A stretch of DNA of 64,000 bases from Candidatus Shapirobacteria bacterium (GTDB lineage: Bacteria; Patescibacteriota; Microgenomatia; UBA12405), in the NCBI GenBank assembly GCA_041658125.1, contig JBBAAS010000001.1:15917-79916 (forward strand), read 5' to 3'. Made by a program: the position numbers and the translations under genes. A model generated the notes under the pieces. The model ran no database searches, was not told where the DNA came from, and saw nothing but the letters and a program-made list of their open reading frames with translations. Shown one piece after another: positions 1 through 64,000 of the stretch. Each line of letters starts with the position of its first letter. The stretch's first letter is position 1.

Positions 1-1042
1 TTAGCATAAAGTTATTTTCAGAAAAGCGGGAAGCATTTTGAACGCAAGTGTCGGAGTCGAACTTGAAGTGATGGAATTTGTTGAGGGTTTTTATTAGAGA
101 GAACGTTGTCTGGTGGTTAAAAAAAAGGCCGGTTTTTTGATCGATAACCGTCTCGGTGATACCACCACGCCGGTAGGCAATAACCGGACGACCACAAGCC
201 TGAACTTCGAGGGGAGTGAGGCCAAAGTCCTCTTTTTGGGGACAGATAAGAGCTTGGCAATTTTGATAAAGAGCAATGAGAGTACTATCGGAAATCAGAC
301 CTAAAAATTGAATGTTTTTAAATTGAGAATATTTATTTTTTAAATACCTTTCTGTTCGACCGGTACCGACAATTTTTAAGATTAAATTGAGCTTAATACA
401 GGACTTAATAGCTATTTCTACTTTTTTATAAGGAACAAGGCGGGAAACCGTCAGAAAATATTTGTCAGATAGCCGATTACTAGAAGACGGTTTAAACCGG
501 TCGAGATTGATGCCGGGGTAAATAATTGTTGAAGGACGATGGTAATTTTTTTGAATGCGGGCTTGGGTAGTAAGGCAATTGGTAGTATAGAAATCCGGGC
601 GCTTCGAATAGATCCGGTCTATTTTTTGATATTTTTTGAGAATTGGTTTTAGAATTGACGGGGGTTTTTGGTAAAGATGACGGTTGGGGGTGTGAAGATG
701 ACAAATAAACATCGTGTTGGGAAGAGTTAAAAGACAATGGCCGACAGTGGAGGTGGTGGAAATAACAATATCATATTGAGAGAAATCGAATTGTTCTAAG
801 GCAAGGGGATATATTGGAGTATAGAAAACCGGATTAGACCGGTGAAAAGGTAATTTTTGAATGAACGAGGAAATGACGGTGGTTGTTGGGGGTAGCCAAT
901 TTGTTTTGGAAGGGTCATGGAAAAGAGTGAAGACAGGAGCCTTCGGATAAATTTTTAGAAGATTAAGAAGAACTTTTTCAGCTCCACCCCATTGATTCAA
1001 CCAGTCGTAAAAAATAGCGATTTTAGGTGAGGAGTTTTTCAT
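1..1042 (-). CDS. Glycosyltransferase family 4 (GT-B), partial. The C-terminus lies beyond the window start.
   Basis: Manual minus-strand translation from the ATG at 1040-1042 (frame 2 mod 3) reads MKNSSPKIAIFYDWLNQWGGAEKVLL ... VSRLVPYKKVEIAIKS ... EDFGLTPLEVQACGRPVIAYRRGGITETVIDQKTGLFF with no stop down to position 2. The E-x-F-G...E-A-x-A-x-G-x-P-V-I-A motif is classic GT4. It is absent from the ORF track because no in-window stop exists. Track ORFs 94..276, 113..304 and 492..737 are other-frame artefacts. Confidence 0.75.
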   Translation of the reverse strand, partial: MKNSSPKIAIFYDWLNQWGGAEKVLLNLLKIYPKAPVFTLFHDPSKTNWLPPTTTVISSFIQKLPFHRSNPVFYTPIYPLALEQFDFSQYDIVISTTSTVGHCLLTLPNTMFICHLHTPNRHLYQKPPSILKPILKKYQKIDRIYSKRPDFYTTNCLTTQARIQKNYHRPSTIIYPGINLDRFKPSSSNRLSDKYFLTVSRLVPYKKVEIAIKSCIKLNLILKIVGTGRTERYLKNKYSQFKNIQFLGLISDSTLIALYQNCQALICPQKEDFGLTPLEVQACGRPVIAYRRGGITETVIDQKTGLFFNHQTTFSLIKTLNKFHHFKFDSDTCVQNASRFSENNFML

Positions 1043-2147
1043 AAACAGCCATGGTTTTTTGGGCGGTTTTAGTCCAGGAATATTTGGCAACCTGAAGTTG
1101 GCCAAGCTTAATTAACTTTTGACGGAGAGTATCTGAAGCTTGGAGTTTTTTGATTTGGTCAACAAGAGCCATTGGTTTAAAAGGATCAAAATAAAGAACG
1201 GATTGACCGTAGACTTCCGGTAGGCAACTTGCATTACTGGAAATTACCGGACAATTTAGGGCCATAGCTTCAAGACCGGTAAGACTAAAGCCTTCCATCA
1301 AAGACGGGTGAACCAAGGCCAGAGCGTGAGAATAAACCTGACTAAATTCGGCGTCGGTTAGATAGCCTAAAAATTCGACTTGAGATTGTAGGTTGAGGGA
1401 TTTGATTTGCGACTGAAGTTTGTCGGTAAAGAAATTGCGGGCGGAGATAATTTTTAATTTGATATCGGGAAGAAATTTGAGGGCTTGAAGAAGGACAATA
1501 AGGTTTTTGTGAGGGTAGAGATTGCCGGTATAAACAAGATAATTTTCAATTTTTAATTTTCCACCAGAGACGGACTTCGCTTGGTGATGAAGAAACTTTG
1601 GATCGACGGCTTCTTGGGTAACGGTGATTTGAGTGGGTTTTAGATTGAAATCAGTAGCTAATTTTTTTTGCCAATAAACAGTTGGGACAATTAGCGGGTT
1701 AGTTTTGATAACATGGTCTGTTAACAATCGATAAAGCCAATATTTGGGCCAATATAAAAATGGATTTCTGGTAGTAGTCTTCGGGCCATGAAAATAATGC
1801 TTGATGAGATCGTGGATGGTAACTACCGATTTACCGGAATATAAAAAGGGCTTATTGAAATGGGTAAAATGAACTAAATCCGGATGGAGTTGATTGAGAA
1901 GTGAAGGAAACTTGATTTGTTCTAAAAGAGAATAATGGGGAATGTCGGTAAAAACGTATTGAAATTTATTGCCCAAGTCGGCTTGAATGTCGGATCGAAG
2001 ATCGTTATAGGTGACGACAGTGAATCGATATTTAGAAAATTGGGGAAGATCGGAGAGAGCGATTAAAAGATTTTTAGTATAACGGCCGATACCGGTGTGT
2101 TTGGGACCATAGAGACGAGCATCGATAACAATATTTTTTAGAGGCAT
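1023..2147 (-). CDS. Glycosyltransferase family 4 (GT-B)
   Basis: 374 aa. N-terminal IVIDARLYGPKHTGIGRYTKNL, C-terminal VHPSLMEGFSLTGLEAMALNCPVISSNASCLPEV. Overlaps neighbouring genes by a few bp. Confidence 0.85.
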   Translation of the reverse strand: MPLKNIVIDARLYGPKHTGIGRYTKNLLIALSDLPQFSKYRFTVVTYNDLRSDIQADLGNKFQYVFTDIPHYSLLEQIKFPSLLNQLHPDLVHFTHFNKPFLYSGKSVVTIHDLIKHYFHGPKTTTRNPFLYWPKYWLYRLLTDHVIKTNPLIVPTVYWQKKLATDFNLKPTQITVTQEAVDPKFLHHQAKSVSGGKLKIENYLVYTGNLYPHKNLIVLLQALKFLPDIKLKIISARNFFTDKLQSQIKSLNLQSQVEFLGYLTDAEFSQVYSHALALVHPSLMEGFSLTGLEAMALNCPVISSNASCLPEVYGQSVLYFDPFKPMALVDQIKKLQASDTLRQKLIKLGQLQVAKYSWTKTAQKTMAVYEKLLT

Positions 2148-3052
2148 TTAGCTTTAAAAATACGTAATAATTCTAACAGTTTTATCCCGGATAAAACTAT
2201 AAAGCGAACCGGAGGAGAATATTTATTCATTAAGTTTTCCTGATAAAAAATACGCATGGCTTCGGTTGAAGCCAAAGCAATACGGAGTCGGGTTTGAGGA
2301 GAAGCGGTAGAAATATTTTGAGTTTCTTTTATAATGCCTGAAGAAATTCCCTGATAATGGGTAACTTGAGTAAAAGGATAGAAATAAAAGGAATAACCCT
2401 TTTGACGAAGTTTGTAGCAAAGATCAAGATCCTCACCGTAGTAAAAATATTTTTCATTCCACCAGTTGATTGAATCCCCTACCGAGCGTTTGATCATCAG
2501 AAAGGCTCCGGAGCAAGCATTGATTTTTTGGATTTTGGAATAGTCTAAATATTCCATGAAATAAGCCCGGCTGGAGATGCCGGTGAAATGAAGCATGGCG
2601 GTCAGAGGAGTGGGAAAATCGCGGTGACATTCGGGCTGGAGCTTACCGGTAAGAGCAAACTTGAGATAACAAGTGGCGGCGTCGACTTTTGGATTTTCTT
2701 GAAAAAACGTCAGCATTTTGGAAAAGGTTTGGGGTTCGACGGTGGTGTCGGGATTGAGAAAGAGGACAAATTTAGACGATGGGGAAAGGATGGAAAGGGC
2801 ACGATTGTTGCCAGCAGCGAAACCCAGATTTGTATTTAGTATTAAGTATTTAGTGTTTAGTAGAGAAACTTTTTTGGCTAAAGAGATGCTTTGGTCGGAG
2901 GAGGCATTGTCAATGACGATAATTTCATACTTTTTAGAATCTAGATCTGAAAGTCTAATGCTTTGGAGACATTTTTGAAGATAGTCACCGGTATTAAAAT
3001 TGAGAATAACTACAGAGAGAACGGGGTTAATGCTTTTGGGTGATTTGATCAT
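2138..3052 (-). CDS. Glycosyltransferase family 2 (GT-A)
   Basis: 304 aa. LSVVILNFNTGDYLQKCLQSI ... EIIVIDNASSDQS (DxD/DNAS region). Confidence 0.85.
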   Translation of the reverse strand: MIKSPKSINPVLSVVILNFNTGDYLQKCLQSIRLSDLDSKKYEIIVIDNASSDQSISLAKKVSLLNTKYLILNTNLGFAAGNNRALSILSPSSKFVLFLNPDTTVEPQTFSKMLTFFQENPKVDAATCYLKFALTGKLQPECHRDFPTPLTAMLHFTGISSRAYFMEYLDYSKIQKINACSGAFLMIKRSVGDSINWWNEKYFYYGEDLDLCYKLRQKGYSFYFYPFTQVTHYQGISSGIIKETQNISTASPQTRLRIALASTEAMRIFYQENLMNKYSPPVRFIVLSGIKLLELLRIFKAKCL

Positions 3053-4253
3053 ATATTTGGTTTAGGCCGTCGACACATTTATCAAAAGAATACTTATCTT
3101 TCATCAGTTTTTTGGCATTTTGACCGATAGACTCCCGGTATTTTTTATCATTGATGACTTTGAAGACGTGGCTAAGAATGTCTTTTGAAGGACAAACAAT
3201 GGCGTGTTTTTCATTTTCGATTTCGATATTGCCCATGCCACCTTCGGGATTGGTAATTACCGGTAGGCCAAAAGTCATACCTTCCAAAAATTTGTTGCGG
3301 GTGCCACCACCACTGCCCATGGGGGCCAAAAGTAACCAGCAGTATTCGTAGAAATACTGTGGATCGTGTGATCCGCCTTCGGCATCAGCCTCGGTGACAA
3401 TGATATCTTTTGAGGAATATTTGCCATAGAGATCCGGAGCATGGCGGCCGACAATGTAAAGACGGGCTTTGGGATAGGTTTTTTTAATAGATGGCCAAAA
3501 ATTTTTCAGAACCAGATCGGCCGATTCCTGATTTTGCATCCATTTCATATTGGAGACACCAAAAAGAATGGTGGGATCAGGTGATTTTTCGGTTTTTAGC
3601 GGAAGCTTAAAATATTCCGGATCAACTCCATCCTGAAAAACGTGAATATCAGGCCGGCCGGTAATTTTGGAAACATATCTTTGGTCTTCAGAGCTAAACA
3701 TGAAAACAGTATGGGTGTTTTTCCAATAATGAGTTTCCCAGTACTTTAGCTTGAGGACATCGATCCAAAGAAGAGGTTTAAGGAGGCGGGACCAGCCGAA
3801 AAGTGACTGAACGAAATGTTGATAAATGGCGTATTCGATGGTGACATCAACCATGACAATGGGAATTTTGGTTTTTGGAATACTCGGCATGGGATAAATA
3901 CAGTCACAGTGGATAAGGTCAAAATGGTGATGTCGGAGTTCATAGCGAATAGCTTTTTTAAGGTCGTCACTGATGTATTTAACTAACAAAAACGGATAGG
4001 GACTAAGCCCGGTGGAAAGAATTTTTCGGGGATCCCAGGTTTTTCCCCGATGAACAACGACAACCTTTTGGCAATATTGGCTAACTTCGGGTAAGCCTTC
4101 TTCGTCAGGAGAAATGCAGATAAGATGGATATCGTTTTTGGGTGAGAGGTATTTAATAGAGTAAAAAGAATGTCTTTGACCGCCGGATTGGGAAAGTCGG
4201 GGGATGTAAGGCGTAATCATTAGAATTTTTCGTTTAGTTTTGATTGGGTTCAT
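3027..4253 (-). CDS. Glycosyltransferase family 4 (GT-B)
   Basis: 408 aa. ILMITPYIPRLSQSGGQRHSF N-terminus and a GT-B C-terminal half (LLLAPMGSGGGTRNKFLEGMTFGLPVITNPEG). Confidence 0.8.
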   Translation of the reverse strand: MNPIKTKRKILMITPYIPRLSQSGGQRHSFYSIKYLSPKNDIHLICISPDEEGLPEVSQYCQKVVVVHRGKTWDPRKILSTGLSPYPFLLVKYISDDLKKAIRYELRHHHFDLIHCDCIYPMPSIPKTKIPIVMVDVTIEYAIYQHFVQSLFGWSRLLKPLLWIDVLKLKYWETHYWKNTHTVFMFSSEDQRYVSKITGRPDIHVFQDGVDPEYFKLPLKTEKSPDPTILFGVSNMKWMQNQESADLVLKNFWPSIKKTYPKARLYIVGRHAPDLYGKYSSKDIIVTEADAEGGSHDPQYFYEYCWLLLAPMGSGGGTRNKFLEGMTFGLPVITNPEGGMGNIEIENEKHAIVCPSKDILSHVFKVINDKKYRESIGQNAKKLMKDKYSFDKCVDGLNQIYDQITQKH

Positions 4254-5661
4254 GGAGATAAAGTATTATAAATTTATCGGAACGAAAGATGGTAGGATAT
4301 TTTGAGATTAACTCGTTGGTATAACCATTGTAAGTGGTAGAGACATAATAAATGGGATAATTTTTGTAGAGAGAAAAGAATTTGGGAAAATCATATATTT
4401 CGATCGGGAAACCGGAACGGTTAGTCTGATAAAGAAAGGCGGTATCGCCATTGTAGGGAGCAACCACAAGAGAGTTTTTGGGAATTAACTGGTCAACCAT
4501 TTTTCCGGCTTCCATAATAACCGGGTTATTGATTTTGTAATATTCCTGAACTTGGAACCAAGAGTAAAAAAGAGCGGCGGCAAAGACAGAAAAAGTAACC
4601 AAAAGAGCGATTAGTTTTTGATCGAAAACAAACTGATAGAGGTAATAAAGGCCAAAACCGATAATTAAAGATAAAAGAGGGGTAATTAAAAATTGATAAT
4701 AGTCATGTTGAATGTTGCCACGGGCAATGATGGAAAAATAAAGAAGAATGCCGGCAGAGGCTAATAGACAAAAAAGTTGGGAGTGATTTTTTTTGTAGGC
4801 AAAGCCAAGAAGTAAGGGAATAACGCCATAAATTCCAAGAATTAATTTGCCGATCCGTTCGAAAAATAACCAACGAAACCAGGCCGGACGAAAACGAAGG
4901 CCACCTTCGTTAAACAGCCAATTGCTGGCGGGGATGCCTTCGGGAAATTGACTAATCCATTGGCGCCAGAGGTAAAAGGGTAAAAGCGAAATCAGGGCGA
5001 AAAAAAAGAGGGAGAGGAGAGTTTTGGGCTTAAAAAGGTTAAGCCGAAGAGAGTAGAAAAAAAGTAAAGGGAAAATAATTATGCCGGTAAAAGGCTTAGT
5101 AAGAATGGCGAGGGCTAAAGAAATGCCGGATAGTAGCCGGGATTTGGGAAAAAGGTACAGAGTAAGCATCATAAAAAGAACAGCGGTGGGTTCGGGAAGA
5201 ATGGTTCGGGAATAATAGATTGAAAATGGCAGGAAAAGAAAAGTAGTGGTGGCTAAAAATGAGGGCCAAAAGTTTTTGGTGATTTGAAGTCCGATAAGAA
5301 AAATAAGAAAGCCAGTGATAAGAGAGAAAAAGATGGAAATTAGACGGGAAGCAACTTCGACGGTTAATGAGGGGAATAAAGGAGAAACGGCTTTATAGAA
5401 AACAACAGAAACGGCATTGTAAATGGGAAATTCGACGAAACGATAACCGTGGGGATTGTCCTTGCCTGATTGAAGATTACTTAGGTCGTGGTAGGTGGGA
5501 CGGAGAAGATCAAAGCTTCTTAGAAAATTTCTGGTGACCGAAGCAGTGTCGGCTTGACGAAAGGAATGCCAATCAGCGATAGGGTTGTTGATTTTATAAA
5601 GCCGGACAGTAAGACCAGTGGCAAAAACAAGAATTAAGAGTATTTTTTTGATGACGGTCAT
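4234..5661 (-). CDS. GT-C fold membrane glycosyltransferase, PMT_2/ArnT-like (GT39/GT83-like)
   Basis: 475 aa, >10 predicted TM helices. First loop motif ADWHSFRQADTASVTRNF is typical of ArnT/PMT-like GT-C proteins. C-terminal soluble domain present. Confidence 0.65.
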   Translation of the reverse strand: MTVIKKILLILVFATGLTVRLYKINNPIADWHSFRQADTASVTRNFLRSFDLLRPTYHDLSNLQSGKDNPHGYRFVEFPIYNAVSVVFYKAVSPLFPSLTVEVASRLISIFFSLITGFLIFLIGLQITKNFWPSFLATTTFLFLPFSIYYSRTILPEPTAVLFMMLTLYLFPKSRLLSGISLALAILTKPFTGIIIFPLLFFYSLRLNLFKPKTLLSLFFFALISLLPFYLWRQWISQFPEGIPASNWLFNEGGLRFRPAWFRWLFFERIGKLILGIYGVIPLLLGFAYKKNHSQLFCLLASAGILLYFSIIARGNIQHDYYQFLITPLLSLIIGFGLYYLYQFVFDQKLIALLVTFSVFAAALFYSWFQVQEYYKINNPVIMEAGKMVDQLIPKNSLVVAPYNGDTAFLYQTNRSGFPIEIYDFPKFFSLYKNYPIYYVSTTYNGYTNELISKYPTIFRSDKFIILYLHEPNQN

Positions 5662-7082
5662 TTTCGTTTTTGGTTGAGAGCAATGGTTTGATAGTAAATG
5701 CCCATCATAATCCAGAAAAGATAAGCAGTTTTTGAAGCTTCAAAAACGTCAATAAAGACGGCATTGGTTAAAGTAACTAAGAGTCCGCCAAAGAGGGTTA
5801 TCTGGATAATATCCAGAAACCCCAGTTTTTTCCGGAAAACTAAGGGGATGGTTTTTCGGATAAAGTAGAAAATGATAGAAAAGAAAGTAATAAAGCCAAG
5901 AAGACCACTTTCGCCTAAGGTACGGAGATAGTCGTTATCGGTAGCCAAAGTGATTGAACCAAGACCGGAGCCAATGAGGGGGTTTCTTTTGAAAGCAGTA
6001 ACAGCTCGGGGCCATTCAGCATTGAAGCGGATTTCACCAGATCGGGCGACTCCGACGTCAGCGTCAACGGGAGGAAATTCTTCGATGGTTTTGTAGACCA
6101 TGACGGTGGGGACGAAAGTTGCTCCCGGTTTGGGTTTAATAGGTGAGCCGGTGATGACGGCAATTGGCGGAAGAGTAGAAATGGGAGTAATGGTAGGGAT
6201 AACAGTTGGCTTAGCCGGAAACTTGAGAAAAGCCAGACTCTTTTGAAGACCGGGAACGGTGGCCAGAAGCCGTTGATTGAGATCCTTTGACATAAAAAGA
6301 GAGACAATCATGACTATGGAAACCGGAAGAATCCAAAGATATTTCTTAACTAAGAAAAGAGTAAGAACCATGCCGCCCCAGAAAGCGAAAGTAGAAATTC
6401 GCGAGGCGGTGAGGGTTAAAATGTAAAAGGCTAATAACCAAAAGAGAAGGTTGATGGTTTTGAGAAAAAAGTTTTTTTGAATAATGGCGACAACGCCAAT
6501 GATAATCAAGACAGCGCTTAAAAAAGCAGCCAAATCGTAATGGCCGGCGAAGCTGGAACTGATGCGGGTCCAGTCACTCATTATTAAAAGTTGGCCCTTA
6601 GCAAATTCGGAATTCATGGTGGAAACTATCGGCCAGCCTAAAAATTTTTGGCCAAGACCATAGAGGGAAACTAGAATGGTGGCGATGATGGCGGTGATGT
6701 AAGTAATTTTTAAATCAGCAAGATTTTTAATGGTATCAGCGGCAATAAAAAATAGTGACATATATTCAAATCGGCGCAAAAGATTAAGAAGAAGGAATTT
6801 TGGAGCAGTGGTTTGGTAGATTAGGATGGCAACTAAGGTACTGGCAGAAATAGCGAAAAAATAGGCTAAAAACAATTTAGTAATTTTATGTTTAAAAATC
6901 GGAAAACCGTGAGTTAACTGATAAATGCCGTAAACGATGATGGAAAATAAAACCAGATAATCATCAACCCTGACGGAAACAAAAGTTCCGGCTACCGATG
7001 ATAAAGGAAATTTGGGATAGAGAGGAATGCCGATGATGAGAGCTAAAAGGATTGGCCTTAAAATTTTGAAATTTTTGAACAT
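5658..7082 (-). CDS. O-antigen ligase/polymerase-like (Wzy_C family) membrane protein with a Pro/Thr-rich insertion
   Basis: 474 aa polytopic. LTLTASRISTFAFWGGM and RSGEIRFNAEWPRAVTAFKRNPLIGSGLGS resemble the Wzy_C signature. A low-complexity PTVIPTITPISTLPPIAVITGSPIKPKPGATFVPT segment falls in the large periplasmic loop. Confidence 0.6.
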   Translation of the reverse strand: MFKNFKILRPILLALIIGIPLYPKFPLSSVAGTFVSVRVDDYLVLFSIIVYGIYQLTHGFPIFKHKITKLFLAYFFAISASTLVAILIYQTTAPKFLLLNLLRRFEYMSLFFIAADTIKNLADLKITYITAIIATILVSLYGLGQKFLGWPIVSTMNSEFAKGQLLIMSDWTRISSSFAGHYDLAAFLSAVLIIIGVVAIIQKNFFLKTINLLFWLLAFYILTLTASRISTFAFWGGMVLTLFLVKKYLWILPVSIVMIVSLFMSKDLNQRLLATVPGLQKSLAFLKFPAKPTVIPTITPISTLPPIAVITGSPIKPKPGATFVPTVMVYKTIEEFPPVDADVGVARSGEIRFNAEWPRAVTAFKRNPLIGSGLGSITLATDNDYLRTLGESGLLGFITFFSIIFYFIRKTIPLVFRKKLGFLDIIQITLFGGLLVTLTNAVFIDVFEASKTAYLFWIMMGIYYQTIALNQKRK

Positions 7083-8041
7083 GCTTCTTGGTAGAAACCG
7101 GAAAATTTTGAGTTTCCAGTTAATTTATAAAACAAAAGTCGGAGATAAGCGTTGAGATATAAGAGTTTTTGAATGAGCTTAAGATGGTGGGGGTGATGCT
7201 TTTGGGTGAAATGAAGCACGCCGAGATATTCGTTGACCAAGGGATCAGCTTGGGAAACGGCTGAAGCCCGACCAAGGTGAATTATTTGGGGGCCGATAAG
7301 GTACCAATGCTCTAGTTCCGGATACTTTTGCTTAATGCGATAACAAAGTTCATATTCTTCACCATACATAAAATAGTTTTCGTCAAAGCCGTTAACGGAG
7401 TCAAGAATCGGACGGCGGATAAGAAGATAAGCACCGGTAAGCCAGTCTTGGCGATGGTCTTTGAGATAGAAATTACTGTGGGTGTAAAAATCGGGGGTGT
7501 GGGGATGGAAGGGCTTGACCAAGTAATTGAAAAAAGGCAGATCATCAAGACCAATAGACCAAGTAAAAACATTGGACAAATTGGGGAAAAATCCACCGGA
7601 GGCCTGAACCAAACGGTTGGGATTTAAAAGTTGAGCGGTACACATAGAGGCTTTGGGATTGGAGGCAAGCCAAGTGAGGGTTTGACTGATGGCCGAATGA
7701 AGGATTATGGTGTCGGAGTTTAAAAGTAAAACGTAATTACCACAGGCAACTTTAATGCCCTGATTGTTGGCTTTAGAAAAACCGACATTTTTATTGTTTT
7801 GAATAATTTTGTAATTGTTTTTAGAGATTTTTTTCTGTTGGAAAAAATGATTGATATCGGCTACCGAAGTATCGGAGGAAGCGTTGTCGATAATGATTAT
7901 TTCGGTAGATACTTTTGAAGAGCTATCGCCGGTGTCGGAAAAATGAAGGCCTTTATCTAAAAGAATTGAATGCAGGCAATCAAGAATAACCTTGGAAGTG
8001 TTAAAAGAAAGAGTGATAATGGATAAGGTAGGGTTAGTCAT
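7058..8041 (-). CDS. Glycosyltransferase family 2 (GT-A)
   Basis: 327 aa. LSIITLSFNTSKVILDCLHSI ... IIIIDNASSDTS. Confidence 0.85.
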   Translation of the reverse strand: MTNPTLSIITLSFNTSKVILDCLHSILLDKGLHFSDTGDSSSKVSTEIIIIDNASSDTSVADINHFFQQKKISKNNYKIIQNNKNVGFSKANNQGIKVACGNYVLLLNSDTIILHSAISQTLTWLASNPKASMCTAQLLNPNRLVQASGGFFPNLSNVFTWSIGLDDLPFFNYLVKPFHPHTPDFYTHSNFYLKDHRQDWLTGAYLLIRRPILDSVNGFDENYFMYGEEYELCYRIKQKYPELEHWYLIGPQIIHLGRASAVSQADPLVNEYLGVLHFTQKHHPHHLKLIQKLLYLNAYLRLLFYKLTGNSKFSGFYQEACSKISKF

Positions 8042-8573
8042 GGCGACGGAAAAAAGTTAAAAGAGTTTTTAGGGCAAAGATAACAGTAATTTCTGTCAGA
8101 AAAAAGGAGAGTAAGCGATTGGGGATGGTGGTGGGAAAGCGACGGATGGTGACTTTGGTTTGATAATCCTGGTTGTGGTAAATAATTTTATTGGCAATTC
8201 TTTTTTCCGGTTTGGTAAAAACGTCTTTTTCCCAATCAAAACCATTAATGTAAAGGGCTTCTTTGAATGGCAAGTTCAGCTCTTCAAAATAGTAACTGGG
8301 AATAGTATCGATGATAATTTCCCGGGCTTTTTCCGGCGGGTGGTTGAGGCGGATTCTAAATGGACTTTGGTAGTATTTAAGGTAAAAATTCATCACTTCG
8401 GATCGGGATAAGTTTGTAAAATAGCCCGAGACGTTTTTAATTTGAACCGTATCGCCGGGAAGATCGGATTTGGTACTGTTGATTAGGTCGGGAACAATGG
8501 GAGTGGGCCAGAGTAGGTAGACCAGGGCGAGGAGGTTAAAAACAACCAAAAAAATTTTTAGTGGTTTAGGCAT
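8034..8573 (-). CDS. Hypothetical membrane-anchored protein
   Basis: 179 aa. N-terminal TM helix (IFLVVFNLLALVYLLW) and a C-terminal hydrophobic segment. No recognisable family. Confidence 0.4.
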   Translation of the reverse strand: MPKPLKIFLVVFNLLALVYLLWPTPIVPDLINSTKSDLPGDTVQIKNVSGYFTNLSRSEVMNFYLKYYQSPFRIRLNHPPEKAREIIIDTIPSYYFEELNLPFKEALYINGFDWEKDVFTKPEKRIANKIIYHNQDYQTKVTIRRFPTTIPNRLLSFFLTEITVIFALKTLLTFFRRHD

Positions 8574-8582
8574 GAGAGCAAA

Positions 8583-9176
8583 TTATTGAAATAACATAGG
8601 TCGGCCAAGGACATAAGCAGGATTTTTGAGTTGTCGGTCAGAGATTTTTTTAGCGGGAACGCCTCCCCAAACTTCAAAATCGGGGATATCTTTGGTAACC
8701 ACAGCGCCGGCGGCGACGACCGCTCCCCTACCGATAGTGACTCCGGGAAGAATAATGGCTCGGGGGCCGATAAAAACATAGTCTTTGATAATTACCGGAC
8801 CAAAGGAATTGCCAAAATCAGGAGAATTAATATTGTGCTCATCGTTGTAAATCAAAACTTGGCTGGCGATATTGACATGGCTGCCAATTTCCAAGGGAGA
8901 GCGGCCGTCCAAAAAACAATGGTCACCGATAATGGAATCATGGCCGATTGTTAAGTTTTTTGGATTAAAAAAATTAGCCCACATATGAATAGTAGAGTTA
9001 AAAGGTATTTTAATGCCCGAGATAAGGTAAAAAATCTTTCTGATGGTATGGATGGGAATATAGCCTACCCAACGTAGGATCATTAGCCAAAGTTCTAAAA
9101 AGATAGTGTCAATACGGTTAGAAACTTTGTAAAGAATATTATCTGAAGTTAATGTTTGACCGTTTTTATCCTTCAT
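8583..9176 (-). CDS. Hexapeptide-repeat (LbH) sugar O-acetyltransferase, WcaF/NodL-like
   Basis: 197 aa. Tandem hexapeptide repeats [15 protein letters not shown] ... [41 protein letters not shown]. Confidence 0.75.
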
Positions 9177-9188
9177 ATAAAGATTATA

Positions 9189-10292
9189 TCAACCGAAATC
9201 ATTAAAAACTTTGATGACTGACAAAGCAGTGTTTTCCCAGGTATATTTTTGGGCGTTTTTAAGCCCGGTTTCTGATAGTTTTTGGCGAATTGAAGCTGAT
9301 TGGATTTTAACTAAAGCGTCGGTTAACTCTGATTGTGTTAAAGGATCGATTAAAATGGCCGATTGTTTGAGAATTTCCTGAAGGGGTGGAATATTGCTGG
9401 CGATAACCGGAGTGCCGATTTTTTGAGCTTCGATGGCGGGAATACCAAAACCTTCATATAGGCTGGGAAGAAGGAGGCAAGTGGCATTTTTTAATAAAAT
9501 CCATTTTTCAGTTTCACTGATAAAGTCGGTAAAAATAATGGAATCTTGAAGTTTAAGCGAAGTAATGAGCTGAAAAATGCTGTCAAAAAGCCAGCCTTTT
9601 TTACCGGCGATAACTAAGGGAATAGATTCTTTGGTAGATTGTCGGAATTGGGAATAAGCCTGAATGAGGAAAGGAAGATTTTTGTTGGGCTTAAGGGTGC
9701 CAAGATAAAGAAAAAAGTTTGAATTTTTGATGCCAAATTTTAAAAGAGTGGCAGTAGAAGTTGAGGATGAAATGACAGGTGGGTTGTCGACGCCATTGTA
9801 GGCGACACTAATATTCTCCGGATCAAGATGATAGATTTTTTGGAGTTCGGATTTGGTAAATTCGGAAACAGCGATGACGCGGGAAGCCTTTTTCAGAGAA
9901 CTTTGGGTCCAGTGGGTTAATTGGTAAAAATCTTTTTTAGTAAACTGCTTTGGAGACTGAAGATAACCAAGATCATGGATGGTAGGAATAGTGGGGCAAG
10001 GAGAAAATGATGGAGAATAATGGCTAAGTGAGAAAAAAAGAGAAGGCTTAGGACCAAAAAAAAGATGTAAAGGCAGGGCAAAACGGGTCCAAAACTTTTC
10101 CGGGCCAAAAACCTGATATTGCCAGTTTGGGGATGGAGTTGGAAGGTCAGGAAGAGGAGATTTTTTTAGATAGATAGTATAGTGGTTTTTGGAGTCAAGG
10201 CGATTTAGATTAACAAGCAAGTGGTAAGCGTACTGGTTGACGCCGACCCGGTTTTTAACATTGGCTTCGTTACCGTCAATTCCGATGAGCAT
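9189..10292 (-). CDS. Glycosyltransferase family 4 (GT-B)
   Basis: The track ORF runs to 10427. The likely true start is the internal Met (MLIGIDGNEANVKNRVGVNQY) at ~10292. The 45-aa N-terminal extension overlaps the upstream gene. C-terminal LLLPSLYEGFGIPAIEAQKIGTPVIASN. Confidence 0.8.
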   Translation of the reverse strand: MLIGIDGNEANVKNRVGVNQYAYHLLVNLNRLDSKNHYTIYLKKSPLPDLPTPSPNWQYQVFGPEKFWTRFALPLHLFFGPKPSLFFSLSHYSPSFSPCPTIPTIHDLGYLQSPKQFTKKDFYQLTHWTQSSLKKASRVIAVSEFTKSELQKIYHLDPENISVAYNGVDNPPVISSSTSTATLLKFGIKNSNFFLYLGTLKPNKNLPFLIQAYSQFRQSTKESIPLVIAGKKGWLFDSIFQLITSLKLQDSIIFTDFISETEKWILLKNATCLLLPSLYEGFGIPAIEAQKIGTPVIASNIPPLQEILKQSAILIDPLTQSELTDALVKIQSASIRQKLSETGLKNAQKYTWENTALSVIKVFNDFG

Positions 10293-11436
10293 AGGTATTT
10301 TCGTAAACTTTAAGAGTTTGTTCTGCAGTAATAATCCAGGAATATTTTTTGGCTTGGAGCAGTTCTTTTTGAGAAAGCGCTTGGCGAAAAGACGAAGATT
10401 TGTATATTTTTTCAATAGCACCGGCAATTTCCTGAGGGTTATTTGGGTTGACTAAAATGGCCGAATTACCGACAATTTCAGGCATCGAGGAACAGTTACT
10501 GGTGATAATCGGAAGGCCAAGCTTCATCGCTTTGACCAGGGGTAAGCCAAAACCTTCGTAAAGTGACGGATAAGCTAAACAAACTGCCCCGGCGTTGAGG
10601 GTAACCATATCTTTTTCCGGGATAAAGCCAAGGATTTTGACCGAATGGTTTTGAGGGGGAACATCTTTGCCCCAGCCATATTTTCCGGCGATGGCCAAAA
10701 GATATTTGGAGGTAGGGTATTTTTGTTTAAAAAGAAGGAAGCCTTCAATAAGCCGGGTAAGGTTTTTACGCGGTTCGCGGGTACCTTGGGCCAAAATATA
10801 TTTATCCAAATCGTAAATTTTTTTAATGTGATTAATTTTTGACTGACGGACAGAAAGGGGTAGTCGGTGAAATTTTTCATATTTATCTTCGGCGGCTTCA
10901 TAAATAACAGTTATTTTTTGATCGGAAATGGCAGGGAAAAGTTTTTTAAAATCGGATTTAGTATTTTGAGAGATACAGATGAAGTGGAAACAATGTTTTA
11001 GGGATTGAGACATTTTTAAAAGATGGGTGCGAATTATTTTGGGACTCGACCACTTCGGATAAAGAAAAGGGACTAAGTCGTGAATAGTAGTGACTGTTTT
11101 AGCATGAATTGTCGGCGGTTGAGTCCAATCAGAAGCATGGAAAACGTCGCATTTGCCGATAAAAAATTCGATAGGAACGATGTGAAGCCGGTTCCATAGC
11201 CAATGAAGAAAAGTGAGGGGAAGACGGTAATGATAGATTTTGACATGAGGATACTTTCCCAGAAGTTTAATTTCCGATGGTAGGGGTAATCGAAGAGAGG
11301 AAAAAAAGAGTTTGTAGGTATTGGTTTTGTCGAGCTTAACCAGGTTTCTGGCCAGATTAAGAGTGTAATTACTAACTCCGGTGCCGTAAGGGATGGAAGA
11401 GACGTCAATGCCGATAATCATGGTTAATTTTAACAA
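10276..11436 (-). CDS. Glycosyltransferase family 4 (GT-B)
   Basis: 386 aa. MIIGIDVSSIPYGTGVSNYTLNLARNL ... CLAYPSLYEGFGLPLVKAMKLGLPIITSN. Adjacent paralog of 9189..10292. The start may be the second Met (~11421). Confidence 0.8.
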   Translation of the reverse strand: MLKLTMIIGIDVSSIPYGTGVSNYTLNLARNLVKLDKTNTYKLFFSSLRLPLPSEIKLLGKYPHVKIYHYRLPLTFLHWLWNRLHIVPIEFFIGKCDVFHASDWTQPPTIHAKTVTTIHDLVPFLYPKWSSPKIIRTHLLKMSQSLKHCFHFICISQNTKSDFKKLFPAISDQKITVIYEAAEDKYEKFHRLPLSVRQSKINHIKKIYDLDKYILAQGTREPRKNLTRLIEGFLLFKQKYPTSKYLLAIAGKYGWGKDVPPQNHSVKILGFIPEKDMVTLNAGAVCLAYPSLYEGFGLPLVKAMKLGLPIITSNCSSMPEIVGNSAILVNPNNPQEIAGAIEKIYKSSSFRQALSQKELLQAKKYSWIITAEQTLKVYENTYAHRN

Positions 11437-12374
11437 GTTTTAGGGGTTTTTCGCTTACGCAACATTTTGGGGAGAAGTTTAAAGGTTTGATAGTAGGTAG
11501 AAAAAAAAGTGCCGGGAAGTTGACCAATCGGAGTGGCTTTGATTAGGCCGGATAAATTGCGAAGGCGCTCTTCGGTGAGGGAAAAGAAATTTTGGCAAAA
11601 TTCTTTTTTTGAATAGTTTTTAGCGATTAACCAAATCCAGTTTTTAACATCCATCCGTTGGCGGAAATTGCCCATTTTGTTACTGGTAGCGCCGCCAAGA
11701 TGGTAGGAAATTGCCTTCGGAATATAGAGAGTTTTGAAATGATGTTTTTGCAGGCGCAAAGACAAGTCGACGTCTTCTTCGTAGGCGAAGAAATCGGGAT
11801 CGAAGTTGCCTATTTTTAAAACAGTATCGCGATGGTAAACAGCAATGGCGGCAGAAGTGCCCCAAATGATTTTTGGTTTGAGATTTTGGATAGATGACCT
11901 GTCAAACGTTATATTATTGCTGATATTTTGACATTTGCCGCGATAGTCAAACTTTAAACCCTGGCTTTCAAATTTTGAGCCGTCGTGGTTGAGAATGGTG
12001 CCGCAATAAACACTAGCAGTAGGGTGTTGAGCCATATTTTTGACAATGAGAGGAAACCAGTCGGGCTTTAAGGTAATGTCGTTATTGACGATAACCGTCC
12101 ACTCGTATTTTGATTTTTCGATACCTTCGGCGAAGGCCGGAGCAACGCCGGTATTTTCCTGATGGAGGATAATTTTTGTTTCCAGGTTTTCTGTAGGCTG
12201 AACAAGTTCTTGAAAAATGTCAAGACTGTCATCGGTTGAACCATTGTCAATAAGAATAATTTGAAATTTGGAATTTTTGATTTTAGAGATGGAGGCCAAA
12301 AGAGAAGGTAAACATTTTTGAAGATATTGACTGCCGTTTAGGTTGGGAATAGCCAGGGAAAAATTGGGGGTCAT
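11430..12374 (-). CDS. Glycosyltransferase family 2 (GT-A)
   Basis: 314 aa. FSLAIPNLNGSQYLQKCLPSL ... QIILIDNGSTDDS. Confidence 0.8.
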   Translation of the reverse strand: MTPNFSLAIPNLNGSQYLQKCLPSLLASISKIKNSKFQIILIDNGSTDDSLDIFQELVQPTENLETKIILHQENTGVAPAFAEGIEKSKYEWTVIVNNDITLKPDWFPLIVKNMAQHPTASVYCGTILNHDGSKFESQGLKFDYRGKCQNISNNITFDRSSIQNLKPKIIWGTSAAIAVYHRDTVLKIGNFDPDFFAYEEDVDLSLRLQKHHFKTLYIPKAISYHLGGATSNKMGNFRQRMDVKNWIWLIAKNYSKKEFCQNFFSLTEERLRNLSGLIKATPIGQLPGTFFSTYYQTFKLLPKMLRKRKTPKTC

Positions 12375-12829
12375 AAACTTTTGGGTAAAGTGACAATATC
12401 GCCGACTTGAAGCTTAATATTAGCGGCAGTATTGGCATTTAGCTCGATAACGTACTTCGCCGGAGTGGAATTTTTATAGTTTTTTAATTGAGTGATTGGG
12501 GTATTAGGTTGCGGACTTGCAGTTTGGATAGAGACAACTTGGCCTTGAGAGTTGAGCCAAATTAAATCCAAAGGGATAAGAGTATCTTTCATCCAAAAAG
12601 GGAGAATTGATTCACCAGAAAAGACGAAAATCATGCCGCAATTTTGGCAAAGAGAAGAGCGACCGGATAAGCCCTGGGTTCTTTGAGAGATAGTTTTGGC
12701 GATTTCCAAATCAAATTTTTGACCGTTAAAATTAACGGAAGTGTGAGTGGGGTTTTCGGTTAAAAAAAATAACCGACAGAATAGAAATATTAGAATTAGT
12801 GTCAGGGCGAAAAGCCAAATTTTTAGCAT
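12371..12829 (-). CDS. DUF192 (COG1430) family secreted protein
   Basis: 152 aa. N-terminal signal/TM, then GLSGRS ... MIFVF ... FWMKDTLIPLDLIWLNSQGQVV, characteristic of DUF192. Confidence 0.55.
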   Translation of the reverse strand: MLKIWLFALTLILIFLFCRLFFLTENPTHTSVNFNGQKFDLEIAKTISQRTQGLSGRSSLCQNCGMIFVFSGESILPFWMKDTLIPLDLIWLNSQGQVVSIQTASPQPNTPITQLKNYKNSTPAKYVIELNANTAANIKLQVGDIVTLPKSL

Positions 12830-12871
12830 AAGTTATCCCCTATTCTATCTTATTTAGGATATGATAAAAGC

Positions 12872-13795
12872 GTGAAAGTGATAAAAAATATTTTGGCGTC
12901 AAAAATTTTTAGATTAGTTTTATCGGGAAGTTTATTGTATCTGGCTTTCAGAAAGGTTGATATTTTGATGCTTTTAAGAGAATTGGCAAAAGTTGATTGG
13001 TGGTTTTTGGTGATTCAAATGATTTTATTTATAGTGTTGATGATTTTGGGGGCATGGCGTTGGGCAAGACTAGTTTTAAAAAAAATTAGTTTTTGGGATT
13101 TGGTAAATTTTTTGAAGTCGGCATACTTGGGTGTTTTTTATGGAATTTTTTTATCAACACCGACGGCGGGAGATGTGCTTAAGTGGACGATTTTAGAGAA
13201 AAAATATCCCAACTTGACCAAGACAAAACTCTTAGGGTCAGTAGCAATAGACAAGATGGTTGGTTTTTTTACTTTTATCGGATTGGCACTGACAGCGTCT
13301 TTGGTTGGATGGTTGGTAGGCTTGAATTTTCCAAATTATCTAAGGCTAATGTTTGGAGGCTTGTTTTTTGGAGTAATGGTTTTTTATGGATTGGCAATGA
13401 GGTTACCGATAGACCTGTGGTTAGGGAAAAACAAATGGTTGGACAAGATAATAGAGGTGGCAAAGATGTTTAGAGAGGTTGAGGGAAAAAGGTTAGTCGG
13501 ATGCTTATTGATTTCGATAATTTGCGAACTTATTTGGATAGGGCAGATATATTTGAGCAGTGTATATTTCGGGGCAAATTTTGGACTGATAAGAGCATTC
13601 GCCTATCTTCCGGCAATTTATTTGATACTGGTTTTGCCGATATCGGTAGCCGGTTTTGGCGCCAGAGAACACCTTTATCTTTTATTTTTTGGCGGCTTGG
13701 CCAGCGAGGAAAAAATATTGCTGGTATCGACGTTTACAGGACTGGTGGGAATTGTTAATGCTCTGATGGGCGGGTTGGTTTTGATGTTAAAATAA
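12872..13795 (+). CDS. UPF0104/LPG_synthase_TM-like membrane protein (flippase-like; often partners GT2 enzymes)
   Basis: 307 aa, ~8 TM. LLYLAFRKVDILMLLRELAKVDWWFLVIQMILFIVLMILGAWRWARLV matches the lysyl-PG-synthase TM-region architecture. Confidence 0.55.
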   Translation: MKVIKNILASKIFRLVLSGSLLYLAFRKVDILMLLRELAKVDWWFLVIQMILFIVLMILGAWRWARLVLKKISFWDLVNFLKSAYLGVFYGIFLSTPTAGDVLKWTILEKKYPNLTKTKLLGSVAIDKMVGFFTFIGLALTASLVGWLVGLNFPNYLRLMFGGLFFGVMVFYGLAMRLPIDLWLGKNKWLDKIIEVAKMFREVEGKRLVGCLLISIICELIWIGQIYLSSVYFGANFGLIRAFAYLPAIYLILVLPISVAGFGAREHLYLLFFGGLASEEKILLVSTFTGLVGIVNALMGGLVLMLK

Positions 13796-13799
13796 ATTT

Positions 13800-14804
13800 A
13801 TGATTTTAGTAACAGGGGGAGCGGGTTATATCGGATCGCATGCGGTGAAGTTGCTGTTAGATCAGGGATATGAAGTAGCCGTAATAGATAACTTATTCAG
13901 AGGCTATAGACAAGCCATAGAAACTCTACAAAATAAGTACGGCAAAGAAAAACTAGTTTTTTATGAGGTTGATTTGTTGGATAAAAAGACACTGGATGAA
14001 GCCATGGCCAAAATTAAGCCGGAAGGGGTAATGCATTTTGCGGCTTTTTGTTTAGTAAATGAATCAATAGAAAATCCGGAGATTTATTTTGAAAATAATG
14101 TTTTTGGCAGTTTGAATTTGTTGGAGACAATGAAAAAACATGAAATAAAAAATTTGGTATTTTCTTCAACCTGTGCAGTTTACGGGGAAAGCAAATATTT
14201 ACCGATGGATGAAAAACATCCACTTTCTCCAATTAATCCTTACGGTGAATCAAAACTAATGGTGGAAAAAATAATTAGTTGGTTTGAAAAGGTCTATGGT
14301 TTAAGGTCAATTATTTTTAGATATTTTAATGTATCCGGGGCAAGCGATGATGGAATGATCGGAGACTCTAAAAAACCGTCCCAACTTTTAATCCAAAATG
14401 TGGTGAGGGGAGCGTTGGGAATAGAGCCTTTTAAGCTGACTTGTCCCAAGGTGGAAACGGCTGACGGGACACCAATCCGCGATTATGTTGATGTTGGAGA
14501 TTTAGTAAGAGCTCATGTGGCGGCGATGGATTATTTAAAAAATGGTGGCGGAAGTGAGGTTATTAATTTGGGGACGGGGAAAGGAAGTTCGGTGTTGGAG
14601 ATTGTGGAGATGGTCAAAAAAATTACCGGTAAAAGTTTTTTAGTAGAACCGGGTGAAGCCCGAAAGGGCGAATGGGCGGAAGTTTATGCGGATATTAGTA
14701 AGGCAAAAAGAATATTGGATTGGGAACCAAAACGAACAATTAAAGACAGCGTTGAGACATTGGTTAAGTGGTATACGAATCATCCACAGGGATGGGAATA
14801 TTAA
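13800..14804 (+). CDS. galE: UDP-glucose 4-epimerase (NAD-dependent epimerase/SDR, GalE-like)
   Basis: 334 aa. MILVTGGAGYIGSH Rossmann motif, catalytic NPYGESK (YxxxK), STCAVYG. Sequence resembles GalE throughout. Confidence 0.85.
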   Translation: MILVTGGAGYIGSHAVKLLLDQGYEVAVIDNLFRGYRQAIETLQNKYGKEKLVFYEVDLLDKKTLDEAMAKIKPEGVMHFAAFCLVNESIENPEIYFENNVFGSLNLLETMKKHEIKNLVFSSTCAVYGESKYLPMDEKHPLSPINPYGESKLMVEKIISWFEKVYGLRSIIFRYFNVSGASDDGMIGDSKKPSQLLIQNVVRGALGIEPFKLTCPKVETADGTPIRDYVDVGDLVRAHVAAMDYLKNGGGSEVINLGTGKGSSVLEIVEMVKKITGKSFLVEPGEARKGEWAEVYADISKAKRILDWEPKRTIKDSVETLVKWYTNHPQGWEY

Positions 14805-15886
14805 GGCTCTTACTGGCATTGTCGGTAGTTGCAGTTCATAGCCAGTCGATATTGGGGATAAATTTGGTGGGAGGGCAGACGGCAGTTCAGGTGTTTTATA
14901 TGATTTCCGGCTTTTATATGGCTTTAGTATTGATGGAAAAATATGGATTTAGCAAAGGGTCCTACAAATTGTTTTTAGGGAACAGATTTTTAAAATTATA
15001 TCCGATTTATTGGATCAATTTATTGATAGTTTTATTGATTTCGATTGGCGGATTGGTAATAGTGAAAAATGGTTACCACTTCACTTGGTATATCGAGTAT
15101 GTCAGTAAAATGAAATTGGGAACCCTGCTTTTTTTTGTGGTTACCAATTTGGTAATTTTTGGGCAGGATTTGGTGATGTTTTTGCAATTGGATAAACTTG
15201 GCAACTTAATACCGGCGGTAAATTTTCGGCTGACCGATCCCCCACTATATCGATTTTTGTTTGTCGAACAGGCGTGGACAATTGCTTTGGAAATGACGTT
15301 TTATCTGTTAGCGCCATTTTTAGTTAAGCAAAAGACGAAGTGGCTAATGCTTTTGATCGGTTTAAGTTTTGGTTTGAGAATAATTTTGTATAAAATTGGA
15401 TTTAATAATGATCCGTGGAAGTATCGGTTCTTTCCATTGGAATTGGGAATGTTTTTGGTGGGAGTAATGGGGTACCGGATTTATGGGCGATTAAAAAACA
15501 GAACAATACCCGAGTGGTTTTTGAGAGTGGTTTATGGGGTGGTAATATTGGCGACTTTTATTTATCCGCTAATCCAAAGAGACGGGTCAAAAATGTGGGG
15601 GTATTATTTATTGGTAGTTATTTCTTTACCGTTTATTTTCAGGTTATTTAAAAATAATAAAATAGACCGATTTATCGGAGAGTTGTCATATCCGGTGTAT
15701 TTGTGCCATTTTTGGGTGGCGTTTGTGATTATGGATTTGATAAAAATTAGAAATTGGAGCACCGGAATTTTAGTGGCTTTGGGATCAATCGGAGTGTCAC
15801 TTTTGATAGTTAAACTGGTAGTTGAACCGATAGATAAAATCAGGCAAAAACGAGTGGCGGGATCAGGGAATGGTTTTGCGAATTAG
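14768..15886 (+). CDS. Acyltransferase_3 family membrane O-acyltransferase (OafA/WecH-like)
   Basis: 372 aa polytopic. LRLLLALSVVAVHSQ ... FYMISGFYM. The start may be the internal MGILR (~14792). Overlaps the galE 3' end. Confidence 0.65.
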   Translation: MVYESSTGMGILRLLLALSVVAVHSQSILGINLVGGQTAVQVFYMISGFYMALVLMEKYGFSKGSYKLFLGNRFLKLYPIYWINLLIVLLISIGGLVIVKNGYHFTWYIEYVSKMKLGTLLFFVVTNLVIFGQDLVMFLQLDKLGNLIPAVNFRLTDPPLYRFLFVEQAWTIALEMTFYLLAPFLVKQKTKWLMLLIGLSFGLRIILYKIGFNNDPWKYRFFPLELGMFLVGVMGYRIYGRLKNRTIPEWFLRVVYGVVILATFIYPLIQRDGSKMWGYYLLVVISLPFIFRLFKNNKIDRFIGELSYPVYLCHFWVAFVIMDLIKIRNWSTGILVALGSIGVSLLIVKLVVEPIDKIRQKRVAGSGNGFAN

Positions 15887-17278
15887 AACCAGATAAAAAT
15901 TGTTCTGACAGGGAAAGGTTCTGACGGTTTGATGCGAGCCCAAAAGACTTAATTCATAGTAGTTGGTATTTTGATCAAAGGTACTTTGGTCAACGACAAC
16001 GGTCATGTACTCCGCTTGGCCATTTTGAGTTTCGATATCTTTAATATTACAACCGGCTTTTTTGAGGAGAAAACGATGTTCGGGTCCGTTATGAAACGGG
16101 TGGAGGCTTGATTGAACGGAGACGAAAGTTGGTTCCTTAAATGAGTCGCAGTAGTTTCTGAAACATTGTTCCATTTGGGTGGTAGTGCGGGAGGCGGTCG
16201 TAAAATATTGCTTTAGCCTGGTTGGTTGTAGATAATTTAAACTAAAAAATACAAGGCTTAGAACGGTAACAAGAGGCCGAAGACCGGCAATAATCACGAA
16301 AAGTAGTGAGGTAAAGGCGAAAATATAATGGGCTTGAATAGTGATTGGGGTAACAAAGGCCAGTATGGTGATACCTAAATACAGAAAAGAGGCGACGAAT
16401 TGTAAATTTTTCCTTTTTTGTCTATTTTTATAGAGTAAAAAAAGACAGAGTAAAATGCTGGCGATAAAGAGGGAAATATTCAGTGTTTGATTGGAGAAAG
16501 AGAAAACGTATTGTGACAGATTATTCAGACGATCGACGAAAGCCAAGTCTTTTTGAGGAGGTGAGTTTTTGGTCAAGAGAGCGGTGGTAAGAAAAAAGCG
16601 ATGACGAAGTTCAAAAAAAATCGTTGGTAGATTAATTAAGGCCAGAGCGCCAAAGAGTGATAAGGCTATCGCTTTAAAATTGGAACGAGAAAATAAAAGC
16701 CAATATAAGGCAAAAATAATTAGAAGTGGGGCGACGGAATAAGAAATGGAGATGGCGGTGGCAATACCGGCAGAAAAAAGGATAGTTTTTGGGATCGAGA
16801 ATTTTTTTAATAAAAGATAAAAAGAAATAATGGAGATAATCAAGAATGGGGTGACAAATGATGGATTCCAAACGTAACGACCTTGAATAATGTATTGGGG
16901 ATGAATGGAGATGAAGAAAAAAGCGATCAATAAAACCTTGGTTAAAGGCTTATCTTTTCTTAGTAAATAAAGACCTAAGAGAAAAGAAAAAAGATAGATA
17001 AAAGCGAGAGTATAAACCAAAGAAATCGGGTTACCTTTAGAAAGGAGAAAGCCGGGGTAAAGTAGATAAAAATAAATAGCAGATTGGTTAAAGGGGAGAG
17101 CGCTAGTTTGGGGGCCGAGGAGTGGTGGTTTGCCTGTTTCTTGCCAAGTTTGTAGTACCATCATGTCCCGACCCATATCGTTGAAAAAGAAAAAAGAGTC
17201 GTTAATATTGTAGAAGCGGAGGAAAAGGAACAAAAATATTACGCCGATAATCGGTAATAAACGAAGGATTTTAGACAT
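15863..17278 (-). CDS. Polytopic membrane protein with C-terminal soluble domain, possible GT-C-like glycosyltransferase
   Basis: 471 aa. ~10 TM helices followed by a ~110-aa hydrophilic, Cys-containing C-terminal domain. The start codon shares one nucleotide with the stop of the AbiEii gene (TAATG). Confidence 0.4.
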   Translation of the reverse strand: MSKILRLLPIIGVIFLFLFLRFYNINDSFFFFNDMGRDMMVLQTWQETGKPPLLGPQTSALPFNQSAIYFYLLYPGFLLSKGNPISLVYTLAFIYLFSFLLGLYLLRKDKPLTKVLLIAFFFISIHPQYIIQGRYVWNPSFVTPFLIISIISFYLLLKKFSIPKTILFSAGIATAISISYSVAPLLIIFALYWLLFSRSNFKAIALSLFGALALINLPTIFFELRHRFFLTTALLTKNSPPQKDLAFVDRLNNLSQYVFSFSNQTLNISLFIASILLCLFLLYKNRQKRKNLQFVASFLYLGITILAFVTPITIQAHYIFAFTSLLFVIIAGLRPLVTVLSLVFFSLNYLQPTRLKQYFTTASRTTTQMEQCFRNYCDSFKEPTFVSVQSSLHPFHNGPEHRFLLKKAGCNIKDIETQNGQAEYMTVVVDQSTFDQNTNYYELSLLGSHQTVRTFPCQNNFYLVLIRKTIP

Positions 17279-18012
17279 TAGGTTAGCCTGGCAATTTCAT
17301 TATCTAAAAACATAAGAGTTTCCTCTTTTAGGGTTTTTCTGATTTTGTTATAAGTTTCAAACGGTAAAAGAGTATTTAAGTCCTGATCAATTAGGGTTTG
17401 AGTAATTTTTTCGTTTATAAAATGACGAAGGTAAACAAGATATCTTTTAACCGATAGTCCGGTTCTTTCAATTATTACGGCTTCACTGTATTTCAAATTT
17501 TTTAGAAAGAAGTAATGAATATCGTAGATATCCCGGCCGGCAATCGATTCTCTACGATCATACCGATCTTTGACGGCTACCATTTTGTTGGCAAAAATGC
17601 TTTTCTGGTCTTGACAGTTGACGGTACGGTTAATTTCCGGCAAAAATACCGGAGAATATCGGTTGGATTTGACGATAACATTAAGAGCGTCAATTTTTAA
17701 AGTGTTTCTTTGATTTGGGGAGTTAGGATATTTCAAAAAAAACTCTAAAGCTTTTTGGCTTTCCTGATATAAAATAAATCCAAGTTTGTCAAAAACTTTA
17801 TGAAACTCCGCTCTTAACTCTTTTTCATTTACCCCAGTCTTAAGGTCAAAATCAAGATCAACTGAAAACCGATCAAGAATGCCCATCATTGAGGCGCAGG
17901 TACCGCCCTTGAAATATAAAGAGTTTGATAAGGTAGAGTTATCGATGATTTCGGTTAGAGTGCGAAGTAGGTGAGCTTTATGAATGGTGTCGGTAGGTCT
18001 TAGGGTGATCAT
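17278..18012 (-). CDS. abiEii: AbiEii/DUF1814 nucleotidyltransferase toxin (type IV toxin-antitoxin)
   Basis: 244 aa. YFKGGTCASMMGILDRFSVDLDFD matches the AbiEii (DUF1814) GGTAL...RFSEDLDF core. Sits immediately downstream of, and overlapping (ATGA), an AbiEi-like gene. Confidence 0.65.
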   Translation of the reverse strand: MITLRPTDTIHKAHLLRTLTEIIDNSTLSNSLYFKGGTCASMMGILDRFSVDLDFDLKTGVNEKELRAEFHKVFDKLGFILYQESQKALEFFLKYPNSPNQRNTLKIDALNVIVKSNRYSPVFLPEINRTVNCQDQKSIFANKMVAVKDRYDRRESIAGRDIYDIHYFFLKNLKYSEAVIIERTGLSVKRYLVYLRHFINEKITQTLIDQDLNTLLPFETYNKIRKTLKEETLMFLDNEIARLT

Positions 18013-18551
18013 AAATAGCCAAGTTGTTGTTGATAATTCTTAACTAAAGTCCAGTCAATAACATTGTCGGCGTCAAAATGATAATTTTTTTGAAAATATA
18101 ACATATCGGCAATTGCCCGCTCGGTATTGGCCAAGAAAACACCTCTGTCGTTTTGAGTTATGCCAAGAGAATTGTTTAAACATTGAGGTTTTAACTGTCT
18201 GACTAAATAGGCATGGTCGTTAATGTTAAAGTTGGCGGGAGTACTGGAAATAAAAGTTATTTTTGCAGGCGATTGGTTAATAATCCCCTCTTTTGCTAAA
18301 ACCGATTCGGTACTTAAATAGCTAAAGTGATTTATGGCCCTAAAGCCTATTTCTACCGGATCCAGTTGACTTAACGGAATGGTGCTATAGAGTCCCTTTT
18401 GAACACTGATCAGTATCTCTTTTTTGATCAGTCGAGCAATGGTTTTATAGAGTGTGTTTTGATTCGAAATATTCCAGAGAACTTTTAAGTCTGAAGTGTG
18501 GAATAATTTTTGTGGTTGTTGGATTAATATACCGATTTTGTCTACAGTCAT
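18009..18551 (-). CDS. abiEi: AbiEi-family antitoxin/transcriptional regulator
   Basis: 180 aa. LISVQKGLYS ... SYLSTESVLAKEGII resembles the AbiEi N-terminal domain (rGvY ... sYiSleSAL). 4-bp overlap with the toxin gene. Confidence 0.6.
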   Translation of the reverse strand: MTVDKIGILIQQPQKLFHTSDLKVLWNISNQNTLYKTIARLIKKEILISVQKGLYSTIPLSQLDPVEIGFRAINHFSYLSTESVLAKEGIINQSPAKITFISSTPANFNINDHAYLVRQLKPQCLNNSLGITQNDRGVFLANTERAIADMLYFQKNYHFDADNVIDWTLVKNYQQQLGYL

Positions 18552-18590
18552 AGTTGTGTTATCTGGTACTAATATGTACAGGATAACATA

Positions 18591-18627
18591 ACTATTATGC
18601 TTGTCAAGAGGTCTTTCTATTATGCTT
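18591..18627. promoter_or_regulatory. Candidate operator: two copies of CTATTATGCTTG (direct repeat, 25-bp spacing) in the divergent abiEi / dehydrogenase promoter region
   Basis: Exact 12-mer at 18591-18602 and 18616-18627, directly upstream of the minus-strand abiEi start (18551). AbiEi antitoxins are known to autoregulate by binding paired repeats. Confidence 0.3.
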
Positions 18628-18703
18628 GAAATAGAAGAGAGTTGTTAACGCGGTAGAAACGAAGGAAAAGGGAAAGCAAACTAATGATAGAATTTGGAGA
18701 TTT

Positions 18704-19984
18704 ATGATAATTTTGAAAAAGGTAGCAGTAATTGGATTAGGATATGTAGGATTGCCGACGTTGGTGGCTATTCATAAAACCGGTAAATACCAAGTAGTGG
18801 GTTTTGATATTGATAAAAAAAAGATAAAGAATATGAAAAATGGGATATCCCCGATTGAAGATGAGAATGTTGTTAAGGCGATAAGGAAAAAATCTCTTTT
18901 GGTTACAGATGATGAAAACGATTTGCGTGATAGCGATGTTTTCTTAATATGTGTGCCGACGCCGGTTTTTTCAGACTATTCCCCTGATTACGGTCCGGTG
19001 GAATCAGCGACAAAAGTTTGTGCGAAATACTTAAAGAAAGGTTGTCACTTTGTTTTGGAATCAACGGTAAATCCGGGGACTTGTGAAGAGATAGTAAAGC
19101 CAATTTTAGAGAGTGTAAGTGGTTTGACGGCGGGGAAAGATTTTAATGTTGCCCATTGTCCCGAAAGAATAAATCCCGGCGACAAAAAGTGGAATATATA
19201 TAACATTAACCGAAACATAGGGTCTATTAATAGCGAATGGAATGGAATTATCGCTGATTTTTATAGAAGTTTTGTCACTGATGCCAAAATTAACGAAGTG
19301 AGTTGTTTGAAAGTAGCAGAGTCGACAAAAATTGTGGAAAATACTTTTAGGGATATTAACATTGCTTATGTTAATGAATTGGCACAATCGTTTGACGCGA
19401 TGGACATTGATTTGCATGAGACTTTAATGGCGGCCTCAAACAAACCCTTTGCTTTTATGGTTCATTGGCCGGGTTGTGGAGTCGGTGGACATTGTATTGC
19501 GGTGGATCCTTATTACTTGATAAAGAGGGCGGGGTTAGCCGGTTTTAATCATCGGTTTTTAAAGATTGCTCGGGAGATTAATAATAGTATGCCGGAGTAT
19601 GCGGTGAACAAATTGATGCTGGGATTAAATGAAATGGGATTATCGGTTAAGGGAACAAAAATTACTCTTTTGGGATTAAGTTATAAGGCAAACGTTGGTG
19701 ACTTAAGGGAAAGTCCGGCGTTGGAAATTGAAAAATGTTTACGGAAGCTTGGGGCCGATTTAATTGTTTATGATCCGTATGTCGATAATGGGATAAAAAA
19801 TTTAAGAGAAGCAATAAAAGATTCAAAAGCAATCGTATTGGCAACTGCACACAAAATATTTGTTGAAGAGTTGTTGGATAAATTAAAAAATAGTAAGGTA
19901 AGATTAATTATTGATGGAAGAAACTGTTTAGACAGCGGTAAAATTAAAAAATTAAAAATAATTTATAAAGGAATTGGAAGATGA
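18704..19984 (+). CDS. Nucleotide-sugar dehydrogenase (UDP-glucose/GDP-mannose dehydrogenase family; WecC/WbpA/Ugd-like)
   Basis: 426 aa. VAVIGLGYVGLPTLVAI NAD-binding motif, ICVPTP, catalytic-Cys region GCGVGGHCIAVDPYYL. Confidence 0.85.
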   Translation: MIILKKVAVIGLGYVGLPTLVAIHKTGKYQVVGFDIDKKKIKNMKNGISPIEDENVVKAIRKKSLLVTDDENDLRDSDVFLICVPTPVFSDYSPDYGPVESATKVCAKYLKKGCHFVLESTVNPGTCEEIVKPILESVSGLTAGKDFNVAHCPERINPGDKKWNIYNINRNIGSINSEWNGIIADFYRSFVTDAKINEVSCLKVAESTKIVENTFRDINIAYVNELAQSFDAMDIDLHETLMAASNKPFAFMVHWPGCGVGGHCIAVDPYYLIKRAGLAGFNHRFLKIAREINNSMPEYAVNKLMLGLNEMGLSVKGTKITLLGLSYKANVGDLRESPALEIEKCLRKLGADLIVYDPYVDNGIKNLREAIKDSKAIVLATAHKIFVEELLDKLKNSKVRLIIDGRNCLDSGKIKKLKIIYKGIGR

Positions 19985-20025
19985 AAAAATTAGTGGTTAT
20001 GATTCCGGCTTATAACGAGCGATGA
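19981..20025 (+). pseudogene. Truncated N-terminus of a DPM1-like GT2 gene (14 codons then stop)
   Basis: atgaaaaaattagtggttatgattccggcttataacgagcgaTGA encodes MKKLVVMIPAYNER*. The ATG overlaps the dehydrogenase stop (ATGA). The motif matches the N-terminus of the intact GT2 at 26059 (LILIPAYNEE). It is cut off 10 bp before a convergent low-GC gene. Confidence 0.55.
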
Positions 20026-20034
20026 CGAGTAGCA

Positions 20035-21306
20035 TCAATAGCTTTTACTAACTATAAAAACATAATTAGTTGTAGCTGAACCGCCAATATTTAACATCAT
20101 GGAATTATTGGTATTTTTGACTTGGTAACTACCTGCAGTATTTGTAATTTGTTTATGTAAATCTAGCAACATTCTGACTCCGGTAGCTCCGACTGGATGG
20201 CCACATCCGATTAGTCCTCCGCTAGGATTAATTGGATTTTTACCATTAAATTTAATTGAGCCGTTTTCAACGGCCTCATACTCCTTGCCGGGTTTGGTTA
20301 TACCAAAAGCAGAGATAGCGGCATATTCGCTGGAAGTGAAACAATCATGAGTCTCATATAAATCAATGTCATTTTCTTTAAGGTTGGACCGTTTTAGAGC
20401 ATCCAAGACAGTTTGTCTTGTCCAGGGTAATACAAAAGCTTGATCTTGTGATTCTTTTATTTTTTCGGAAAATTGGACAGGGGCAACCCGATGTCCCCAA
20501 CCGATTATTTCAGAAAAATTTTTATTGGTTAAGTTTCTTTTGGTTTTGTAATTTTGTAAATATTTTTTAGAGGATAAAATTACAACTGCAGCGCCATCAG
20601 TAACTTGAGAACAGTCGGCAACGGCAAGTTTACCGCCGACCAACATATTATTTTTAGTATTGCGATTATTGGCATGTTCTTTATTCATGAACCAACTTCT
20701 TGTTTGAGCATTTGGATTATTTTTAGCATTACTGTAATTAATTGCTGAAATCTCGGCTAAACAATCCAAATATTTTTTTTCATCTAAGGAATATTTTTTT
20801 ATGTAAATATCAGCTAATTGACCAAAAAGTTTTGGAAAGGGAAAAGAAATACCTTTAGCCTCTTTATCGTAGTAAGCGGCGGTTCCTAAATAATCTCCAC
20901 AGAGGGCTGAATTGACAGTTTTCATTAATTCAATACCCAAAACTATAGCGACATCGTAATCCCCTGCCCTTATCTTTGAAGAAGCGGAATCGATGGCGAC
21001 TGAACCAGAGGCACAAGCGGCTTCATATCTGGCACTGGGGATGCCATAAAAAGAAGGATTAATTTCGGTAAAAAAAGCACCTAAATGGCCTTGGTTGAAG
21101 TATTGTTCACCATCGAAGTTACCAACAAAGAGACCAATTTTATTTTGTTTATTGAGGGAGAAAATTTCTTTATAGTCCAAGTTGGTATTTAGAAGAGTAT
21201 CTTCAACCACTTCCCGCATCATTGCTAAAAAAGTTTTGCCTTCTTTAACCCAATTTCTTTGAAAGTCTGTTTGAGAACCACCAATTATATAGACGGGGTT
21301 TTTCAT
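20035..21306 (-). CDS. Thiolase (acetyl-CoA C-acetyltransferase, SCP-x/archaeal-type thiolase superfamily)
   Basis: 423 aa. Nucleophile-Cys region [17 protein letters not shown]-terminal [17 protein letters not shown]. Confidence 0.75.
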
Positions 21307-21307
21307 A

Positions 21308-22603
21308 TTAGTTTGCTTTTATATAATTGCGAAAATCTAATTCGTTTTGTAGAGTATAAAATTTTGTTTTTTCAGAGTGTTGTGCGATTTCTTCTGGAAC
21401 TGATAGTTTATATTGTTTAATTAATTTAATTGCTTCTTTTTTGCCGCCTATTAGGTCAATTAAAGCACATGGCGGCAACCAGTTAAATCCATAAGCCATT
21501 ACCCTATCAAGATCCTCTTTATTTTTTACAACCGGTCTTATTAAAGATAGGGAATAACTAATATATCGGGCGAAAAAATATTTAATAATTTCTGATTCAA
21601 AAGTTTTAGTTTTTAACAGTAGTTCAAAAGCTTTGTTGTATTCTCCATTTGAGATTTTTTCTTTAACTTGATCGATAAATTCAATATTAAATTTTGGAAT
21701 TGGTTCATATATTTTTTTATTGATATTAAAAACTAATCTTTGATCACCTTCTTTTTTATAAAAACCTTGCCCACATTTATCACCTAAAGAATTATTTGAA
21801 ATTAAATATTCAACAAATTCAGGCATTTTATATGATTCATGGGCATAGTCGTTGGTTAGATTATAAATATTATTTACGATTGCTTTATGAACATCGAGGC
21901 CGACAAGATCAATGGTAGCGATTGGCGGTAAGCTTCGACCGGTAAACCCCCCTAATAATTTGTCCATAAGAGCAATTCCTCCTTCTTTTTGGTATTTTTG
22001 GGCAAACTGAAGGGTTTCATTAAGTAGCTGGAATCCGATTCTATTGCCAGCAAATCCTGGAGTGTCGTTAACAATAACAACTTTACGGTGTAAAGTTGTT
22101 TGTAAATAATCGAATAGTTCTTTTTGAATTTCGGGATCAGAATTCGGCCCGGCAATTAATTCACAAAGGATCATTTTGTATGGTGGGTTATAGAAATGGG
22201 TGCCGAAATAATGTCTTTGTTGGGTGGGAGTGAAACATTTTGATAATTCGGTAATGGAAAGACCGGAAGAAACGGTAGAGATAATGGTATTGTTTTTGGT
22301 TAATAAAGATATCTTGTGGTTTATTTGTTTTTTGAGTTCTAGATCTTCGGACGTAAGTTCGAAAACCCAATCACTTTCAGACAGACATTCTTTTAGATCA
22401 TCGTAAGTTTTAGGAATAAGTTGATCTTTAATAACATCAGATTTGATGGAGTCAACGGCGATATCAATTCCCTCTTGAGCTTTTTCTAAAGAACGGGCGA
22501 TCATAAATATTTTGGCATTGCCGAAACCAGCGATAATACCAGCGCAATGAGAGCCCATAGCACCGTTGGCGCCGAGAATAGTGACGGTTTTAATCAGAAT
22601 CAT
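21308..22603 (-). CDS. 3-hydroxyacyl-CoA dehydrogenase (NAD-binding 3HCDH family)
   Basis: 431 aa. [23 protein letters not shown]-terminal Rossmann fold and a 3HCDH-like middle region. Immediately upstream of the thiolase with a 1-bp gap. Confidence 0.7.
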
Positions 22604-22610
22604 TTGATTT

Positions 22611-23429
22611 TTATATTTTGGGAAAATGGTAATACTGTTTGAAAGAAGTGGTAGGAAAATCTTTGAGAATAGTTTTCAGTTTATTCAATGTTCTATTGAT
22701 ATTGTAATAGTGAATAAAATATTCTTTGGGTGGTAATTTTATTCTTGGCTGGAGAAGATCAATTTCCCGGGGATGAATATAAAAGATTACCGGTTGTTTT
22801 TGTTGATTTATTTTATGGGTAAAATATTTTATAAAGATAGAAGGGAAACAACGCAAATAAAAACCACCAGAAAATGGAATCCTTTTACGGAAGATTTGAT
22901 AGGTAGAAGGAGGAATTTCTAATATGCCCCCGATAGTACTTTGAAATTGGTCGGCATGATTATCTCCGTAAAGAAAAGTTTTAAAAGGGAAGATACTAGA
23001 TGAATATTTGAAACCATAATTTTTTAAAGTTTGCCAAAACCAGGGAGTTCGATTCTGATCAACGGACCATGCTGGAGCACGATAGCCAATTATTTTTTGG
23101 TGAGTTAAGTTCTCAAGAATATCTTTTGATTCTTTTACATCGTTTTCAAATTGTTTTTGGCTCATGTTGTAAATAAAGTTATGATGGAGTGTGTGACAAG
23201 CAATTTCATGTCCCTGTTTAAAAATTTCTTTGATTAGCTGTGGGTGTTTTTGGGCAATCTCACCGACGACAAAAAAGGTACCAAAATTATTGCTTTGTTT
23301 AAGCAATTTTAATATTTTTTCAGTTGGATCTAAAATTCTGAAGTCGTTGGTTTTTATGGATCGCCCTTCTGGTGAGGAATGATACCAGTCCTCTAGATCT
23401 ACAGAAAAGATATTTGTATACTGCTTCAT
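22611..23429 (-). CDS. Polysaccharide deacetylase (CE4), PEP-CTERM-locus-type
   Basis: 272 aa. IFSVDLEDWYHS N-terminus, HEIACHTLHH metal-binding His motif. Confidence 0.7.
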   Translation of the reverse strand: MKQYTNIFSVDLEDWYHSSPEGRSIKTNDFRILDPTEKILKLLKQSNNFGTFFVVGEIAQKHPQLIKEIFKQGHEIACHTLHHNFIYNMSQKQFENDVKESKDILENLTHQKIIGYRAPAWSVDQNRTPWFWQTLKNYGFKYSSSIFPFKTFLYGDNHADQFQSTIGGILEIPPSTYQIFRKRIPFSGGFYLRCFPSIFIKYFTHKINQQKQPVIFYIHPREIDLLQPRIKLPPKEYFIHYYNINRTLNKLKTILKDFPTTSFKQYYHFPKI

Positions 23430-23490
23430 TGAGCTTTAGATAGGTATGTGATAAATTATTTCAAGCATTTTTAAGCTTTATTGATGGAAT

Positions 23491-24567
23491 ATGATAACAA
23501 ATAATAAATTTTCGTGGTGTGTTGGCGATTACCAGAGAAAGTATAAAAAAAGTATATTGGGACTATTTAAAAAGGAATATCCAGAATCAGTACTTTGGAA
23601 AGATGAATTTTTTGAGTGGCAACATTTTAAAAATCCGGCTGGAGAATCAATAATTAAACTGGCGATAAATACCAAAGAAGAAGTGGTGGGTTTTTATTGT
23701 GTTTTATTGCAGGATTATTTTATCAACAGAAAACTGTTTCACGGATCAATTTCTTTGAGTACGTTGGTTCGAGAGGATTATAGGGGTATGGGTATTTTTA
23801 CAATATTAGCTCAGGAATGTTACAAAGAGTGTTTTAAAAGAGGTGTCAAGTTTACTTTAGGTTTTCCGAATCAAAATTCATACCCCGGTTTTATTAGAAA
23901 ATTGGGGTTCTTAAATTTGGGTGAATTACCGCTTCTCATAAAACCTTATAGATTGAGTAATTTGGTAGCAGAGAAGCTAAATAGTGGGGTGATGGGGATG
24001 ATGGTGCGGCCAATTGATTTTCTAATAAATTTATTTAATAAAGATAGTTGCTGTGGATTGAGTGAGGATATGACCGATTCATTTCATGATTTGTTTTGGA
24101 GAAAGGCAAGAAAAAAATACCAGATAGTAGCAAATCGGGATGCAAGATTTATTGATTGGAGAACAAAATGGCCAGAAAGAAAATATAAATATTTTTGTGT
24201 CAAAAAAAATAACAAGATTGAAGGATACATAATACTTGGATTATTGGGAACAAAGAATGTAAAAAACGGTTTAATTGTGGATTTTGTGGTTAATGATTCA
24301 TCTGACGCCCAAAGTATTGGAAATGATCTACTGAAGGAAACTAATCATTACTGGAAAATGGAAAATGTTGATCAAGCAGGTTGTTTAATATCGAAAAATT
24401 CCTTTGAATTTAAGTTGTTGAGGAAAAACGGTTATTTTATTTGCCCAAATTTTTTAAAACCTCAACCAATGGTGGCTGTCTTTAAATGGCACGGAAATGA
24501 TTGTCCCTTAGAAGTGTCTGATCTTCAAAAATGGTATATTACCACGATTGATTATGATGTGGCGTAA
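23491..24567 (+). CDS. FemAB-related / BioF2-like (Acetyltransf_6) GNAT-fold acyltransferase
   Basis: 358 aa. Region VVGFYCVLLQDY ... LVREDYRGMGIFTILAQE ... KFTLGFPNQNSYPGF resembles FemAB-like N-acyltransferases found in exopolysaccharide loci. Confidence 0.55.
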   Translation: MITNNKFSWCVGDYQRKYKKSILGLFKKEYPESVLWKDEFFEWQHFKNPAGESIIKLAINTKEEVVGFYCVLLQDYFINRKLFHGSISLSTLVREDYRGMGIFTILAQECYKECFKRGVKFTLGFPNQNSYPGFIRKLGFLNLGELPLLIKPYRLSNLVAEKLNSGVMGMMVRPIDFLINLFNKDSCCGLSEDMTDSFHDLFWRKARKKYQIVANRDARFIDWRTKWPERKYKYFCVKKNNKIEGYIILGLLGTKNVKNGLIVDFVVNDSSDAQSIGNDLLKETNHYWKMENVDQAGCLISKNSFEFKLLRKNGYFICPNFLKPQPMVAVFKWHGNDCPLEVSDLQKWYITTIDYDVA

Positions 24568-24584
24568 AAAGTAAAAACAAAAAT

Positions 24585-26057
24585 ATGAAAGTGCTTTTAG
24601 TTACACCCCCATTTTATAGAATTCTGGGGATTTACAATCGGTATTTTCCATTAGGAATTACTCAATTGGGTACTGTTTTAAAAGATAAAGGATATAAAGT
24701 AGCAGTTTATGATGCTGATTATTATTCTGATCCGGACACGATTGATTATTCGCGTATCTCAGATAAGTTTCCCACTTATTTAAAATCTTTTAAAGAAAAG
24801 AACCAAATTTGGAGTGAAGTAATTGAAAACATAAAAAAATGGAAACCAGACGTAGTCGGAATATCCGCTTATACCACTTTTGCTGCTTCGGCTTTTCATT
24901 TAGCAAAATTAGTAAAGGAAAATATTGAAAACTGCAAGGTGATAATGGGTGGACCACATGCGACTGTCAGAGCTGAGGAAATTTTAGAAATTTGTCCTGA
25001 GGTAGATTATGTGGTCAGGGGTGAGGCAGAAGAGACAATGATTGAACTAATGAACCATGTTACTGGAAGGAAAAATGACGTAGAGAGTATTTCGGGAGTG
25101 TCTTTTAGAAAAGGGAAAAAGATTGTCTCGAATGGAGACAGATTGCAACCTAAAAATCTAGATAATTACCCTATGTTGAATAGATCTTTATTGATGAATA
25201 AAAATAAGTTATCATCGGAAGATATGGGTTTAATTATGACTAGCAGAGGTTGTCCGTATAGGTGTACATATTGTGCTTCAACAAAAGGAATTAGATATCG
25301 ATCGATAGGTAGTGTTATGGAGGAAGTCGAGGCTGTTTTTGAGAAATATGGGACGAGACAATTTACTTTTAAAGACGACTCTTTTACTGTAGACAGAAGC
25401 CGAGTGGTTGATTTGTGTAACCGTTTAATACAATGGAAGGTTAAAATAAATTGGGAATGTAACACGAGAGTTAATTTGGTAGATGAAGAACTACTGCGCT
25501 TGATGAAGAAGGCTGGGTGTAATTTTGTTAAAGTGGGAGTCGAGACTGGATCAGCTAGGGTACTTAAAATGATGAATAAGGGAATTAGTTTGGATCAGGT
25601 AAGGTCAGCATCAAAATTGTTTAGAAAGGTTGGATTACACTGGACTGGGTATTTTATGATGGGAGTGGTGGGGGAAACAGAGAAGGATATTCAGAAAACT
25701 GTGGATTTTATGCACGAAATAAAGCCAAACTTGGGTGTTATCGCGGTTTACGAGGCTTTTCCGGGAACTGTAATGTTTGAGGAAGGTTTAAAAAAAAGGT
25801 TGTATAGAGAAAATATGAGCTTGGAAGATTTTTATTCCATGGCTCCAGATAGTTATTATAAGGTTGATCCGAGAGTACAAAATGAAAAAATAACCCCGAA
25901 GAGATTTGAAATTATAAAAAAAGAAGTTAATAAAGAATTTCATCAACAAAACATGATGGTAGGAAATGTGATGGCGATGGCCAGGTCTAAAATAAGAGTT
26001 TATTACAGGGATCCAAAGATATTTTTTGATGATGTAAAAAAGATGTTAAGCTATTGA
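24585..26057 (+). CDS. Cobalamin-binding (class B) radical SAM enzyme
   Basis: 490 aa. N-terminal B12-binding-like Rossmann domain (KVLLVTPPFYRI ... GYKVAVYDAD), radical SAM cluster motif SRGCPYRCTYCAS (CX3CX2C). Confidence 0.8.
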   Translation: MKVLLVTPPFYRILGIYNRYFPLGITQLGTVLKDKGYKVAVYDADYYSDPDTIDYSRISDKFPTYLKSFKEKNQIWSEVIENIKKWKPDVVGISAYTTFAASAFHLAKLVKENIENCKVIMGGPHATVRAEEILEICPEVDYVVRGEAEETMIELMNHVTGRKNDVESISGVSFRKGKKIVSNGDRLQPKNLDNYPMLNRSLLMNKNKLSSEDMGLIMTSRGCPYRCTYCASTKGIRYRSIGSVMEEVEAVFEKYGTRQFTFKDDSFTVDRSRVVDLCNRLIQWKVKINWECNTRVNLVDEELLRLMKKAGCNFVKVGVETGSARVLKMMNKGISLDQVRSASKLFRKVGLHWTGYFMMGVVGETEKDIQKTVDFMHEIKPNLGVIAVYEAFPGTVMFEEGLKKRLYRENMSLEDFYSMAPDSYYKVDPRVQNEKITPKRFEIIKKEVNKEFHQQNMMVGNVMAMARSKIRVYYRDPKIFFDDVKKMLSY

Positions 26058-26058
26058 T

Positions 26059-26790
26059 ATGATTTTTAGAAAAGTTTTGATCTTGATACCGGCGTACAAT
26101 GAAGAGGCAAATATTGCGACTACTATAGCGAATATAAAAAAATTTACGAAAGGGAAAGGCTGGGATATTTTAGTTGTAGATGATGGGTCAAAAGATAAAA
26201 CATATTTAAAAGCAAAAAAGTGTGAGGTTATTGTAGTTCGCCATCCTTTTAATATGGGGTATGGGGTAGCAATACAAACCGGTTATAAGTTTGCTATTGA
26301 TGGAGGATATGACATACTGGTTCAAATTGATGCAGATGGTCAGCATGATCCCAAATATATTCCTAAGATGATCAATACATTACGAAGGGAGAAATTGGAT
26401 GTGGTCATTGGATCAAGATTTCGAAAAAAAACTGATTATCATGCGCCTTTTATGAGAAGATTGGGGATGATACTGTTTAGTTTGATTGTCAGTGCTGTAA
26501 CTCGTAGAAAAGTTACTGATTCGACGTCCGGCTATCAGGTTATTGATAAAAAAGTGTTGAATTTCTTGTCATCTGATTCTTTTCCTTGTGATTATCCGGA
26601 CGCTGACCTGTTAATTATGTTATATTTTGCCGGATTTAAAGTGGATGAAATACCCATGAAAATGTATGAAAATAAAACAGGAAAATCAATGCATGGTAGT
26701 CTCATCAAAAATTTCTATTATGTAATGAAAATGTCTTTATCGATTTTAACGATTGTTCTTAGAAAAGTTACAGGTTTACCAAGTTTTTAA
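26059..26790 (+). CDS. Glycosyltransferase family 2, DPM1/GtrB/ArnC-like polyprenyl-phosphate sugar synthase
   Basis: 243 aa. VLILIPAYNEEANIATTIANI ... DILVVDDGSKDKT ... VQIDADGQHDP (DxD), small soluble GT-A typical of Dpm1/GtrB. Confidence 0.8.
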   Translation: MIFRKVLILIPAYNEEANIATTIANIKKFTKGKGWDILVVDDGSKDKTYLKAKKCEVIVVRHPFNMGYGVAIQTGYKFAIDGGYDILVQIDADGQHDPKYIPKMINTLRREKLDVVIGSRFRKKTDYHAPFMRRLGMILFSLIVSAVTRRKVTDSTSGYQVIDKKVLNFLSSDSFPCDYPDADLLIMLYFAGFKVDEIPMKMYENKTGKSMHGSLIKNFYYVMKMSLSILTIVLRKVTGLPSF

Positions 26791-26792
26791 AT

Positions 26793-27143
26793 ATGCCACT
26801 GGTACAAAAACTATTTTTCTATATTGTAGCCATGTTTTTATTGATGTTAATACTTAACTTAGTGAGAAAGCGAAAGTTGAGAGAAAATTATAGCTTATTG
26901 TGGATTTTCATATCTTTGGTGTTGATATTAATAGTTTTACTTTATCCTTGGTTGGTAAAATTTTCTAACTTATTTTTGGCTAATCCGACATCAATGATAA
27001 TGTTTTGTGGTATGGTAGCTTTATTATTATTAATATTACAGTTATGTTTAATGAATTCAGTTCAGGCGACACAGATAAAAAATTTAGTGCAAAAAATTAC
27101 TCTTTTAGAAGAAAAGGTTAAAAATGTATCTAAGAAAAAGTGA
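26793..27143 (+). CDS. Small 2-3 TM membrane protein (DUF2304-like; GtrA-position partner of DPM1-like GT2)
   Basis: 116 aa. Hydrophobic helices, conserved-looking LNLVRKRKLRENYSLLWI, C-terminal coiled coil. Starts 3 bp after the GT2 stop. Confidence 0.5.
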   Translation: MPLVQKLFFYIVAMFLLMLILNLVRKRKLRENYSLLWIFISLVLILIVLLYPWLVKFSNLFLANPTSMIMFCGMVALLLLILQLCLMNSVQATQIKNLVQKITLLEEKVKNVSKKK

Positions 27144-27191
27144 TTTGATTTATTTATAGACTTTAATGGTTTATATTGGTTAAATATAAGA

Positions 27192-28637
27192 ATGGATAAT
27201 AAAAATAATAATAGAGTTTATTTACTTTATCCTCCTATTTCAAAGAAAGAAAGATACTCGTCGGATTTGGGTAGTGCGGGAGGAGAACAAATTCCCTTGG
27301 GAATTTTTTGTTTGGCTGCTTATTTAAGAGAAAAAGGGTATGAAATGGCGGTTACTGATGGAGAGTCTGAAAAATTAACGACAAAACAAATAACAAGACA
27401 AATTAAAAAATTTGATCCATTTGTAGTTGGAATAAGTTCGACTACGGTTGCTTTTCACAGGGCGTTGGAAATGGCGAAATTAATAAAGAAAAAGTTTCCT
27501 AAAGTAATAATTTTAATTGGGGGTCCTCACGTAACATCAAATTATAAGGATGCTTTATCATTTGGTGTATTTGATTATGGTGTTTTAAGGGAAGGTGAAA
27601 TCACAACAGTTGAATTGTTAAAGACCATAAAGGGCAAGGGTAAAATTGAAGAAGTAAAAGGAATAGCTTATAAAAAAGATGGAAAAGTTATTGTTAATGA
27701 ACCCAGAGAGTACATTAAAAACTTAGATGAATTGCCGTTTCCCGCATATGATTTGATTGAGGATATAAATTTATATACACCTGATTTGTCAAATTATATG
27801 TCAACGCCGGTGGTTAATATTATGACAAGTCGCGGTTGTCCGAATCAGTGTACTTTTTGTGATAGAGCTGTATTTGGTCAGTTTTATAGAGAAATGTCGG
27901 CAGAAAGAGTAGTAGAATTAATAAAATATTTAGTGGAAAGATATAAAGTTCGAGAGATCGATTTTGTTGATGATACTTTCTTGATTAATAAATTACGATT
28001 TAAAAAAATCTTTCGATTACTAAAGGAAGAAGGAATTAAATTTTACTGGACATGTACAAGTAGAGTTAACGTTGTCGATTACGAGATTTTGAAATTGGCT
28101 AAAGAAACCGGTTGTTGGCACATTGCTTTTGGAATTGAGTCGGGTGACGAGGGTATTTTGAAACTGATTAAAAAGAATATTACTATGGAACAAGTGAGAA
28201 AGGCGTTGGGATGGTGTAAAGAACTTGGGATTAAGAGTAAGGGTTACTTTATTGTAGGCCATCCAGGCGATACTTTGGAAACAATAAATAAAACAATTAA
28301 ATTGGCTTATAACTTGCCTTTAGATGATATATTAGTAACCATAAATACGCCAATTCCGGGGTCACCCCAATATTATTTTATTAAGGAATATGGGGATTTT
28401 GATGAGTCTGATTGGTCTAAATTCAATTGTTGGAGGCCGGTGTTTATTCCTAAGGGATTAACGAAAGAAATACTTTTGAAAAAACAAAGGGAAATGTATC
28501 GAAAGTTTTATGTAAGGCCAAGAATTATATGGCGATATTTAAGGGGTACCTTGGGTCGAGGTGGGATGAAGAGGTTAAAATCATTAATGGGAGCGGCTAA
28601 ATATCTGATGTCTAAACCGAACCTGGAGGGTTTATAA
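27192..28637 (+). CDS. Cobalamin-binding (class B) radical SAM enzyme
   Basis: 481 aa. B12-binding-like N-domain (GYEMAVTDGE ... VVGISSTT ... ILIGGPH), cluster motif SRGCPNQCTFCD. Confidence 0.8.
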   Translation: MDNKNNNRVYLLYPPISKKERYSSDLGSAGGEQIPLGIFCLAAYLREKGYEMAVTDGESEKLTTKQITRQIKKFDPFVVGISSTTVAFHRALEMAKLIKKKFPKVIILIGGPHVTSNYKDALSFGVFDYGVLREGEITTVELLKTIKGKGKIEEVKGIAYKKDGKVIVNEPREYIKNLDELPFPAYDLIEDINLYTPDLSNYMSTPVVNIMTSRGCPNQCTFCDRAVFGQFYREMSAERVVELIKYLVERYKVREIDFVDDTFLINKLRFKKIFRLLKEEGIKFYWTCTSRVNVVDYEILKLAKETGCWHIAFGIESGDEGILKLIKKNITMEQVRKALGWCKELGIKSKGYFIVGHPGDTLETINKTIKLAYNLPLDDILVTINTPIPGSPQYYFIKEYGDFDESDWSKFNCWRPVFIPKGLTKEILLKKQREMYRKFYVRPRIIWRYLRGTLGRGGMKRLKSLMGAAKYLMSKPNLEGL

Positions 28638-28649
28638 CCGTAAGTTTAT

Positions 28650-30554
28650 ATGAATTTAGGTATTTATTTAGTTCCAATTGTATTTTTTTTGAAGCTTGGT
28701 TTAGTTGCGTTGGTATTTAGCCTTCCTTTAATTATTGATAGATTAAAGAAAAATCTTTCCGTAGACTTAATCTTAGTTTATTTATTTGGTCAAGCAAATT
28801 TAATATTATCGATTTTTATATACAATAGTATTAATTATTTTTGGGATATCAGAAAAATAAGCATTGTTGTTTTTTCTATTGTAGTTTTGGTTGTGGAGTC
28901 AATACTTGTGTTTATTCTTAATAAGAAAGAGTATCTTGCCGAGAAAAAAAGGTTTGTTTTTGGAGATAATTGGAAGTGGTTTATCATCATTTTTATGATA
29001 GTTACAATTTTTTATGGATGGATAAATTCTTTATATTTTGACCGGCAAGAGAATAAAATATTTAATCCAGGGTATGGGATAAACCATGATTATATTGTTG
29101 TTTTGGGAACGTCAAAGGCGTTTTTTAAATATACTAAGGATAGTAGCCTTTTGATAAGGGATTTGTATTATCATTGTTATGAAGCGGGTTATCCGTGTGG
29201 CGGAACACATATAAGTGCTTATTTCTCAGATTTATTTAAAACAGATGTTTACCTTGTTTACCAACGGATTCTAACTTGGTTGTCTGTGTCGACAATATTT
29301 GTGATTAATTATTTTCTTGTGAAATTTTTTCGGAAGGGAAATTTACTTTCCAATATAGTATTAATTTTGGTCTCAGTTGCCAGCGTATTTAATTTTTTGT
29401 CAATGAGTTTCATAGATGCATCAGTTTTTGGTTCCACTGCAGTAATACCCTTTTTATTTTTATCCATATTTCTGACATTACAGTATATTAAAGAAAAGAA
29501 AAATATATACCTATTGCTAATTTTTATAGTTTTGGTAGACATGGTTTATATTTATACCTATTTTGGTGGTATTTATTATTTATTATTTTTGGCGACGGCT
29601 CTCATAATTTATCGGAGAAAATTTTGGGAAGGCTGGAAAATGGTGAAAATAATTGCTTTACTTTTAATAGCATTTATTTTACCTCTAAATCTGCTTCCAG
29701 CAATAAAATTTTTAACAAAACAAGTTGAGTCTCCAGTGAAGGAGGTAAGCTTGTTTAAAGGGATGAATGGTAATATGGCCGGTTTTAATAATCCGATGAC
29801 TGCTTTTTCAATATGGACATCAAACGCAGATTATAGGTTCTATGAAGCAAATTATTATAATACATGGTTGTTTTTTACATTAATGGCACCGATTATCTTT
29901 TTTTTGTTGGTCTCAGAAAAAGATAAAATTATGCTTAATAAAGAAATATTAGTGATCGCATTACCTTTTGCGATAATGATTGGAGTTGGTTTTTGGATAA
30001 CCAAGTCTTCTTATCAAAGTGGGAAGGCTTTACATTGGTGGTCTGATATCTGGCCTTTAATTTTTTATTTATTGCTTTATAAATCACTTTTAGATAAAAG
30101 GATTGTAATAAGATTATTAGTATTTTCATACTGTTTGATATTTTTTTACTACTCTTTTAAGAGTGCTGTTTTTGCTAGTTCATATTTTGGTAAACCGATT
30201 GTGAAGAGTAATTATGAACTTATGAATTTGGAGCCTGAATTATGTAAAGATGACAGTAAACTTTTATTTTTAGGTAGAGATGAGATGTCTAAATATTTTT
30301 TAGATACCTGTAAAAACATAACTTTTTATTATGACAGGTTTGATAATAATGCCGCTTTCTGGGAGATTATAGCATTAAATAAACTTATTAGTTTGGATCA
30401 GAAATGTGAAAATAATAGTTTGAGTTTAACGAAGATTGATTATAGTAGTTATAATGAAGTGTTAGTTGATAAGTGTTTTAAATTTAATAATCCATCGTAT
30501 GTAATTGAAAAAGAATATGAAAACTACAACTTATGGAAACTTAAAAGCTTATGA
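28650..30554 (+). CDS. Large polytopic membrane protein, possible GT-C-type transferase (GtrC position)
   Basis: 634 aa. >12 predicted TM helices plus a C-terminal soluble domain. No family motif recognised by eye. Confidence 0.35.
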   Translation: MNLGIYLVPIVFFLKLGLVALVFSLPLIIDRLKKNLSVDLILVYLFGQANLILSIFIYNSINYFWDIRKISIVVFSIVVLVVESILVFILNKKEYLAEKKRFVFGDNWKWFIIIFMIVTIFYGWINSLYFDRQENKIFNPGYGINHDYIVVLGTSKAFFKYTKDSSLLIRDLYYHCYEAGYPCGGTHISAYFSDLFKTDVYLVYQRILTWLSVSTIFVINYFLVKFFRKGNLLSNIVLILVSVASVFNFLSMSFIDASVFGSTAVIPFLFLSIFLTLQYIKEKKNIYLLLIFIVLVDMVYIYTYFGGIYYLLFLATALIIYRRKFWEGWKMVKIIALLLIAFILPLNLLPAIKFLTKQVESPVKEVSLFKGMNGNMAGFNNPMTAFSIWTSNADYRFYEANYYNTWLFFTLMAPIIFFLLVSEKDKIMLNKEILVIALPFAIMIGVGFWITKSSYQSGKALHWWSDIWPLIFYLLLYKSLLDKRIVIRLLVFSYCLIFFYYSFKSAVFASSYFGKPIVKSNYELMNLEPELCKDDSKLLFLGRDEMSKYFLDTCKNITFYYDRFDNNAAFWEIIALNKLISLDQKCENNSLSLTKIDYSSYNEVLVDKCFKFNNPSYVIEKEYENYNLWKLKSL

Positions 30555-31354
30555 TTTCAATACCATTTCTTTCTAAGAAAGCCAGTATTCCTTTTCCCCC
30601 TTTGGGTATGAGGGAGCTAGTTGGACCAATCAATACCAGCGATTTTGATAACCCTGAAGGGAAATTAATCTACCCTTATTTTAAAGCGAAAGATTATAAA
30701 AAAGTTTTTGATTTTGGGTGTGGTTGCGGGCGGTTGGCTAGGCAATTACTTATGCAAGAGCCTGTTCCTAATAAATATACGGGAATTGATCTCCATCTAG
30801 GGATGATCAATTGGTGTATCACTAACTTGTCACCCTGTAATAAAAATTTTAAATTTATCCATTACGATGTTTATTATAAAGCCTTTAACCCTACCGGCTC
30901 ATCAAAATTGTTACCTTTTCCGGTTGAACACAATCAATATACTCTAGCTCTTGCGCACTCTGTTTTTACTCATCTGATTGAAAAGGAAGTCGACTTTTAT
31001 TTAACAGAAATTACTAATGTCTTATGTGACCATGGGGTCTTTTTTGCCAGTTGGTTTCTTTTTGAAAAAAAATATTTTCCGATGATGCAGGAATTTCAAA
31101 ATTCTCTTTATATTAACCTAGATGATCCTACTAACGCTGTTATTTATGACAAAAATTGGCTTTTAGATATCTATTCTAAACACGGTTTATCTATCGAGAT
31201 TATTAAACCTCCCGGTGCTCGAGGTTTCCAATGGGTTGTTGTTGCCCGTAAGATTAATAGAAAACACCAGACGATTTTCCCTCAAGACGATGCCCCTATC
31301 GGTATAGTCCGAGCGTCATTACTTAAAAAAGAACCCTACAAAATTGGTTTATAG
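30551..31354 (+). CDS. Class I SAM-dependent methyltransferase
   Basis: 267 aa. Motif I VFDFGCGCGRLARQLL. 4-bp overlap with the upstream gene. Confidence 0.7.
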   Translation: MISIPFLSKKASIPFPPLGMRELVGPINTSDFDNPEGKLIYPYFKAKDYKKVFDFGCGCGRLARQLLMQEPVPNKYTGIDLHLGMINWCITNLSPCNKNFKFIHYDVYYKAFNPTGSSKLLPFPVEHNQYTLALAHSVFTHLIEKEVDFYLTEITNVLCDHGVFFASWFLFEKKYFPMMQEFQNSLYINLDDPTNAVIYDKNWLLDIYSKHGLSIEIIKPPGARGFQWVVVARKINRKHQTIFPQDDAPIGIVRASLLKKEPYKIGL

Positions 31355-31390
31355 AGAATATTTTTATCGGTTCCTTAATAAATCCATTTA

Positions 31391-34120
31391 TCAGAAAAGT
31401 TTGTTGATAATATCAAGCCGTTGTTTGATAAGGTTGCCAATTCTTTCTGGGGAGAAATAAGCAGTAACTTCTTCTTTACTTCGTTTGAGAATAGTATTTA
31501 GTTCGGGAGTAGGAAGGTGATAAATTTTATCCATTAGGAAAGAAGCGTGATCTACGTCCGGATCAGCCCAGGTGGTTCCAGCGGGATATGGTCCAATGTC
31601 TTTAGTGAGTATGTATGGAACATGATTAACAAGAAATGTATTTGAATTAGTTTCAAAATCGGTATTACCACTAAAATTAGTAACAATAACAGGTTTACCC
31701 ATCATGTGGGCGTTGATTAAAGGAATTCCCAATCCTTCGGCTCGATGTAAACTGATATAACAATCACAACTTTTCATAAGTGAAATCATTTCTTTTGAGG
31801 AGATATAACTGTCAATTAAGTGAATTTGACTATTATCACCAATTTCATTTTTAATTTTGTTAAATATTTCGCTGGTCGCCAACTTCGTTGTTTTAATTAG
31901 TAATTGGGTGTGTTTATTATTTACGGAAAATTGTTTGAAAGCTTTAATAAGAGCAAAAGGATTTTTTCTTTGCCAAAACGAAGCGGAGTCAAAAATGTTT
32001 AAAAAAATAAAGTCCTGGGGGGAAGTTTTTATTTTATATTTGGCAAAGTCGAATCTGGGGATAGTTGAAGTTAACGGAAGGGTAAATGAAGGTGGTATAC
32101 AGATAACCGGTTTAGGAGATTTTAGACTTATGGCTTTTTGGACGTATGACGTGGCTGTCCAGATTTCATTTACTGGTTCAAAGTTGGGAGAGTAAAGGTC
32201 GGGAAAGATATCTGATTCCCAGTACCAATAGCCTATATTGTATTTAAATTTAATATATTTAGTATGGAGTTGATTCTCGACAACGGATTTTATTTGATCA
32301 GCATTTACACAAATAAGATTTATGGGATGGTTTGATTTGTTGGTAAATTGGTTTTTTAAAGTCTTATTATCTCTTCTAAGCCATGGTTGTTCAATATTAT
32401 TGAGATTTATGGGTATTTGGGACGATTCAAGAGCTTTTATGATGCCTCTGGCTGATTCCCCTACTCCGCTTTCGGTATCTAAATAACCTGAAATGTTACA
32501 ACCAAGATTGCTGACCAGAGGAAATTGTTTTGAAGGCTTGTTGTTTTTGTAAAGTGAACGAAAAATTTTAGTTTTGGAGAGATACTTATCTAAATAAAGA
32601 AACTTAAGAGAAAGAGTAGCTAAGTATAAATAGTAAGGTAGTATAGGGTTAAATAATAATTTACCGTGCTTGTAGTAAAATTCTTGACTTTTAAAAAGTC
32701 TGATGAGTAATAGATTACGAGAAGCATTGTAATTATTTAAATCTTTTAGGTTTTTATTATAACCGTTGGTATCGGGATTGCGATGGAGAATAATTTTGTA
32801 ACTATTAACAACAAAGTCCGAATTGTTTTTATTCCTTTTATCGGCTTCAAGGGCAAAAATAGTTTGGATGGTCGGGATGGGAATATTTTTATTAAAAAAA
32901 GTCTTAAGCGGACCATTATGAAGTTTATTTTGGTTGTTAATAAAATTCTCCGGTGTATTATAAATTGATTTACCATAACTTAGCGACCAATTTATATAGG
33001 AGTTTAGAAGTTGAAGATTATAAGGTTGTTCCAAAGGGAACTCTTTATGGATTTCGCTAATGGATTCATTTAATAATAAAAAGTAATTGAGTACTTTTGT
33101 ATTATCGGGAACAAGGACAATTTTGGAAAGGCAAGCAAAAAATGAATTTTTTGATTTCGTATCAAAAAGGCTAGAAAATTTATCGTTCCCTGTTGAAATA
33201 ATATGGCGATAAATATCTTTTATTTGAGAGGTAATTTCGACACCATTATCAAAACATTGATAGGGGTAATGGTAGTTTTTTATTTCCGGATGAAGATTAT
33301 TATAGTATGTAATTTGTTTGGCATAGTCCTGGAAAAGTTTATTATAAGGGCCAATATTATCCAAAGTAAAACGGTCTTGGTGTTTAGATAAAATACTTTT
33401 TTCGGGAACAAAACCGCTGAAGTGAAAGAAATAAATATCATTCGGTGAAATTGTTCTGATATATTCATGAAGGTTCCAATAGGCAGTGTCGTATCCTTTA
33501 TCCCTCAAAATATAAGTGTTAAGGAAACTTGGAGCAAAATCCATCCATTTTTGGTCGGTAAACATAAAATTATCGATATCGGAATAGGCATAGTTTTTTA
33601 GTTTATCGGCCCACCACTTTAGGAAAGTAGAAACACTAGTAGAGTTTCTAAAAGCGGCAAATCCGAGATTGTAATAGCCACAACCCATGAAGTCCCATTC
33701 ATTTGGTCTTTTTTTGTCGTTAGTAGGTTTTGTTCGATGGGGAATAATTACACATTCATGATTGTCTAGCTCTTCTAAAATTTTATCGATCTTCTTATAG
33801 AAGCAAATATCCGGATCAATGTATAAAACTTTTTGAGCATCATATTTTTTAAACAACCAACTAAATATGAAGGGTTTAACCGCAGTGGCTAGTTCCATGA
33901 GGCTATATTTAAAACACAGTTCTTTGAAATCACTTATGTTGTCGACTTTAGAGATTGGTACAGCTTGATAATTAGGTGATGTTATACAGTCGTCATCAAT
34001 AAAAAAAACTAAAAATTTGTGATCCGGATGGTATTTTTTATAGCTTTTTGCCAATATTTCGGCTTGAGGATAATAATTCCTGGCGATGATGGTAAAAGCT
34101 AATATTTTTGATTTGTTCAT
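31391..34120 (-). CDS. Multidomain glycosyltransferase: N-terminal GT-A-like nucleotide-diphospho-sugar transferase, central DUF4214-like motif, C-terminal GT4 (GT-B)
   Basis: 909 aa. N-terminal FTIIARNYYPQAEILAKSYKKYHPDHKFLVFFIDDD. Central YKIILHRNPDTNGYNKNL ... LFKSQEF (DUF4214-like). C-terminal ISLHRAEGLGIPLINAHMMGKPVIVTNFSGNTDF (GT4). Confidence 0.6.
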   Translation of the reverse strand: MNKSKILAFTIIARNYYPQAEILAKSYKKYHPDHKFLVFFIDDDCITSPNYQAVPISKVDNISDFKELCFKYSLMELATAVKPFIFSWLFKKYDAQKVLYIDPDICFYKKIDKILEELDNHECVIIPHRTKPTNDKKRPNEWDFMGCGYYNLGFAAFRNSTSVSTFLKWWADKLKNYAYSDIDNFMFTDQKWMDFAPSFLNTYILRDKGYDTAYWNLHEYIRTISPNDIYFFHFSGFVPEKSILSKHQDRFTLDNIGPYNKLFQDYAKQITYYNNLHPEIKNYHYPYQCFDNGVEITSQIKDIYRHIISTGNDKFSSLFDTKSKNSFFACLSKIVLVPDNTKVLNYFLLLNESISEIHKEFPLEQPYNLQLLNSYINWSLSYGKSIYNTPENFINNQNKLHNGPLKTFFNKNIPIPTIQTIFALEADKRNKNNSDFVVNSYKIILHRNPDTNGYNKNLKDLNNYNASRNLLLIRLFKSQEFYYKHGKLLFNPILPYYLYLATLSLKFLYLDKYLSKTKIFRSLYKNNKPSKQFPLVSNLGCNISGYLDTESGVGESARGIIKALESSQIPINLNNIEQPWLRRDNKTLKNQFTNKSNHPINLICVNADQIKSVVENQLHTKYIKFKYNIGYWYWESDIFPDLYSPNFEPVNEIWTATSYVQKAISLKSPKPVICIPPSFTLPLTSTIPRFDFAKYKIKTSPQDFIFLNIFDSASFWQRKNPFALIKAFKQFSVNNKHTQLLIKTTKLATSEIFNKIKNEIGDNSQIHLIDSYISSKEMISLMKSCDCYISLHRAEGLGIPLINAHMMGKPVIVTNFSGNTDFETNSNTFLVNHVPYILTKDIGPYPAGTTWADPDVDHASFLMDKIYHLPTPELNTILKRSKEEVTAYFSPERIGNLIKQRLDIINKLF

Positions 34121-35139
34121 TTTTTATTTTTCACTTCTTCGTTTATGAGAGGAGTTGAAATAATTGGGATGGGTAAAGGGTTTTTGCTTATTAATTCGGA
34201 ATGTGCTTGGGAAAGTATATGGAATTCTTTTTGAGTCTTTTTAAGTTCATTTTCAATTAAAGAGTATTGACCGGAAAAAGTTTGATGTAGCTGTTTTTCT
34301 TTTTTTTGAAATTCTAAAGACAGTTGATGATATTGGTCGGAAAATGTCTGATGTAGCTGTTTTTCTTTTTTTTGAAATTCTAAAAATTGTTGATGGTATT
34401 GATAGAGTATGAAGTTATCGCAAACATTGGCTGGTTTATCAAGATACTTTTTAAGACTTTTATATTTAATGTCTAGGTAAAATAGATTAAGACCATCATC
34501 AAGAACTTTAAGATAGTTGTTTCTTGACATAAGTAAATGGCATTTTTGTGGGTGGTTTGTTTCTATTATAATTACTTTTGGCCTGTATTTTAGCCAATTG
34601 TTACTTTTTAATACTTGTTCTTCCAAACCTTCAACATCAACTTTTAAAAAGTCAATTACCTTTGGGAGTGTTAAATGGTCTAAAATATTTTCCAAAGTAT
34701 CGATTTTTACTTTGATATTTTTAAATTTGACTCCATGGGATTTGTGTTTTAAATATAATTGATGCGAAAATGTTGACCACTCTTTTACTGTCAGACAATT
34801 GTAGAAGATTGAAGTTTTTGGTTTTTGACCAATTCCTATATTTAAATTAATATCGTCTTTTCGGACATTGTTAAGTTTTTGAAAAAAAACGGGATTGGGT
34901 TCGATATTAATTCCTTTCCAACCTCTCTGGTGAAAGAGGTGGGTGACTGAATTAATTACTGGATCAGCAGCTCCGATATCGATAAAAAAACCGGAACTGT
35001 TTTGGAAAAAAGCCCGATTGAGAACTATATCTTCGCCATTTTGAGCGTAAGAAATTATCTGTTTTGTTGATCGATTAAAATTATGAAGGTATTCATCATC
35101 TTGATTTTTATTTATATTACGGGGATATTTTGAAGACAT
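34117..35139 (-). CDS. FkbM-family (Methyltransf_21) methyltransferase with repeated coiled-coil C-terminal tail
   Basis: 340 aa. YAQNGEDIVLNRAFF ... FIDIGAADPVINSVTHLF ... GINIEPNPVFF. C-terminal tandem repeat LEFQKKEKQLHQTFS x2. Confidence 0.7.
   Translation of the reverse strand: MSSKYPRNINKNQDDEYLHNFNRSTKQIISYAQNGEDIVLNRAFFQNSSGFFIDIGAADPVINSVTHLFHQRGWKGINIEPNPVFFQKLNNVRKDDINLNIGIGQKPKTSIFYNCLTVKEWSTFSHQLYLKHKSHGVKFKNIKVKIDTLENILDHLTLPKVIDFLKVDVEGLEEQVLKSNNWLKYRPKVIIIETNHPQKCHLLMSRNNYLKVLDDGLNLFYLDIKYKSLKKYLDKPANVCDNFILYQYHQQFLEFQKKEKQLHQTFSDQYHQLSLEFQKKEKQLHQTFSGQYSLIENELKKTQKEFHILSQAHSELISKNPLPIPIISTPLINEEVKNKK
34267..34398. repeat. In-frame ~66-bp tandem duplication (2 units) inside the FkbM methyltransferase gene
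   Basis: TGATGTAGCTGTTTTTCTTTTTTTTGAAATTCTAAA occurs at 34283-34318 and again at 34349-34384, with similar flanks. Encodes two 22-aa repeats. Confidence 0.8.
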
Positions 35140-35143
35140 AAAA

Positions 35144-36349
35144 TTATTTTATTAAAAGATTTAATTGAGAAGAAAACGTATCATAATTGATGGAACTGAA
35201 GATAGTATACTGTTTGAGTATGTTTTTTACAAAGAATTTTTTAAATAGATGTTGATCAATTTGTTTGTCAAACGAAGGGATAGTGGGTGAAAGGTCATAA
35301 AATGCGGAGGATTGGTTGACAATGATGGGGGTACCGTAGTAAATTGCTTCAAAGTTAACGATTCCCAAACTTTCTTCAATTGAAGGGTTAATAAAGATAT
35401 CGATTTGGGAATAAATTTTGGCTTTATCGGATTCGGGGAAATTATAAATAATTTTTAGTTTGTTGGATTTTAAATAGGATTCGAAGTATTTTTCAATTTC
35501 GGACGAACTGCTGGTTTTGGCGCCAGCAAAAAGAACTTGGTAGCCGGCATCGAGAAGATCTTTAAAGATATAAAGATTTTTTCTCGGGCAAATTTGGCCG
35601 ACATAACCGATAATGGGTTTAGAAAAATTATATTTTCTTTTGGTGTTTATTTTGGCTTGTTTTTGTACTTGGTTAATGGTAAACGGACAATAGGTATTGA
35701 TTATAGTTTTTGACTCTATTATTTGATAATTTTTTATAATTTGTTGTTTTTCGAAATTTGTCAGAAAAATAATTTTGGAGGCATAGTCAAAAGCTTTTTG
35801 AAAAAAGGGAGAGTGATTGTAGTAAGAAACGTTGTGATAGGCAGGCAGAACAATGAGAGGTTTTTGATATTTTTTGGCAAAAACGTAGGCGTCGTAGATG
35901 GACTTGGTAGGCATACCAAAACCCATGATGATGTCTGATTTTTTGATAATGTCGATATCTTGTGGGGTATATTGAAGTATCGGGCCGAAAAAGAATGGAG
36001 AGAAAATACCGAACTTGGTGACAAAACGGTGAAGAAATTTGTTAGCAAACCTTTGGGTTTGACGGTGAAGCGAAAGACGATGGATGTGTGAGAGCTTTAG
36101 CGCGTTGGGGCCGGAGCGCGTTTCGGTGTTGGAGTCAATATAGTTGGAGAAAGTTTTGTAGCTATCCAAAGTTAAACCTTGGCCGGTGAAAACATGAACG
36201 GTAAATTTTTGATCAAGAATTTTTTTGATTTCACCGACGAGATATTCGACACCGCCTTTGGCCGGGGGAAAACAATGGACAAAAATGGAGATAACGGGCT
36301 TAGGGGTGGTCATTAAGATATTGCTGACAGATTTCTTTTGACGGGCCAA
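35144..36349 (-). CDS. Glycosyltransferase family 4 (GT-B)
   Basis: 401 aa. C-terminal FINPSIEESLGIVNFEAIYYGTPIIVNQSS. The start may be the internal Met (MTTPKPVISIF, ~36313), reducing overlap with the upstream ABC ATPase gene. Confidence 0.75.
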   Translation of the reverse strand: MARQKKSVSNILMTTPKPVISIFVHCFPPAKGGVEYLVGEIKKILDQKFTVHVFTGQGLTLDSYKTFSNYIDSNTETRSGPNALKLSHIHRLSLHRQTQRFANKFLHRFVTKFGIFSPFFFGPILQYTPQDIDIIKKSDIIMGFGMPTKSIYDAYVFAKKYQKPLIVLPAYHNVSYYNHSPFFQKAFDYASKIIFLTNFEKQQIIKNYQIIESKTIINTYCPFTINQVQKQAKINTKRKYNFSKPIIGYVGQICPRKNLYIFKDLLDAGYQVLFAGAKTSSSSEIEKYFESYLKSNKLKIIYNFPESDKAKIYSQIDIFINPSIEESLGIVNFEAIYYGTPIIVNQSSAFYDLSPTIPSFDKQIDQHLFKKFFVKNILKQYTIFSSINYDTFSSQLNLLIK

Positions 36350-37031
36350 AATTAATTAAGTTTGAATGTTTCAGATAAATAGCCCTAGGGCAGAATAACT
36401 CAACTTGGGGCATGGAGTGGGAAACAAAAAGAATAGTGACGCCAGATTTTTTAAATTCTTCCATTTTGGTAAAACATTTGGCTTGAAATTCGGTGTCGCC
36501 GACGGCCAGGATTTCGTCAACAATAAGAATTTCCGGATCGACGTGGACAGCGATGCTAAAAGCCAAACGCATATACATGCCGGAAGAGTAATGCTTGATA
36601 GGCTGATCGATAAACTCCTGTAATTCGGAAAAATCGACAATACTTTTAAAATATTGTTCAATTTGTTTACGTTTTAAGCCTAATATGGCGCCATTGAGAA
36701 AAATATTCTCCCGGCCGGTGAGTTCGGGGTGCATGCCGGCGCCAAGTTCAATGAGGGGGGATACTTTACCGCTGACAGTGACTTTGCCTTTGGTGGGTGA
36801 CATAACGCCGGCAATAAGCTTAAGAATAGTAGATTTGCCGGAACCATTGGGGCCGATGATACCGATAGTCTCTCCCCTATCGATGGTGAAGTTAATGTCG
36901 TTAAGAGCGGTGAATTTTTGACGGGTTTGCTCGCCGCGAATCAGAGCCGGGATAAATTCCTTGAAGGTTTTTTGACTTTGAAGGTCAAAATCTTTGGTGA
37001 CATGGGAAAATTTAATAATAGGTTCGTTCAT
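36300..37031 (-). CDS. wzt: ABC transporter ATP-binding protein, Wzt/TagH/KpsT-like (no C-terminal carbohydrate-binding domain)
   Basis: 243 aa. Walker A GIIGPNGSGKSTILKLIAG, signature YSSGMYMRLAF, Walker B ILIVDEILAVGD. Confidence 0.85.
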   Translation of the reverse strand: MNEPIIKFSHVTKDFDLQSQKTFKEFIPALIRGEQTRQKFTALNDINFTIDRGETIGIIGPNGSGKSTILKLIAGVMSPTKGKVTVSGKVSPLIELGAGMHPELTGRENIFLNGAILGLKRKQIEQYFKSIVDFSELQEFIDQPIKHYSSGMYMRLAFSIAVHVDPEILIVDEILAVGDTEFQAKCFTKMEEFKKSGVTILFVSHSMPQVELFCPRAIYLKHSNLINFGPSKEICQQYLNDHP

Positions 37032-37033
37032 AG

Positions 37034-37834
37034 TTAAATGTTGTCGGCGAAGATTTTTTCGCGGGATTTAAAATAGGCAAGACCGACTAAAAGGGTGGCA
37101 AAAGAAAGTAGAAGGGCAATCAGAAGGCTACTATATTTAGGCTCCCCTCCCCCGAGGATAACTTGACGGTAGGCGTTGACAATAACGGCGATGGGATTTA
37201 GCTGAAATAATATACGAAAACGGTCGGGGACAATGTCAGCGGGATAGATAATGGGCGTAAGATACATCCAGAGCGTCAGGATTAGCCCCAGGAGATATTG
37301 AATGTCGCGGTAGAGGAGATTGGCGGCGGCGAAGAACAGAGAAAGGCCGAGAGTAAAAATTTGTTGAATAAAAAAGATGGGAATAACCCAAAGAATATTA
37401 AGGGTAATGGGGATTTGATAAATGATCAGATAGACAATGAGGATAGAGGTGGCAAAGAAAAAATCGATTATTTTGGCGATAATAGTGGAGATTACCAAAA
37501 TGGTGCGGGGAAAATAAATTTTGGTAATAAGAGACGACGAGCCAACAAGCGAATTGCAGGCGGAACCAAGCGAATTGCTAAAAAGAGTCCAAGGCAAAAG
37601 AGCGGTGAAAAGAAAAATGGAATATGGAATATTGGAAGCAGAATTGGTGGGGATACGGAGAATCAGGGAAAAGGCAAAACTCATAACTAACATTTGGGCA
37701 AGTGGACTAAGAATAACCCAAAAATAGCCTAAAATTGATTGTTTGTAGCGGGCCTTGATCTCACGACTGGTCATTTGCCAAAGGAGTTCCCGATGGGCAA
37801 TGATGGCTTTGATTTCTGAAATAAGCAGGAGCAT
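37034..37834 (-). CDS. wzm: ABC-2 type polysaccharide export permease, Wzm/TagG-like
   Basis: 266 aa, 6 TM. N-terminal AHRELLWQMTSREIKARYKQSILGYFWVILSP, typical of Wzm. Confidence 0.8.
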   Translation of the reverse strand: MLLLISEIKAIIAHRELLWQMTSREIKARYKQSILGYFWVILSPLAQMLVMSFAFSLILRIPTNSASNIPYSIFLFTALLPWTLFSNSLGSACNSLVGSSSLITKIYFPRTILVISTIIAKIIDFFFATSILIVYLIIYQIPITLNILWVIPIFFIQQIFTLGLSLFFAAANLLYRDIQYLLGLILTLWMYLTPIIYPADIVPDRFRILFQLNPIAVIVNAYRQVILGGGEPKYSSLLIALLLSFATLLVGLAYFKSREKIFADNI

Positions 37835-37867
37835 AAGTGATTATATACTGATTATCTTTTTGCTAAA

Positions 37868-39583
37868 ATGATGAATATGTCACAGAAGAAAAACAAACGA
37901 TTAAGAAATCAGGTAATTGAAGTAACAAGCCAATTGAGTAAAGTTACTTTTGGCGTCAGAGATATTTTAAAAGGAAATTGGAAGTTTTTGGTTTTAGTTT
38001 GTTTGGGGATAATAGCGGTTTATTTGAATTCTTTGAAAGGTGATTTTGTATCAGATGATTATGCTTCGATTACTCAAAATCCAAATATCTACGACACAAT
38101 GCATTACTTGAAGTCAATGAGTCTTCCGGGGATGGTGACTCATATTATTGCTAAGTTATTTGGAATTGGAAGTTCTTTGCCTTATCACGCGGCTAGCTTA
38201 GTTTTGTATTTGGCAATTTGTGTTTTAGCTTTTATTTTTATGGTAACAGTGGCAGGAAAACAAATTGCCAGGATTAGCGCCGTACTGTTTGCCTTTCATC
38301 CGATACACGTAGAAGCGGTTTCTTGGATATCCGGCAGACCATATTTATTGACAACCTTTTTGGTGTTAATATGCTTAATTTCGATGATTCTGTATATGGG
38401 TGGACGAAAGAGAAAGAAATATTTGTATGTAGTTTTTATTAGTATGGTTTTAAACTTTATTAATGATCCGTTCAGGGGTTTTGCTTTGTATCTCTTGGTA
38501 ATGTTAATATTTTTCAGCTTCGGGGATAAGTTTTTTCCAGGAATTAAATTAGGGAGATTTTTTTTATATTTTATGGTTGTTTTGATAGTGACGTTTGCGA
38601 TAGTGTGGCCACTCGCCAAAACCAGGATTTCAGTGGTTAATGGGGGATATAACGCAAGTGAAAGTGTTTTTTATCAGCCGTGGTTTCAATATCCGACAGC
38701 GATAACAAAATATTTGCAGTTGTTATTTATTCCGGTAGATTTGACCCTGTATCACACTTTATTTATTTTGCCCTTGTGGCTTAATTGGGCGGTGATTATT
38801 TTGTATTTGGGATCATTAGTTTATTTTTGGTTTAAAAATAAACTGGTCTTTTTTGCTTTGGCTTTTGTCTTTGTAGCTTCTTCACCCTCGATGTTACCGG
38901 TTAAAGTAAGCTGGTTAGTAGCGGAAAGATATGTGTTTTTTGGATCGGTAGGATTTTGCTTATTGTTAGGAATAGTAATAAACAATATTTTTGTGAAAAA
39001 TAAGTGGGTGGGGATATCGATTTTAGGATTGGTGGCTGGGATATATTTTTTTAGAACATATTTTAGAAACGTGGATTGGCAAACTAATCACAAGTTATGG
39101 GTGAGTACCTGTCAGGTGTCTCCTAATAGTCACAATGCCTGGAATAATATCGGAGATGATTATGACAAATTGGGACAATATGATAATGCCATAAAAGGGT
39201 TTACACAGTCAACGGTAGTAAAGCCAAATTATGCTGATGCTTATCATAATCGGGCAAATATATTTTTTAAAACAGGAAGATTGGACTTGGCTAGAGATAG
39301 TTATAATACGGCTTTGGGTTATTCTTCGGGGTTGTTTCAGACTTATATGAGCTTGATACAGATAGACTTAATGGAAAAAAGGGCTGATTTGGCGATACAG
39401 GATAGTCAAAAGTTATTGAATTTGCAACCGAATAATCCGCAAGCGTGGTATGTGACCGGAGTGGTTTTTGCCAATGTGGGAGATAGGGAAAATGCTAAAA
39501 TGGCGTTTAAAAATGCTTTGACAATTATGCCTGGGTTTACTCAAGCACAACAAGCGTTAATACAACTGTTGGGAGGAAGTTAA
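37868..39583 (+). CDS. GT-C-like membrane protein with C-terminal TPR repeats (TMTC/PMT_2-like)
   Basis: 571 aa. ~10 TM. First loop LKGDFVSDDYASITQNPNI (DD-Y acidic motif seen in TMTC/PMT-type GT-C proteins). C-terminal ~150 aa with 3-4 TPR motifs (AWNNIGDDYDKLGQYDNAIKGF ... ADAYHNRANIFFKTGRLDLARDSY ...). Confidence 0.6.
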   Translation: MMNMSQKKNKRLRNQVIEVTSQLSKVTFGVRDILKGNWKFLVLVCLGIIAVYLNSLKGDFVSDDYASITQNPNIYDTMHYLKSMSLPGMVTHIIAKLFGIGSSLPYHAASLVLYLAICVLAFIFMVTVAGKQIARISAVLFAFHPIHVEAVSWISGRPYLLTTFLVLICLISMILYMGGRKRKKYLYVVFISMVLNFINDPFRGFALYLLVMLIFFSFGDKFFPGIKLGRFFLYFMVVLIVTFAIVWPLAKTRISVVNGGYNASESVFYQPWFQYPTAITKYLQLLFIPVDLTLYHTLFILPLWLNWAVIILYLGSLVYFWFKNKLVFFALAFVFVASSPSMLPVKVSWLVAERYVFFGSVGFCLLLGIVINNIFVKNKWVGISILGLVAGIYFFRTYFRNVDWQTNHKLWVSTCQVSPNSHNAWNNIGDDYDKLGQYDNAIKGFTQSTVVKPNYADAYHNRANIFFKTGRLDLARDSYNTALGYSSGLFQTYMSLIQIDLMEKRADLAIQDSQKLLNLQPNNPQAWYVTGVVFANVGDRENAKMAFKNALTIMPGFTQAQQALIQLLGGS

Positions 39584-40326
39584 TGAAATTTAATTATGAG
39601 AATAAGCAATATTTGGAAATGTTGAGAAATATTGACTATAAATTTTATTCAAAATATATAACCTATGTTAAAAAATACTTGAAGAATAAAAAAGGAAATT
39701 TTTTGGATATTGGTTGTGGAAATGGAAACGCTTTGGTTCCTTTAGCAAAAAATGGTTACAAAAATACGTATGGAGTTGAGATATCAAGGTTACTCTCTAT
39801 TTCGGCCCAAAAAAGAGGCTTGAAAAATATTTTTTTGTATGATGGAAAAAGATTGCCTTTTGACAACAATTGTTTTGATGTGGTTGGATCTTTTGGGGTG
39901 CTGGAACATGCTGAAAACCCGACAGAATTTCTTAAAGAACATGTAAGAACTGTAAAAAGAGGAGGCTATATAGTGGTAACATGCCCAAATTTTTTAACGG
40001 TATTTTTTAGATTAGAACATCCACGGGCGGATAAATTGTTTAAAAGGCTTAGAAATATTCCAAAAATTGTAAAGAAACTATTTAGCAACGAAATTTCTTT
40101 TGAAAAGGTCAATCCAATAATTAGGAAAAAATTTCAAGCTGATGATGATGTGATAACAATATCGAACTTAATAGACGTGGAAAGATTTTTTGAAAGAAAC
40201 AATTGTAGAATTATTAATTCAAATGGATTTATGTTTCGAAATAACAAGTTTTTGAGGGTGATTGGATCAATACCGTTTTTAAGATATTTTTGGCCTTCGT
40301 GTTTTTTAGTAGCTCAAAAAAGATAA
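39583..40326 (+). CDS. Class I SAM-dependent methyltransferase
   Basis: 247 aa. Motif I NFLDIGCGNGNALVPLAKNG, motif II FDVVGSFGVLEH. Confidence 0.75.
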   Translation: MKFNYENKQYLEMLRNIDYKFYSKYITYVKKYLKNKKGNFLDIGCGNGNALVPLAKNGYKNTYGVEISRLLSISAQKRGLKNIFLYDGKRLPFDNNCFDVVGSFGVLEHAENPTEFLKEHVRTVKRGGYIVVTCPNFLTVFFRLEHPRADKLFKRLRNIPKIVKKLFSNEISFEKVNPIIRKKFQADDDVITISNLIDVERFFERNNCRIINSNGFMFRNNKFLRVIGSIPFLRYFWPSCFLVAQKR

Positions 40327-40333
40327 AAGCGGG

Positions 40334-41497
40334 TTATATATTCGAATAGTACTGAATAAGATTTTTAATCAGATAGTTCATCGATAGCTTTTTCTTGGCC
40401 AAAATTACTTTTTTAGTGAGAAGCGCTTGTTGTTTGGGATTATAAAGCATTTTAACGGTTTTTTGAGCTAACTTTTTTAAATCTTTATCGATAATGGCGC
40501 AGTGGTAAGGCTTGACGATATTTGAGCCTTCTGAATCGTTATCGTTAACGATGACAATTTTTTCGGCATTGAGGTAGGCGCTAATTCTCATGGGGCAGCC
40601 GGCTTTTTCGGGGCGTCCATCGCCGGAAAGAAAGATACAGGCGTCAACGGCGGAGAAATAGACAGAGAGTTGTTGGTCGTTTTGATAACCCTGGGGACTG
40701 ATGTCAATAATATTTTTAAAGATGACGGGATCAATTTCACCATTTAAATGTTCGTTTTCATAAATCTTTTTGGGGTTGAAGTTGGAAATTAATTTAATAG
40801 ACTTATCGATTTGATAGATATACTCAAAAGTCTTAAGAAAATTGTAAGTACGGCTATGACCAGCAAAAGTTGTACCAATGGCGAAAAGGTATTTGGTATT
40901 TGGCTCAAGGCCAAGTTGTTGACGACAACCTGTTTTGTCTAATTGATCGTAGTGATTAACACTGATGCCATTAATTATTTTAATAACATTGGTAGCACCA
41001 CGTTTTTCAGCCAAATCTGCAAGAAGTGTGCTACAAACACAGTAATTTTTGAGGTATTTTGGGAAAAAGTGTTCGCAAAAATGAATGTAGGCGGTGACGA
41101 GAGGGTGAACGATAAACGCTTCTTCGCAGAGGTCATCCCAATCCATAACAACTTTTTTGCCAAATAGTTTTAAAAATAAAGCCGGAATATTGGATTCAAA
41201 TTGAGAAGGCATGGCGGTGTGAATAATATCGTATGGCTTGGTTAGTCCGAAGATTAAGGCAATAATACCTCTCAAAATTCGACCATTAATGTAAAAGTTT
41301 AGACTGATTCGCGGGAGTTCATAAAGCGTAAAGTATTGATTGATTTTCTTTTTGCTGATCCAAGGAAAAAACTTTTTATCGGAAGTCACCAATAAGTCGA
41401 TGTTAACCCGGTGTGCTGACAGGGCCGTACAGATATTCATGGCCCGATGGTAACCGCCAAAGTGAATAAAACAGGGTTCGACAAAAAGGACTTTCAT
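40334..41497 (-). CDS. Putative GT-B-fold glycosyltransferase-like protein
   Basis: 387 aa. N-terminal MKVLFVEPCFIHFGGYHRAMN with a Rossmann-like layout. Weaker C-terminal similarity to GT1/GT4. The family call is tentative. Confidence 0.4.
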   Translation of the reverse strand: MKVLFVEPCFIHFGGYHRAMNICTALSAHRVNIDLLVTSDKKFFPWISKKKINQYFTLYELPRISLNFYINGRILRGIIALIFGLTKPYDIIHTAMPSQFESNIPALFLKLFGKKVVMDWDDLCEEAFIVHPLVTAYIHFCEHFFPKYLKNYCVCSTLLADLAEKRGATNVIKIINGISVNHYDQLDKTGCRQQLGLEPNTKYLFAIGTTFAGHSRTYNFLKTFEYIYQIDKSIKLISNFNPKKIYENEHLNGEIDPVIFKNIIDISPQGYQNDQQLSVYFSAVDACIFLSGDGRPEKAGCPMRISAYLNAEKIVIVNDNDSEGSNIVKPYHCAIIDKDLKKLAQKTVKMLYNPKQQALLTKKVILAKKKLSMNYLIKNLIQYYSNI

Positions 41498-43060
41498 TTA
41501 TTTAATAATTTGATATTTTTTAGCGGCCTGGAGACGATGAGTTTTTAGCTCGCCGAATTTTAACTGGGAAAAAAACATGGTGAGCAAGTTTTTGGTAATT
41601 CTAAGTAAGTAAAAGAAATCTTCGCGGTTGTGAATTTTTCTGATAATGGCCAAGGGATGAGTTAGCGGCCAAAGTAATCGGTTAATCATTAATTTTTTAT
41701 CGGCGATATTTCTTAGAGAATGAAGTTCTGCGGCAGAGAAATATTTGTTGCCGGCACCAACATATCCGGAAAAAAGCTCGCCAATGTGGTTTTTAGAAAG
41801 TTGAGAGGGGTGAATGATATTTTCCTGAAGCATGATTTTAGTAACGTCAGTTTGAGGAAAGGGGATAAGAAGAATAAAGACAACAAAATCAGAATAAGAC
41901 TGAATGGCATATTTAAAAGTGGTCTTAATTTGATTTTTAGTTTCATAAGGAAAGCCGATGATGTAGGTGGAAAAAATCCAAAGACCAATATCTGAAGCAG
42001 TTTTGATAATCTCTTTGACTTTTTTAAGGTCGAGGTTTTTACGGATAAATTTTTGTGTTTCAGGGTGACCACTTTCAATACCAAAAGTGAGGCGATAACA
42101 ACCACTTTTTTTCATTTTTTCTAAAAGTGGCCGATCCAAGGTCCAAATAGCGATGCCATTAGGCGTGGTCCACTTGATATCGATTTTCTTAGCAATAAGA
42201 AGATCGCAAATTTTTTCCAGACGTTCCCTGCTAACTGAAATATTATCGTCCAAAAAATGAATTTCCCGAACGCCATAACGATCGATTACGGATTGAATTT
42301 CTTCAACGATCCTTTCGGCACTATAAGGTCGCCAAATTCGTCCCCAGATGCCGGGAACGGCACAATAAATACAATTACCCGGACAACCCCGACTGGTGAT
42401 GATTTCAGTTGATGGTGTTCGATAAGCATAGGATGAGGCATCGCGAGAAGTATTGAGGTAAATGTCCATCGGAAGTAGATGACGAGCCGGAGGAGGTAGT
42501 TGATTTAAGTCGGAAATATGGGGTCGGTTAGGATTAAGAATGAAATTTCCTTTTGAATCACGAGTGGCAGTGCCGGCAATATTAAAAACATTTTGGTGTT
42601 CAGATAGCTTTTGAGCAATTTCGAGCATGGTTTCTTCCCCTTCTCCGATAACAACAAGATCGACAGATTTTTGGGAAAGGACGACCTTGGGAAGAATGGA
42701 AGCATGGGAACCGCCAAGAATAGTTAGGATTTTTGGGTTGACCTTTTTAGCCAGCTTAGTGATTTCGTAAGCATCGGTAGCAAAGGCGGTGAACATTGAG
42801 GAAACACCAATTATGTCCGGTTGATAATACTTAATTTTTTGAACAATTTGGTTAGGAGTAAGGCCAACACGGATAGCGTGATGGGCTTTGATAATAGTGT
42901 TAAGACCTTCGGCGAGGACATCGATAATGGCGACAGAATAACCATGAACTTCAAGATAGGCGGCAACACTGGCTAGACCCAATGGGGGAACGCATCCGGG
43001 GGTAGTAGTGTCCCTTTGGCGAATGGTCATGGCAGGGCAAAAGAAAAGAATTTTTAACAT
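41498..43060 (-). CDS. Cobalamin-binding (class B) radical SAM enzyme
   Basis: 520 aa. B12-binding-like N-domain (GYSVAIIDVL ... IIGVSSMF ... TILGGSHAS), cluster motif SRGCPGNCIYCAV. Confidence 0.8.
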   Translation of the reverse strand: MLKILFFCPAMTIRQRDTTTPGCVPPLGLASVAAYLEVHGYSVAIIDVLAEGLNTIIKAHHAIRVGLTPNQIVQKIKYYQPDIIGVSSMFTAFATDAYEITKLAKKVNPKILTILGGSHASILPKVVLSQKSVDLVVIGEGEETMLEIAQKLSEHQNVFNIAGTATRDSKGNFILNPNRPHISDLNQLPPPARHLLPMDIYLNTSRDASSYAYRTPSTEIITSRGCPGNCIYCAVPGIWGRIWRPYSAERIVEEIQSVIDRYGVREIHFLDDNISVSRERLEKICDLLIAKKIDIKWTTPNGIAIWTLDRPLLEKMKKSGCYRLTFGIESGHPETQKFIRKNLDLKKVKEIIKTASDIGLWIFSTYIIGFPYETKNQIKTTFKYAIQSYSDFVVFILLIPFPQTDVTKIMLQENIIHPSQLSKNHIGELFSGYVGAGNKYFSAAELHSLRNIADKKLMINRLLWPLTHPLAIIRKIHNREDFFYLLRITKNLLTMFFSQLKFGELKTHRLQAAKKYQIIK

Positions 43061-43061
43061 T

Positions 43062-44522
43062 TTATTGCCTTGATTTGGCGGTTAATTTTTGGAAAATTTT
43101 AACAAGTAACTGACTACGGCTAATAAGAGAATGACTAATATCGGAAATTGGTTTAATTCTGGTGATAAGATAGAAAAAATATCCAAGATTACGGCCAAAC
43201 CTAAATTGAAAAAGTTTTTTTTCATAGAGGTTAAAGCCGATCTTCATAATATCATGTCGCTGAGTTTTGGTGAATTTGGTAGTTTCAAAAATAGGAGTGT
43301 TGTCCCGATAGGAAATGTTTTGAAGATAAGTTTTAGAAGGAACTAAAAACTTGGCATTTTTAATGGCCCAATCATAGACCGAGGTGCCTGGATAAGGAAC
43401 TAAATTGTAGAAATTAACGAAATTAGTGGGAAGGCTTTGAGCAAAGATTAAAGTTTCTTTGGCATCGGCATAAGATTCGTCCTGGTGGCCGATAATAAAA
43501 TTGACGGCATTTTTGATGCCGGCCGTGTTGGTCCAATCAATAGTTTTGCGGACCTGATCAAGTCGAATATTTTTACCGATAGTATCGATAACTTTTTGGC
43601 TGCCGGATTCGCAGCCGTAAGCGATAAAAAAACAACCGGCCTGTTTGAGTTTAAAAAGAAGTTCTCGGTCAACCCGGTCGACCCGAATACCATTGTAGAG
43701 CTGAAATTTAATTTTGAGATGGTGGTTGATGATCAGATCACAGATATCTTTGGCTCGTTTTAGATCAAGGGTGAAGCAGTCATCGTTGATATCAAAAGTG
43801 TGATAACCCTTTTTGTGCCAATATTTTATTTCTTTAAAAACATTGTCGGCGCTACGGGGTCGAAAACATTGTCCCATCGATAGACGGACGGAACAGTAAT
43901 TGCAGCCATAGGGACAACCGCGGGAAGTGATAATGGGAATAGTGTTTTCCCTAAAACAACCGTATCGTGAAAGGTCAAAAACATCAAAATCGGGAAACGG
44001 AAGCTGATCCAGATCAATAAGATATTTGTTTTTAGGATTGAGAACGATCTGGTTTTTATTTTTCCAGATTAGACCGGGGACTTGAGAATAATCAGGTTTT
44101 TTTTGGATAAATTCTTTTAAGAATTTAAAAAAGGTGTCTTCGGCTTCACCAATAATGGCAAAATTTACCCCGGTGGATTGAATGATTTGTTCACGAACAG
44201 CAGAAACATGGGGTCCTCCAGCAATAATAGGGATGGAAGTGTACTTTTGAATATTTTTGACTAGTTTATCCATAAAAACCGAGGCATAGCTAAAACCGGT
44301 TACCCCAATAATATCCGGCTTAAAATTGTCGATAAGGTAATAAAGCTTTTGGTGATTGGTTTCAACGCCTTCGTCAAATACTCTTACCTGATACCCCTTA
44401 GATACGAGAAACGATGAAAGATAGGCAATACCGACGTGAGGATAGAGAGGAGGAGCAACATTGTTGCCGTACATTGATTTAACCTTGGGAATAGCAAAGA
44501 GTATTTTTTGGCTATTTTTCAT
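43062..44522 (-). CDS. Cobalamin-binding (class B) radical SAM enzyme
   Basis: 486 aa. GYQVRVFDEG ... IIGVTGFS ... IIAGGPHVS, cluster motif SRGCPYGCNYCSV. Tandem with 41498..43060 (1-bp gap). Confidence 0.8.
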   Translation of the reverse strand: MKNSQKILFAIPKVKSMYGNNVAPPLYPHVGIAYLSSFLVSKGYQVRVFDEGVETNHQKLYYLIDNFKPDIIGVTGFSYASVFMDKLVKNIQKYTSIPIIAGGPHVSAVREQIIQSTGVNFAIIGEAEDTFFKFLKEFIQKKPDYSQVPGLIWKNKNQIVLNPKNKYLIDLDQLPFPDFDVFDLSRYGCFRENTIPIITSRGCPYGCNYCSVRLSMGQCFRPRSADNVFKEIKYWHKKGYHTFDINDDCFTLDLKRAKDICDLIINHHLKIKFQLYNGIRVDRVDRELLFKLKQAGCFFIAYGCESGSQKVIDTIGKNIRLDQVRKTIDWTNTAGIKNAVNFIIGHQDESYADAKETLIFAQSLPTNFVNFYNLVPYPGTSVYDWAIKNAKFLVPSKTYLQNISYRDNTPIFETTKFTKTQRHDIMKIGFNLYEKKLFQFRFGRNLGYFFYLITRIKPISDISHSLISRSQLLVKIFQKLTAKSRQ

Positions 44523-45537
44523 TAAAAGATGGTTTTAGAAATATAGACTTTCTAATTTTAGCAATTAGATTTTCATGAACAAAAATATATGGGAATATTT
44601 CCTTGTCAGAACAAACTCTTTGTTGTTGGATGTGTTTTCTTTTAAGCTTAGTTGATTTGAGTGACGACAGGTTCCAGAGTATTCCTTTTATAATTAGAAA
44701 AGACTCGTTAAATTTACCAGTGATAAAAAGATAAAGAGAAAAGAAGAAATAAATAGTAATTTGTCTTGGTAAGATCTTCAAGAGATTGGTTGTTTCCAGG
44801 TTTTTTATTAAGGAGAGGATGTAATTTTTAGTACCATGAAATCGAAGATTGTAAGTGGCAAAGTTTTTATTTAACAGTTTAAAACTACCGGAAAACCCAT
44901 GATAAACAATTGATTTTGGACAAAAAAAGGTTTGATAGCCTGAAAGCCAGGCTCGCCAGCAAAGATCAGTTTCTTCCATATAAATAAAATAGTCCGGATC
45001 AAAACCGCCGATTTGATCAAATACCTTTTTGCGGATAAACATGCCGGCTGATTTGGCGGCAAAGATGGGAACTTCTTTGTCGTGTTGGCCGTGATCGAAA
45101 TCGCCGTAGGTGGCCCGATGAGAGAGGAGACCGAATTGATTTAGATAGTCTCCGGCATAATCGAAATACCGGGGATGATTGATGAGAAGCAGTTTAGACT
45201 GAAGACAGCCGATTTTTGGATTTTTAGTAAAAAGGGAGTTGGCGGCAATTAACCAATTTTTATCAACCTTAGTATCGTTGTCAAGAAAAGCTAAATAGCG
45301 ACCGGAAGCTATTTTAGCGCCTTGATTGCGGGCATAAGAAGGACCGAAGTTATCGGTGAGGGTAATAATTTTTATCTGAGGATATTTTTTTTGAATAATT
45401 GATGAAGTATTGTCAGTGGAAGCATTATCAACGACGATAATTTCGTAGTTCCGGGTTTTAATTTTTAAGATTGACTGAAGACAGGCTTCAAGTACTTTCC
45501 GACCGTTATAGTTGACGATGATGATTGATACCTCCAT
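44512..45537 (-). CDS. Glycosyltransferase family 2 (GT-A)
   Basis: 341 aa. VSIIIVNYNGRKVLEACLQSI ... EIIVVDNASTDNT. Confidence 0.85.
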   Translation of the reverse strand: MEVSIIIVNYNGRKVLEACLQSILKIKTRNYEIIVVDNASTDNTSSIIQKKYPQIKIITLTDNFGPSYARNQGAKIASGRYLAFLDNDTKVDKNWLIAANSLFTKNPKIGCLQSKLLLINHPRYFDYAGDYLNQFGLLSHRATYGDFDHGQHDKEVPIFAAKSAGMFIRKKVFDQIGGFDPDYFIYMEETDLCWRAWLSGYQTFFCPKSIVYHGFSGSFKLLNKNFATYNLRFHGTKNYILSLIKNLETTNLLKILPRQITIYFFFSLYLFITGKFNESFLIIKGILWNLSSLKSTKLKRKHIQQQRVCSDKEIFPYIFVHENLIAKIRKSIFLKPSFNEK

Positions 45538-45539
45538 GG

Positions 45540-46328
45540 TTATTTTTTTGTTAAGATAAGGTGGTAACGAGTGGCAAATCTTTCGTCTTTGTCAATGGTA
45601 TCAATTAATAAACCGCTTATATTAGTTATAAAAAAGATAATAGGACAAGTAACTAGTAATAAGATTTTAACGGGAACAGCTCCTTCAGTAATTTTCCTAA
45701 TTATATATTGGTTAATGATTGTTGCCAGTGACGTACCAAAAAATGATTTGACAACAATAGAGTTAACTCGAAAGTTGTTTTTATTTGCTAATTTTGTTAA
45801 ACATGATTTGGTATATCTGAAGTAATCATAACCGGTATCACCACCATGATCACGATAGATAAACGGTACGGAAATAAGGCATACGCCTCCTTTTTTTAGA
45901 ACACGTCCGGCCTCACTAAAAAATTTATTAGGGTCACTGATATGCTCCAGAACTTCAAAGGCACAGTACGTATCAAAAGTTTTATCTTTGTAAGGAAGAT
46001 TAAGAGCATTACAAACCCTGTCGACACTGTTTGTAGTTTTCGACTTTCCGTAAAGGTAGCTGGTGATTAATCCCAAGGCGCCTGATTTTTTATTATGATG
46101 TTCAAAGATCGTCTTCCAGGAAGAATAATCGGTTGAAATATATGAATGAATATTCTTTCCATATTGTTTTAACACCCGTTCTTTGGTTGAACCATTACCA
46201 CAACCGGTTTCGATTACTTTTCCTTTAAACTTTTTATATAATATTTCATTGGCGAAATCAGCATTTCTAAATTCTAACCAGTGAGGATAAAACGGTGTCC
46301 CTGTTAGTAAAAATCTGATTATATTCAT
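45540..46328 (-). CDS. Class I SAM-dependent methyltransferase
   Basis: 262 aa. Motif I KVIETGCGNGSTKERV, later FDTYCAFEVLEHI. Confidence 0.7.
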   Translation of the reverse strand: MNIIRFLLTGTPFYPHWLEFRNADFANEILYKKFKGKVIETGCGNGSTKERVLKQYGKNIHSYISTDYSSWKTIFEHHNKKSGALGLITSYLYGKSKTTNSVDRVCNALNLPYKDKTFDTYCAFEVLEHISDPNKFFSEAGRVLKKGGVCLISVPFIYRDHGGDTGYDYFRYTKSCLTKLANKNNFRVNSIVVKSFFGTSLATIINQYIIRKITEGAVPVKILLLVTCPIIFFITNISGLLIDTIDKDERFATRYHLILTKK

Positions 46329-46369
46329 AAATATGCTTTGGGTAAGTTAAAGAGTGTTAATAACAGAAG

Positions 46370-47539
46370 TTAATCAAAAACGGGGTTAAGCGAGCAGCAC
46401 CTAAAACAAGCAGGAATCAATCGATTTTTTTTGATGTATTTTTGAAATTTTTGGGTTTTTTGACTATGCCAAATGTGGTCTAGGGTATTTTTTTGAATGT
46501 TGCCAAGAATGTAGCCATGACACATTTCAACGTCACCGTTACCACGAAGATAGATTTGGTTGAACGGTGAAGTGCACTTAGAGTGAATTGAAGGAAATTT
46601 GCCGGTATAAAAACTATCAATATCGGTGGTGTTTGGAAAACTTACGCGCAAACGGGTGTGTGAAGCAGCTAGTTTTTGTTTGATAGTATCAAGTTTCTGA
46701 GAGATTAATTGTCTTTGGAAACCATCAAAATAAATTTTATTTGAGCCGTTGTCTTCTCCCCAAACATCAGAGCCAAAGTTTTTGGTTTGACTCAACTTTT
46801 CCTGTTGTTTTTTTATAGAATTATAATAATAGAAGTGATGGCTAATGGACCATTGGTCAACCCCAAGACTTTGAGCGATATTAAAGATTTGATCAAAGTT
46901 TTCAAGATTAGCCTTAGAGATGACGGTGGCAAGACGGATATTAGGGAGGATATTTTTTCCTCTTAATTTGACAATTTTTTCAATACCTTTAAGAATTTGA
47001 GTAAATGAGTTTTTGACTAAACCGCGCTCATATTGAGTTGGTTCGTCGGGACCATCGAGAGAAATAGCTAAAAAATCCAGACCAGAGTCTATTAATTCGG
47101 GAGCTATTTTTTCAAGCAGAAGACCATTGGTAACCAAACCTTTGGTCATTTTTTGGCGGGTAAGATGGTTGATGATTTTGATAATTTCCGGATGTAAAAG
47201 CGGTTCGCCGCCGGCCAGAGAAATAGATGGCGAATATGGGGCTATTTGATCGAAGAACGGAGCCAATTTTGAATACGGCATTTCAGTTAGATTTCTTAAG
47301 CGGGATTGTGCAACGTGGCACATGGGACAGTTAAAGTTACACTTTTCCGTGATAAAGCAGTTAATAAATCGAGGGTACGGTGTTGGTTTATAGCGATTGA
47401 AAGAATCCTGAAATTCATGCCAAGCAGTTTTGGGATATTTGTAGGCGAGGATAAATTTTTTGTGAAAATCGATATTAATCACGGTTGTAAGAGTTAATAA
47501 TAACTTTGGCATTTTTATCACTGAAGTGTTCGATAGCAA
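46370..47539 (-). CDS. Radical SAM enzyme with C-terminal SPASM/twitch-like Cys-rich domain
   Basis: 389 aa. ITEKCNFNCPMCHV (CX3CX2C). C-terminal CTSPFNQIYLRGNGDVEMCHGY ... IPACFRCCS auxiliary-cluster-like cysteines. Confidence 0.7.
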   Translation of the reverse strand: MLSNTSVIKMPKLLLTLTTVINIDFHKKFILAYKYPKTAWHEFQDSFNRYKPTPYPRFINCFITEKCNFNCPMCHVAQSRLRNLTEMPYSKLAPFFDQIAPYSPSISLAGGEPLLHPEIIKIINHLTRQKMTKGLVTNGLLLEKIAPELIDSGLDFLAISLDGPDEPTQYERGLVKNSFTQILKGIEKIVKLRGKNILPNIRLATVISKANLENFDQIFNIAQSLGVDQWSISHHFYYYNSIKKQQEKLSQTKNFGSDVWGEDNGSNKIYFDGFQRQLISQKLDTIKQKLAASHTRLRVSFPNTTDIDSFYTGKFPSIHSKCTSPFNQIYLRGNGDVEMCHGYILGNIQKNTLDHIWHSQKTQKFQKYIKKNRLIPACFRCCSLNPVFD

Positions 47540-48638
47540 AGGCTTTAGTTGTTTTGGACATGGTTTTTATTTGATTTGGATGATTGATAAGCCATTTGAT
47601 CGTTTTTTGAAGATTTTTGACCGTAGGATTAAGTGAGATGCCGATCTTGTCATTATACATTTCGGTGACAGAACCTTTGTTGCCAGTAATTACCGGTCGA
47701 CCGCAACTTAAACCTTCGATAATTTGGTTGGGGAAGGCTTCTTCGACCAGATTGGGAAGAATGACAAAATCGGAGGCGGCGAGGTAATTAATGATTTGAG
47801 GATGGTTTAGCCGACCAAGAATTTTAAAATTAGAAACAGAAAGCGATTGGGTGATTAATGTTTTGGCGTCGGGTCCGTCTCCAGCCAGAAGAAAGAGAAC
47901 GTTTTGGGGGAGTTTTTGGGCTACCTTTAACAGATTAAAAATGCCTTTGGTTTTAACAAAGCGACCAAAATAAAAAAAAACCAGTGATTTTTGAGGAATA
48001 TTTAAAAGACGACGAGCAGTGGTTTTATTTTTGGGAACGAACTCTTTTTGATTAATCCAATAACGAAAAACTTTGATTTTTGAAGCCGGTAAGCCGATTG
48101 AGATAAGTTCTTTTTTGGATTGATGACTGACTGCCAGGATGGTGTCAAAACCGGAAAATGTCCATTTAAAAATTTTGGTGTAAATTGAATTTGGATTAAG
48201 CCGATGATAGATAAAGTGAGTACTGACCACGGAAGTTTTTTGGGGGAGAAAAAGTTTAATAATTCGGGTAATAAAGGCGGCGGCAAAGCCATGAGCGTGA
48301 ATGACATCAAACTTATTTTGTTGTTTTAAGCAGTAGGAGAGACTGTTGAAAAAAAGTCCGGGGACTATGTATAAAAATTGAAATAATGGATAGGGAGTGG
48401 TTTTATCAAAAAGCCCAAGACCATACCACCAGTAGCGGTGGATGGTGAGATTGGGATGGTTTTCGTGTTTAAGATAATTAACGACAATTGATAGAGGTTT
48501 GTAGGTTAAAACAGTGGTCGGAAAATTATGAGATGACAAAAAATCGGTAAGTTTATTAAGGTGGGTTTCAACTCCGCCGATATTAGGAAAAAAGAAAGGG
48601 GTGATAATAAGGATGCGGGGCTTATTTGGTTTTAACAC
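47475..48638 (-). CDS. Glycosyltransferase family 4 (GT-B)
   Basis: 387 aa. ILIITPFFFPNIGGVETHLNKL ... VILPNLVEEAFPNQIIEGLSCGRPVITGNKG. Confidence 0.8.
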   Translation of the reverse strand: MLKPNKPRILIITPFFFPNIGGVETHLNKLTDFLSSHNFPTTVLTYKPLSIVVNYLKHENHPNLTIHRYWWYGLGLFDKTTPYPLFQFLYIVPGLFFNSLSYCLKQQNKFDVIHAHGFAAAFITRIIKLFLPQKTSVVSTHFIYHRLNPNSIYTKIFKWTFSGFDTILAVSHQSKKELISIGLPASKIKVFRYWINQKEFVPKNKTTARRLLNIPQKSLVFFYFGRFVKTKGIFNLLKVAQKLPQNVLFLLAGDGPDAKTLITQSLSVSNFKILGRLNHPQIINYLAASDFVILPNLVEEAFPNQIIEGLSCGRPVITGNKGSVTEMYNDKIGISLNPTVKNLQKTIKWLINHPNQIKTMSKTTKAFAIEHFSDKNAKVIINSYNRD

Positions 48639-49305
48639 GAAAACTTTTTAAGATATAAATAAATTGAAAAGCTAAAAGATTTTGAAAAATGGGAAATCGG
48701 TGTCCAAGACCAGTAGGAATAGTTTTAATAACGGAGAAGCCGGTCGATTGAAAAAGTTTAATGCCTGTTTTTAGGGTAAAAAAACGTAAATGATCCGGAC
48801 TAAGAATACCAAATTGATAATCAAAAGAACCAAAAAGAAGCTTTAGCCGAATTTCTAAACGGGCGATATTGGGCAAGGAAACTATTACCATGCCGTTTGG
48901 TTTAAGATATTTGTGAATATCAAGTAAGACCTTGTCGGGGGCTGGTAGGTGTTCAAGAATGTCGGATAAAACAATATAATCATATCGATGATGGGGAATA
49001 TTAAGATGAGGATGATAAAGATCCCGAATATATGTATGACGGTAGTGTTTTTGGGCAATTTTTATTAATTTTGGATTGATATCAATACCATCGACGATAA
49101 CTTTTTTTCTTAGGAGTTGTTTGCCTAAAAGTCCAGTATTGCAACCAACATCGAGAACTTCTGAATTATTAGAAATTAAGTTGTAGATAAGACTATGGGG
49201 GCTATGAGGCGATGTATTGAAAGGAATAGGGCCGTCTTTTTGAAAAATTTTCATATTATTGTTGCCAGTGCGATCGGTCAATGATGTTTTTTTGGCCGAT
49301 AACAT
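48622..49305 (-). CDS. Class I SAM-dependent methyltransferase
   Basis: 227 aa. Motif I EVLDVGCNTGLLGKQLL, YDYIVLSDILEHL. Confidence 0.75.
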   Translation of the reverse strand: MLSAKKTSLTDRTGNNNMKIFQKDGPIPFNTSPHSPHSLIYNLISNNSEVLDVGCNTGLLGKQLLRKKVIVDGIDINPKLIKIAQKHYRHTYIRDLYHPHLNIPHHRYDYIVLSDILEHLPAPDKVLLDIHKYLKPNGMVIVSLPNIARLEIRLKLLFGSFDYQFGILSPDHLRFFTLKTGIKLFQSTGFSVIKTIPTGLGHRFPIFQNLLAFQFIYILKSFRVKTK

Positions 49306-50266
49306 TTTTTAATGTAGCGGAAAAATAGACAAAAAAACTAATTAAACAGGCAAGCGGATGAAAAAACCAGGCAAAATCGGGTTTTTTTAGATAACCACGG
49401 AATGAGTCAAAAATGGGAGGAATAAGAGTGATGGTGTAAAGACTAAATTTAACGGTGGCAGAGCGATTGTTTTTTTGCCAATTGAATTGTCTAATGTTTT
49501 GAAATTGATAAAAGTCGACTATACGGCGTTTTTGTTTACGAATAAACTTTTTGATCGATGATTCGCAAAAGGTATGAATAATACCGACTTTAACTTTGGC
49601 AAAATAGAGAGGTTGATGAGTTTGATGAATGACAGAAGTAATAATATCGATATCAAAAAAATAATCACCCTTAAAATAATTTTTAAGAAAATCGTGGCGA
49701 AAAATGGCACCATTAGCACCAATTGTAGGAAGCAGTTCGTTTGGATTAAGTTTGATTTTAAGATAATTAGGAAAGTCTTGAGTTTCAATTTTTAAACCGG
49801 TCCACTTGCCGGACAGATAACTATATCGATCGTAAATACCGGAGATGTAAGCGTAAGGATCATTGGCACCGATCAGAGCAGAATATCTTTCAGTAAAGCC
49901 AGCATCGCGACGATAAGTAAAACTGATCGGTTCACTACCAATAATTTGAGGGTCTTTTTGAAGAGGCAAAAGCATTTTTTTAAGCCAATTTTTTGAAGGT
50001 AAAAGATTATCAGAGTCAAGGAAAACGAGATATTTGCCTTTGGCATGGCGAATGCCAACGGCCTTGCCGGCTTCTCCGGTTTTTAGCGGGTTTTTAAAAA
50101 TTTTGGCCTTGAAGTTTTTAGCGACAATTAGAGTGTTGTCGGTAGAACCACCGTCGGCAATAATAATTTCGTAATCTTTAATGGTTTGAAGAGAAATTGA
50201 TTGAAGACAATCTTTTAGGACTTTTCCGGCATTGAGGGTGGGAGTGATGAAACTAACTAAAATCAT
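49256..50266 (-). CDS. Glycosyltransferase family 2 (GT-A)
   Basis: 336 aa. ILVSFITPTLNAGKVLKDCLQSI ... EIIIADGGSTDNT. Confidence 0.85.
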   Translation of the reverse strand: MILVSFITPTLNAGKVLKDCLQSISLQTIKDYEIIIADGGSTDNTLIVAKNFKAKIFKNPLKTGEAGKAVGIRHAKGKYLVFLDSDNLLPSKNWLKKMLLPLQKDPQIIGSEPISFTYRRDAGFTERYSALIGANDPYAYISGIYDRYSYLSGKWTGLKIETQDFPNYLKIKLNPNELLPTIGANGAIFRHDFLKNYFKGDYFFDIDIITSVIHQTHQPLYFAKVKVGIIHTFCESSIKKFIRKQKRRIVDFYQFQNIRQFNWQKNNRSATVKFSLYTITLIPPIFDSFRGYLKKPDFAWFFHPLACLISFFVYFSATLKNVIGQKNIIDRSHWQQ

Positions 50267-51722
50267 TTAATTTTTTAAAAAATTTAATAGTGTACCGGAA
50301 AAGATGCTGAACGTCCTCAAAAGATCGGATGTGAATTATTTGGTTAAAAAGAAACTTGGGAGTAATGATGCCGTTAAAAAGTTGCTGAATGAGTTTTTTT
50401 TGATTGGTGGAAGAAAGCCGGGATTTTATAACCGGTTGGCTCATGTCATATTTGTCCCAGTCAGTTGTTTTTAACAGTTTGTTCCGGCGACAATAGTTAA
50501 AAAGCGGAGTGCCCGGGTAAGGAATAACGATGGTGGCTTGAATACTGTCAGCAAGACCACGGCGGAAAAAGTTTTTAACAACTTCAAAAGTTTGATAGGT
50601 ATCATTTTGAGTTTCCCAGGGATAGCCAATCATGGCGGTTAAGTGGGGGAAAAGGTTAGCTTTTTTAGCCATAGTTAGGTCCTGAAGAGCGTTGCCAACC
50701 CGATTATTTTTATTGATTTTGTCGAGAGTTTTTTGGTTGGCGGATTCAAAACCATATAGAAGCATTCGAAAGCCGGCTTGAGCCATTAGCTGGTATTGTG
50801 ATTGATTAAGAACGCCGAAACGCATATTGCAACTGATGGTAACTTTTTGGTGGAGTTTTTTTTGAATAATCAGGTGGCAAAAGTTTTCAAGCCACTCCCC
50901 TACCGGAAAAGTGCCGGAGTCATCAAAAATTTCTTTGACCTTAAAGTTGTTGACTAAATTTTCGATTTCGGCAACGGCGCGGTTAGGAGAGAAGCAACGG
51001 TATTGTTTGCCCGGATAAAGGGTGGTCCAGGAGCAAAAAGTACATTGACCCCACCAACAGTCGCGGGAGAACATGGTATAAGCTCCGGGAGTATATTTAA
51101 AATTGCTGTTACGGACAGAATATAAATGCCATTTGGTTAACTGGCGATCGATTAGGGGAAGTGGGTCCAGAGAATGATGTTTTAAGGAAAAACGACCAGA
51201 ATTGGTAATGATATTGTTTTTTTTGAAATAAAAACCTGGTTCTAGTTTTTTGCCATGGGTTAGATGGCGGCAGAGGTTCAGAAGCATAAAGTCGTAGTCG
51301 CCGCCGGTTATAACGAAATCCACAGGACATTTTTTTAATGACTCTGTGGGGAGAGCGGTAACATGATCACCCATAAGAACGATCACAGCTTGGGGTAAAA
51401 GTTTTTTAATTTCGGTAATAAGATGCCAATGTTTTTTGATGACCGGGGTTTTGGTTTCAATGGCAATGAGTGATGGGTTGTTTTCTAACAAGCGTGATAA
51501 CCATGCCGAATAATTTAATTTTTCGGCGATAGCGTCATCCCAAAAAACGGTGTAACCATTTTGAGATAACAAAGTAGCGGCAGAAGCAGGAATAACAGGG
51601 TAAATAATGTTGTCGGTATGAGTCCATTGAAACTGACGATTTTGAGATAGAAACGGAGACCCTTTAGCCGAGGATAAGGGTGGATAGGAAATAGAGACAC
51701 TGAAGTTTTTAGCCGCCGACAT
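50253..51722 (-). CDS. Cobalamin-binding-domain radical SAM enzyme with non-canonical CX4CX2C cluster motif
   Basis: 489 aa. N-terminal Rossmann-like domain (GYTVFWDDA ... IAIETKTP ... VLMGDH). Cluster motif SRDCWWGQCTFCSW at ~51033-51059. Confidence 0.7.
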   Translation of the reverse strand: MSAAKNFSVSISYPPLSSAKGSPFLSQNRQFQWTHTDNIIYPVIPASAATLLSQNGYTVFWDDAIAEKLNYSAWLSRLLENNPSLIAIETKTPVIKKHWHLITEIKKLLPQAVIVLMGDHVTALPTESLKKCPVDFVITGGDYDFMLLNLCRHLTHGKKLEPGFYFKKNNIITNSGRFSLKHHSLDPLPLIDRQLTKWHLYSVRNSNFKYTPGAYTMFSRDCWWGQCTFCSWTTLYPGKQYRCFSPNRAVAEIENLVNNFKVKEIFDDSGTFPVGEWLENFCHLIIQKKLHQKVTISCNMRFGVLNQSQYQLMAQAGFRMLLYGFESANQKTLDKINKNNRVGNALQDLTMAKKANLFPHLTAMIGYPWETQNDTYQTFEVVKNFFRRGLADSIQATIVIPYPGTPLFNYCRRNKLLKTTDWDKYDMSQPVIKSRLSSTNQKKLIQQLFNGIITPKFLFNQIIHIRSFEDVQHLFRYTIKFFKKLNDFS

Positions 51723-52695
51723 AGTTACCTGTCATTTTATCAGTTTGGTGGGGTTTAAAGATGAGGTTGGGTTTAAAGAAGCCAATTGGAAACAAAAGAC
51801 CATAATAAAGATGAGTTAAAGGGATTGTAATAATTGCCAAAAAAGAGGGAAATAATTGATTTTGTGTTATTAAAAATTTTATAAAAGTTAATATAAGTAA
51901 AATTAAATACAGAAATATGGGTAATAAAATGAGTAAGTTGTGATAACCAAGAAGCGTGGCAAAAGTTAAAAAAACAGAATAAAAGAAAAACACACTGGGA
52001 ATAAGATAACCAAAACGAAAGCTGGTTTGAGGGAAAATTTTGGCGAATTGACCACGGTGAAGGGCATAGCGACTGATTTGTTGGAGGTGAGGTAAAATAA
52101 CTGCCCGGCGATGGTGGTAAACGACAACAGAAGGGTGGTAAAGTATTTTTTTCTTTAACTTTTGGGTAAGATCAAGACAAAGGATGGTGTCTTCTCCGGG
52201 CCAATAATTAGTTTTGAAGCCTTTTATCTTAAAAAAATCATTTTTTTTGACAATGAGATTGACGGACGGATAGTCGTCAACGAAACGAGCTGCCCCGATA
52301 CTGTTGCGGTAAGCTCCGGCTCCCCCACTACCTAGCCAAGAAGACCAGACCAGACCGGAAGCTTTTTGATATGGAGTATCGGTTGGGGGGATTAAGCAAG
52401 GACCGCAAACGGCGGCAATATTGGAATCTAATAGAAGTAATTCGGCGTTTTTTAACCAATTTGCATCGGGATAAGAGTCATCGTCTAAAAATGCAAGATA
52501 TTTTCCTTTGGCTAGCTTGACTCCGAGATTTCTTTTGACAGCCGGATTGGGAGTTTTGGAGATTTTATCGGTGATTACCAGGACCTCAAACTTATTTTCG
52601 GTTTGACTTTCAAGATGTCGGAGAGTTTCCGTTAAATAGACAGTCGGCTGACGAACAGGAATAATGATGGAAAAAAGAATTTTTTTAGCCGACAT
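51709..52695 (-). CDS. Glycosyltransferase family 2 (GT-A) with C-terminal TM segment
   Basis: 328 aa. LFSIIIPVRQPTVYLTETLRHL ... EVLVITD ... LAFLDDDSYPDANWL. Confidence 0.7.
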   Translation of the reverse strand: MSAKKILFSIIIPVRQPTVYLTETLRHLESQTENKFEVLVITDKISKTPNPAVKRNLGVKLAKGKYLAFLDDDSYPDANWLKNAELLLLDSNIAAVCGPCLIPPTDTPYQKASGLVWSSWLGSGGAGAYRNSIGAARFVDDYPSVNLIVKKNDFFKIKGFKTNYWPGEDTILCLDLTQKLKKKILYHPSVVVYHHRRAVILPHLQQISRYALHRGQFAKIFPQTSFRFGYLIPSVFFFYSVFLTFATLLGYHNLLILLPIFLYLILLILTFIKFLITQNQLFPSFLAIITIPLTHLYYGLLFPIGFFKPNLIFKPHQTDKMTGNYVGG

Positions 52696-53488
52696 TGACC
52701 CTCATATCCAGATCTTTATCGTAGACCCATTTACGTTTGTTTTTGTCGTCGTAATATTTTTTAATACGAAGACGATAGAAGACGGATAGAGCATCAACTA
52801 ATGCCCTATAAATGACTTTGAAACCGACAGCATGAGTAAAACCGGTGTGGTCGTAGTTGAGTTTTATGGGGGCCTCGTAAATTCTTTTAAAACCAAGATA
52901 GTTAGAGACTGATAAGATTTCAAGGTCAAAAGCATAATTTTTGACCAAAAGACGGGGAAGAACTTTTATCAGAACCTGGCGCTTAAATATTTTTAAGCCG
53001 GCTTGAGTGTCACGGACATTGATTCCAAGAAGATATTTGGCGACAATTTGAGCACAAAAACTGATAATTTGACGGTGAAAAGGATAATTAACGATAGAGG
53101 CCGGATGACGTTTACTGGCGACAATAATATCGGCGTTGTACCACTCCATGTGCTCCAAAACCATAGAAATGGCATTGGGGTCTATTTCCATGCCGGAGTC
53201 AATAAAAGCAACGTAGTCGCCTTTGGTGTGGGCCATGCCATAACGAACGGCGTAACCCTTCCCGTGGTTGAGATGATAGCCAATAATTTTTGTTTTAGGA
53301 ATTTTGGCTTTCTTTAAAAATTGGTATGATTTGTCGACACTGATGCCATCGATAACGCAAATTATTTCGTAACCGTAACGGATTTGTTGAAGAGTATTTT
53401 GAATGTTTTTAATATCGGCAACGATTGTTTGTTCCTGTTTATAAACAGGAACAATGACGGAAAGAAAATGGGGTTCAGAGCTAGACAT
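52685..53488 (-). CDS. Glycosyltransferase family 2 (GT-A), DPM1-like soluble type
   Basis: 267 aa. LSVIVPVYKQEQTIVADIKNI ... EIICVIDGISVDKS ... VAFIDSGMEIDP. Confidence 0.8.
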   Translation of the reverse strand: MSSSEPHFLSVIVPVYKQEQTIVADIKNIQNTLQQIRYGYEIICVIDGISVDKSYQFLKKAKIPKTKIIGYHLNHGKGYAVRYGMAHTKGDYVAFIDSGMEIDPNAISMVLEHMEWYNADIIVASKRHPASIVNYPFHRQIISFCAQIVAKYLLGINVRDTQAGLKIFKRQVLIKVLPRLLVKNYAFDLEILSVSNYLGFKRIYEAPIKLNYDHTGFTHAVGFKVIYRALVDALSVFYRLRIKKYYDDKNKRKWVYDKDLDMRVNVG

Positions 53489-54566
53489 TGAAAAGAGCTA
53501 ATTTGTAAACAGCAAGAGTTTGAAGTGCAGTTTTTTGCCAATCAAAAAATTTGGCTCTTTTTAGTCCTAAAGAACGATATTTTTCCAAAAGATTTTTGTC
53601 AGACCAAAGCTTTTTTAAAGATAATTTAAGATCAGCAATAGAATGTGGGTCAAACATCACACCGTTTTGGTCCATAATTTCGTCAAGACAACTTTCTTGG
53701 CCGTAAACTACCGGACAGCCGGTTTTCATAGCTTCGACCAGAGGTAGACCAAAACCTTCGGCAAAGGACGGTTGACAATAAATAGTGGCTAAGTTATAAA
53801 TGCCGACAAGTTCTTGAGTAGAAACAAAACCGGTGAGAATAATAGAATCTGGACGTAAAGAGGCTTGTTTTTGTAACCAAATTAAATCGTGATTCCACGG
53901 GTGAGAAATAATCTCTTTTTGATTAGCGGCAGAACCAGCTATAGCCAATGGAAATTTTAAGTCAAGGCAGGCGCTTACTAGAGTGGGTAAATTTTTATTC
54001 CAGTTAACATCACCCACATATAAGATAAATTTGTCGGGAAGATGGTAACGATTTTTGAGACTAAGTAGATCTTTTTGATTATTAAGTGGTTTGAAATCGG
54101 CGTTGGATGATAAATAGGTTACATAAATTTTGTCCGTTGGATAACCAGTAAGATTGTTGATAATAAATTTTGAACAATGACTATCGGTAATAAGATATTT
54201 GGCTTTATTCAGCCGGTATTTTTGAATCAGCCACTTGATTTCACCTTTTATGCCAACCGGATAGTGGGATTTAAATTGTCGGGGAATGAGATCGTGGACG
54301 GTGACTATAAAAGGAGTTTTTGAACGATAAGGTAAGGTTAAAAAAAATGGATCGAAATAGGGGTAGTGGATTAATTGATAATTGTTTGGATTAAAATGAT
54401 TGGTGATTAGGTCAATTTGCCAATTTAAATATTCGGGATTAGTTTTGGTCTCGTGTTGAAGAGCGTCGACCAAGTGCCTGGTGTAGTAACCGACACCACG
54501 AGTGGAATTTTGATCAGACAGGGGCGAAACATCAATGGCGATTTTAACTTTTTTGAATAGAACCAT
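53481..54566 (-). CDS. Glycosyltransferase family 4 (GT-B)
   Basis: 361 aa. KIAIDVSPLSDQNSTRGVGYYTRHLVDAL ... IYCQPSFAEGFGLPLVEAMKTGCPVVYGQES. Confidence 0.8.
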   Translation of the reverse strand: MVLFKKVKIAIDVSPLSDQNSTRGVGYYTRHLVDALQHETKTNPEYLNWQIDLITNHFNPNNYQLIHYPYFDPFFLTLPYRSKTPFIVTVHDLIPRQFKSHYPVGIKGEIKWLIQKYRLNKAKYLITDSHCSKFIINNLTGYPTDKIYVTYLSSNADFKPLNNQKDLLSLKNRYHLPDKFILYVGDVNWNKNLPTLVSACLDLKFPLAIAGSAANQKEIISHPWNHDLIWLQKQASLRPDSIILTGFVSTQELVGIYNLATIYCQPSFAEGFGLPLVEAMKTGCPVVYGQESCLDEIMDQNGVMFDPHSIADLKLSLKKLWSDKNLLEKYRSLGLKRAKFFDWQKTALQTLAVYKLALFNV

Positions 54567-55323
54567 AATATTTTATGTAGGCAGAACGATGACTAATGGC
54601 TGAATAATAGGCAAAAACAAATCCAGAAAAACCATCGACAAAACCGAGATGTCGAAGATATATACTAAAAAAAGTAGAGAATGGTAGCCATAAGAAGAAT
54701 TTAAAAAAACTAACAAAGTTAATTGGGGTGTGTTTTTCCTGCAGATCATCGGCCATAAGTGAGGTGTAGCGGTTGTTGCGAGTAAGGTAACGTTCAAAGT
54801 TTAAATCGGCATAATGGAGAAGATGGCCTGAAAGTTGGCCGATTTTGCCATCGACAACGGCTTGTTCGTGAACAGACTGACAGGGGAGATAAGCTTGGCC
54901 ATTTTTATAAAAACGGATGGTTGGGTCGGGATATTGGCCTCCTTTGGTTAAAAATCGATTGAGAAAAAAGTTTTTACGACGAATCCAAAAACCATTTTCT
55001 GAAACGGACTCCGGTTTTGTTTGAAGTATGGTTAAAATTTCTTTTTGAAGATCGTTGTCGACAACCTCATCGGCATCAAGCTGAAGAATCCAATCACTTT
55101 GGCAATTTTTAATGGCCAGCTCCTTGTTGTGATGAAACATCGGCTGATTGGGAGCAGAGATAATTTTAGTTTTTTTATATTTTTTGGCAAGATTAACTGT
55201 TTGGTCTTGGGATTGACCGTCAACGATGACAATTTCATCGACCCAGTCGACAACAGCATCGAGACTTTTTTTGATATTAGCTTCTTCGTTATAAGTGGCT
55301 ATGGCTATTGAGATAGTGGTCAT
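54544..55323 (-). CDS. Glycosyltransferase family 2 (GT-A)
   Basis: 259 aa. ISIAIATYNEEANIKKSLDAVVDWVDEIVIVDGQSQDQT ... LQLDADEVV. Confidence 0.85.
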   Translation of the reverse strand: MTTISIAIATYNEEANIKKSLDAVVDWVDEIVIVDGQSQDQTVNLAKKYKKTKIISAPNQPMFHHNKELAIKNCQSDWILQLDADEVVDNDLQKEILTILQTKPESVSENGFWIRRKNFFLNRFLTKGGQYPDPTIRFYKNGQAYLPCQSVHEQAVVDGKIGQLSGHLLHYADLNFERYLTRNNRYTSLMADDLQEKHTPINFVSFFKFFLWLPFSTFFSIYLRHLGFVDGFSGFVFAYYSAISHRSAYIKYYGSIQKS

Positions 55324-56954
55324 TTTGTATATATTCTAAAGCTTTCAGCGGTAGAAGGGAAATCGGATGAATCAATAACTAACGAGTTTGGAGGAATTAC
55401 ATCAGGAATATGGAAAGTAATATTATCAATTTGGTTGACTGTTGAAAAACCAAATTTGTCGGGAGGAGTTAATTTAATTTGGGACTGAATAAGTTTTGGT
55501 GGATATTTGGAGAAGAATAAATATAAGATATATGGTTGGTCATACTTATCAGTCAGGAAAATGTTTTGATATTTGCTTTTGCTGGTATTAATAAAAGGTA
55601 TAATTTCTGAAAATCCCCTATTCCAGGCAAAAGAGTATCTTGAAGGAGAGTGAACAAAATAGGCATCCAGATAAAAAAGGAAACTAAAAATGTACAACGG
55701 AATTATAAGATAGATTAATTTAGGAATTAAGGTAATTGAGTAATAAAGGCCGAAGGCAATAAAGATAGATAAGGGAATAACTAAGGGAAGTGAGCGGAGA
55801 GCTGATGGCGCTTGGAAGGTTAAGGAGGAAGCGAGGGGGGCGATAAAAAGTAAAGAAAACAAGAGTGGTTTGAGATGAGGATACTTTGATTTTAAGACGA
55901 AAATAATTCCCAAAAGTAAAAATGGTAGTTCGAATAAATAAAATTGACCCATACCGGGTGTTTTGGACCGGGGAACGTCGTCACCTTTTAAAAACAAGAA
56001 ATTGTAGTCAAAATGAGAGAAATATTTTTGGGCCCATGAAATGGTATAAAGAACTCTTTTGTTGTGAATTAGCCGGTTTATTAGTAGGGTGTTGCCATGT
56101 TGATTTAAGAGCTCTTCGGCGCGGGCGATGGGTCCGTAATCGGCGGTTAAACCAATGCCACCAAAACGGGTAGCTCCACCATTATTAATAAAAGAAGTTA
56201 AGACAGGAATAGTTAGAGCGATAGTAAGGAAGAGCGCTAGAAGGGAAGATTTAAAAGAATTTAGAAATATTTTAAAATTAAAGATAATTAAAATTAAAAA
56301 TAATACCGGAATTATGATTCGGGCAGAATGGTAGATGTAGAGTGAGGCGACCAGAGGTAAAGGGAAGAGAAATAGAAAATAAAGTTTACGATTTATGATG
56401 AAAGAATAAAACCAATAAAGGCCGAGGACAATAAAAAATAAGGCAGAACAAGATTCCCAGGCTCCACGGGAGAAGTGAATGTGCCAAGGAGAGAGAGAAA
56501 GTGCGATAGCGCTATAGAGCGATAGTGCGATAGACGAAGAAAGTAATAGAACAAATTTATATAAAACCAAAATGGTTAAAATTGAAAAAATTAAATTTGG
56601 AAGACGGATAGCTAGCGGAGTTAGGCCAAAAGTAGCGATGAAAGGCAGAGATAAATAAACGTAGCCGCCGGGTTTGTAATCACCAAAAGATTTGAAGTGA
56701 AGCGGCCAACTAGCACCATGTTCGTCTTTGCCAGTTTGTAAAAGTGAATAGGCGTTATAGCCAAGGGCGGCTTCGTCGGGATTAAGAGATGGGAGAGAGT
56801 TGACGTGGTAAAAGCGAATCAGGGTAGCTAAAAGAAGGATGAAAAAAATTAATTTTGATTTAATTAGTTTGGTAACCATAGAAGGTAGTAGTGTTATTAA
56901 CAGGTGAGAGTGGGGTGAGAAGGGATAGATCAATCCCTTGCCGGATGGCATCAT
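55320..56954 (-). CDS. PMT_2/ArnT-like GT-C membrane glycosyltransferase (GT39/GT83-like), paralog 1 of 3
   Basis: 544 aa. LNPDEAALGYNAYSLLQTGKDEHGASWPLHFKSFGDYKPGGYVYLSLPF is the ArnT/PMT first-loop signature. The start is probably the internal MVTKLIK (~56879). Confidence 0.75.
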   Translation of the reverse strand: MMPSGKGLIYPFSPHSHLLITLLPSMVTKLIKSKLIFFILLLATLIRFYHVNSLPSLNPDEAALGYNAYSLLQTGKDEHGASWPLHFKSFGDYKPGGYVYLSLPFIATFGLTPLAIRLPNLIFSILTILVLYKFVLLLSSSIALSLYSAIALSLSPWHIHFSRGAWESCSALFFIVLGLYWFYSFIINRKLYFLFLFPLPLVASLYIYHSARIIIPVLFLILIIFNFKIFLNSFKSSLLALFLTIALTIPVLTSFINNGGATRFGGIGLTADYGPIARAEELLNQHGNTLLINRLIHNKRVLYTISWAQKYFSHFDYNFLFLKGDDVPRSKTPGMGQFYLFELPFLLLGIIFVLKSKYPHLKPLLFSLLFIAPLASSLTFQAPSALRSLPLVIPLSIFIAFGLYYSITLIPKLIYLIIPLYIFSFLFYLDAYFVHSPSRYSFAWNRGFSEIIPFINTSKSKYQNIFLTDKYDQPYILYLFFSKYPPKLIQSQIKLTPPDKFGFSTVNQIDNITFHIPDVIPPNSLVIDSSDFPSTAESFRIYTK

Positions 56955-58428
56955 CGTAGGAAAAAATCATTAGTTGATGAGGTTTTAATTTGGCACCATT
57001 AAAGTTGGGGGATTCAAAATGAATATTGTCGATTTGAGTGACTTTACCGGTATCCAAACCGTTAACTACTAAATTGGCTTGAGACTGATATTTGGCTGGG
57101 TCGTATTGAGAGAAAAAGAGATAAAAAATATAAGGTTGGCCGTAAAAATCTGAAAAATAAATATCAGTTTTATCTTTAGAATTGGCTAATAAATAATTTG
57201 TGGCTTGCTGATATCCATAAAGGTGTTCGGGTGGTTTATTTTTAACAAAATGATTGAGATATAGATCAGAATAATAAATAAAGCTAAGTATATAAACAAA
57301 AAATATAAATATCTTTAATTTAGATGATGTAATTAGTTTTAAACCTGAAGCGATAAAGAAAATTAAAGGAATAGAAAGTGACATATCACGAACCGGTTGA
57401 ATTGAATCGCGGGTGAGAGCGGATGCTAAGGGGGCGGTTAACAGCCAAAAAAGAAAAAAACAAGTTAAGGGCGTAAGCCGTGATGACAGCTTTTTAAACA
57501 AACCCAAATACAAAAAAATTAATGATGGGTAGAGTATAACGCCGATGTATGGGGTAGAATGTCGAGCTACCTGCCAGTCACCTTCGAAAACCAGAAATCT
57601 TGGAGAAAAATTATTAAAATATCGCTCCCAAAAACCACGAAGAAAAAAGAATACCTGATTATGAAAAACGAGGTAGTCCGATCGGCTAGATTCAGCGACT
57701 ATTTGATTAACTTCGGTTTGATTTTGAGAATACGACCAGAGGCTAAAAACCTGAAGGCGGTTACTATCGTTTTGAGTTAGTAAACCAACGATTACCGGAA
57801 GGGCAATGATAAACAATGGAAGGGAAAATTTTAAGAAAAAGTTTTTTAGTGAGGGACGAAAAATAATTAGTAAGGCAAGAATTATTAAAGGGGACATAAT
57901 TTTGCCGCCTTGATAGGTGAAGAGGGTTAAACCAAAAACAAGGGATGACCAAAAATATTTTTGACGGACAAAAAAATAGGAAGCCAAAATTAATTCAAAG
58001 GTAAGAATATTAGTTTCCCAGGCACCCCGGGAAAAGAGAATATTAAATGGATTAAATGCTAAAAGAAGAGCCGAAATTAGCGCTAATTTTTTAGATCCAG
58101 GGGAAATGGCGGTGATTAACAAAAATAGAAATAAAGGGGTAAGAGAGCCAATGATGATCGATGGAAGCCTAACGGCCAGAGGGGTGAGGCCGAGATCGGC
58201 CACAAAAGGAATGGTAAGGTAAATATAAAACCCGGGTTTATAGTCACCAAACGATTTAAAAATAAAGGGCAATCTAACTCCATATTCATCTTTACCGGTT
58301 TTAATAATAGAATAAGCATTGTAACCAATTGAGGCTTCGTCCCAAAGTAGTGGGACGTAATTCGTTTGGTAGATTCGGACAATAAAAGCCAAAAGGGTAA
58401 TGATAATTAGCCAGTATTTACTAGTCAT
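56860..58428 (-). CDS. PMT_2/ArnT-like GT-C membrane glycosyltransferase, paralog 2 of 3
   Basis: 522 aa. LWDEASIGYNAYSIIKTGKDEYGVRLPFIFKSFGDYKPGFYIYLTIPF. Confidence 0.75.
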   Translation of the reverse strand: MTSKYWLIIITLLAFIVRIYQTNYVPLLWDEASIGYNAYSIIKTGKDEYGVRLPFIFKSFGDYKPGFYIYLTIPFVADLGLTPLAVRLPSIIIGSLTPLFLFLLITAISPGSKKLALISALLLAFNPFNILFSRGAWETNILTFELILASYFFVRQKYFWSSLVFGLTLFTYQGGKIMSPLIILALLIIFRPSLKNFFLKFSLPLFIIALPVIVGLLTQNDSNRLQVFSLWSYSQNQTEVNQIVAESSRSDYLVFHNQVFFFLRGFWERYFNNFSPRFLVFEGDWQVARHSTPYIGVILYPSLIFLYLGLFKKLSSRLTPLTCFFLFWLLTAPLASALTRDSIQPVRDMSLSIPLIFFIASGLKLITSSKLKIFIFFVYILSFIYYSDLYLNHFVKNKPPEHLYGYQQATNYLLANSKDKTDIYFSDFYGQPYIFYLFFSQYDPAKYQSQANLVVNGLDTGKVTQIDNIHFESPNFNGAKLKPHQLMIFSYDDAIRQGIDLSLLTPLSPVNNTTTFYGYQTN

Positions 58429-60010
58429 AGGAGATTATCTCAAAAGCAGGGGTATTATCCAAAAAATTAACGGTATGAAGAATTTTGGAATTTGGTTTAG
58501 GATAGTTGCCATGACTGGTGATGAGAAGGGTATTTTTGGAAGGAGTAAGGGACTTAATGTCCCAATCATTAACAAATTTAAATTTATCGAAAGCATCAAC
58601 CCAGTACCAGTCGGCGTGAAAATCCCATTTTAGGTTAGTATCAGTCAGATATTTTTGAGGAGACCAGGGCCAATAGAAAAGAACAAATTCATGAGGTTCA
58701 CCATATTTTTTGGTAAAGATGATTTGCTTATAGTTAGGATAAAGCGGTTTAACAAACTCGATAGCCTGTTGATAACCGTACTGCCAAGTTTGAGACATGG
58801 ATGTGTTGTATTGAAGATATGTTTTTGAATAAAAAAGAAGCTGAAAAAGAGAGATTAATAAAACTAAAATTAAGACTATTTTGGAGCGGAGGAAACTTAG
58901 ACCGAGGACTATAAAAATGATATAAAAAGGAACAGCACTGGTGGCCCGAATTGAAGGAAAATCACCCATGGTTAGAGCTGAGGGTAAAAGACAAATTAAA
59001 AACATTACCAGTAAATAGCGATATTTTTTAAAAGCAACAAATAGGCCAAGATAAAAAAACGGTAAAAATATAGAAAAGATCAATCCGGTTGAAGGTGGAT
59101 TAAACTGGTAATTTTGGGAACCACGGAAAAAGATGGGTAAGGGATTTAGAAGGTCAAGATAATTTACAGTAAATTGCTGGCTAAAATAGGTAATTTTATT
59201 ATTAACAAGACGGTTTAAAAATTGGGGGCCGGAAAATAGTCGGCGATTTTCATTGATGAGATTGATTGAATTGGGGTTGATGATGCCCACCCAACGATTT
59301 CGGGCTTGAGATTCAGGAGAGAATAAATTGAGGACATTGGGAATGGCGAGAAGAAGAAAGACAATGAGTGATAGAATAACTATTCGGGAATCGATTTTTT
59401 TAATATTTTTTTGGTAAAACCAAAACAAAAATGGTGGTAGAATAGGAACTATTATCCGGGTGTTGTGATAAGCATATAGTGAGATTCCAAAAGATAGTAA
59501 GGCTAAAATGAGTAGAAAATGTTTTTTAAAAGAACTGAGAAATAACCATAAACCAAGCATTAAAAAAAATAGAGATAGGTTTGATTGAAAAACTGCTCGG
59601 GAAGGAAAAACTAACCAAGGGGAAATGGCAAATAAAAACATGGATAAAAGGTTAAAAATAGAGTTTGAGAAGAGTATTTGGACTAAGAAATAGGCCACTA
59701 TTACAGTCAGGGTACCAATAATAGCGTGAGGTAGGCGGATAGCAAACGCATTGAGGCCAAAGACATTAATAAAGGGGATGGTTAGATATAAGTTGGCGGC
59801 AGTCGGATAATCACCGTAGGCTCGGAAGTTAAATAACGGATACGAGACACCCCATTGATCTTTACCAGTTTGGAAAATGGAATAGGCGTTGTAACCATGG
59901 GAAACTTCATCCCAATTTAGAGATGAGGGAATTGAACCGAGTTCTGTAAAACGAAGAAAAACAGCTAGAAATAGTATTAGCCAAAAAAATAATTTAGTGT
60001 TTTTTTTCAC
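58421..60010 (-). CDS. PMT_2/ArnT-like GT-C membrane glycosyltransferase, paralog 3 of 3
   Basis: 529 aa. LNWDEVSHGYNAYSIFQTGKDQWGVSYPLFNFRAYGDYPTAANLYLTIPF. Confidence 0.75.
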   Translation of the reverse strand: MKKNTKLFFWLILFLAVFLRFTELGSIPSSLNWDEVSHGYNAYSIFQTGKDQWGVSYPLFNFRAYGDYPTAANLYLTIPFINVFGLNAFAIRLPHAIIGTLTVIVAYFLVQILFSNSIFNLLSMFLFAISPWLVFPSRAVFQSNLSLFFLMLGLWLFLSSFKKHFLLILALLSFGISLYAYHNTRIIVPILPPFLFWFYQKNIKKIDSRIVILSLIVFLLLAIPNVLNLFSPESQARNRWVGIINPNSINLINENRRLFSGPQFLNRLVNNKITYFSQQFTVNYLDLLNPLPIFFRGSQNYQFNPPSTGLIFSIFLPFFYLGLFVAFKKYRYLLVMFLICLLPSALTMGDFPSIRATSAVPFYIIFIVLGLSFLRSKIVLILVLLISLFQLLFYSKTYLQYNTSMSQTWQYGYQQAIEFVKPLYPNYKQIIFTKKYGEPHEFVLFYWPWSPQKYLTDTNLKWDFHADWYWVDAFDKFKFVNDWDIKSLTPSKNTLLITSHGNYPKPNSKILHTVNFLDNTPAFEIISYD

Positions 60011-61616
60011 GAAAGATACTTAATAATATAAATATTATAAAAGAAACGGTGGAAATTGTATTGGCGATAAAGCGAAGCGGGGTATTTTCGAAACTAAGAT
60101 AAAAAGAATGAGTACCGGAAGAGAGATTAAGAGTAATTAGACCGAGATCGTGATCTACGACATAAGGGGACGGAATATTGTCAACCTTTAGGGAAAAATT
60201 GGGAAAATAGACTACTGGCAAGTTAATAAAAGCGTTATCGGAGGAGACAATAATTTTGCCGGTGGCGGAATGGCTGTTTTTAGAAAAGCTGACGATTTGG
60301 GCTGTACCGGCGATAACTTCGGGACCTTTGGCAAAATAATTGGGAAAGTTTTTACTAAAGACTGGCCAATAATCTTTAAGACCGGCATCGCTTTGGGCGA
60401 TGACATTGGCAGGAGATAATTTCTGTTGATCGGTTAAATAGGGAAACCAAATGTCTTCTTTGAAAAAAGAGAAATTTAATAAAAGCACTAGAAATAGTAA
60501 CGACAGAACGGTCAAATAACGGTATTTTTTGAAAAATTTAATTTGCAACAAAAACCCAGAGATAAGGGCAAATGAAAAAACAGCCGGGGCTAGAAAGCGC
60601 CAAGGGAATTGGTAAAAAGGTAATAATGAAATATGCTGCCAAATAAAGGTTGATTTGTTGTGGGTGAGAAATAAACTAAAAAGACCAACAAAGAAAAAAG
60701 TAATTATTAAGTATTTGTTTTTAATTTTAGTTTTGTAATTGAGAATTAGATAGAAAATAATAATTAATGGAATGAACCATTGAAGATAACCCAGTTGAAA
60801 AGACATATCATCAATCGGCCCCCAAAGAGAGGCACCAAAACCCCAATCGTTGTGGTTGATAAACAACTGTTTTAGGGTGACAAAGTGAATAATGTAGTAA
60901 AAATAACCCTGAGTCATGGTGGCAACTGTGGTAAATTGTTTTTCAAAAAAAGCCGGAAGTACAAAGAAGACCGACAAAAGAAATCCGAGGAATGAGTATT
61001 TTATAAATGAAATAATTTTGGAGCGAAAAAATATCAAATGAGTTAAGATTAAAAGAGGTGCAACATAAAGAAGGGTTAAGTTGTGGGATAAGGCGAGGAA
61101 GGCAAGAAATAAGGCATAAAGTAAGTATTTTTTCTTGATGGAAAAATAAAATACAAAAGGTAATAAAGCTAGACCGAGATTTTCAGCTAAAGCACCACGA
61201 ACATAGCTGTTGATAGCTTGATAGGGTGCCAAAGAAAATAGAATTGCAGAAACTAGTCCCCCGCCAGGACCAAAAAAAAGCGATGATAATAAAAATATAC
61301 CAACAGGACGGATAAATGACGTGAGTATGAAAACTAGTTTGATACTATCAATATAGGGAAAGCCGGCAAAATGAAAGATTTCTCCGATTGCGTATGGAAG
61401 TGGAGAATAAAAATTGAATAAAGGATAACCGTAGCCAAATCCTCCATCAGGGACATAACGGCAAGGGATTTGACCATCATGAACACAAATGTCTAATTGT
61501 TGCAGACGAAAAACATGCATATCGTCTTGCATGGAAAAATAACCCGGTCTAAACAATCGGTAGCTACCGATTAAACCAAGAGCAAAAATAATAAAAAGTA
61601 TAAATTTTTTATTCAT
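59994..61616 (-). CDS. Polytopic membrane protein, putative GT-C-like (YfhO/ArnT-like) glycosyltransferase
   Basis: 540 aa. N-terminal TM, then an acidic loop YFSMQDDMHVFRLQQLDICVHDGQIPCRYVPDGGFGYGYPLFNFYSPLPY, followed by ~11 TM helices and a C-terminal soluble domain. Confidence 0.45.
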   Translation of the reverse strand: MNKKFILFIIFALGLIGSYRLFRPGYFSMQDDMHVFRLQQLDICVHDGQIPCRYVPDGGFGYGYPLFNFYSPLPYAIGEIFHFAGFPYIDSIKLVFILTSFIRPVGIFLLSSLFFGPGGGLVSAILFSLAPYQAINSYVRGALAENLGLALLPFVFYFSIKKKYLLYALFLAFLALSHNLTLLYVAPLLILTHLIFFRSKIISFIKYSFLGFLLSVFFVLPAFFEKQFTTVATMTQGYFYYIIHFVTLKQLFINHNDWGFGASLWGPIDDMSFQLGYLQWFIPLIIIFYLILNYKTKIKNKYLIITFFFVGLFSLFLTHNKSTFIWQHISLLPFYQFPWRFLAPAVFSFALISGFLLQIKFFKKYRYLTVLSLLFLVLLLNFSFFKEDIWFPYLTDQQKLSPANVIAQSDAGLKDYWPVFSKNFPNYFAKGPEVIAGTAQIVSFSKNSHSATGKIIVSSDNAFINLPVVYFPNFSLKVDNIPSPYVVDHDLGLITLNLSSGTHSFYLSFENTPLRFIANTISTVSFIIFILLSIFREKKH

Positions 61617-61667
61617 TAAGTTTAAGAAGATAGATTAGTTTAATATAAACTTAATTGTAGGTATAAA

Positions 61668-62249
61668 TCACAAAAATAAAAATAAAGTAAATAGTAAAAG
61701 TAGATAAGTCGTTTTATAAATAAAGGATATTTGAGTAAGTTGAGAAGTTAAACGATGAAAATTGAACTTCAGACGATTAGCAAAGCCTGATTGGTAATAA
61801 GTTGAATTAAAGACAGGTTGACCGTGATTGTCGGTCAATAAATATAGAGAGTTTGGATCGGGATTGTCGGTACTTATATTTATCTGGACGATTCCTTCGT
61901 TTTTAGTGGGTAGCGGTTTATATTTCAAAACTAAATTTGAAGGGTCGCCAATATTAGATCCAGAAAAAGATAAAACTTTTTCATCAGTACCAGAGGAAAT
62001 TTTAAAATGAATTAAATTGTTATTTAAAATTTGGGGATTTTTAAGAGTGAAAGTAAGGGAGTTTAAATTGGTATTAGTAGTAGTGACTTCAAAATTATAA
62101 GTATGACCGATATCTAAGGAATTAAAAAATGTTGGGTTTGATTGATTGGAAATTGAGTGACGGGAGGTAATAAATAAGGTAGGTAAAAGAATTAATAGTA
62201 AAAACCCCAAAAGGATAAAACTAATGGCGATTATTTTTTTCATGGGCAA
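61668..62249 (-). CDS. Hypothetical secreted/membrane-anchored protein
   Basis: 193 aa. N-terminal signal-anchor (IIAISFILLGFLLLILLPTLF), Asn/Thr/Ser-rich beta-rich middle, C-terminal hydrophobic tail. Confidence 0.35.
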   Translation of the reverse strand: MPMKKIIAISFILLGFLLLILLPTLFITSRHSISNQSNPTFFNSLDIGHTYNFEVTTTNTNLNSLTFTLKNPQILNNNLIHFKISSGTDEKVLSFSGSNIGDPSNLVLKYKPLPTKNEGIVQINISTDNPDPNSLYLLTDNHGQPVFNSTYYQSGFANRLKFNFHRLTSQLTQISFIYKTTYLLLLFTLFLFL

Positions 62250-63471
62250 AAAAGATAATAAAGGACGTTAAAAATGTTAGATATTGAAAAATTATTTGAA
62301 ATTTTAGCGGATCCTGCATGAGACGGTAGCGAATAAGATTGTAGGGAGAAGTGACTTTGACAAATAAAGGATCGATGGGGATTAAATGTCCCCAGGTTAA
62401 ATAATTGTCATCGATAAGCAATACTCTTAGTAATAGCGGCAAAAACAGAAGATGACCCAGTAGCAACTTTTTGGGGGATGAGGCAAAGGCGAGCAGGTAA
62501 AAAGGGTAAAACCAAAGTAGCCACTGGGAATGAAAATTTACCAGGCAGACAAATAATAAGAAAATAAAAGTAATGTTTTTAAATATTGTTGAAGGTGAAT
62601 ATCTCCATGAATAAAGAAAATATAAGATGTAAATAATGGGGAAAACAGGTATAGAGAATAATTTAAACTCAATAATTTTTTGAGTTAGACCGGAACCAAT
62701 AAAAGACCGAATGAATGAAGAGTCGTTGATAAATGGTAAGACGCTAAATAGCAGAGGTATAAGAGAAATAAATGAGTATTTGATAAGTTTGGAAAAATTT
62801 GATCGGGTAGAAATAAGAAAGAAAGGTAAAAGTAGCAGGGAATAAAATTTTAAGGCAATTGATAGTCCAAAAATGAAAAACGATAAAGAAGGACGTTGAC
62901 GTTTTAAAAGATAAAAGGCTAAAAAAGTAAAGAAAACCGGAAGAATATCAAAATTTTGTAAAACATATATTAAGTAAAAAACTAAAGGGTTAAATAGCCA
63001 GAGTAGGTAATAATTTTTTTTGGGATAAAGACGGTAAATAAGTAAGCCTATTAGTGTATCTAAAAATAAATAGGGAAGTTTCAGGAGAAATAAAAATACT
63101 GGTAAATTGGCATAATTATTTTGATGATCACTCCAATCATTGATCCATGTTGAAAAATTTGGCGGAGCAATTTTTTGGACGATAGCGGAATATGTGCCGA
63201 AAGTAAAATAGGTTAAAGGTAAATAATTAAAAGTATCTTGGTATGGGAGATTTGTTTTATTTTGGTCAATATATTGATAAATATTGGTTACACCACGGGA
63301 TAAATATTGAAAATGAAAATATTGGCTTTTAATATCAGGATGATAGAACCAGGGTAATAAGAGTAGTTTGATAATCAAGGACAAGACGAAGAGTTGTTTA
63401 GCGGTTTTGGTCACGGAAAAGATGAATTTTTGATAAAAAGCGATACCACTTTTGGCCAGACCATATGACAA
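62221..63471 (-). CDS. Polytopic membrane protein, possible GT-C/DUF2029-like glycosyltransferase
   Basis: 416 aa, ~10 TM. No firm motif. Weak resemblance to GT87/PIG-M-like integral-membrane mannosyltransferases. Confidence 0.35.
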   Translation of the reverse strand: MSYGLAKSGIAFYQKFIFSVTKTAKQLFVLSLIIKLLLLPWFYHPDIKSQYFHFQYLSRGVTNIYQYIDQNKTNLPYQDTFNYLPLTYFTFGTYSAIVQKIAPPNFSTWINDWSDHQNNYANLPVFLFLLKLPYLFLDTLIGLLIYRLYPKKNYYLLWLFNPLVFYLIYVLQNFDILPVFFTFLAFYLLKRQRPSLSFFIFGLSIALKFYSLLLLPFFLISTRSNFSKLIKYSFISLIPLLFSVLPFINDSSFIRSFIGSGLTQKIIEFKLFSIPVFPIIYILYFLYSWRYSPSTIFKNITFIFLLFVCLVNFHSQWLLWFYPFYLLAFASSPKKLLLGHLLFLPLLLRVLLIDDNYLTWGHLIPIDPLFVKVTSPYNLIRYRLMQDPLKFQIIFQYLTFLTSFIIFFAHEKNNRH

Positions 63472-64000
63472 AATTAATTAAATAATGGATAAAAACTCCA
63501 TGATATTTGATACTTCCAGAGACTAGCTTTTTATAACTAGCGTTAATCCCGGTTAACTGTTTGGCGCTGGCACCGTGTTGATGAATAATTTGACAATCAG
63601 GAAAATAAAATATATTTAAGCCAAGGGCGCGGATCCGGCGACATAAATCCATATCTTCAAAATAAAAAGGATAATGTTCATTCCAGCCGAAAAGTTTTTG
63701 AAAAAGAGTTTTTTTGATTAAAACGGCACCGCCGGAAATTGACCAAACGGAAATAGGTTCTTTGGTAATGGGGCTGTATTTTAAGTAGGTGGGTTTTCTT
63801 AACCAAAATTGTTTAAAAGCGTTTAAGGGTGTTTGGGGTGGAAAAACTGAACCTTGAGGTGTTAAATCAGTATTTAATAACTTGGGTCCAACTAAGCCAC
63901 ATTTTGGAGTTTCTAATAAAAACTTAAGCATTTGGAGTAATTTATTGTCGACTAATTCCATATCCGAATTAAGAAAAAGAAAAACATGGCTAGTAGCTTG
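63398..64000 (-). CDS. Glycosyltransferase family 2 (GT-A), partial. The N-terminus lies beyond the window end.
   Basis: The ORF is open to the window edge (... QATSHVFLFLNSDMELVDNK ...). LFLNSD and the later YFEDMDLCRRIRALG are GT2 hallmarks. Confidence 0.7.
   Translation of the reverse strand, partial: QATSHVFLFLNSDMELVDNKLLQMLKFLLETPKCGLVGPKLLNTDLTPQGSVFPPQTPLNAFKQFWLRKPTYLKYSPITKEPISVWSISGGAVLIKKTLFQKLFGWNEHYPFYFEDMDLCRRIRALGLNIFYFPDCQIIHQHGASAKQLTGINASYKKLVSGSIKYHGVFIHYLINFVIWSGQKWYRFLSKIHLFRDQNR

Follow-up and report, generated by a model that had tools for sequence, protein, structure and literature searches.

The 64-kb window, that is, the whole stretch of DNA analysed here, comes from an ultra-small bacterium of Candidatus Shapirobacteria (CPR) and contains an array of five GT-C glycosyltransferase genes in one run, three of which are ancient paralogs. 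The tandem array is real and conserved, yet it comes from a known enzyme class. At a probability of about 0.6, its products form part of a glycosylation line of several components that works outside the cytoplasm with polyprenyl-phosphate sugars, with a cell-envelope polysaccharide or lipoglycan as the most probable acceptor.

An array of GT-C paralogs and other GT-C families

Four consecutive minus-strand ORFs, encoding P1, P2, P3 and Y4, span 55320-61616 (Table 1). The initial annotation had described three paralogs plus a fourth related membrane protein. The GT-C paralogy of the three was borne out, while the array proved larger than claimed, with a GT87/PIG-M-like gene at 62221-63471 and a further PMT_2 gene just outside the window, which brings the run to six. 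As longest ORFs, the four genes overlap by 17 bp (59994-60010), 8 bp (58421-58428) and 95 bp. From the overlap range of 8-95 bp given earlier, the two shorter values stand, whereas the 95-bp overlap is a start-codon artefact, because orthologs and an independent gene call start P1 at the ATG at 56879 (MVTKLIKSK); the true overlap is 20 bp. P1 also shares 4 bp with the adjoining GT2 gene.

Pairwise BLASTP identities among P1, P2 and P3 are 35.5%, 31.1% and 30.8% (E 2e-69 to 2e-46; P1 versus P2, 35%, E 2e-69; P1 versus P3, 31%). A DNA identity above 95% had been named as the mark of an assembly artefact; the sole DNA repeat among the three genes is an 83-nt motif-coding stretch, 64-73% identical, at spacings of 1564 and 1570 bp. 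Taken alone, genes of similar length in tandem would suit an artefact of assembly or duplication, or decaying redundant copies. This reading is refuted by protein identities of 31-36%, by the same gene order in independent assemblies and 60+ species-level genomes, and by intact ORFs with invariant motif residues in all copies.

The first-loop signature reported for the three consecutive genes was found in each, as a common motif DE..GYNAYS..TGKD..G...GDY immediately C-terminal to TM1. It reads LNPDEAALGYNAYSLLQTGKDEHG..FKSFGDYKP in P1 (in short form, LNPDEAALGYNAYS..TGKDEHG..FGDY), LLWDEASIGYNAYSIIKTGKDEYG..FKSFGDYKP in P2 and LNWDEVSHGYNAYSIFQTGKDQWG..FRAYGDYPT in P3 (in short form, LNWDEVSHGYNAYS..TGKDQWG..YGDY), and its D, E, G, Y, N, S, T, D, G and D are invariant in 36 family members. 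P3 scores above the Pfam thresholds for both PMT_2 (36.2 bits) and PMT (28.9 bits), P2 scores below threshold for PMT_2 (21.8 bits), and PMT_2 and PMT are matched by 27 and 19 of the 36 family members, respectively. No sequence-level match of P1-P3 to any PDB chain, no significant HMM or hhalign match of their family to E. coli ArnT, and no MIR or TPR domain in P1-P3 were found. P1-P3 are probably ancient, non-redundant paralogs of an uncharacterised PMT_2-type GT-C subfamily, to which the extended GYNAYS..TGKD..GDY signature is specific.

The AF2 model of P2 (pLDDT 86, pTM 0.87) has 11 TM helices, and its best 26 Foldseek matches in the PDB are all GT-C enzymes, including STT3, ArnT (5ezm, TM 0.56), ALG12 (0.58/0.62), ALG9, AftD, Pmt4, AftB and Emb. 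Together with the Pfam matches, this identifies P1-P3 as the PMT-type GT-C paralogs initially proposed. A topology derived from the model, loop charges and fold homology runs from N-in to C-out, and its outside parts include EL1 (22-82), the loop linking TM7 to TM8 (219-301) and the C-terminal domain. Among the short loops, those inside carry five K+R and no D+E, and those outside one of each. The loop bearing the DE motif is thus predicted to be extracytoplasmic, as had been supposed. By analogy of position and fold only, its DE may be equated with the catalytic Asp of ArnT and PMT. The 11-TM layout is shared by TMTCs, whose key loop likewise joins TM7 to TM8 (PMC7801869).

Y4 is polytopic and has a GT-C fold, with the acidic QDDMHVFR loop noted earlier placed right after TM1 (SMQDDMHVFRL; D31 invariant, D32 nearly invariant). 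Ordinary relatedness to P1-P3 did not hold, however: no BLASTP match to them was obtained, and the hhalign probability was only 31%. It belongs to PTPS_related/YfhO, a different GT-C family from theirs, with PF10131 matched in 26/34 homologs and PF09586 in 15/34. ArnT, STT3, AftA and ALG9 are the best Foldseek matches of its AF2 model (pLDDT 85), in which a predicted extracytoplasmic beta-sandwich, resembling glycoside hydrolase accessory domains in Foldseek, precedes the last TM helix. The GT87/PIG-M-like protein (Pfam GT87, 22.8 bits) has an invariant H44-P-D46 in loop 1. Its orthologs match GT87 in 10/12 cases (best E 1.7e-9) and PIG-M in 2/12, and their profile matches GPI mannosyltransferase I (PDB 9wno, E 3.9e-6). 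Directly downstream of this gene, in at least 10 loci, lies that of the bitopic protein, which has no family assignment; hydropathy places TM helices at both termini and a ~146-aa domain rich in Ser/Thr/Asn outside.

Table 1 Array genes, their conserved neighbours and other glycosylation-related features of the window
Feature	Coordinates	Strand	Basis and remarks
Distant PMT-type GT-C, 475 aa	4234..5661	-	Pfam PMT 30.3 bits (cutoff 22.7)
Second candidate lipid-sugar synthase	26059..27143	+	PpgS-like GT2 (26059-26790) and DUF2304 small membrane partner (26793-27143)
ABC-2 exporter pair, TagH/Wzt-like ATPase and permease	36300..37834	-	NCBIfam; Pfam ABC2_membrane
TPR-fused polytopic protein, TMTC-like	37868..39583	+	TPR Pfam matches, residues 404-568
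B12-binding radical SAM enzyme	50253..51722	-	Pfam; HpnJ/BchE-like by NCBIfam; synteny
GT2 with C-terminal multi-TM region, 328 aa	51709..52695	-	Pfam GT2 and Glyco_trans_2_3; synteny
Dpm1/GtrB/ArnC-like GT2, 267 aa, candidate polyprenyl-phosphate sugar synthase	52685..53488	-	Solved relatives; synteny
GT4 (GT-B fold) glycosyltransferase	53481..54566	-	Pfam Glycos_transf_1, E 3.6e-21; synteny
GT2, 259 aa	54544..55323	-	Pfam Glycos_transf_2, E 9.5e-19; conserved position downstream of P1
P1, PMT_2-type GT-C paralog, 519 aa	55320..56879	-	Longest ORF extends to 56954
P2, PMT_2-type GT-C paralog, 522 aa	56860..58428	-	AF2 model; Foldseek; relatives' Pfam matches
P3, PMT_2/PMT-type GT-C paralog, 529 aa, GTG start	58421..60010	-	Pfam above threshold; motif
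Y4, GT-C fold, PTPS_related/YfhO family, 540 aa	59994..61616	-	Homologs' Pfam matches; AF2; Foldseek
Bitopic protein, 193 aa	61668..62249	-	Hydropathy; partner of GT87-like gene
GT87/PIG-M-like GT-C, 416-aa ORF (called as 397 aa)	62221..63471	-	Pfam; orthologs

A conserved operon and candidate donor synthases

P1-P3, the YfhO/PTPS-related protein and the GT87/PIG-M-like GT-C constitute the membrane arm of a Microgenomates-conserved operon. The order P3-P2-P1-GT2-GT4-(Dpm1/GtrB-like GT2)-GT2-rSAM is repeated in 60+ Microgenomates genomes at species level. P1 lies directly upstream of the GT2 (position -1) in 66/66 related loci, P2 at position -2 in 63/63, P3 at position -3 in 51/56 and Y4 at position -4 in 23/41. 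Positions -1, -2 and -3 each retain their own motif variant, and P1, P2 and P3 form separate orthogroups that are 50-64% identical across genomes, compared with 31-36% between paralogs. Up to seven GT-C genes in a row occur in relatives. Within the block, conservation is highest (63-74% identity) for the gene of the Dpm1/GtrB-like GT2, whose closest relatives of solved structure are Pyrococcus dolichol-phosphate mannose synthase (5mlz, E 3e-10), GtrB (5ekp) and ArnC. In divergent versions of the operon, genes for a flippase of Wzx type and for a PIG-V-like GT-C stand next to it.

A second candidate synthase combines a GT2 matching NCBIfam PpgS (124 bits), as well as dolichyl-phosphate hexose transferase and AglJ, with a DUF2304 protein (E 7e-19); the DUF2304 proteins GacJ and Rv3632 stimulate GacI and PpgS (bioRxiv 10.1101/180810). 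Neither a flippase gene (GtrA- or Wzx-type) nor a priming phosphoglycosyltransferase was found in the 64-kb window. The window also encodes a Wzy_C-like protein, about 20 cytoplasmic GT2/GT4 genes and, 18 kb from the array and outside the conserved block, the TagH/Wzt-like exporter, whose ATPase matches the NCBIfam teichoic-acid export ATPase (243 bits) and galactan Wzt (186 bits).

The two further GT-C-like genes noted elsewhere in the window, at 4234 and 37868, were likewise recovered. The former encodes a product that resembles not only Pfam PMT but also, by hhalign, the array profile (probability 92.6%, E 4.6e-7) and that reads ADT at the DE position. The latter combines TPR repeats with TMTC-like motifs; its translation, read by eye, shows an FVSDD loop as well as AFHPIHVEAV, a stretch similar to LLFAVHPIHT of TMTC3 (PMC7801869), and no significant similarity to the array profile was found.

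Probable acceptor and competing readings

For donor chemistry, order of action and acceptor, we infer a pathway in which the Dpm1/GtrB-like cytoplasmic GT2 would transfer a sugar from a nucleotide sugar to polyprenyl phosphate, the lipid-linked sugar would then be flipped across the membrane, and each GT-C would transfer a sugar at the outer face. The conserved acidic residues starting extracytoplasmic loop 1 (in P2, D30/E31, plus D47 and D62) and the long flexible TM7-TM8 loop may serve this transfer step. Three features suggest successive steps in which every enzyme makes a linkage of its own: a fixed gene order, short overlaps with translational coupling, and motif variants specific to each orthogroup. 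Several donors or acceptors, as initially envisaged, would fit the two candidate polyprenyl-phosphate sugar synthases and the separate conservation of the paralogs as orthogroups. A glycopolymer or lipoglycan is a more likely acceptor than a protein because of the many cytoplasmic GT2/GT4 genes, the TagH/Wzt-like exporter and the YfhO-/GT87-type enzymes. GT87-type enzymes are known from lipomannan-type pathways. The likeness of the predicted Y4 beta-sandwich to glycoside hydrolase accessory domains may point the same way, and YfhO-type enzymes are known from teichoic-acid-type pathways (PMC8035078).

The protein O-mannosylation raised in the initial annotation received no specific support. In its broader form, P1-P3 would be PMT/TMTC-like protein O-glycosyltransferases that modify Ser/Thr residues in secreted proteins of the cell surface, such as S-layer proteins, pilins and adhesins; a paralog would either have its own clients or form part of a hetero-oligomer. 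We consider this possible but doubtful. Although the Pfam matches to PMT/PMT_2 and the presence of Pmt4 among the structural matches favour it, PMT is not the closest fold to P2, as Pmt4 ranks 15 with a TM of 0.44 (ArnT 0.56, ALG12 0.58), and P1-P3 have neither a MIR nor a TPR domain. Further points in its favour are the best, albeit weak, NCBIfam match of the Dpm1/GtrB-like GT2, namely PgfS, which serves as the GT-A in protein O-glycosylation by streptococci, the presence in the window of a TMTC-like GT-C fused to TPR repeats, and the conserved Ser/Thr/Asn-rich bitopic protein encoded in the array itself. However, the conserved block has no evident client protein gene, and the genes nearby encode enzymes of YfhO, GT87 and PIG-V type together with numerous cytoplasmic transferases for glycan building, a glycopolymer-like context. 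Bacterial PMT systems are not known to comprise more than a single enzyme, against 3-8 in a row in arrays of this type.

It is improbable that the array enzymes are instead ArnT-like lipid modifiers that add sugar to the head group of a glycolipid or phospholipid in the membrane and not to a polymer. Both P2 and Y4 have ArnT near the top of their structural matches, the block GT4 weakly matches glycolipid synthases, and homologs are annotated as 'phospholipid carrier-dependent glycosyltransferase' or '4-amino-4-deoxy-L-arabinose transferase-like'; these names are generic, however, and no significant sequence relation to ArnT was detected. The Ara4N pathway genes arnA, arnB and arnD are absent from the window, CPR bacteria are generally regarded as lacking lipid A, and at least five different GT-C enzymes exceed the needs of head-group modification.

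Relation to known glycosylation systems

ArnT (GT83) and PMT/TMTC (GT39/GT105) share with P1-P3 the GT-C fold, Pfam PMT/PMT_2 matches, a layout of 11-13 TM helices in which a long functional loop follows TM7, and an outside domain at the C terminus. ArnT and PMT have a DE pair directly after TM1, where P1-P3 likewise carry an acidic pair; E. coli ArnT reads LLWQPDETRYAEIS. P1-P3 are, however, only 10-13% identical to solved members, lack a MIR or TPR domain and have the subfamily-specific extended signature.

In mycobacteria, embC-embA-embB likewise encode three GT-C paralogs in tandem. Emb and the Aft/PimE/Mpt GT-C enzymes assemble arabinogalactan and lipoarabinomannan, and the mycobacterial GT-C families, GT87 among them, work one after another on the outer side of the membrane, building one envelope glycan from polyprenyl-phosphate sugars. 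Three tandem paralogs and several GT-C families including GT87 are thus common to both, mycobacterial GT-C structures (7bvc, 6x0o, 6w98, 9dlh and 8if8) are among the P2/Y4 structural matches, and the title of an EmbA-EmbB structure entry indicates that Emb paralogs can form hetero-complexes. The array nevertheless lacks a detectable sequence relation to Emb (GT53), with TM-scores of only 0.32-0.38, and its proteins are half-size and without the Emb carbohydrate-binding C-terminal domains. Unlike mycobacteria, the host belongs to the CPR and has a genome of about 1 Mb (contigs 0.8-1.1 Mb), and no decaprenyl-phospho-arabinose pathway was seen.

Also close to the array are the multi-component (three-component) transmembrane glycosylation systems of Gram-positive bacteria (CsbB/GtcA/YfhO, GtlA/GtlB, GacI/GacJ/GacK/GacL and L. 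lactis CsdAB/CD/EF), in which a GT-A makes a polyprenyl-phosphate sugar that a PMT_2/YfhO-type polytopic GT-C uses outside, and several GT-A/GT-C pairs can serve different polymers per cell (PMC8035078; bioRxiv 10.1101/180810). Whereas these systems have one GT-C each, the array has five GT-C genes of three families in one run, with one or two candidate donor synthases for many GT-C enzymes. A GtrA-/Wzx-type flippase is absent from the window, with Wzx occurring in divergent relatives, and P1-P3 represent an uncharacterised subfamily with its own signature motif. In both cases the GT-C acidic motif lies in an extracellular loop, and a DUF2304 partner accompanies the cytoplasmic GT-A in one variant of the three-component systems, as it does in the window.

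The GT-C gene array and its conservation

The window belongs to the genome of a Candidatus Shapirobacteria bacterium (Microgenomates, CPR). Four consecutive minus-strand ORFs fill 55320-61616, encoding the three PMT_2-type GT-C paralogs P1, P2 and P3 and a further polytopic protein, Y4. P2 and Y4 are 100% identical to the NCBI MAG proteins WC596_03195 and WC596_03205, respectively, and database names of P1-P3-type proteins are generic only. The signature motif directly after TM1 (DE..GYNAYS..TGKD..G...GDY) was present in P1-P3 as the initial annotation gave it, and D30, E31, G35, Y36, N37, S40, T44, D47, G61 and D62 (P2 numbering) are invariant in all 36 family members. Pairwise BLASTP identity among the three paralogs is 31-36% (E 2e-69 to 2e-46), and the only repeat at the DNA level is an 83-nt stretch coding for the signature (64-73% identity, spacings of 1564 and 1570 bp), which rules out an assembly duplication.

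Overlaps of 8-95 bp had been reported between these genes. The 8-bp value was reproduced; the 95-bp value reflects the choice of the longest ORF for P1. Because P1 orthologs start with MVTKLIKSK and an independent gene call gave 519 aa, the P1 start was placed at 56879. With this start, neighbouring genes along the run overlap by 17, 8, 20 and 4 bp, as is typical of translationally coupled genes.

Positions of the GT-C array and other features in the window
Feature	Position	Strand	Length	Remarks
P1	55320-56879	-	519 aa	PMT_2-type GT-C paralog
P2	56860-58428	-		PMT_2-type GT-C paralog
P3	58421-60010	-		PMT_2-type GT-C paralog
Y4	59994-61616	-	540 aa	PTPS_related/YfhO-like protein, predicted GT-C fold
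GT87/PIG-M-like GT-C	62221-63471			Two genes upstream of Y4; Pfam GT87 22.8 bits against a 25-bit cutoff
GT-C-like protein	4234-5661			Distant array relative
TMTC-like protein	37868-39583
Polytopic protein	15863-17278	-	471 aa	No family match
Dpm1-like GT2	52685-53488		267 aa	Most conserved gene of the block
PpgS-like GT2	26059-26790	+		Also matches dolichyl-phosphate hexose transferase; DUF2304 protein next
12-TM protein	28650-30554	+	634 aa	No Pfam or NCBIfam match
LPG_synthase_TM protein	12872-13795	+		MprF flippase domain, standing alone
B12-binding radical SAM paralogs	24585-26057, 27192-28637, 41498-43060, 43062-44522, 50253-51722			24-33% identical; one in the conserved block
SPASM radical SAM gene	46370-47539
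AbiEii-type toxin and 180-aa ORF	17278-18551	-		Nucleotidyltransferase, Pfam E 4.8e-18; ORF upstream
Thiolase and 3-hydroxyacyl-CoA dehydrogenase	20035-22603	-		Local GC skew near zero
Methyltransferase	30551-31354	+		Third-position skew -0.07
GT2	63398-64000	-	187-aa ORF	281 aa called in a different assembly (L086) of this genome

One genome per species was scanned, which gave at least 578 stretches encoding relatives; 80 loci were fetched, and position counts were taken from the 66 loci with the junction between P1 and the adjoining GT2 gene. Counted upstream of this GT2 gene, position -1 was P1-type at 66/66 loci, position -2 P2-type at 63/63 and position -3 P3-type at 51/56. Position -4 held a YfhO-like protein (23/41) or an additional P3-like paralog (17/41) and position -5 a distant P1-like paralog (28/32), with GT-C runs reaching up to seven genes. 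The order of the downstream block, GT2-GT4-(Dpm1-like GT2)-(GT2 with TM region)-(B12 radical SAM)-GT2, varies just as little. The array is kept in more than 60 species-level genomes, and the family comprises 5,010 cluster representatives at 50% identity (E<=1e-30). Orthologs are 50-64% identical across genomes, compared with the 31-36% among paralogs, and each position has its own motif variants (e.g., PDEAALGYNAYS..DEHG, WDEASIGYNAYS..DEYG and WDE(I/V)SHGYNAYS..DQWG), which argues that the triplication predates the Shapirobacteria/Woesebacteria split and that the copies are non-redundant.

Several variations were observed among the fetched loci. In the more divergent Microgenomates loci L068, L072, L077 and L084 (e.g., L077:15297-17698), a PIG-V-like GT-C (PF04188) and a Wzx-type flippase (PF01943/PF13440) are inserted between the GT4 and Dpm1-like GT2 genes. 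Two more polytopic families of ~430 aa, neither with a Pfam match, flank the array in many genomes (e.g., L006:3955-5235(-), L009:3725-5107(-), L010:3827-5110(+) and L065:1332-2636(+)); the first starts with ..YPPTEEQ.. and the second with ..YHPDLxNHLDWG.., the HPD loop motif of the latter being like that of the GT87-like gene. In public records, many operon-bearing contigs (e.g., L009, L011, L014; L041; L080) bear the titles "uncultured Gammaproteobacteria", "Candidatus Methanoperedens sp." or "Clostridia bacterium"; they are MAG contigs that have probably been mislabelled or mis-binned.

Family assignment, predicted fold and topology

Against Pfam gathering thresholds of 26.1 bits for PMT_2 (PF13231) and 22.7 bits for PMT (PF02366), P3 scored above both (36.2 and 28.9 bits), P2 stayed under the PMT_2 threshold at 21.8 bits, and P1, which had no Pfam match to either family, is tied to P2 and P3 by BLASTP. 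Across the family alignment, Pfam matched PMT_2 in 27 and PMT in 19 of the 36 sequences (E<=0.01). PDB sequence searches with P3 alone and with profiles of the P1-P3 family (A1) and the Y4 family (A2) returned nothing at E<=1. The sole NCBIfam match among the array proteins was that of the P2 N-terminus to TIGR03663/Agl23, and at 40 bits against a cutoff of 126 membership in this family was rejected.

The AlphaFold model (AF2) of P2, built from the 36-sequence alignment (pLDDT 86, pTM 0.87), had exclusively GT-C enzymes as its 26 best PDB matches in Foldseek, among them STT3, ArnT (TM 0.56), ALG12 (0.58/0.62), ALG9, AftD, Pmt4, AftB and Emb. The top PDB matches of the Y4 AF2 model (pLDDT 85) were likewise only GT-C enzymes (ArnT, STT3, AftA and ALG9), and the two predicted structures place P2 and Y4 in the GT-C superfamily.

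Two closer assignments were rejected. Pmt4 ranks 15 among the P2 matches (TM 0.44), behind STT3, ArnT, ALG12 and ALG9, which argues against a GT39 protein O-mannosyltransferase of the eukaryotic/actinobacterial PMT type, and Pfam found no MIR domain in P1-P3. Membership in ArnT (GT83) was discarded at an hhalign probability of 0.8% and an HMM score of 2.4 bits against E. coli ArnT. The array motif LNWDEVSHGYNAYS resembles ArnT LLWQPDETRYAEIS by eye only; alignments of the P1-P3 DE with that of E. coli ArnT by hhalign, HMM and Smith-Waterman were all non-significant. A Pfam scan of the window ORFs found no arnA, arnB or arnD homologs.

Eleven membrane helices are present in the P2 model. TM1 is followed by a loop of 61 residues bearing the motif, 83 residues link TM7 to TM8, and ~125 C-terminal residues form an alpha/beta domain. 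The two low-confidence stretches of the model, residues 59-63 (FGDYK) and 285-291 (within the conserved GDWQ..RHS segment), map to the loop following TM1 and the TM7-TM8 loop, positions occupied by mobile substrate loops in GT-C enzymes. The 11-helix parse is N-in with loop 1 outside, in agreement with the charges of the short loops (K+R 5 and D+E 0 inside; 1 and 1 outside). P2 shares this layout with the PMT/TMTC clan, which has 11 TM helices and a critical loop between TM7 and TM8 (PMC7801869). As the initial annotation had supposed, the signature loop is predicted, based on the helix parse, the loop charges and the PMT/TMTC-like layout, to lie outside rather than in the cytoplasm.

Y4 had been described as a fourth related membrane protein. 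This description holds for the predicted GT-C fold; a close relation to P1-P3 was ruled out, because BLASTP found no similarity between them and the hhalign probability of A1 against A2 was only 31%. Y4 itself has no Pfam match to PF10131 or PF09586 at E<=0.01; among its homologs (48-75% identical), PF10131 (PTPS_related) was matched in 26/34 and PF09586 (YfhO) in 15/34. In its model, an extracytoplasmic beta-sandwich resembling glycoside hydrolase accessory domains lies ahead of the last TM helix. D31, invariant in the Y4 family, and D32, nearly so, are placed just before the first loop helix, the same site as D30/E31 in the P2 model. The helix parse of Y4 gave an inconsistent topology, because one 41-residue helix probably represents two, and was set aside.

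Further GT-C candidates were recognized in the same region. Orthologs of the GT87/PIG-M-like protein match GT87 in 10/12 cases (best E 1.7e-9), and their profile matches GPI mannosyltransferase I (PDB 9wno, E 3.9e-6). H44-P-D46 in loop 1 is invariant in this family, and the gene is paired with one for a conserved bitopic 193-aa protein. Another PMT_2 gene of the same genome lies just past the window end. Both additional GT-C-like genes listed initially were borne out, that at 4234-5661 by an hhalign probability of 92.6% against A1 and that at 37868-39583 as TMTC-like; comparisons of the TMTC-like, GT87-like and 12-TM proteins with A1 were non-significant. The 471-aa polytopic protein resembles GT-C enzymes in its layout, with TM1, a loop of 62 aa and a C-terminal tail of 139 aa; its hhalign probability against A1 is a doubtful 35%.

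Candidate donor synthases and flippases, and other genes of the glycan island

Nearly all of the 64 kb is occupied by glycan biosynthesis genes, including ~20 GT2 or GT4 transferases, several methyltransferases, sugar-nucleotide enzymes, a Wzy_C-like protein and a TagH/Wzt-like ABC exporter. The closest solved relatives of the Dpm1-like GT2 are dolichol-phosphate mannose synthase (DPMS), GtrB and ArnC, and the PpgS-like GT2 with its DUF2304 neighbour shows the same arrangement as the GT2-DUF2304 pairs GacI/GacJ and PpgS/Rv3632 (bioRxiv 10.1101/180810). These candidate GT-A donor synthases all score under equivalog cutoffs. The multi-component transmembrane glycosylation scheme comprises a GT-A enzyme that produces a C55-P-sugar, a flippase for this lipid-linked sugar, and a GT-C of PMT_2 or YfhO type that transfers the sugar outside (PMC8035078). 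The putative donor-synthase genes fit this scheme, and GT-C components of these domain types are present in the array. A polyprenyl-phosphate sugar would then be the donor of the GT-C enzymes, as the GT2 gene context suggests. No GtrA- or Wzx-type flippase (PF04138, PF01943 or PF13440) was found among 57 window ORFs, comprising all 56 of >=150 aa and 26793-27143.

The LPG_synthase_TM protein adjoins a GDP_Man_Dehyd/Epimerase gene (NDP-sugar dehydratase/epimerase family) and an acyltransferase gene; that it substitutes for the missing lipid-sugar flippase is speculative. At 26059-30554 (+), a B12 radical SAM gene and the 12-TM protein come after the PpgS-like GT2 and its DUF2304 partner; this 12-TM protein may serve as GT-C in a three-component module of its own. 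C-methylation or rearrangement of sugars is a possible role of the five B12-binding radical SAM paralogs. The ORF upstream of the AbiEii-type toxin gene, within the glycan island, is probably its antitoxin, and the thiolase/3-hydroxyacyl-CoA dehydrogenase pair amid the glycan genes may acylate the glycan or be an insertion. The GT2 gene at the window end extends past it, given its length in L086.

The window also shows a strand asymmetry far higher than usual in bacteria, the plus strand having G 14683 against C 8601, a skew of +0.26. Whichever way a gene is oriented, its third codon positions show a large plus-strand excess of G over C: the skew on the coding strand runs from +0.35 to +0.54 in 12/13 plus-strand genes and from -0.32 to -0.67 in 43 minus-strand genes. 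Should the plus strand be the leading one, 77% of the genes would be encoded on the lagging strand. The exception is the tabulated methyltransferase gene, which may have been recently inverted or acquired.

Proposed function and comparison with known systems

We infer that the GT-C enzymes would act sequentially and in a linkage-specific manner on a glycopolymer or lipoglycan. This reading draws on how many GT-C enzymes there are and how varied their families are, on the presence of YfhO- and GT87-type members, on the sugar-binding-like domain of Y4, on the surrounding cytoplasmic transferases and on the TagH/Wzt-like exporter. Protein O-glycosylation by P1-P3 appears unlikely, and their action in lipid modification quite improbable.

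The glycopolymer or lipoglycan reading can be extended, doubtfully but possibly, to Microgenomates at large. These bacteria, with their ~1-Mb genomes, would retain 5-8 GT-C enzymes from at least three families as a deeply conserved assembly line dedicated to extracytoplasmic glycans, comparable in function to the mycobacterial arabinogalactan/lipoarabinomannan machinery. The products of the translationally coupled P3-P2-P1 genes would form a hetero-oligomer like EmbA-EmbB or Pmt1-Pmt2. It would build an envelope lipoglycan or a wall polysaccharide specific to the lineage, possibly with C-methylated sugars from the five B12 radical SAM paralogs, and this glycan would have a central part in the episymbiotic lifestyle.

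Tiny genomes and mostly obscure cell envelopes are characteristic of CPR bacteria; despite such a genome, more than 64 kb is given here almost wholly to glycan synthesis. Searches for CPR, Patescibacteria or Microgenomates with GT-C or glycosyltransferase returned no relevant literature and no paper on these proteins. The conservation of the array and the size of its family (~5,000 clusters) therefore point to an envelope pathway that is major and as yet uncharacterised. Should the model hold, the pathway would yield a surface glycopolymer common to the lineage, with a possible role in attachment to the host, and studies of structure and specificity could draw on many and varied GT-C enzymes that are compact (~520 aa) and share a clear signature motif. 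The understanding of how GT-C enzymes work is unchanged by the array. As working models, the Gram-positive multi-component systems and the embCAB/Aft/PimE set of mycobacteria come closest to it.
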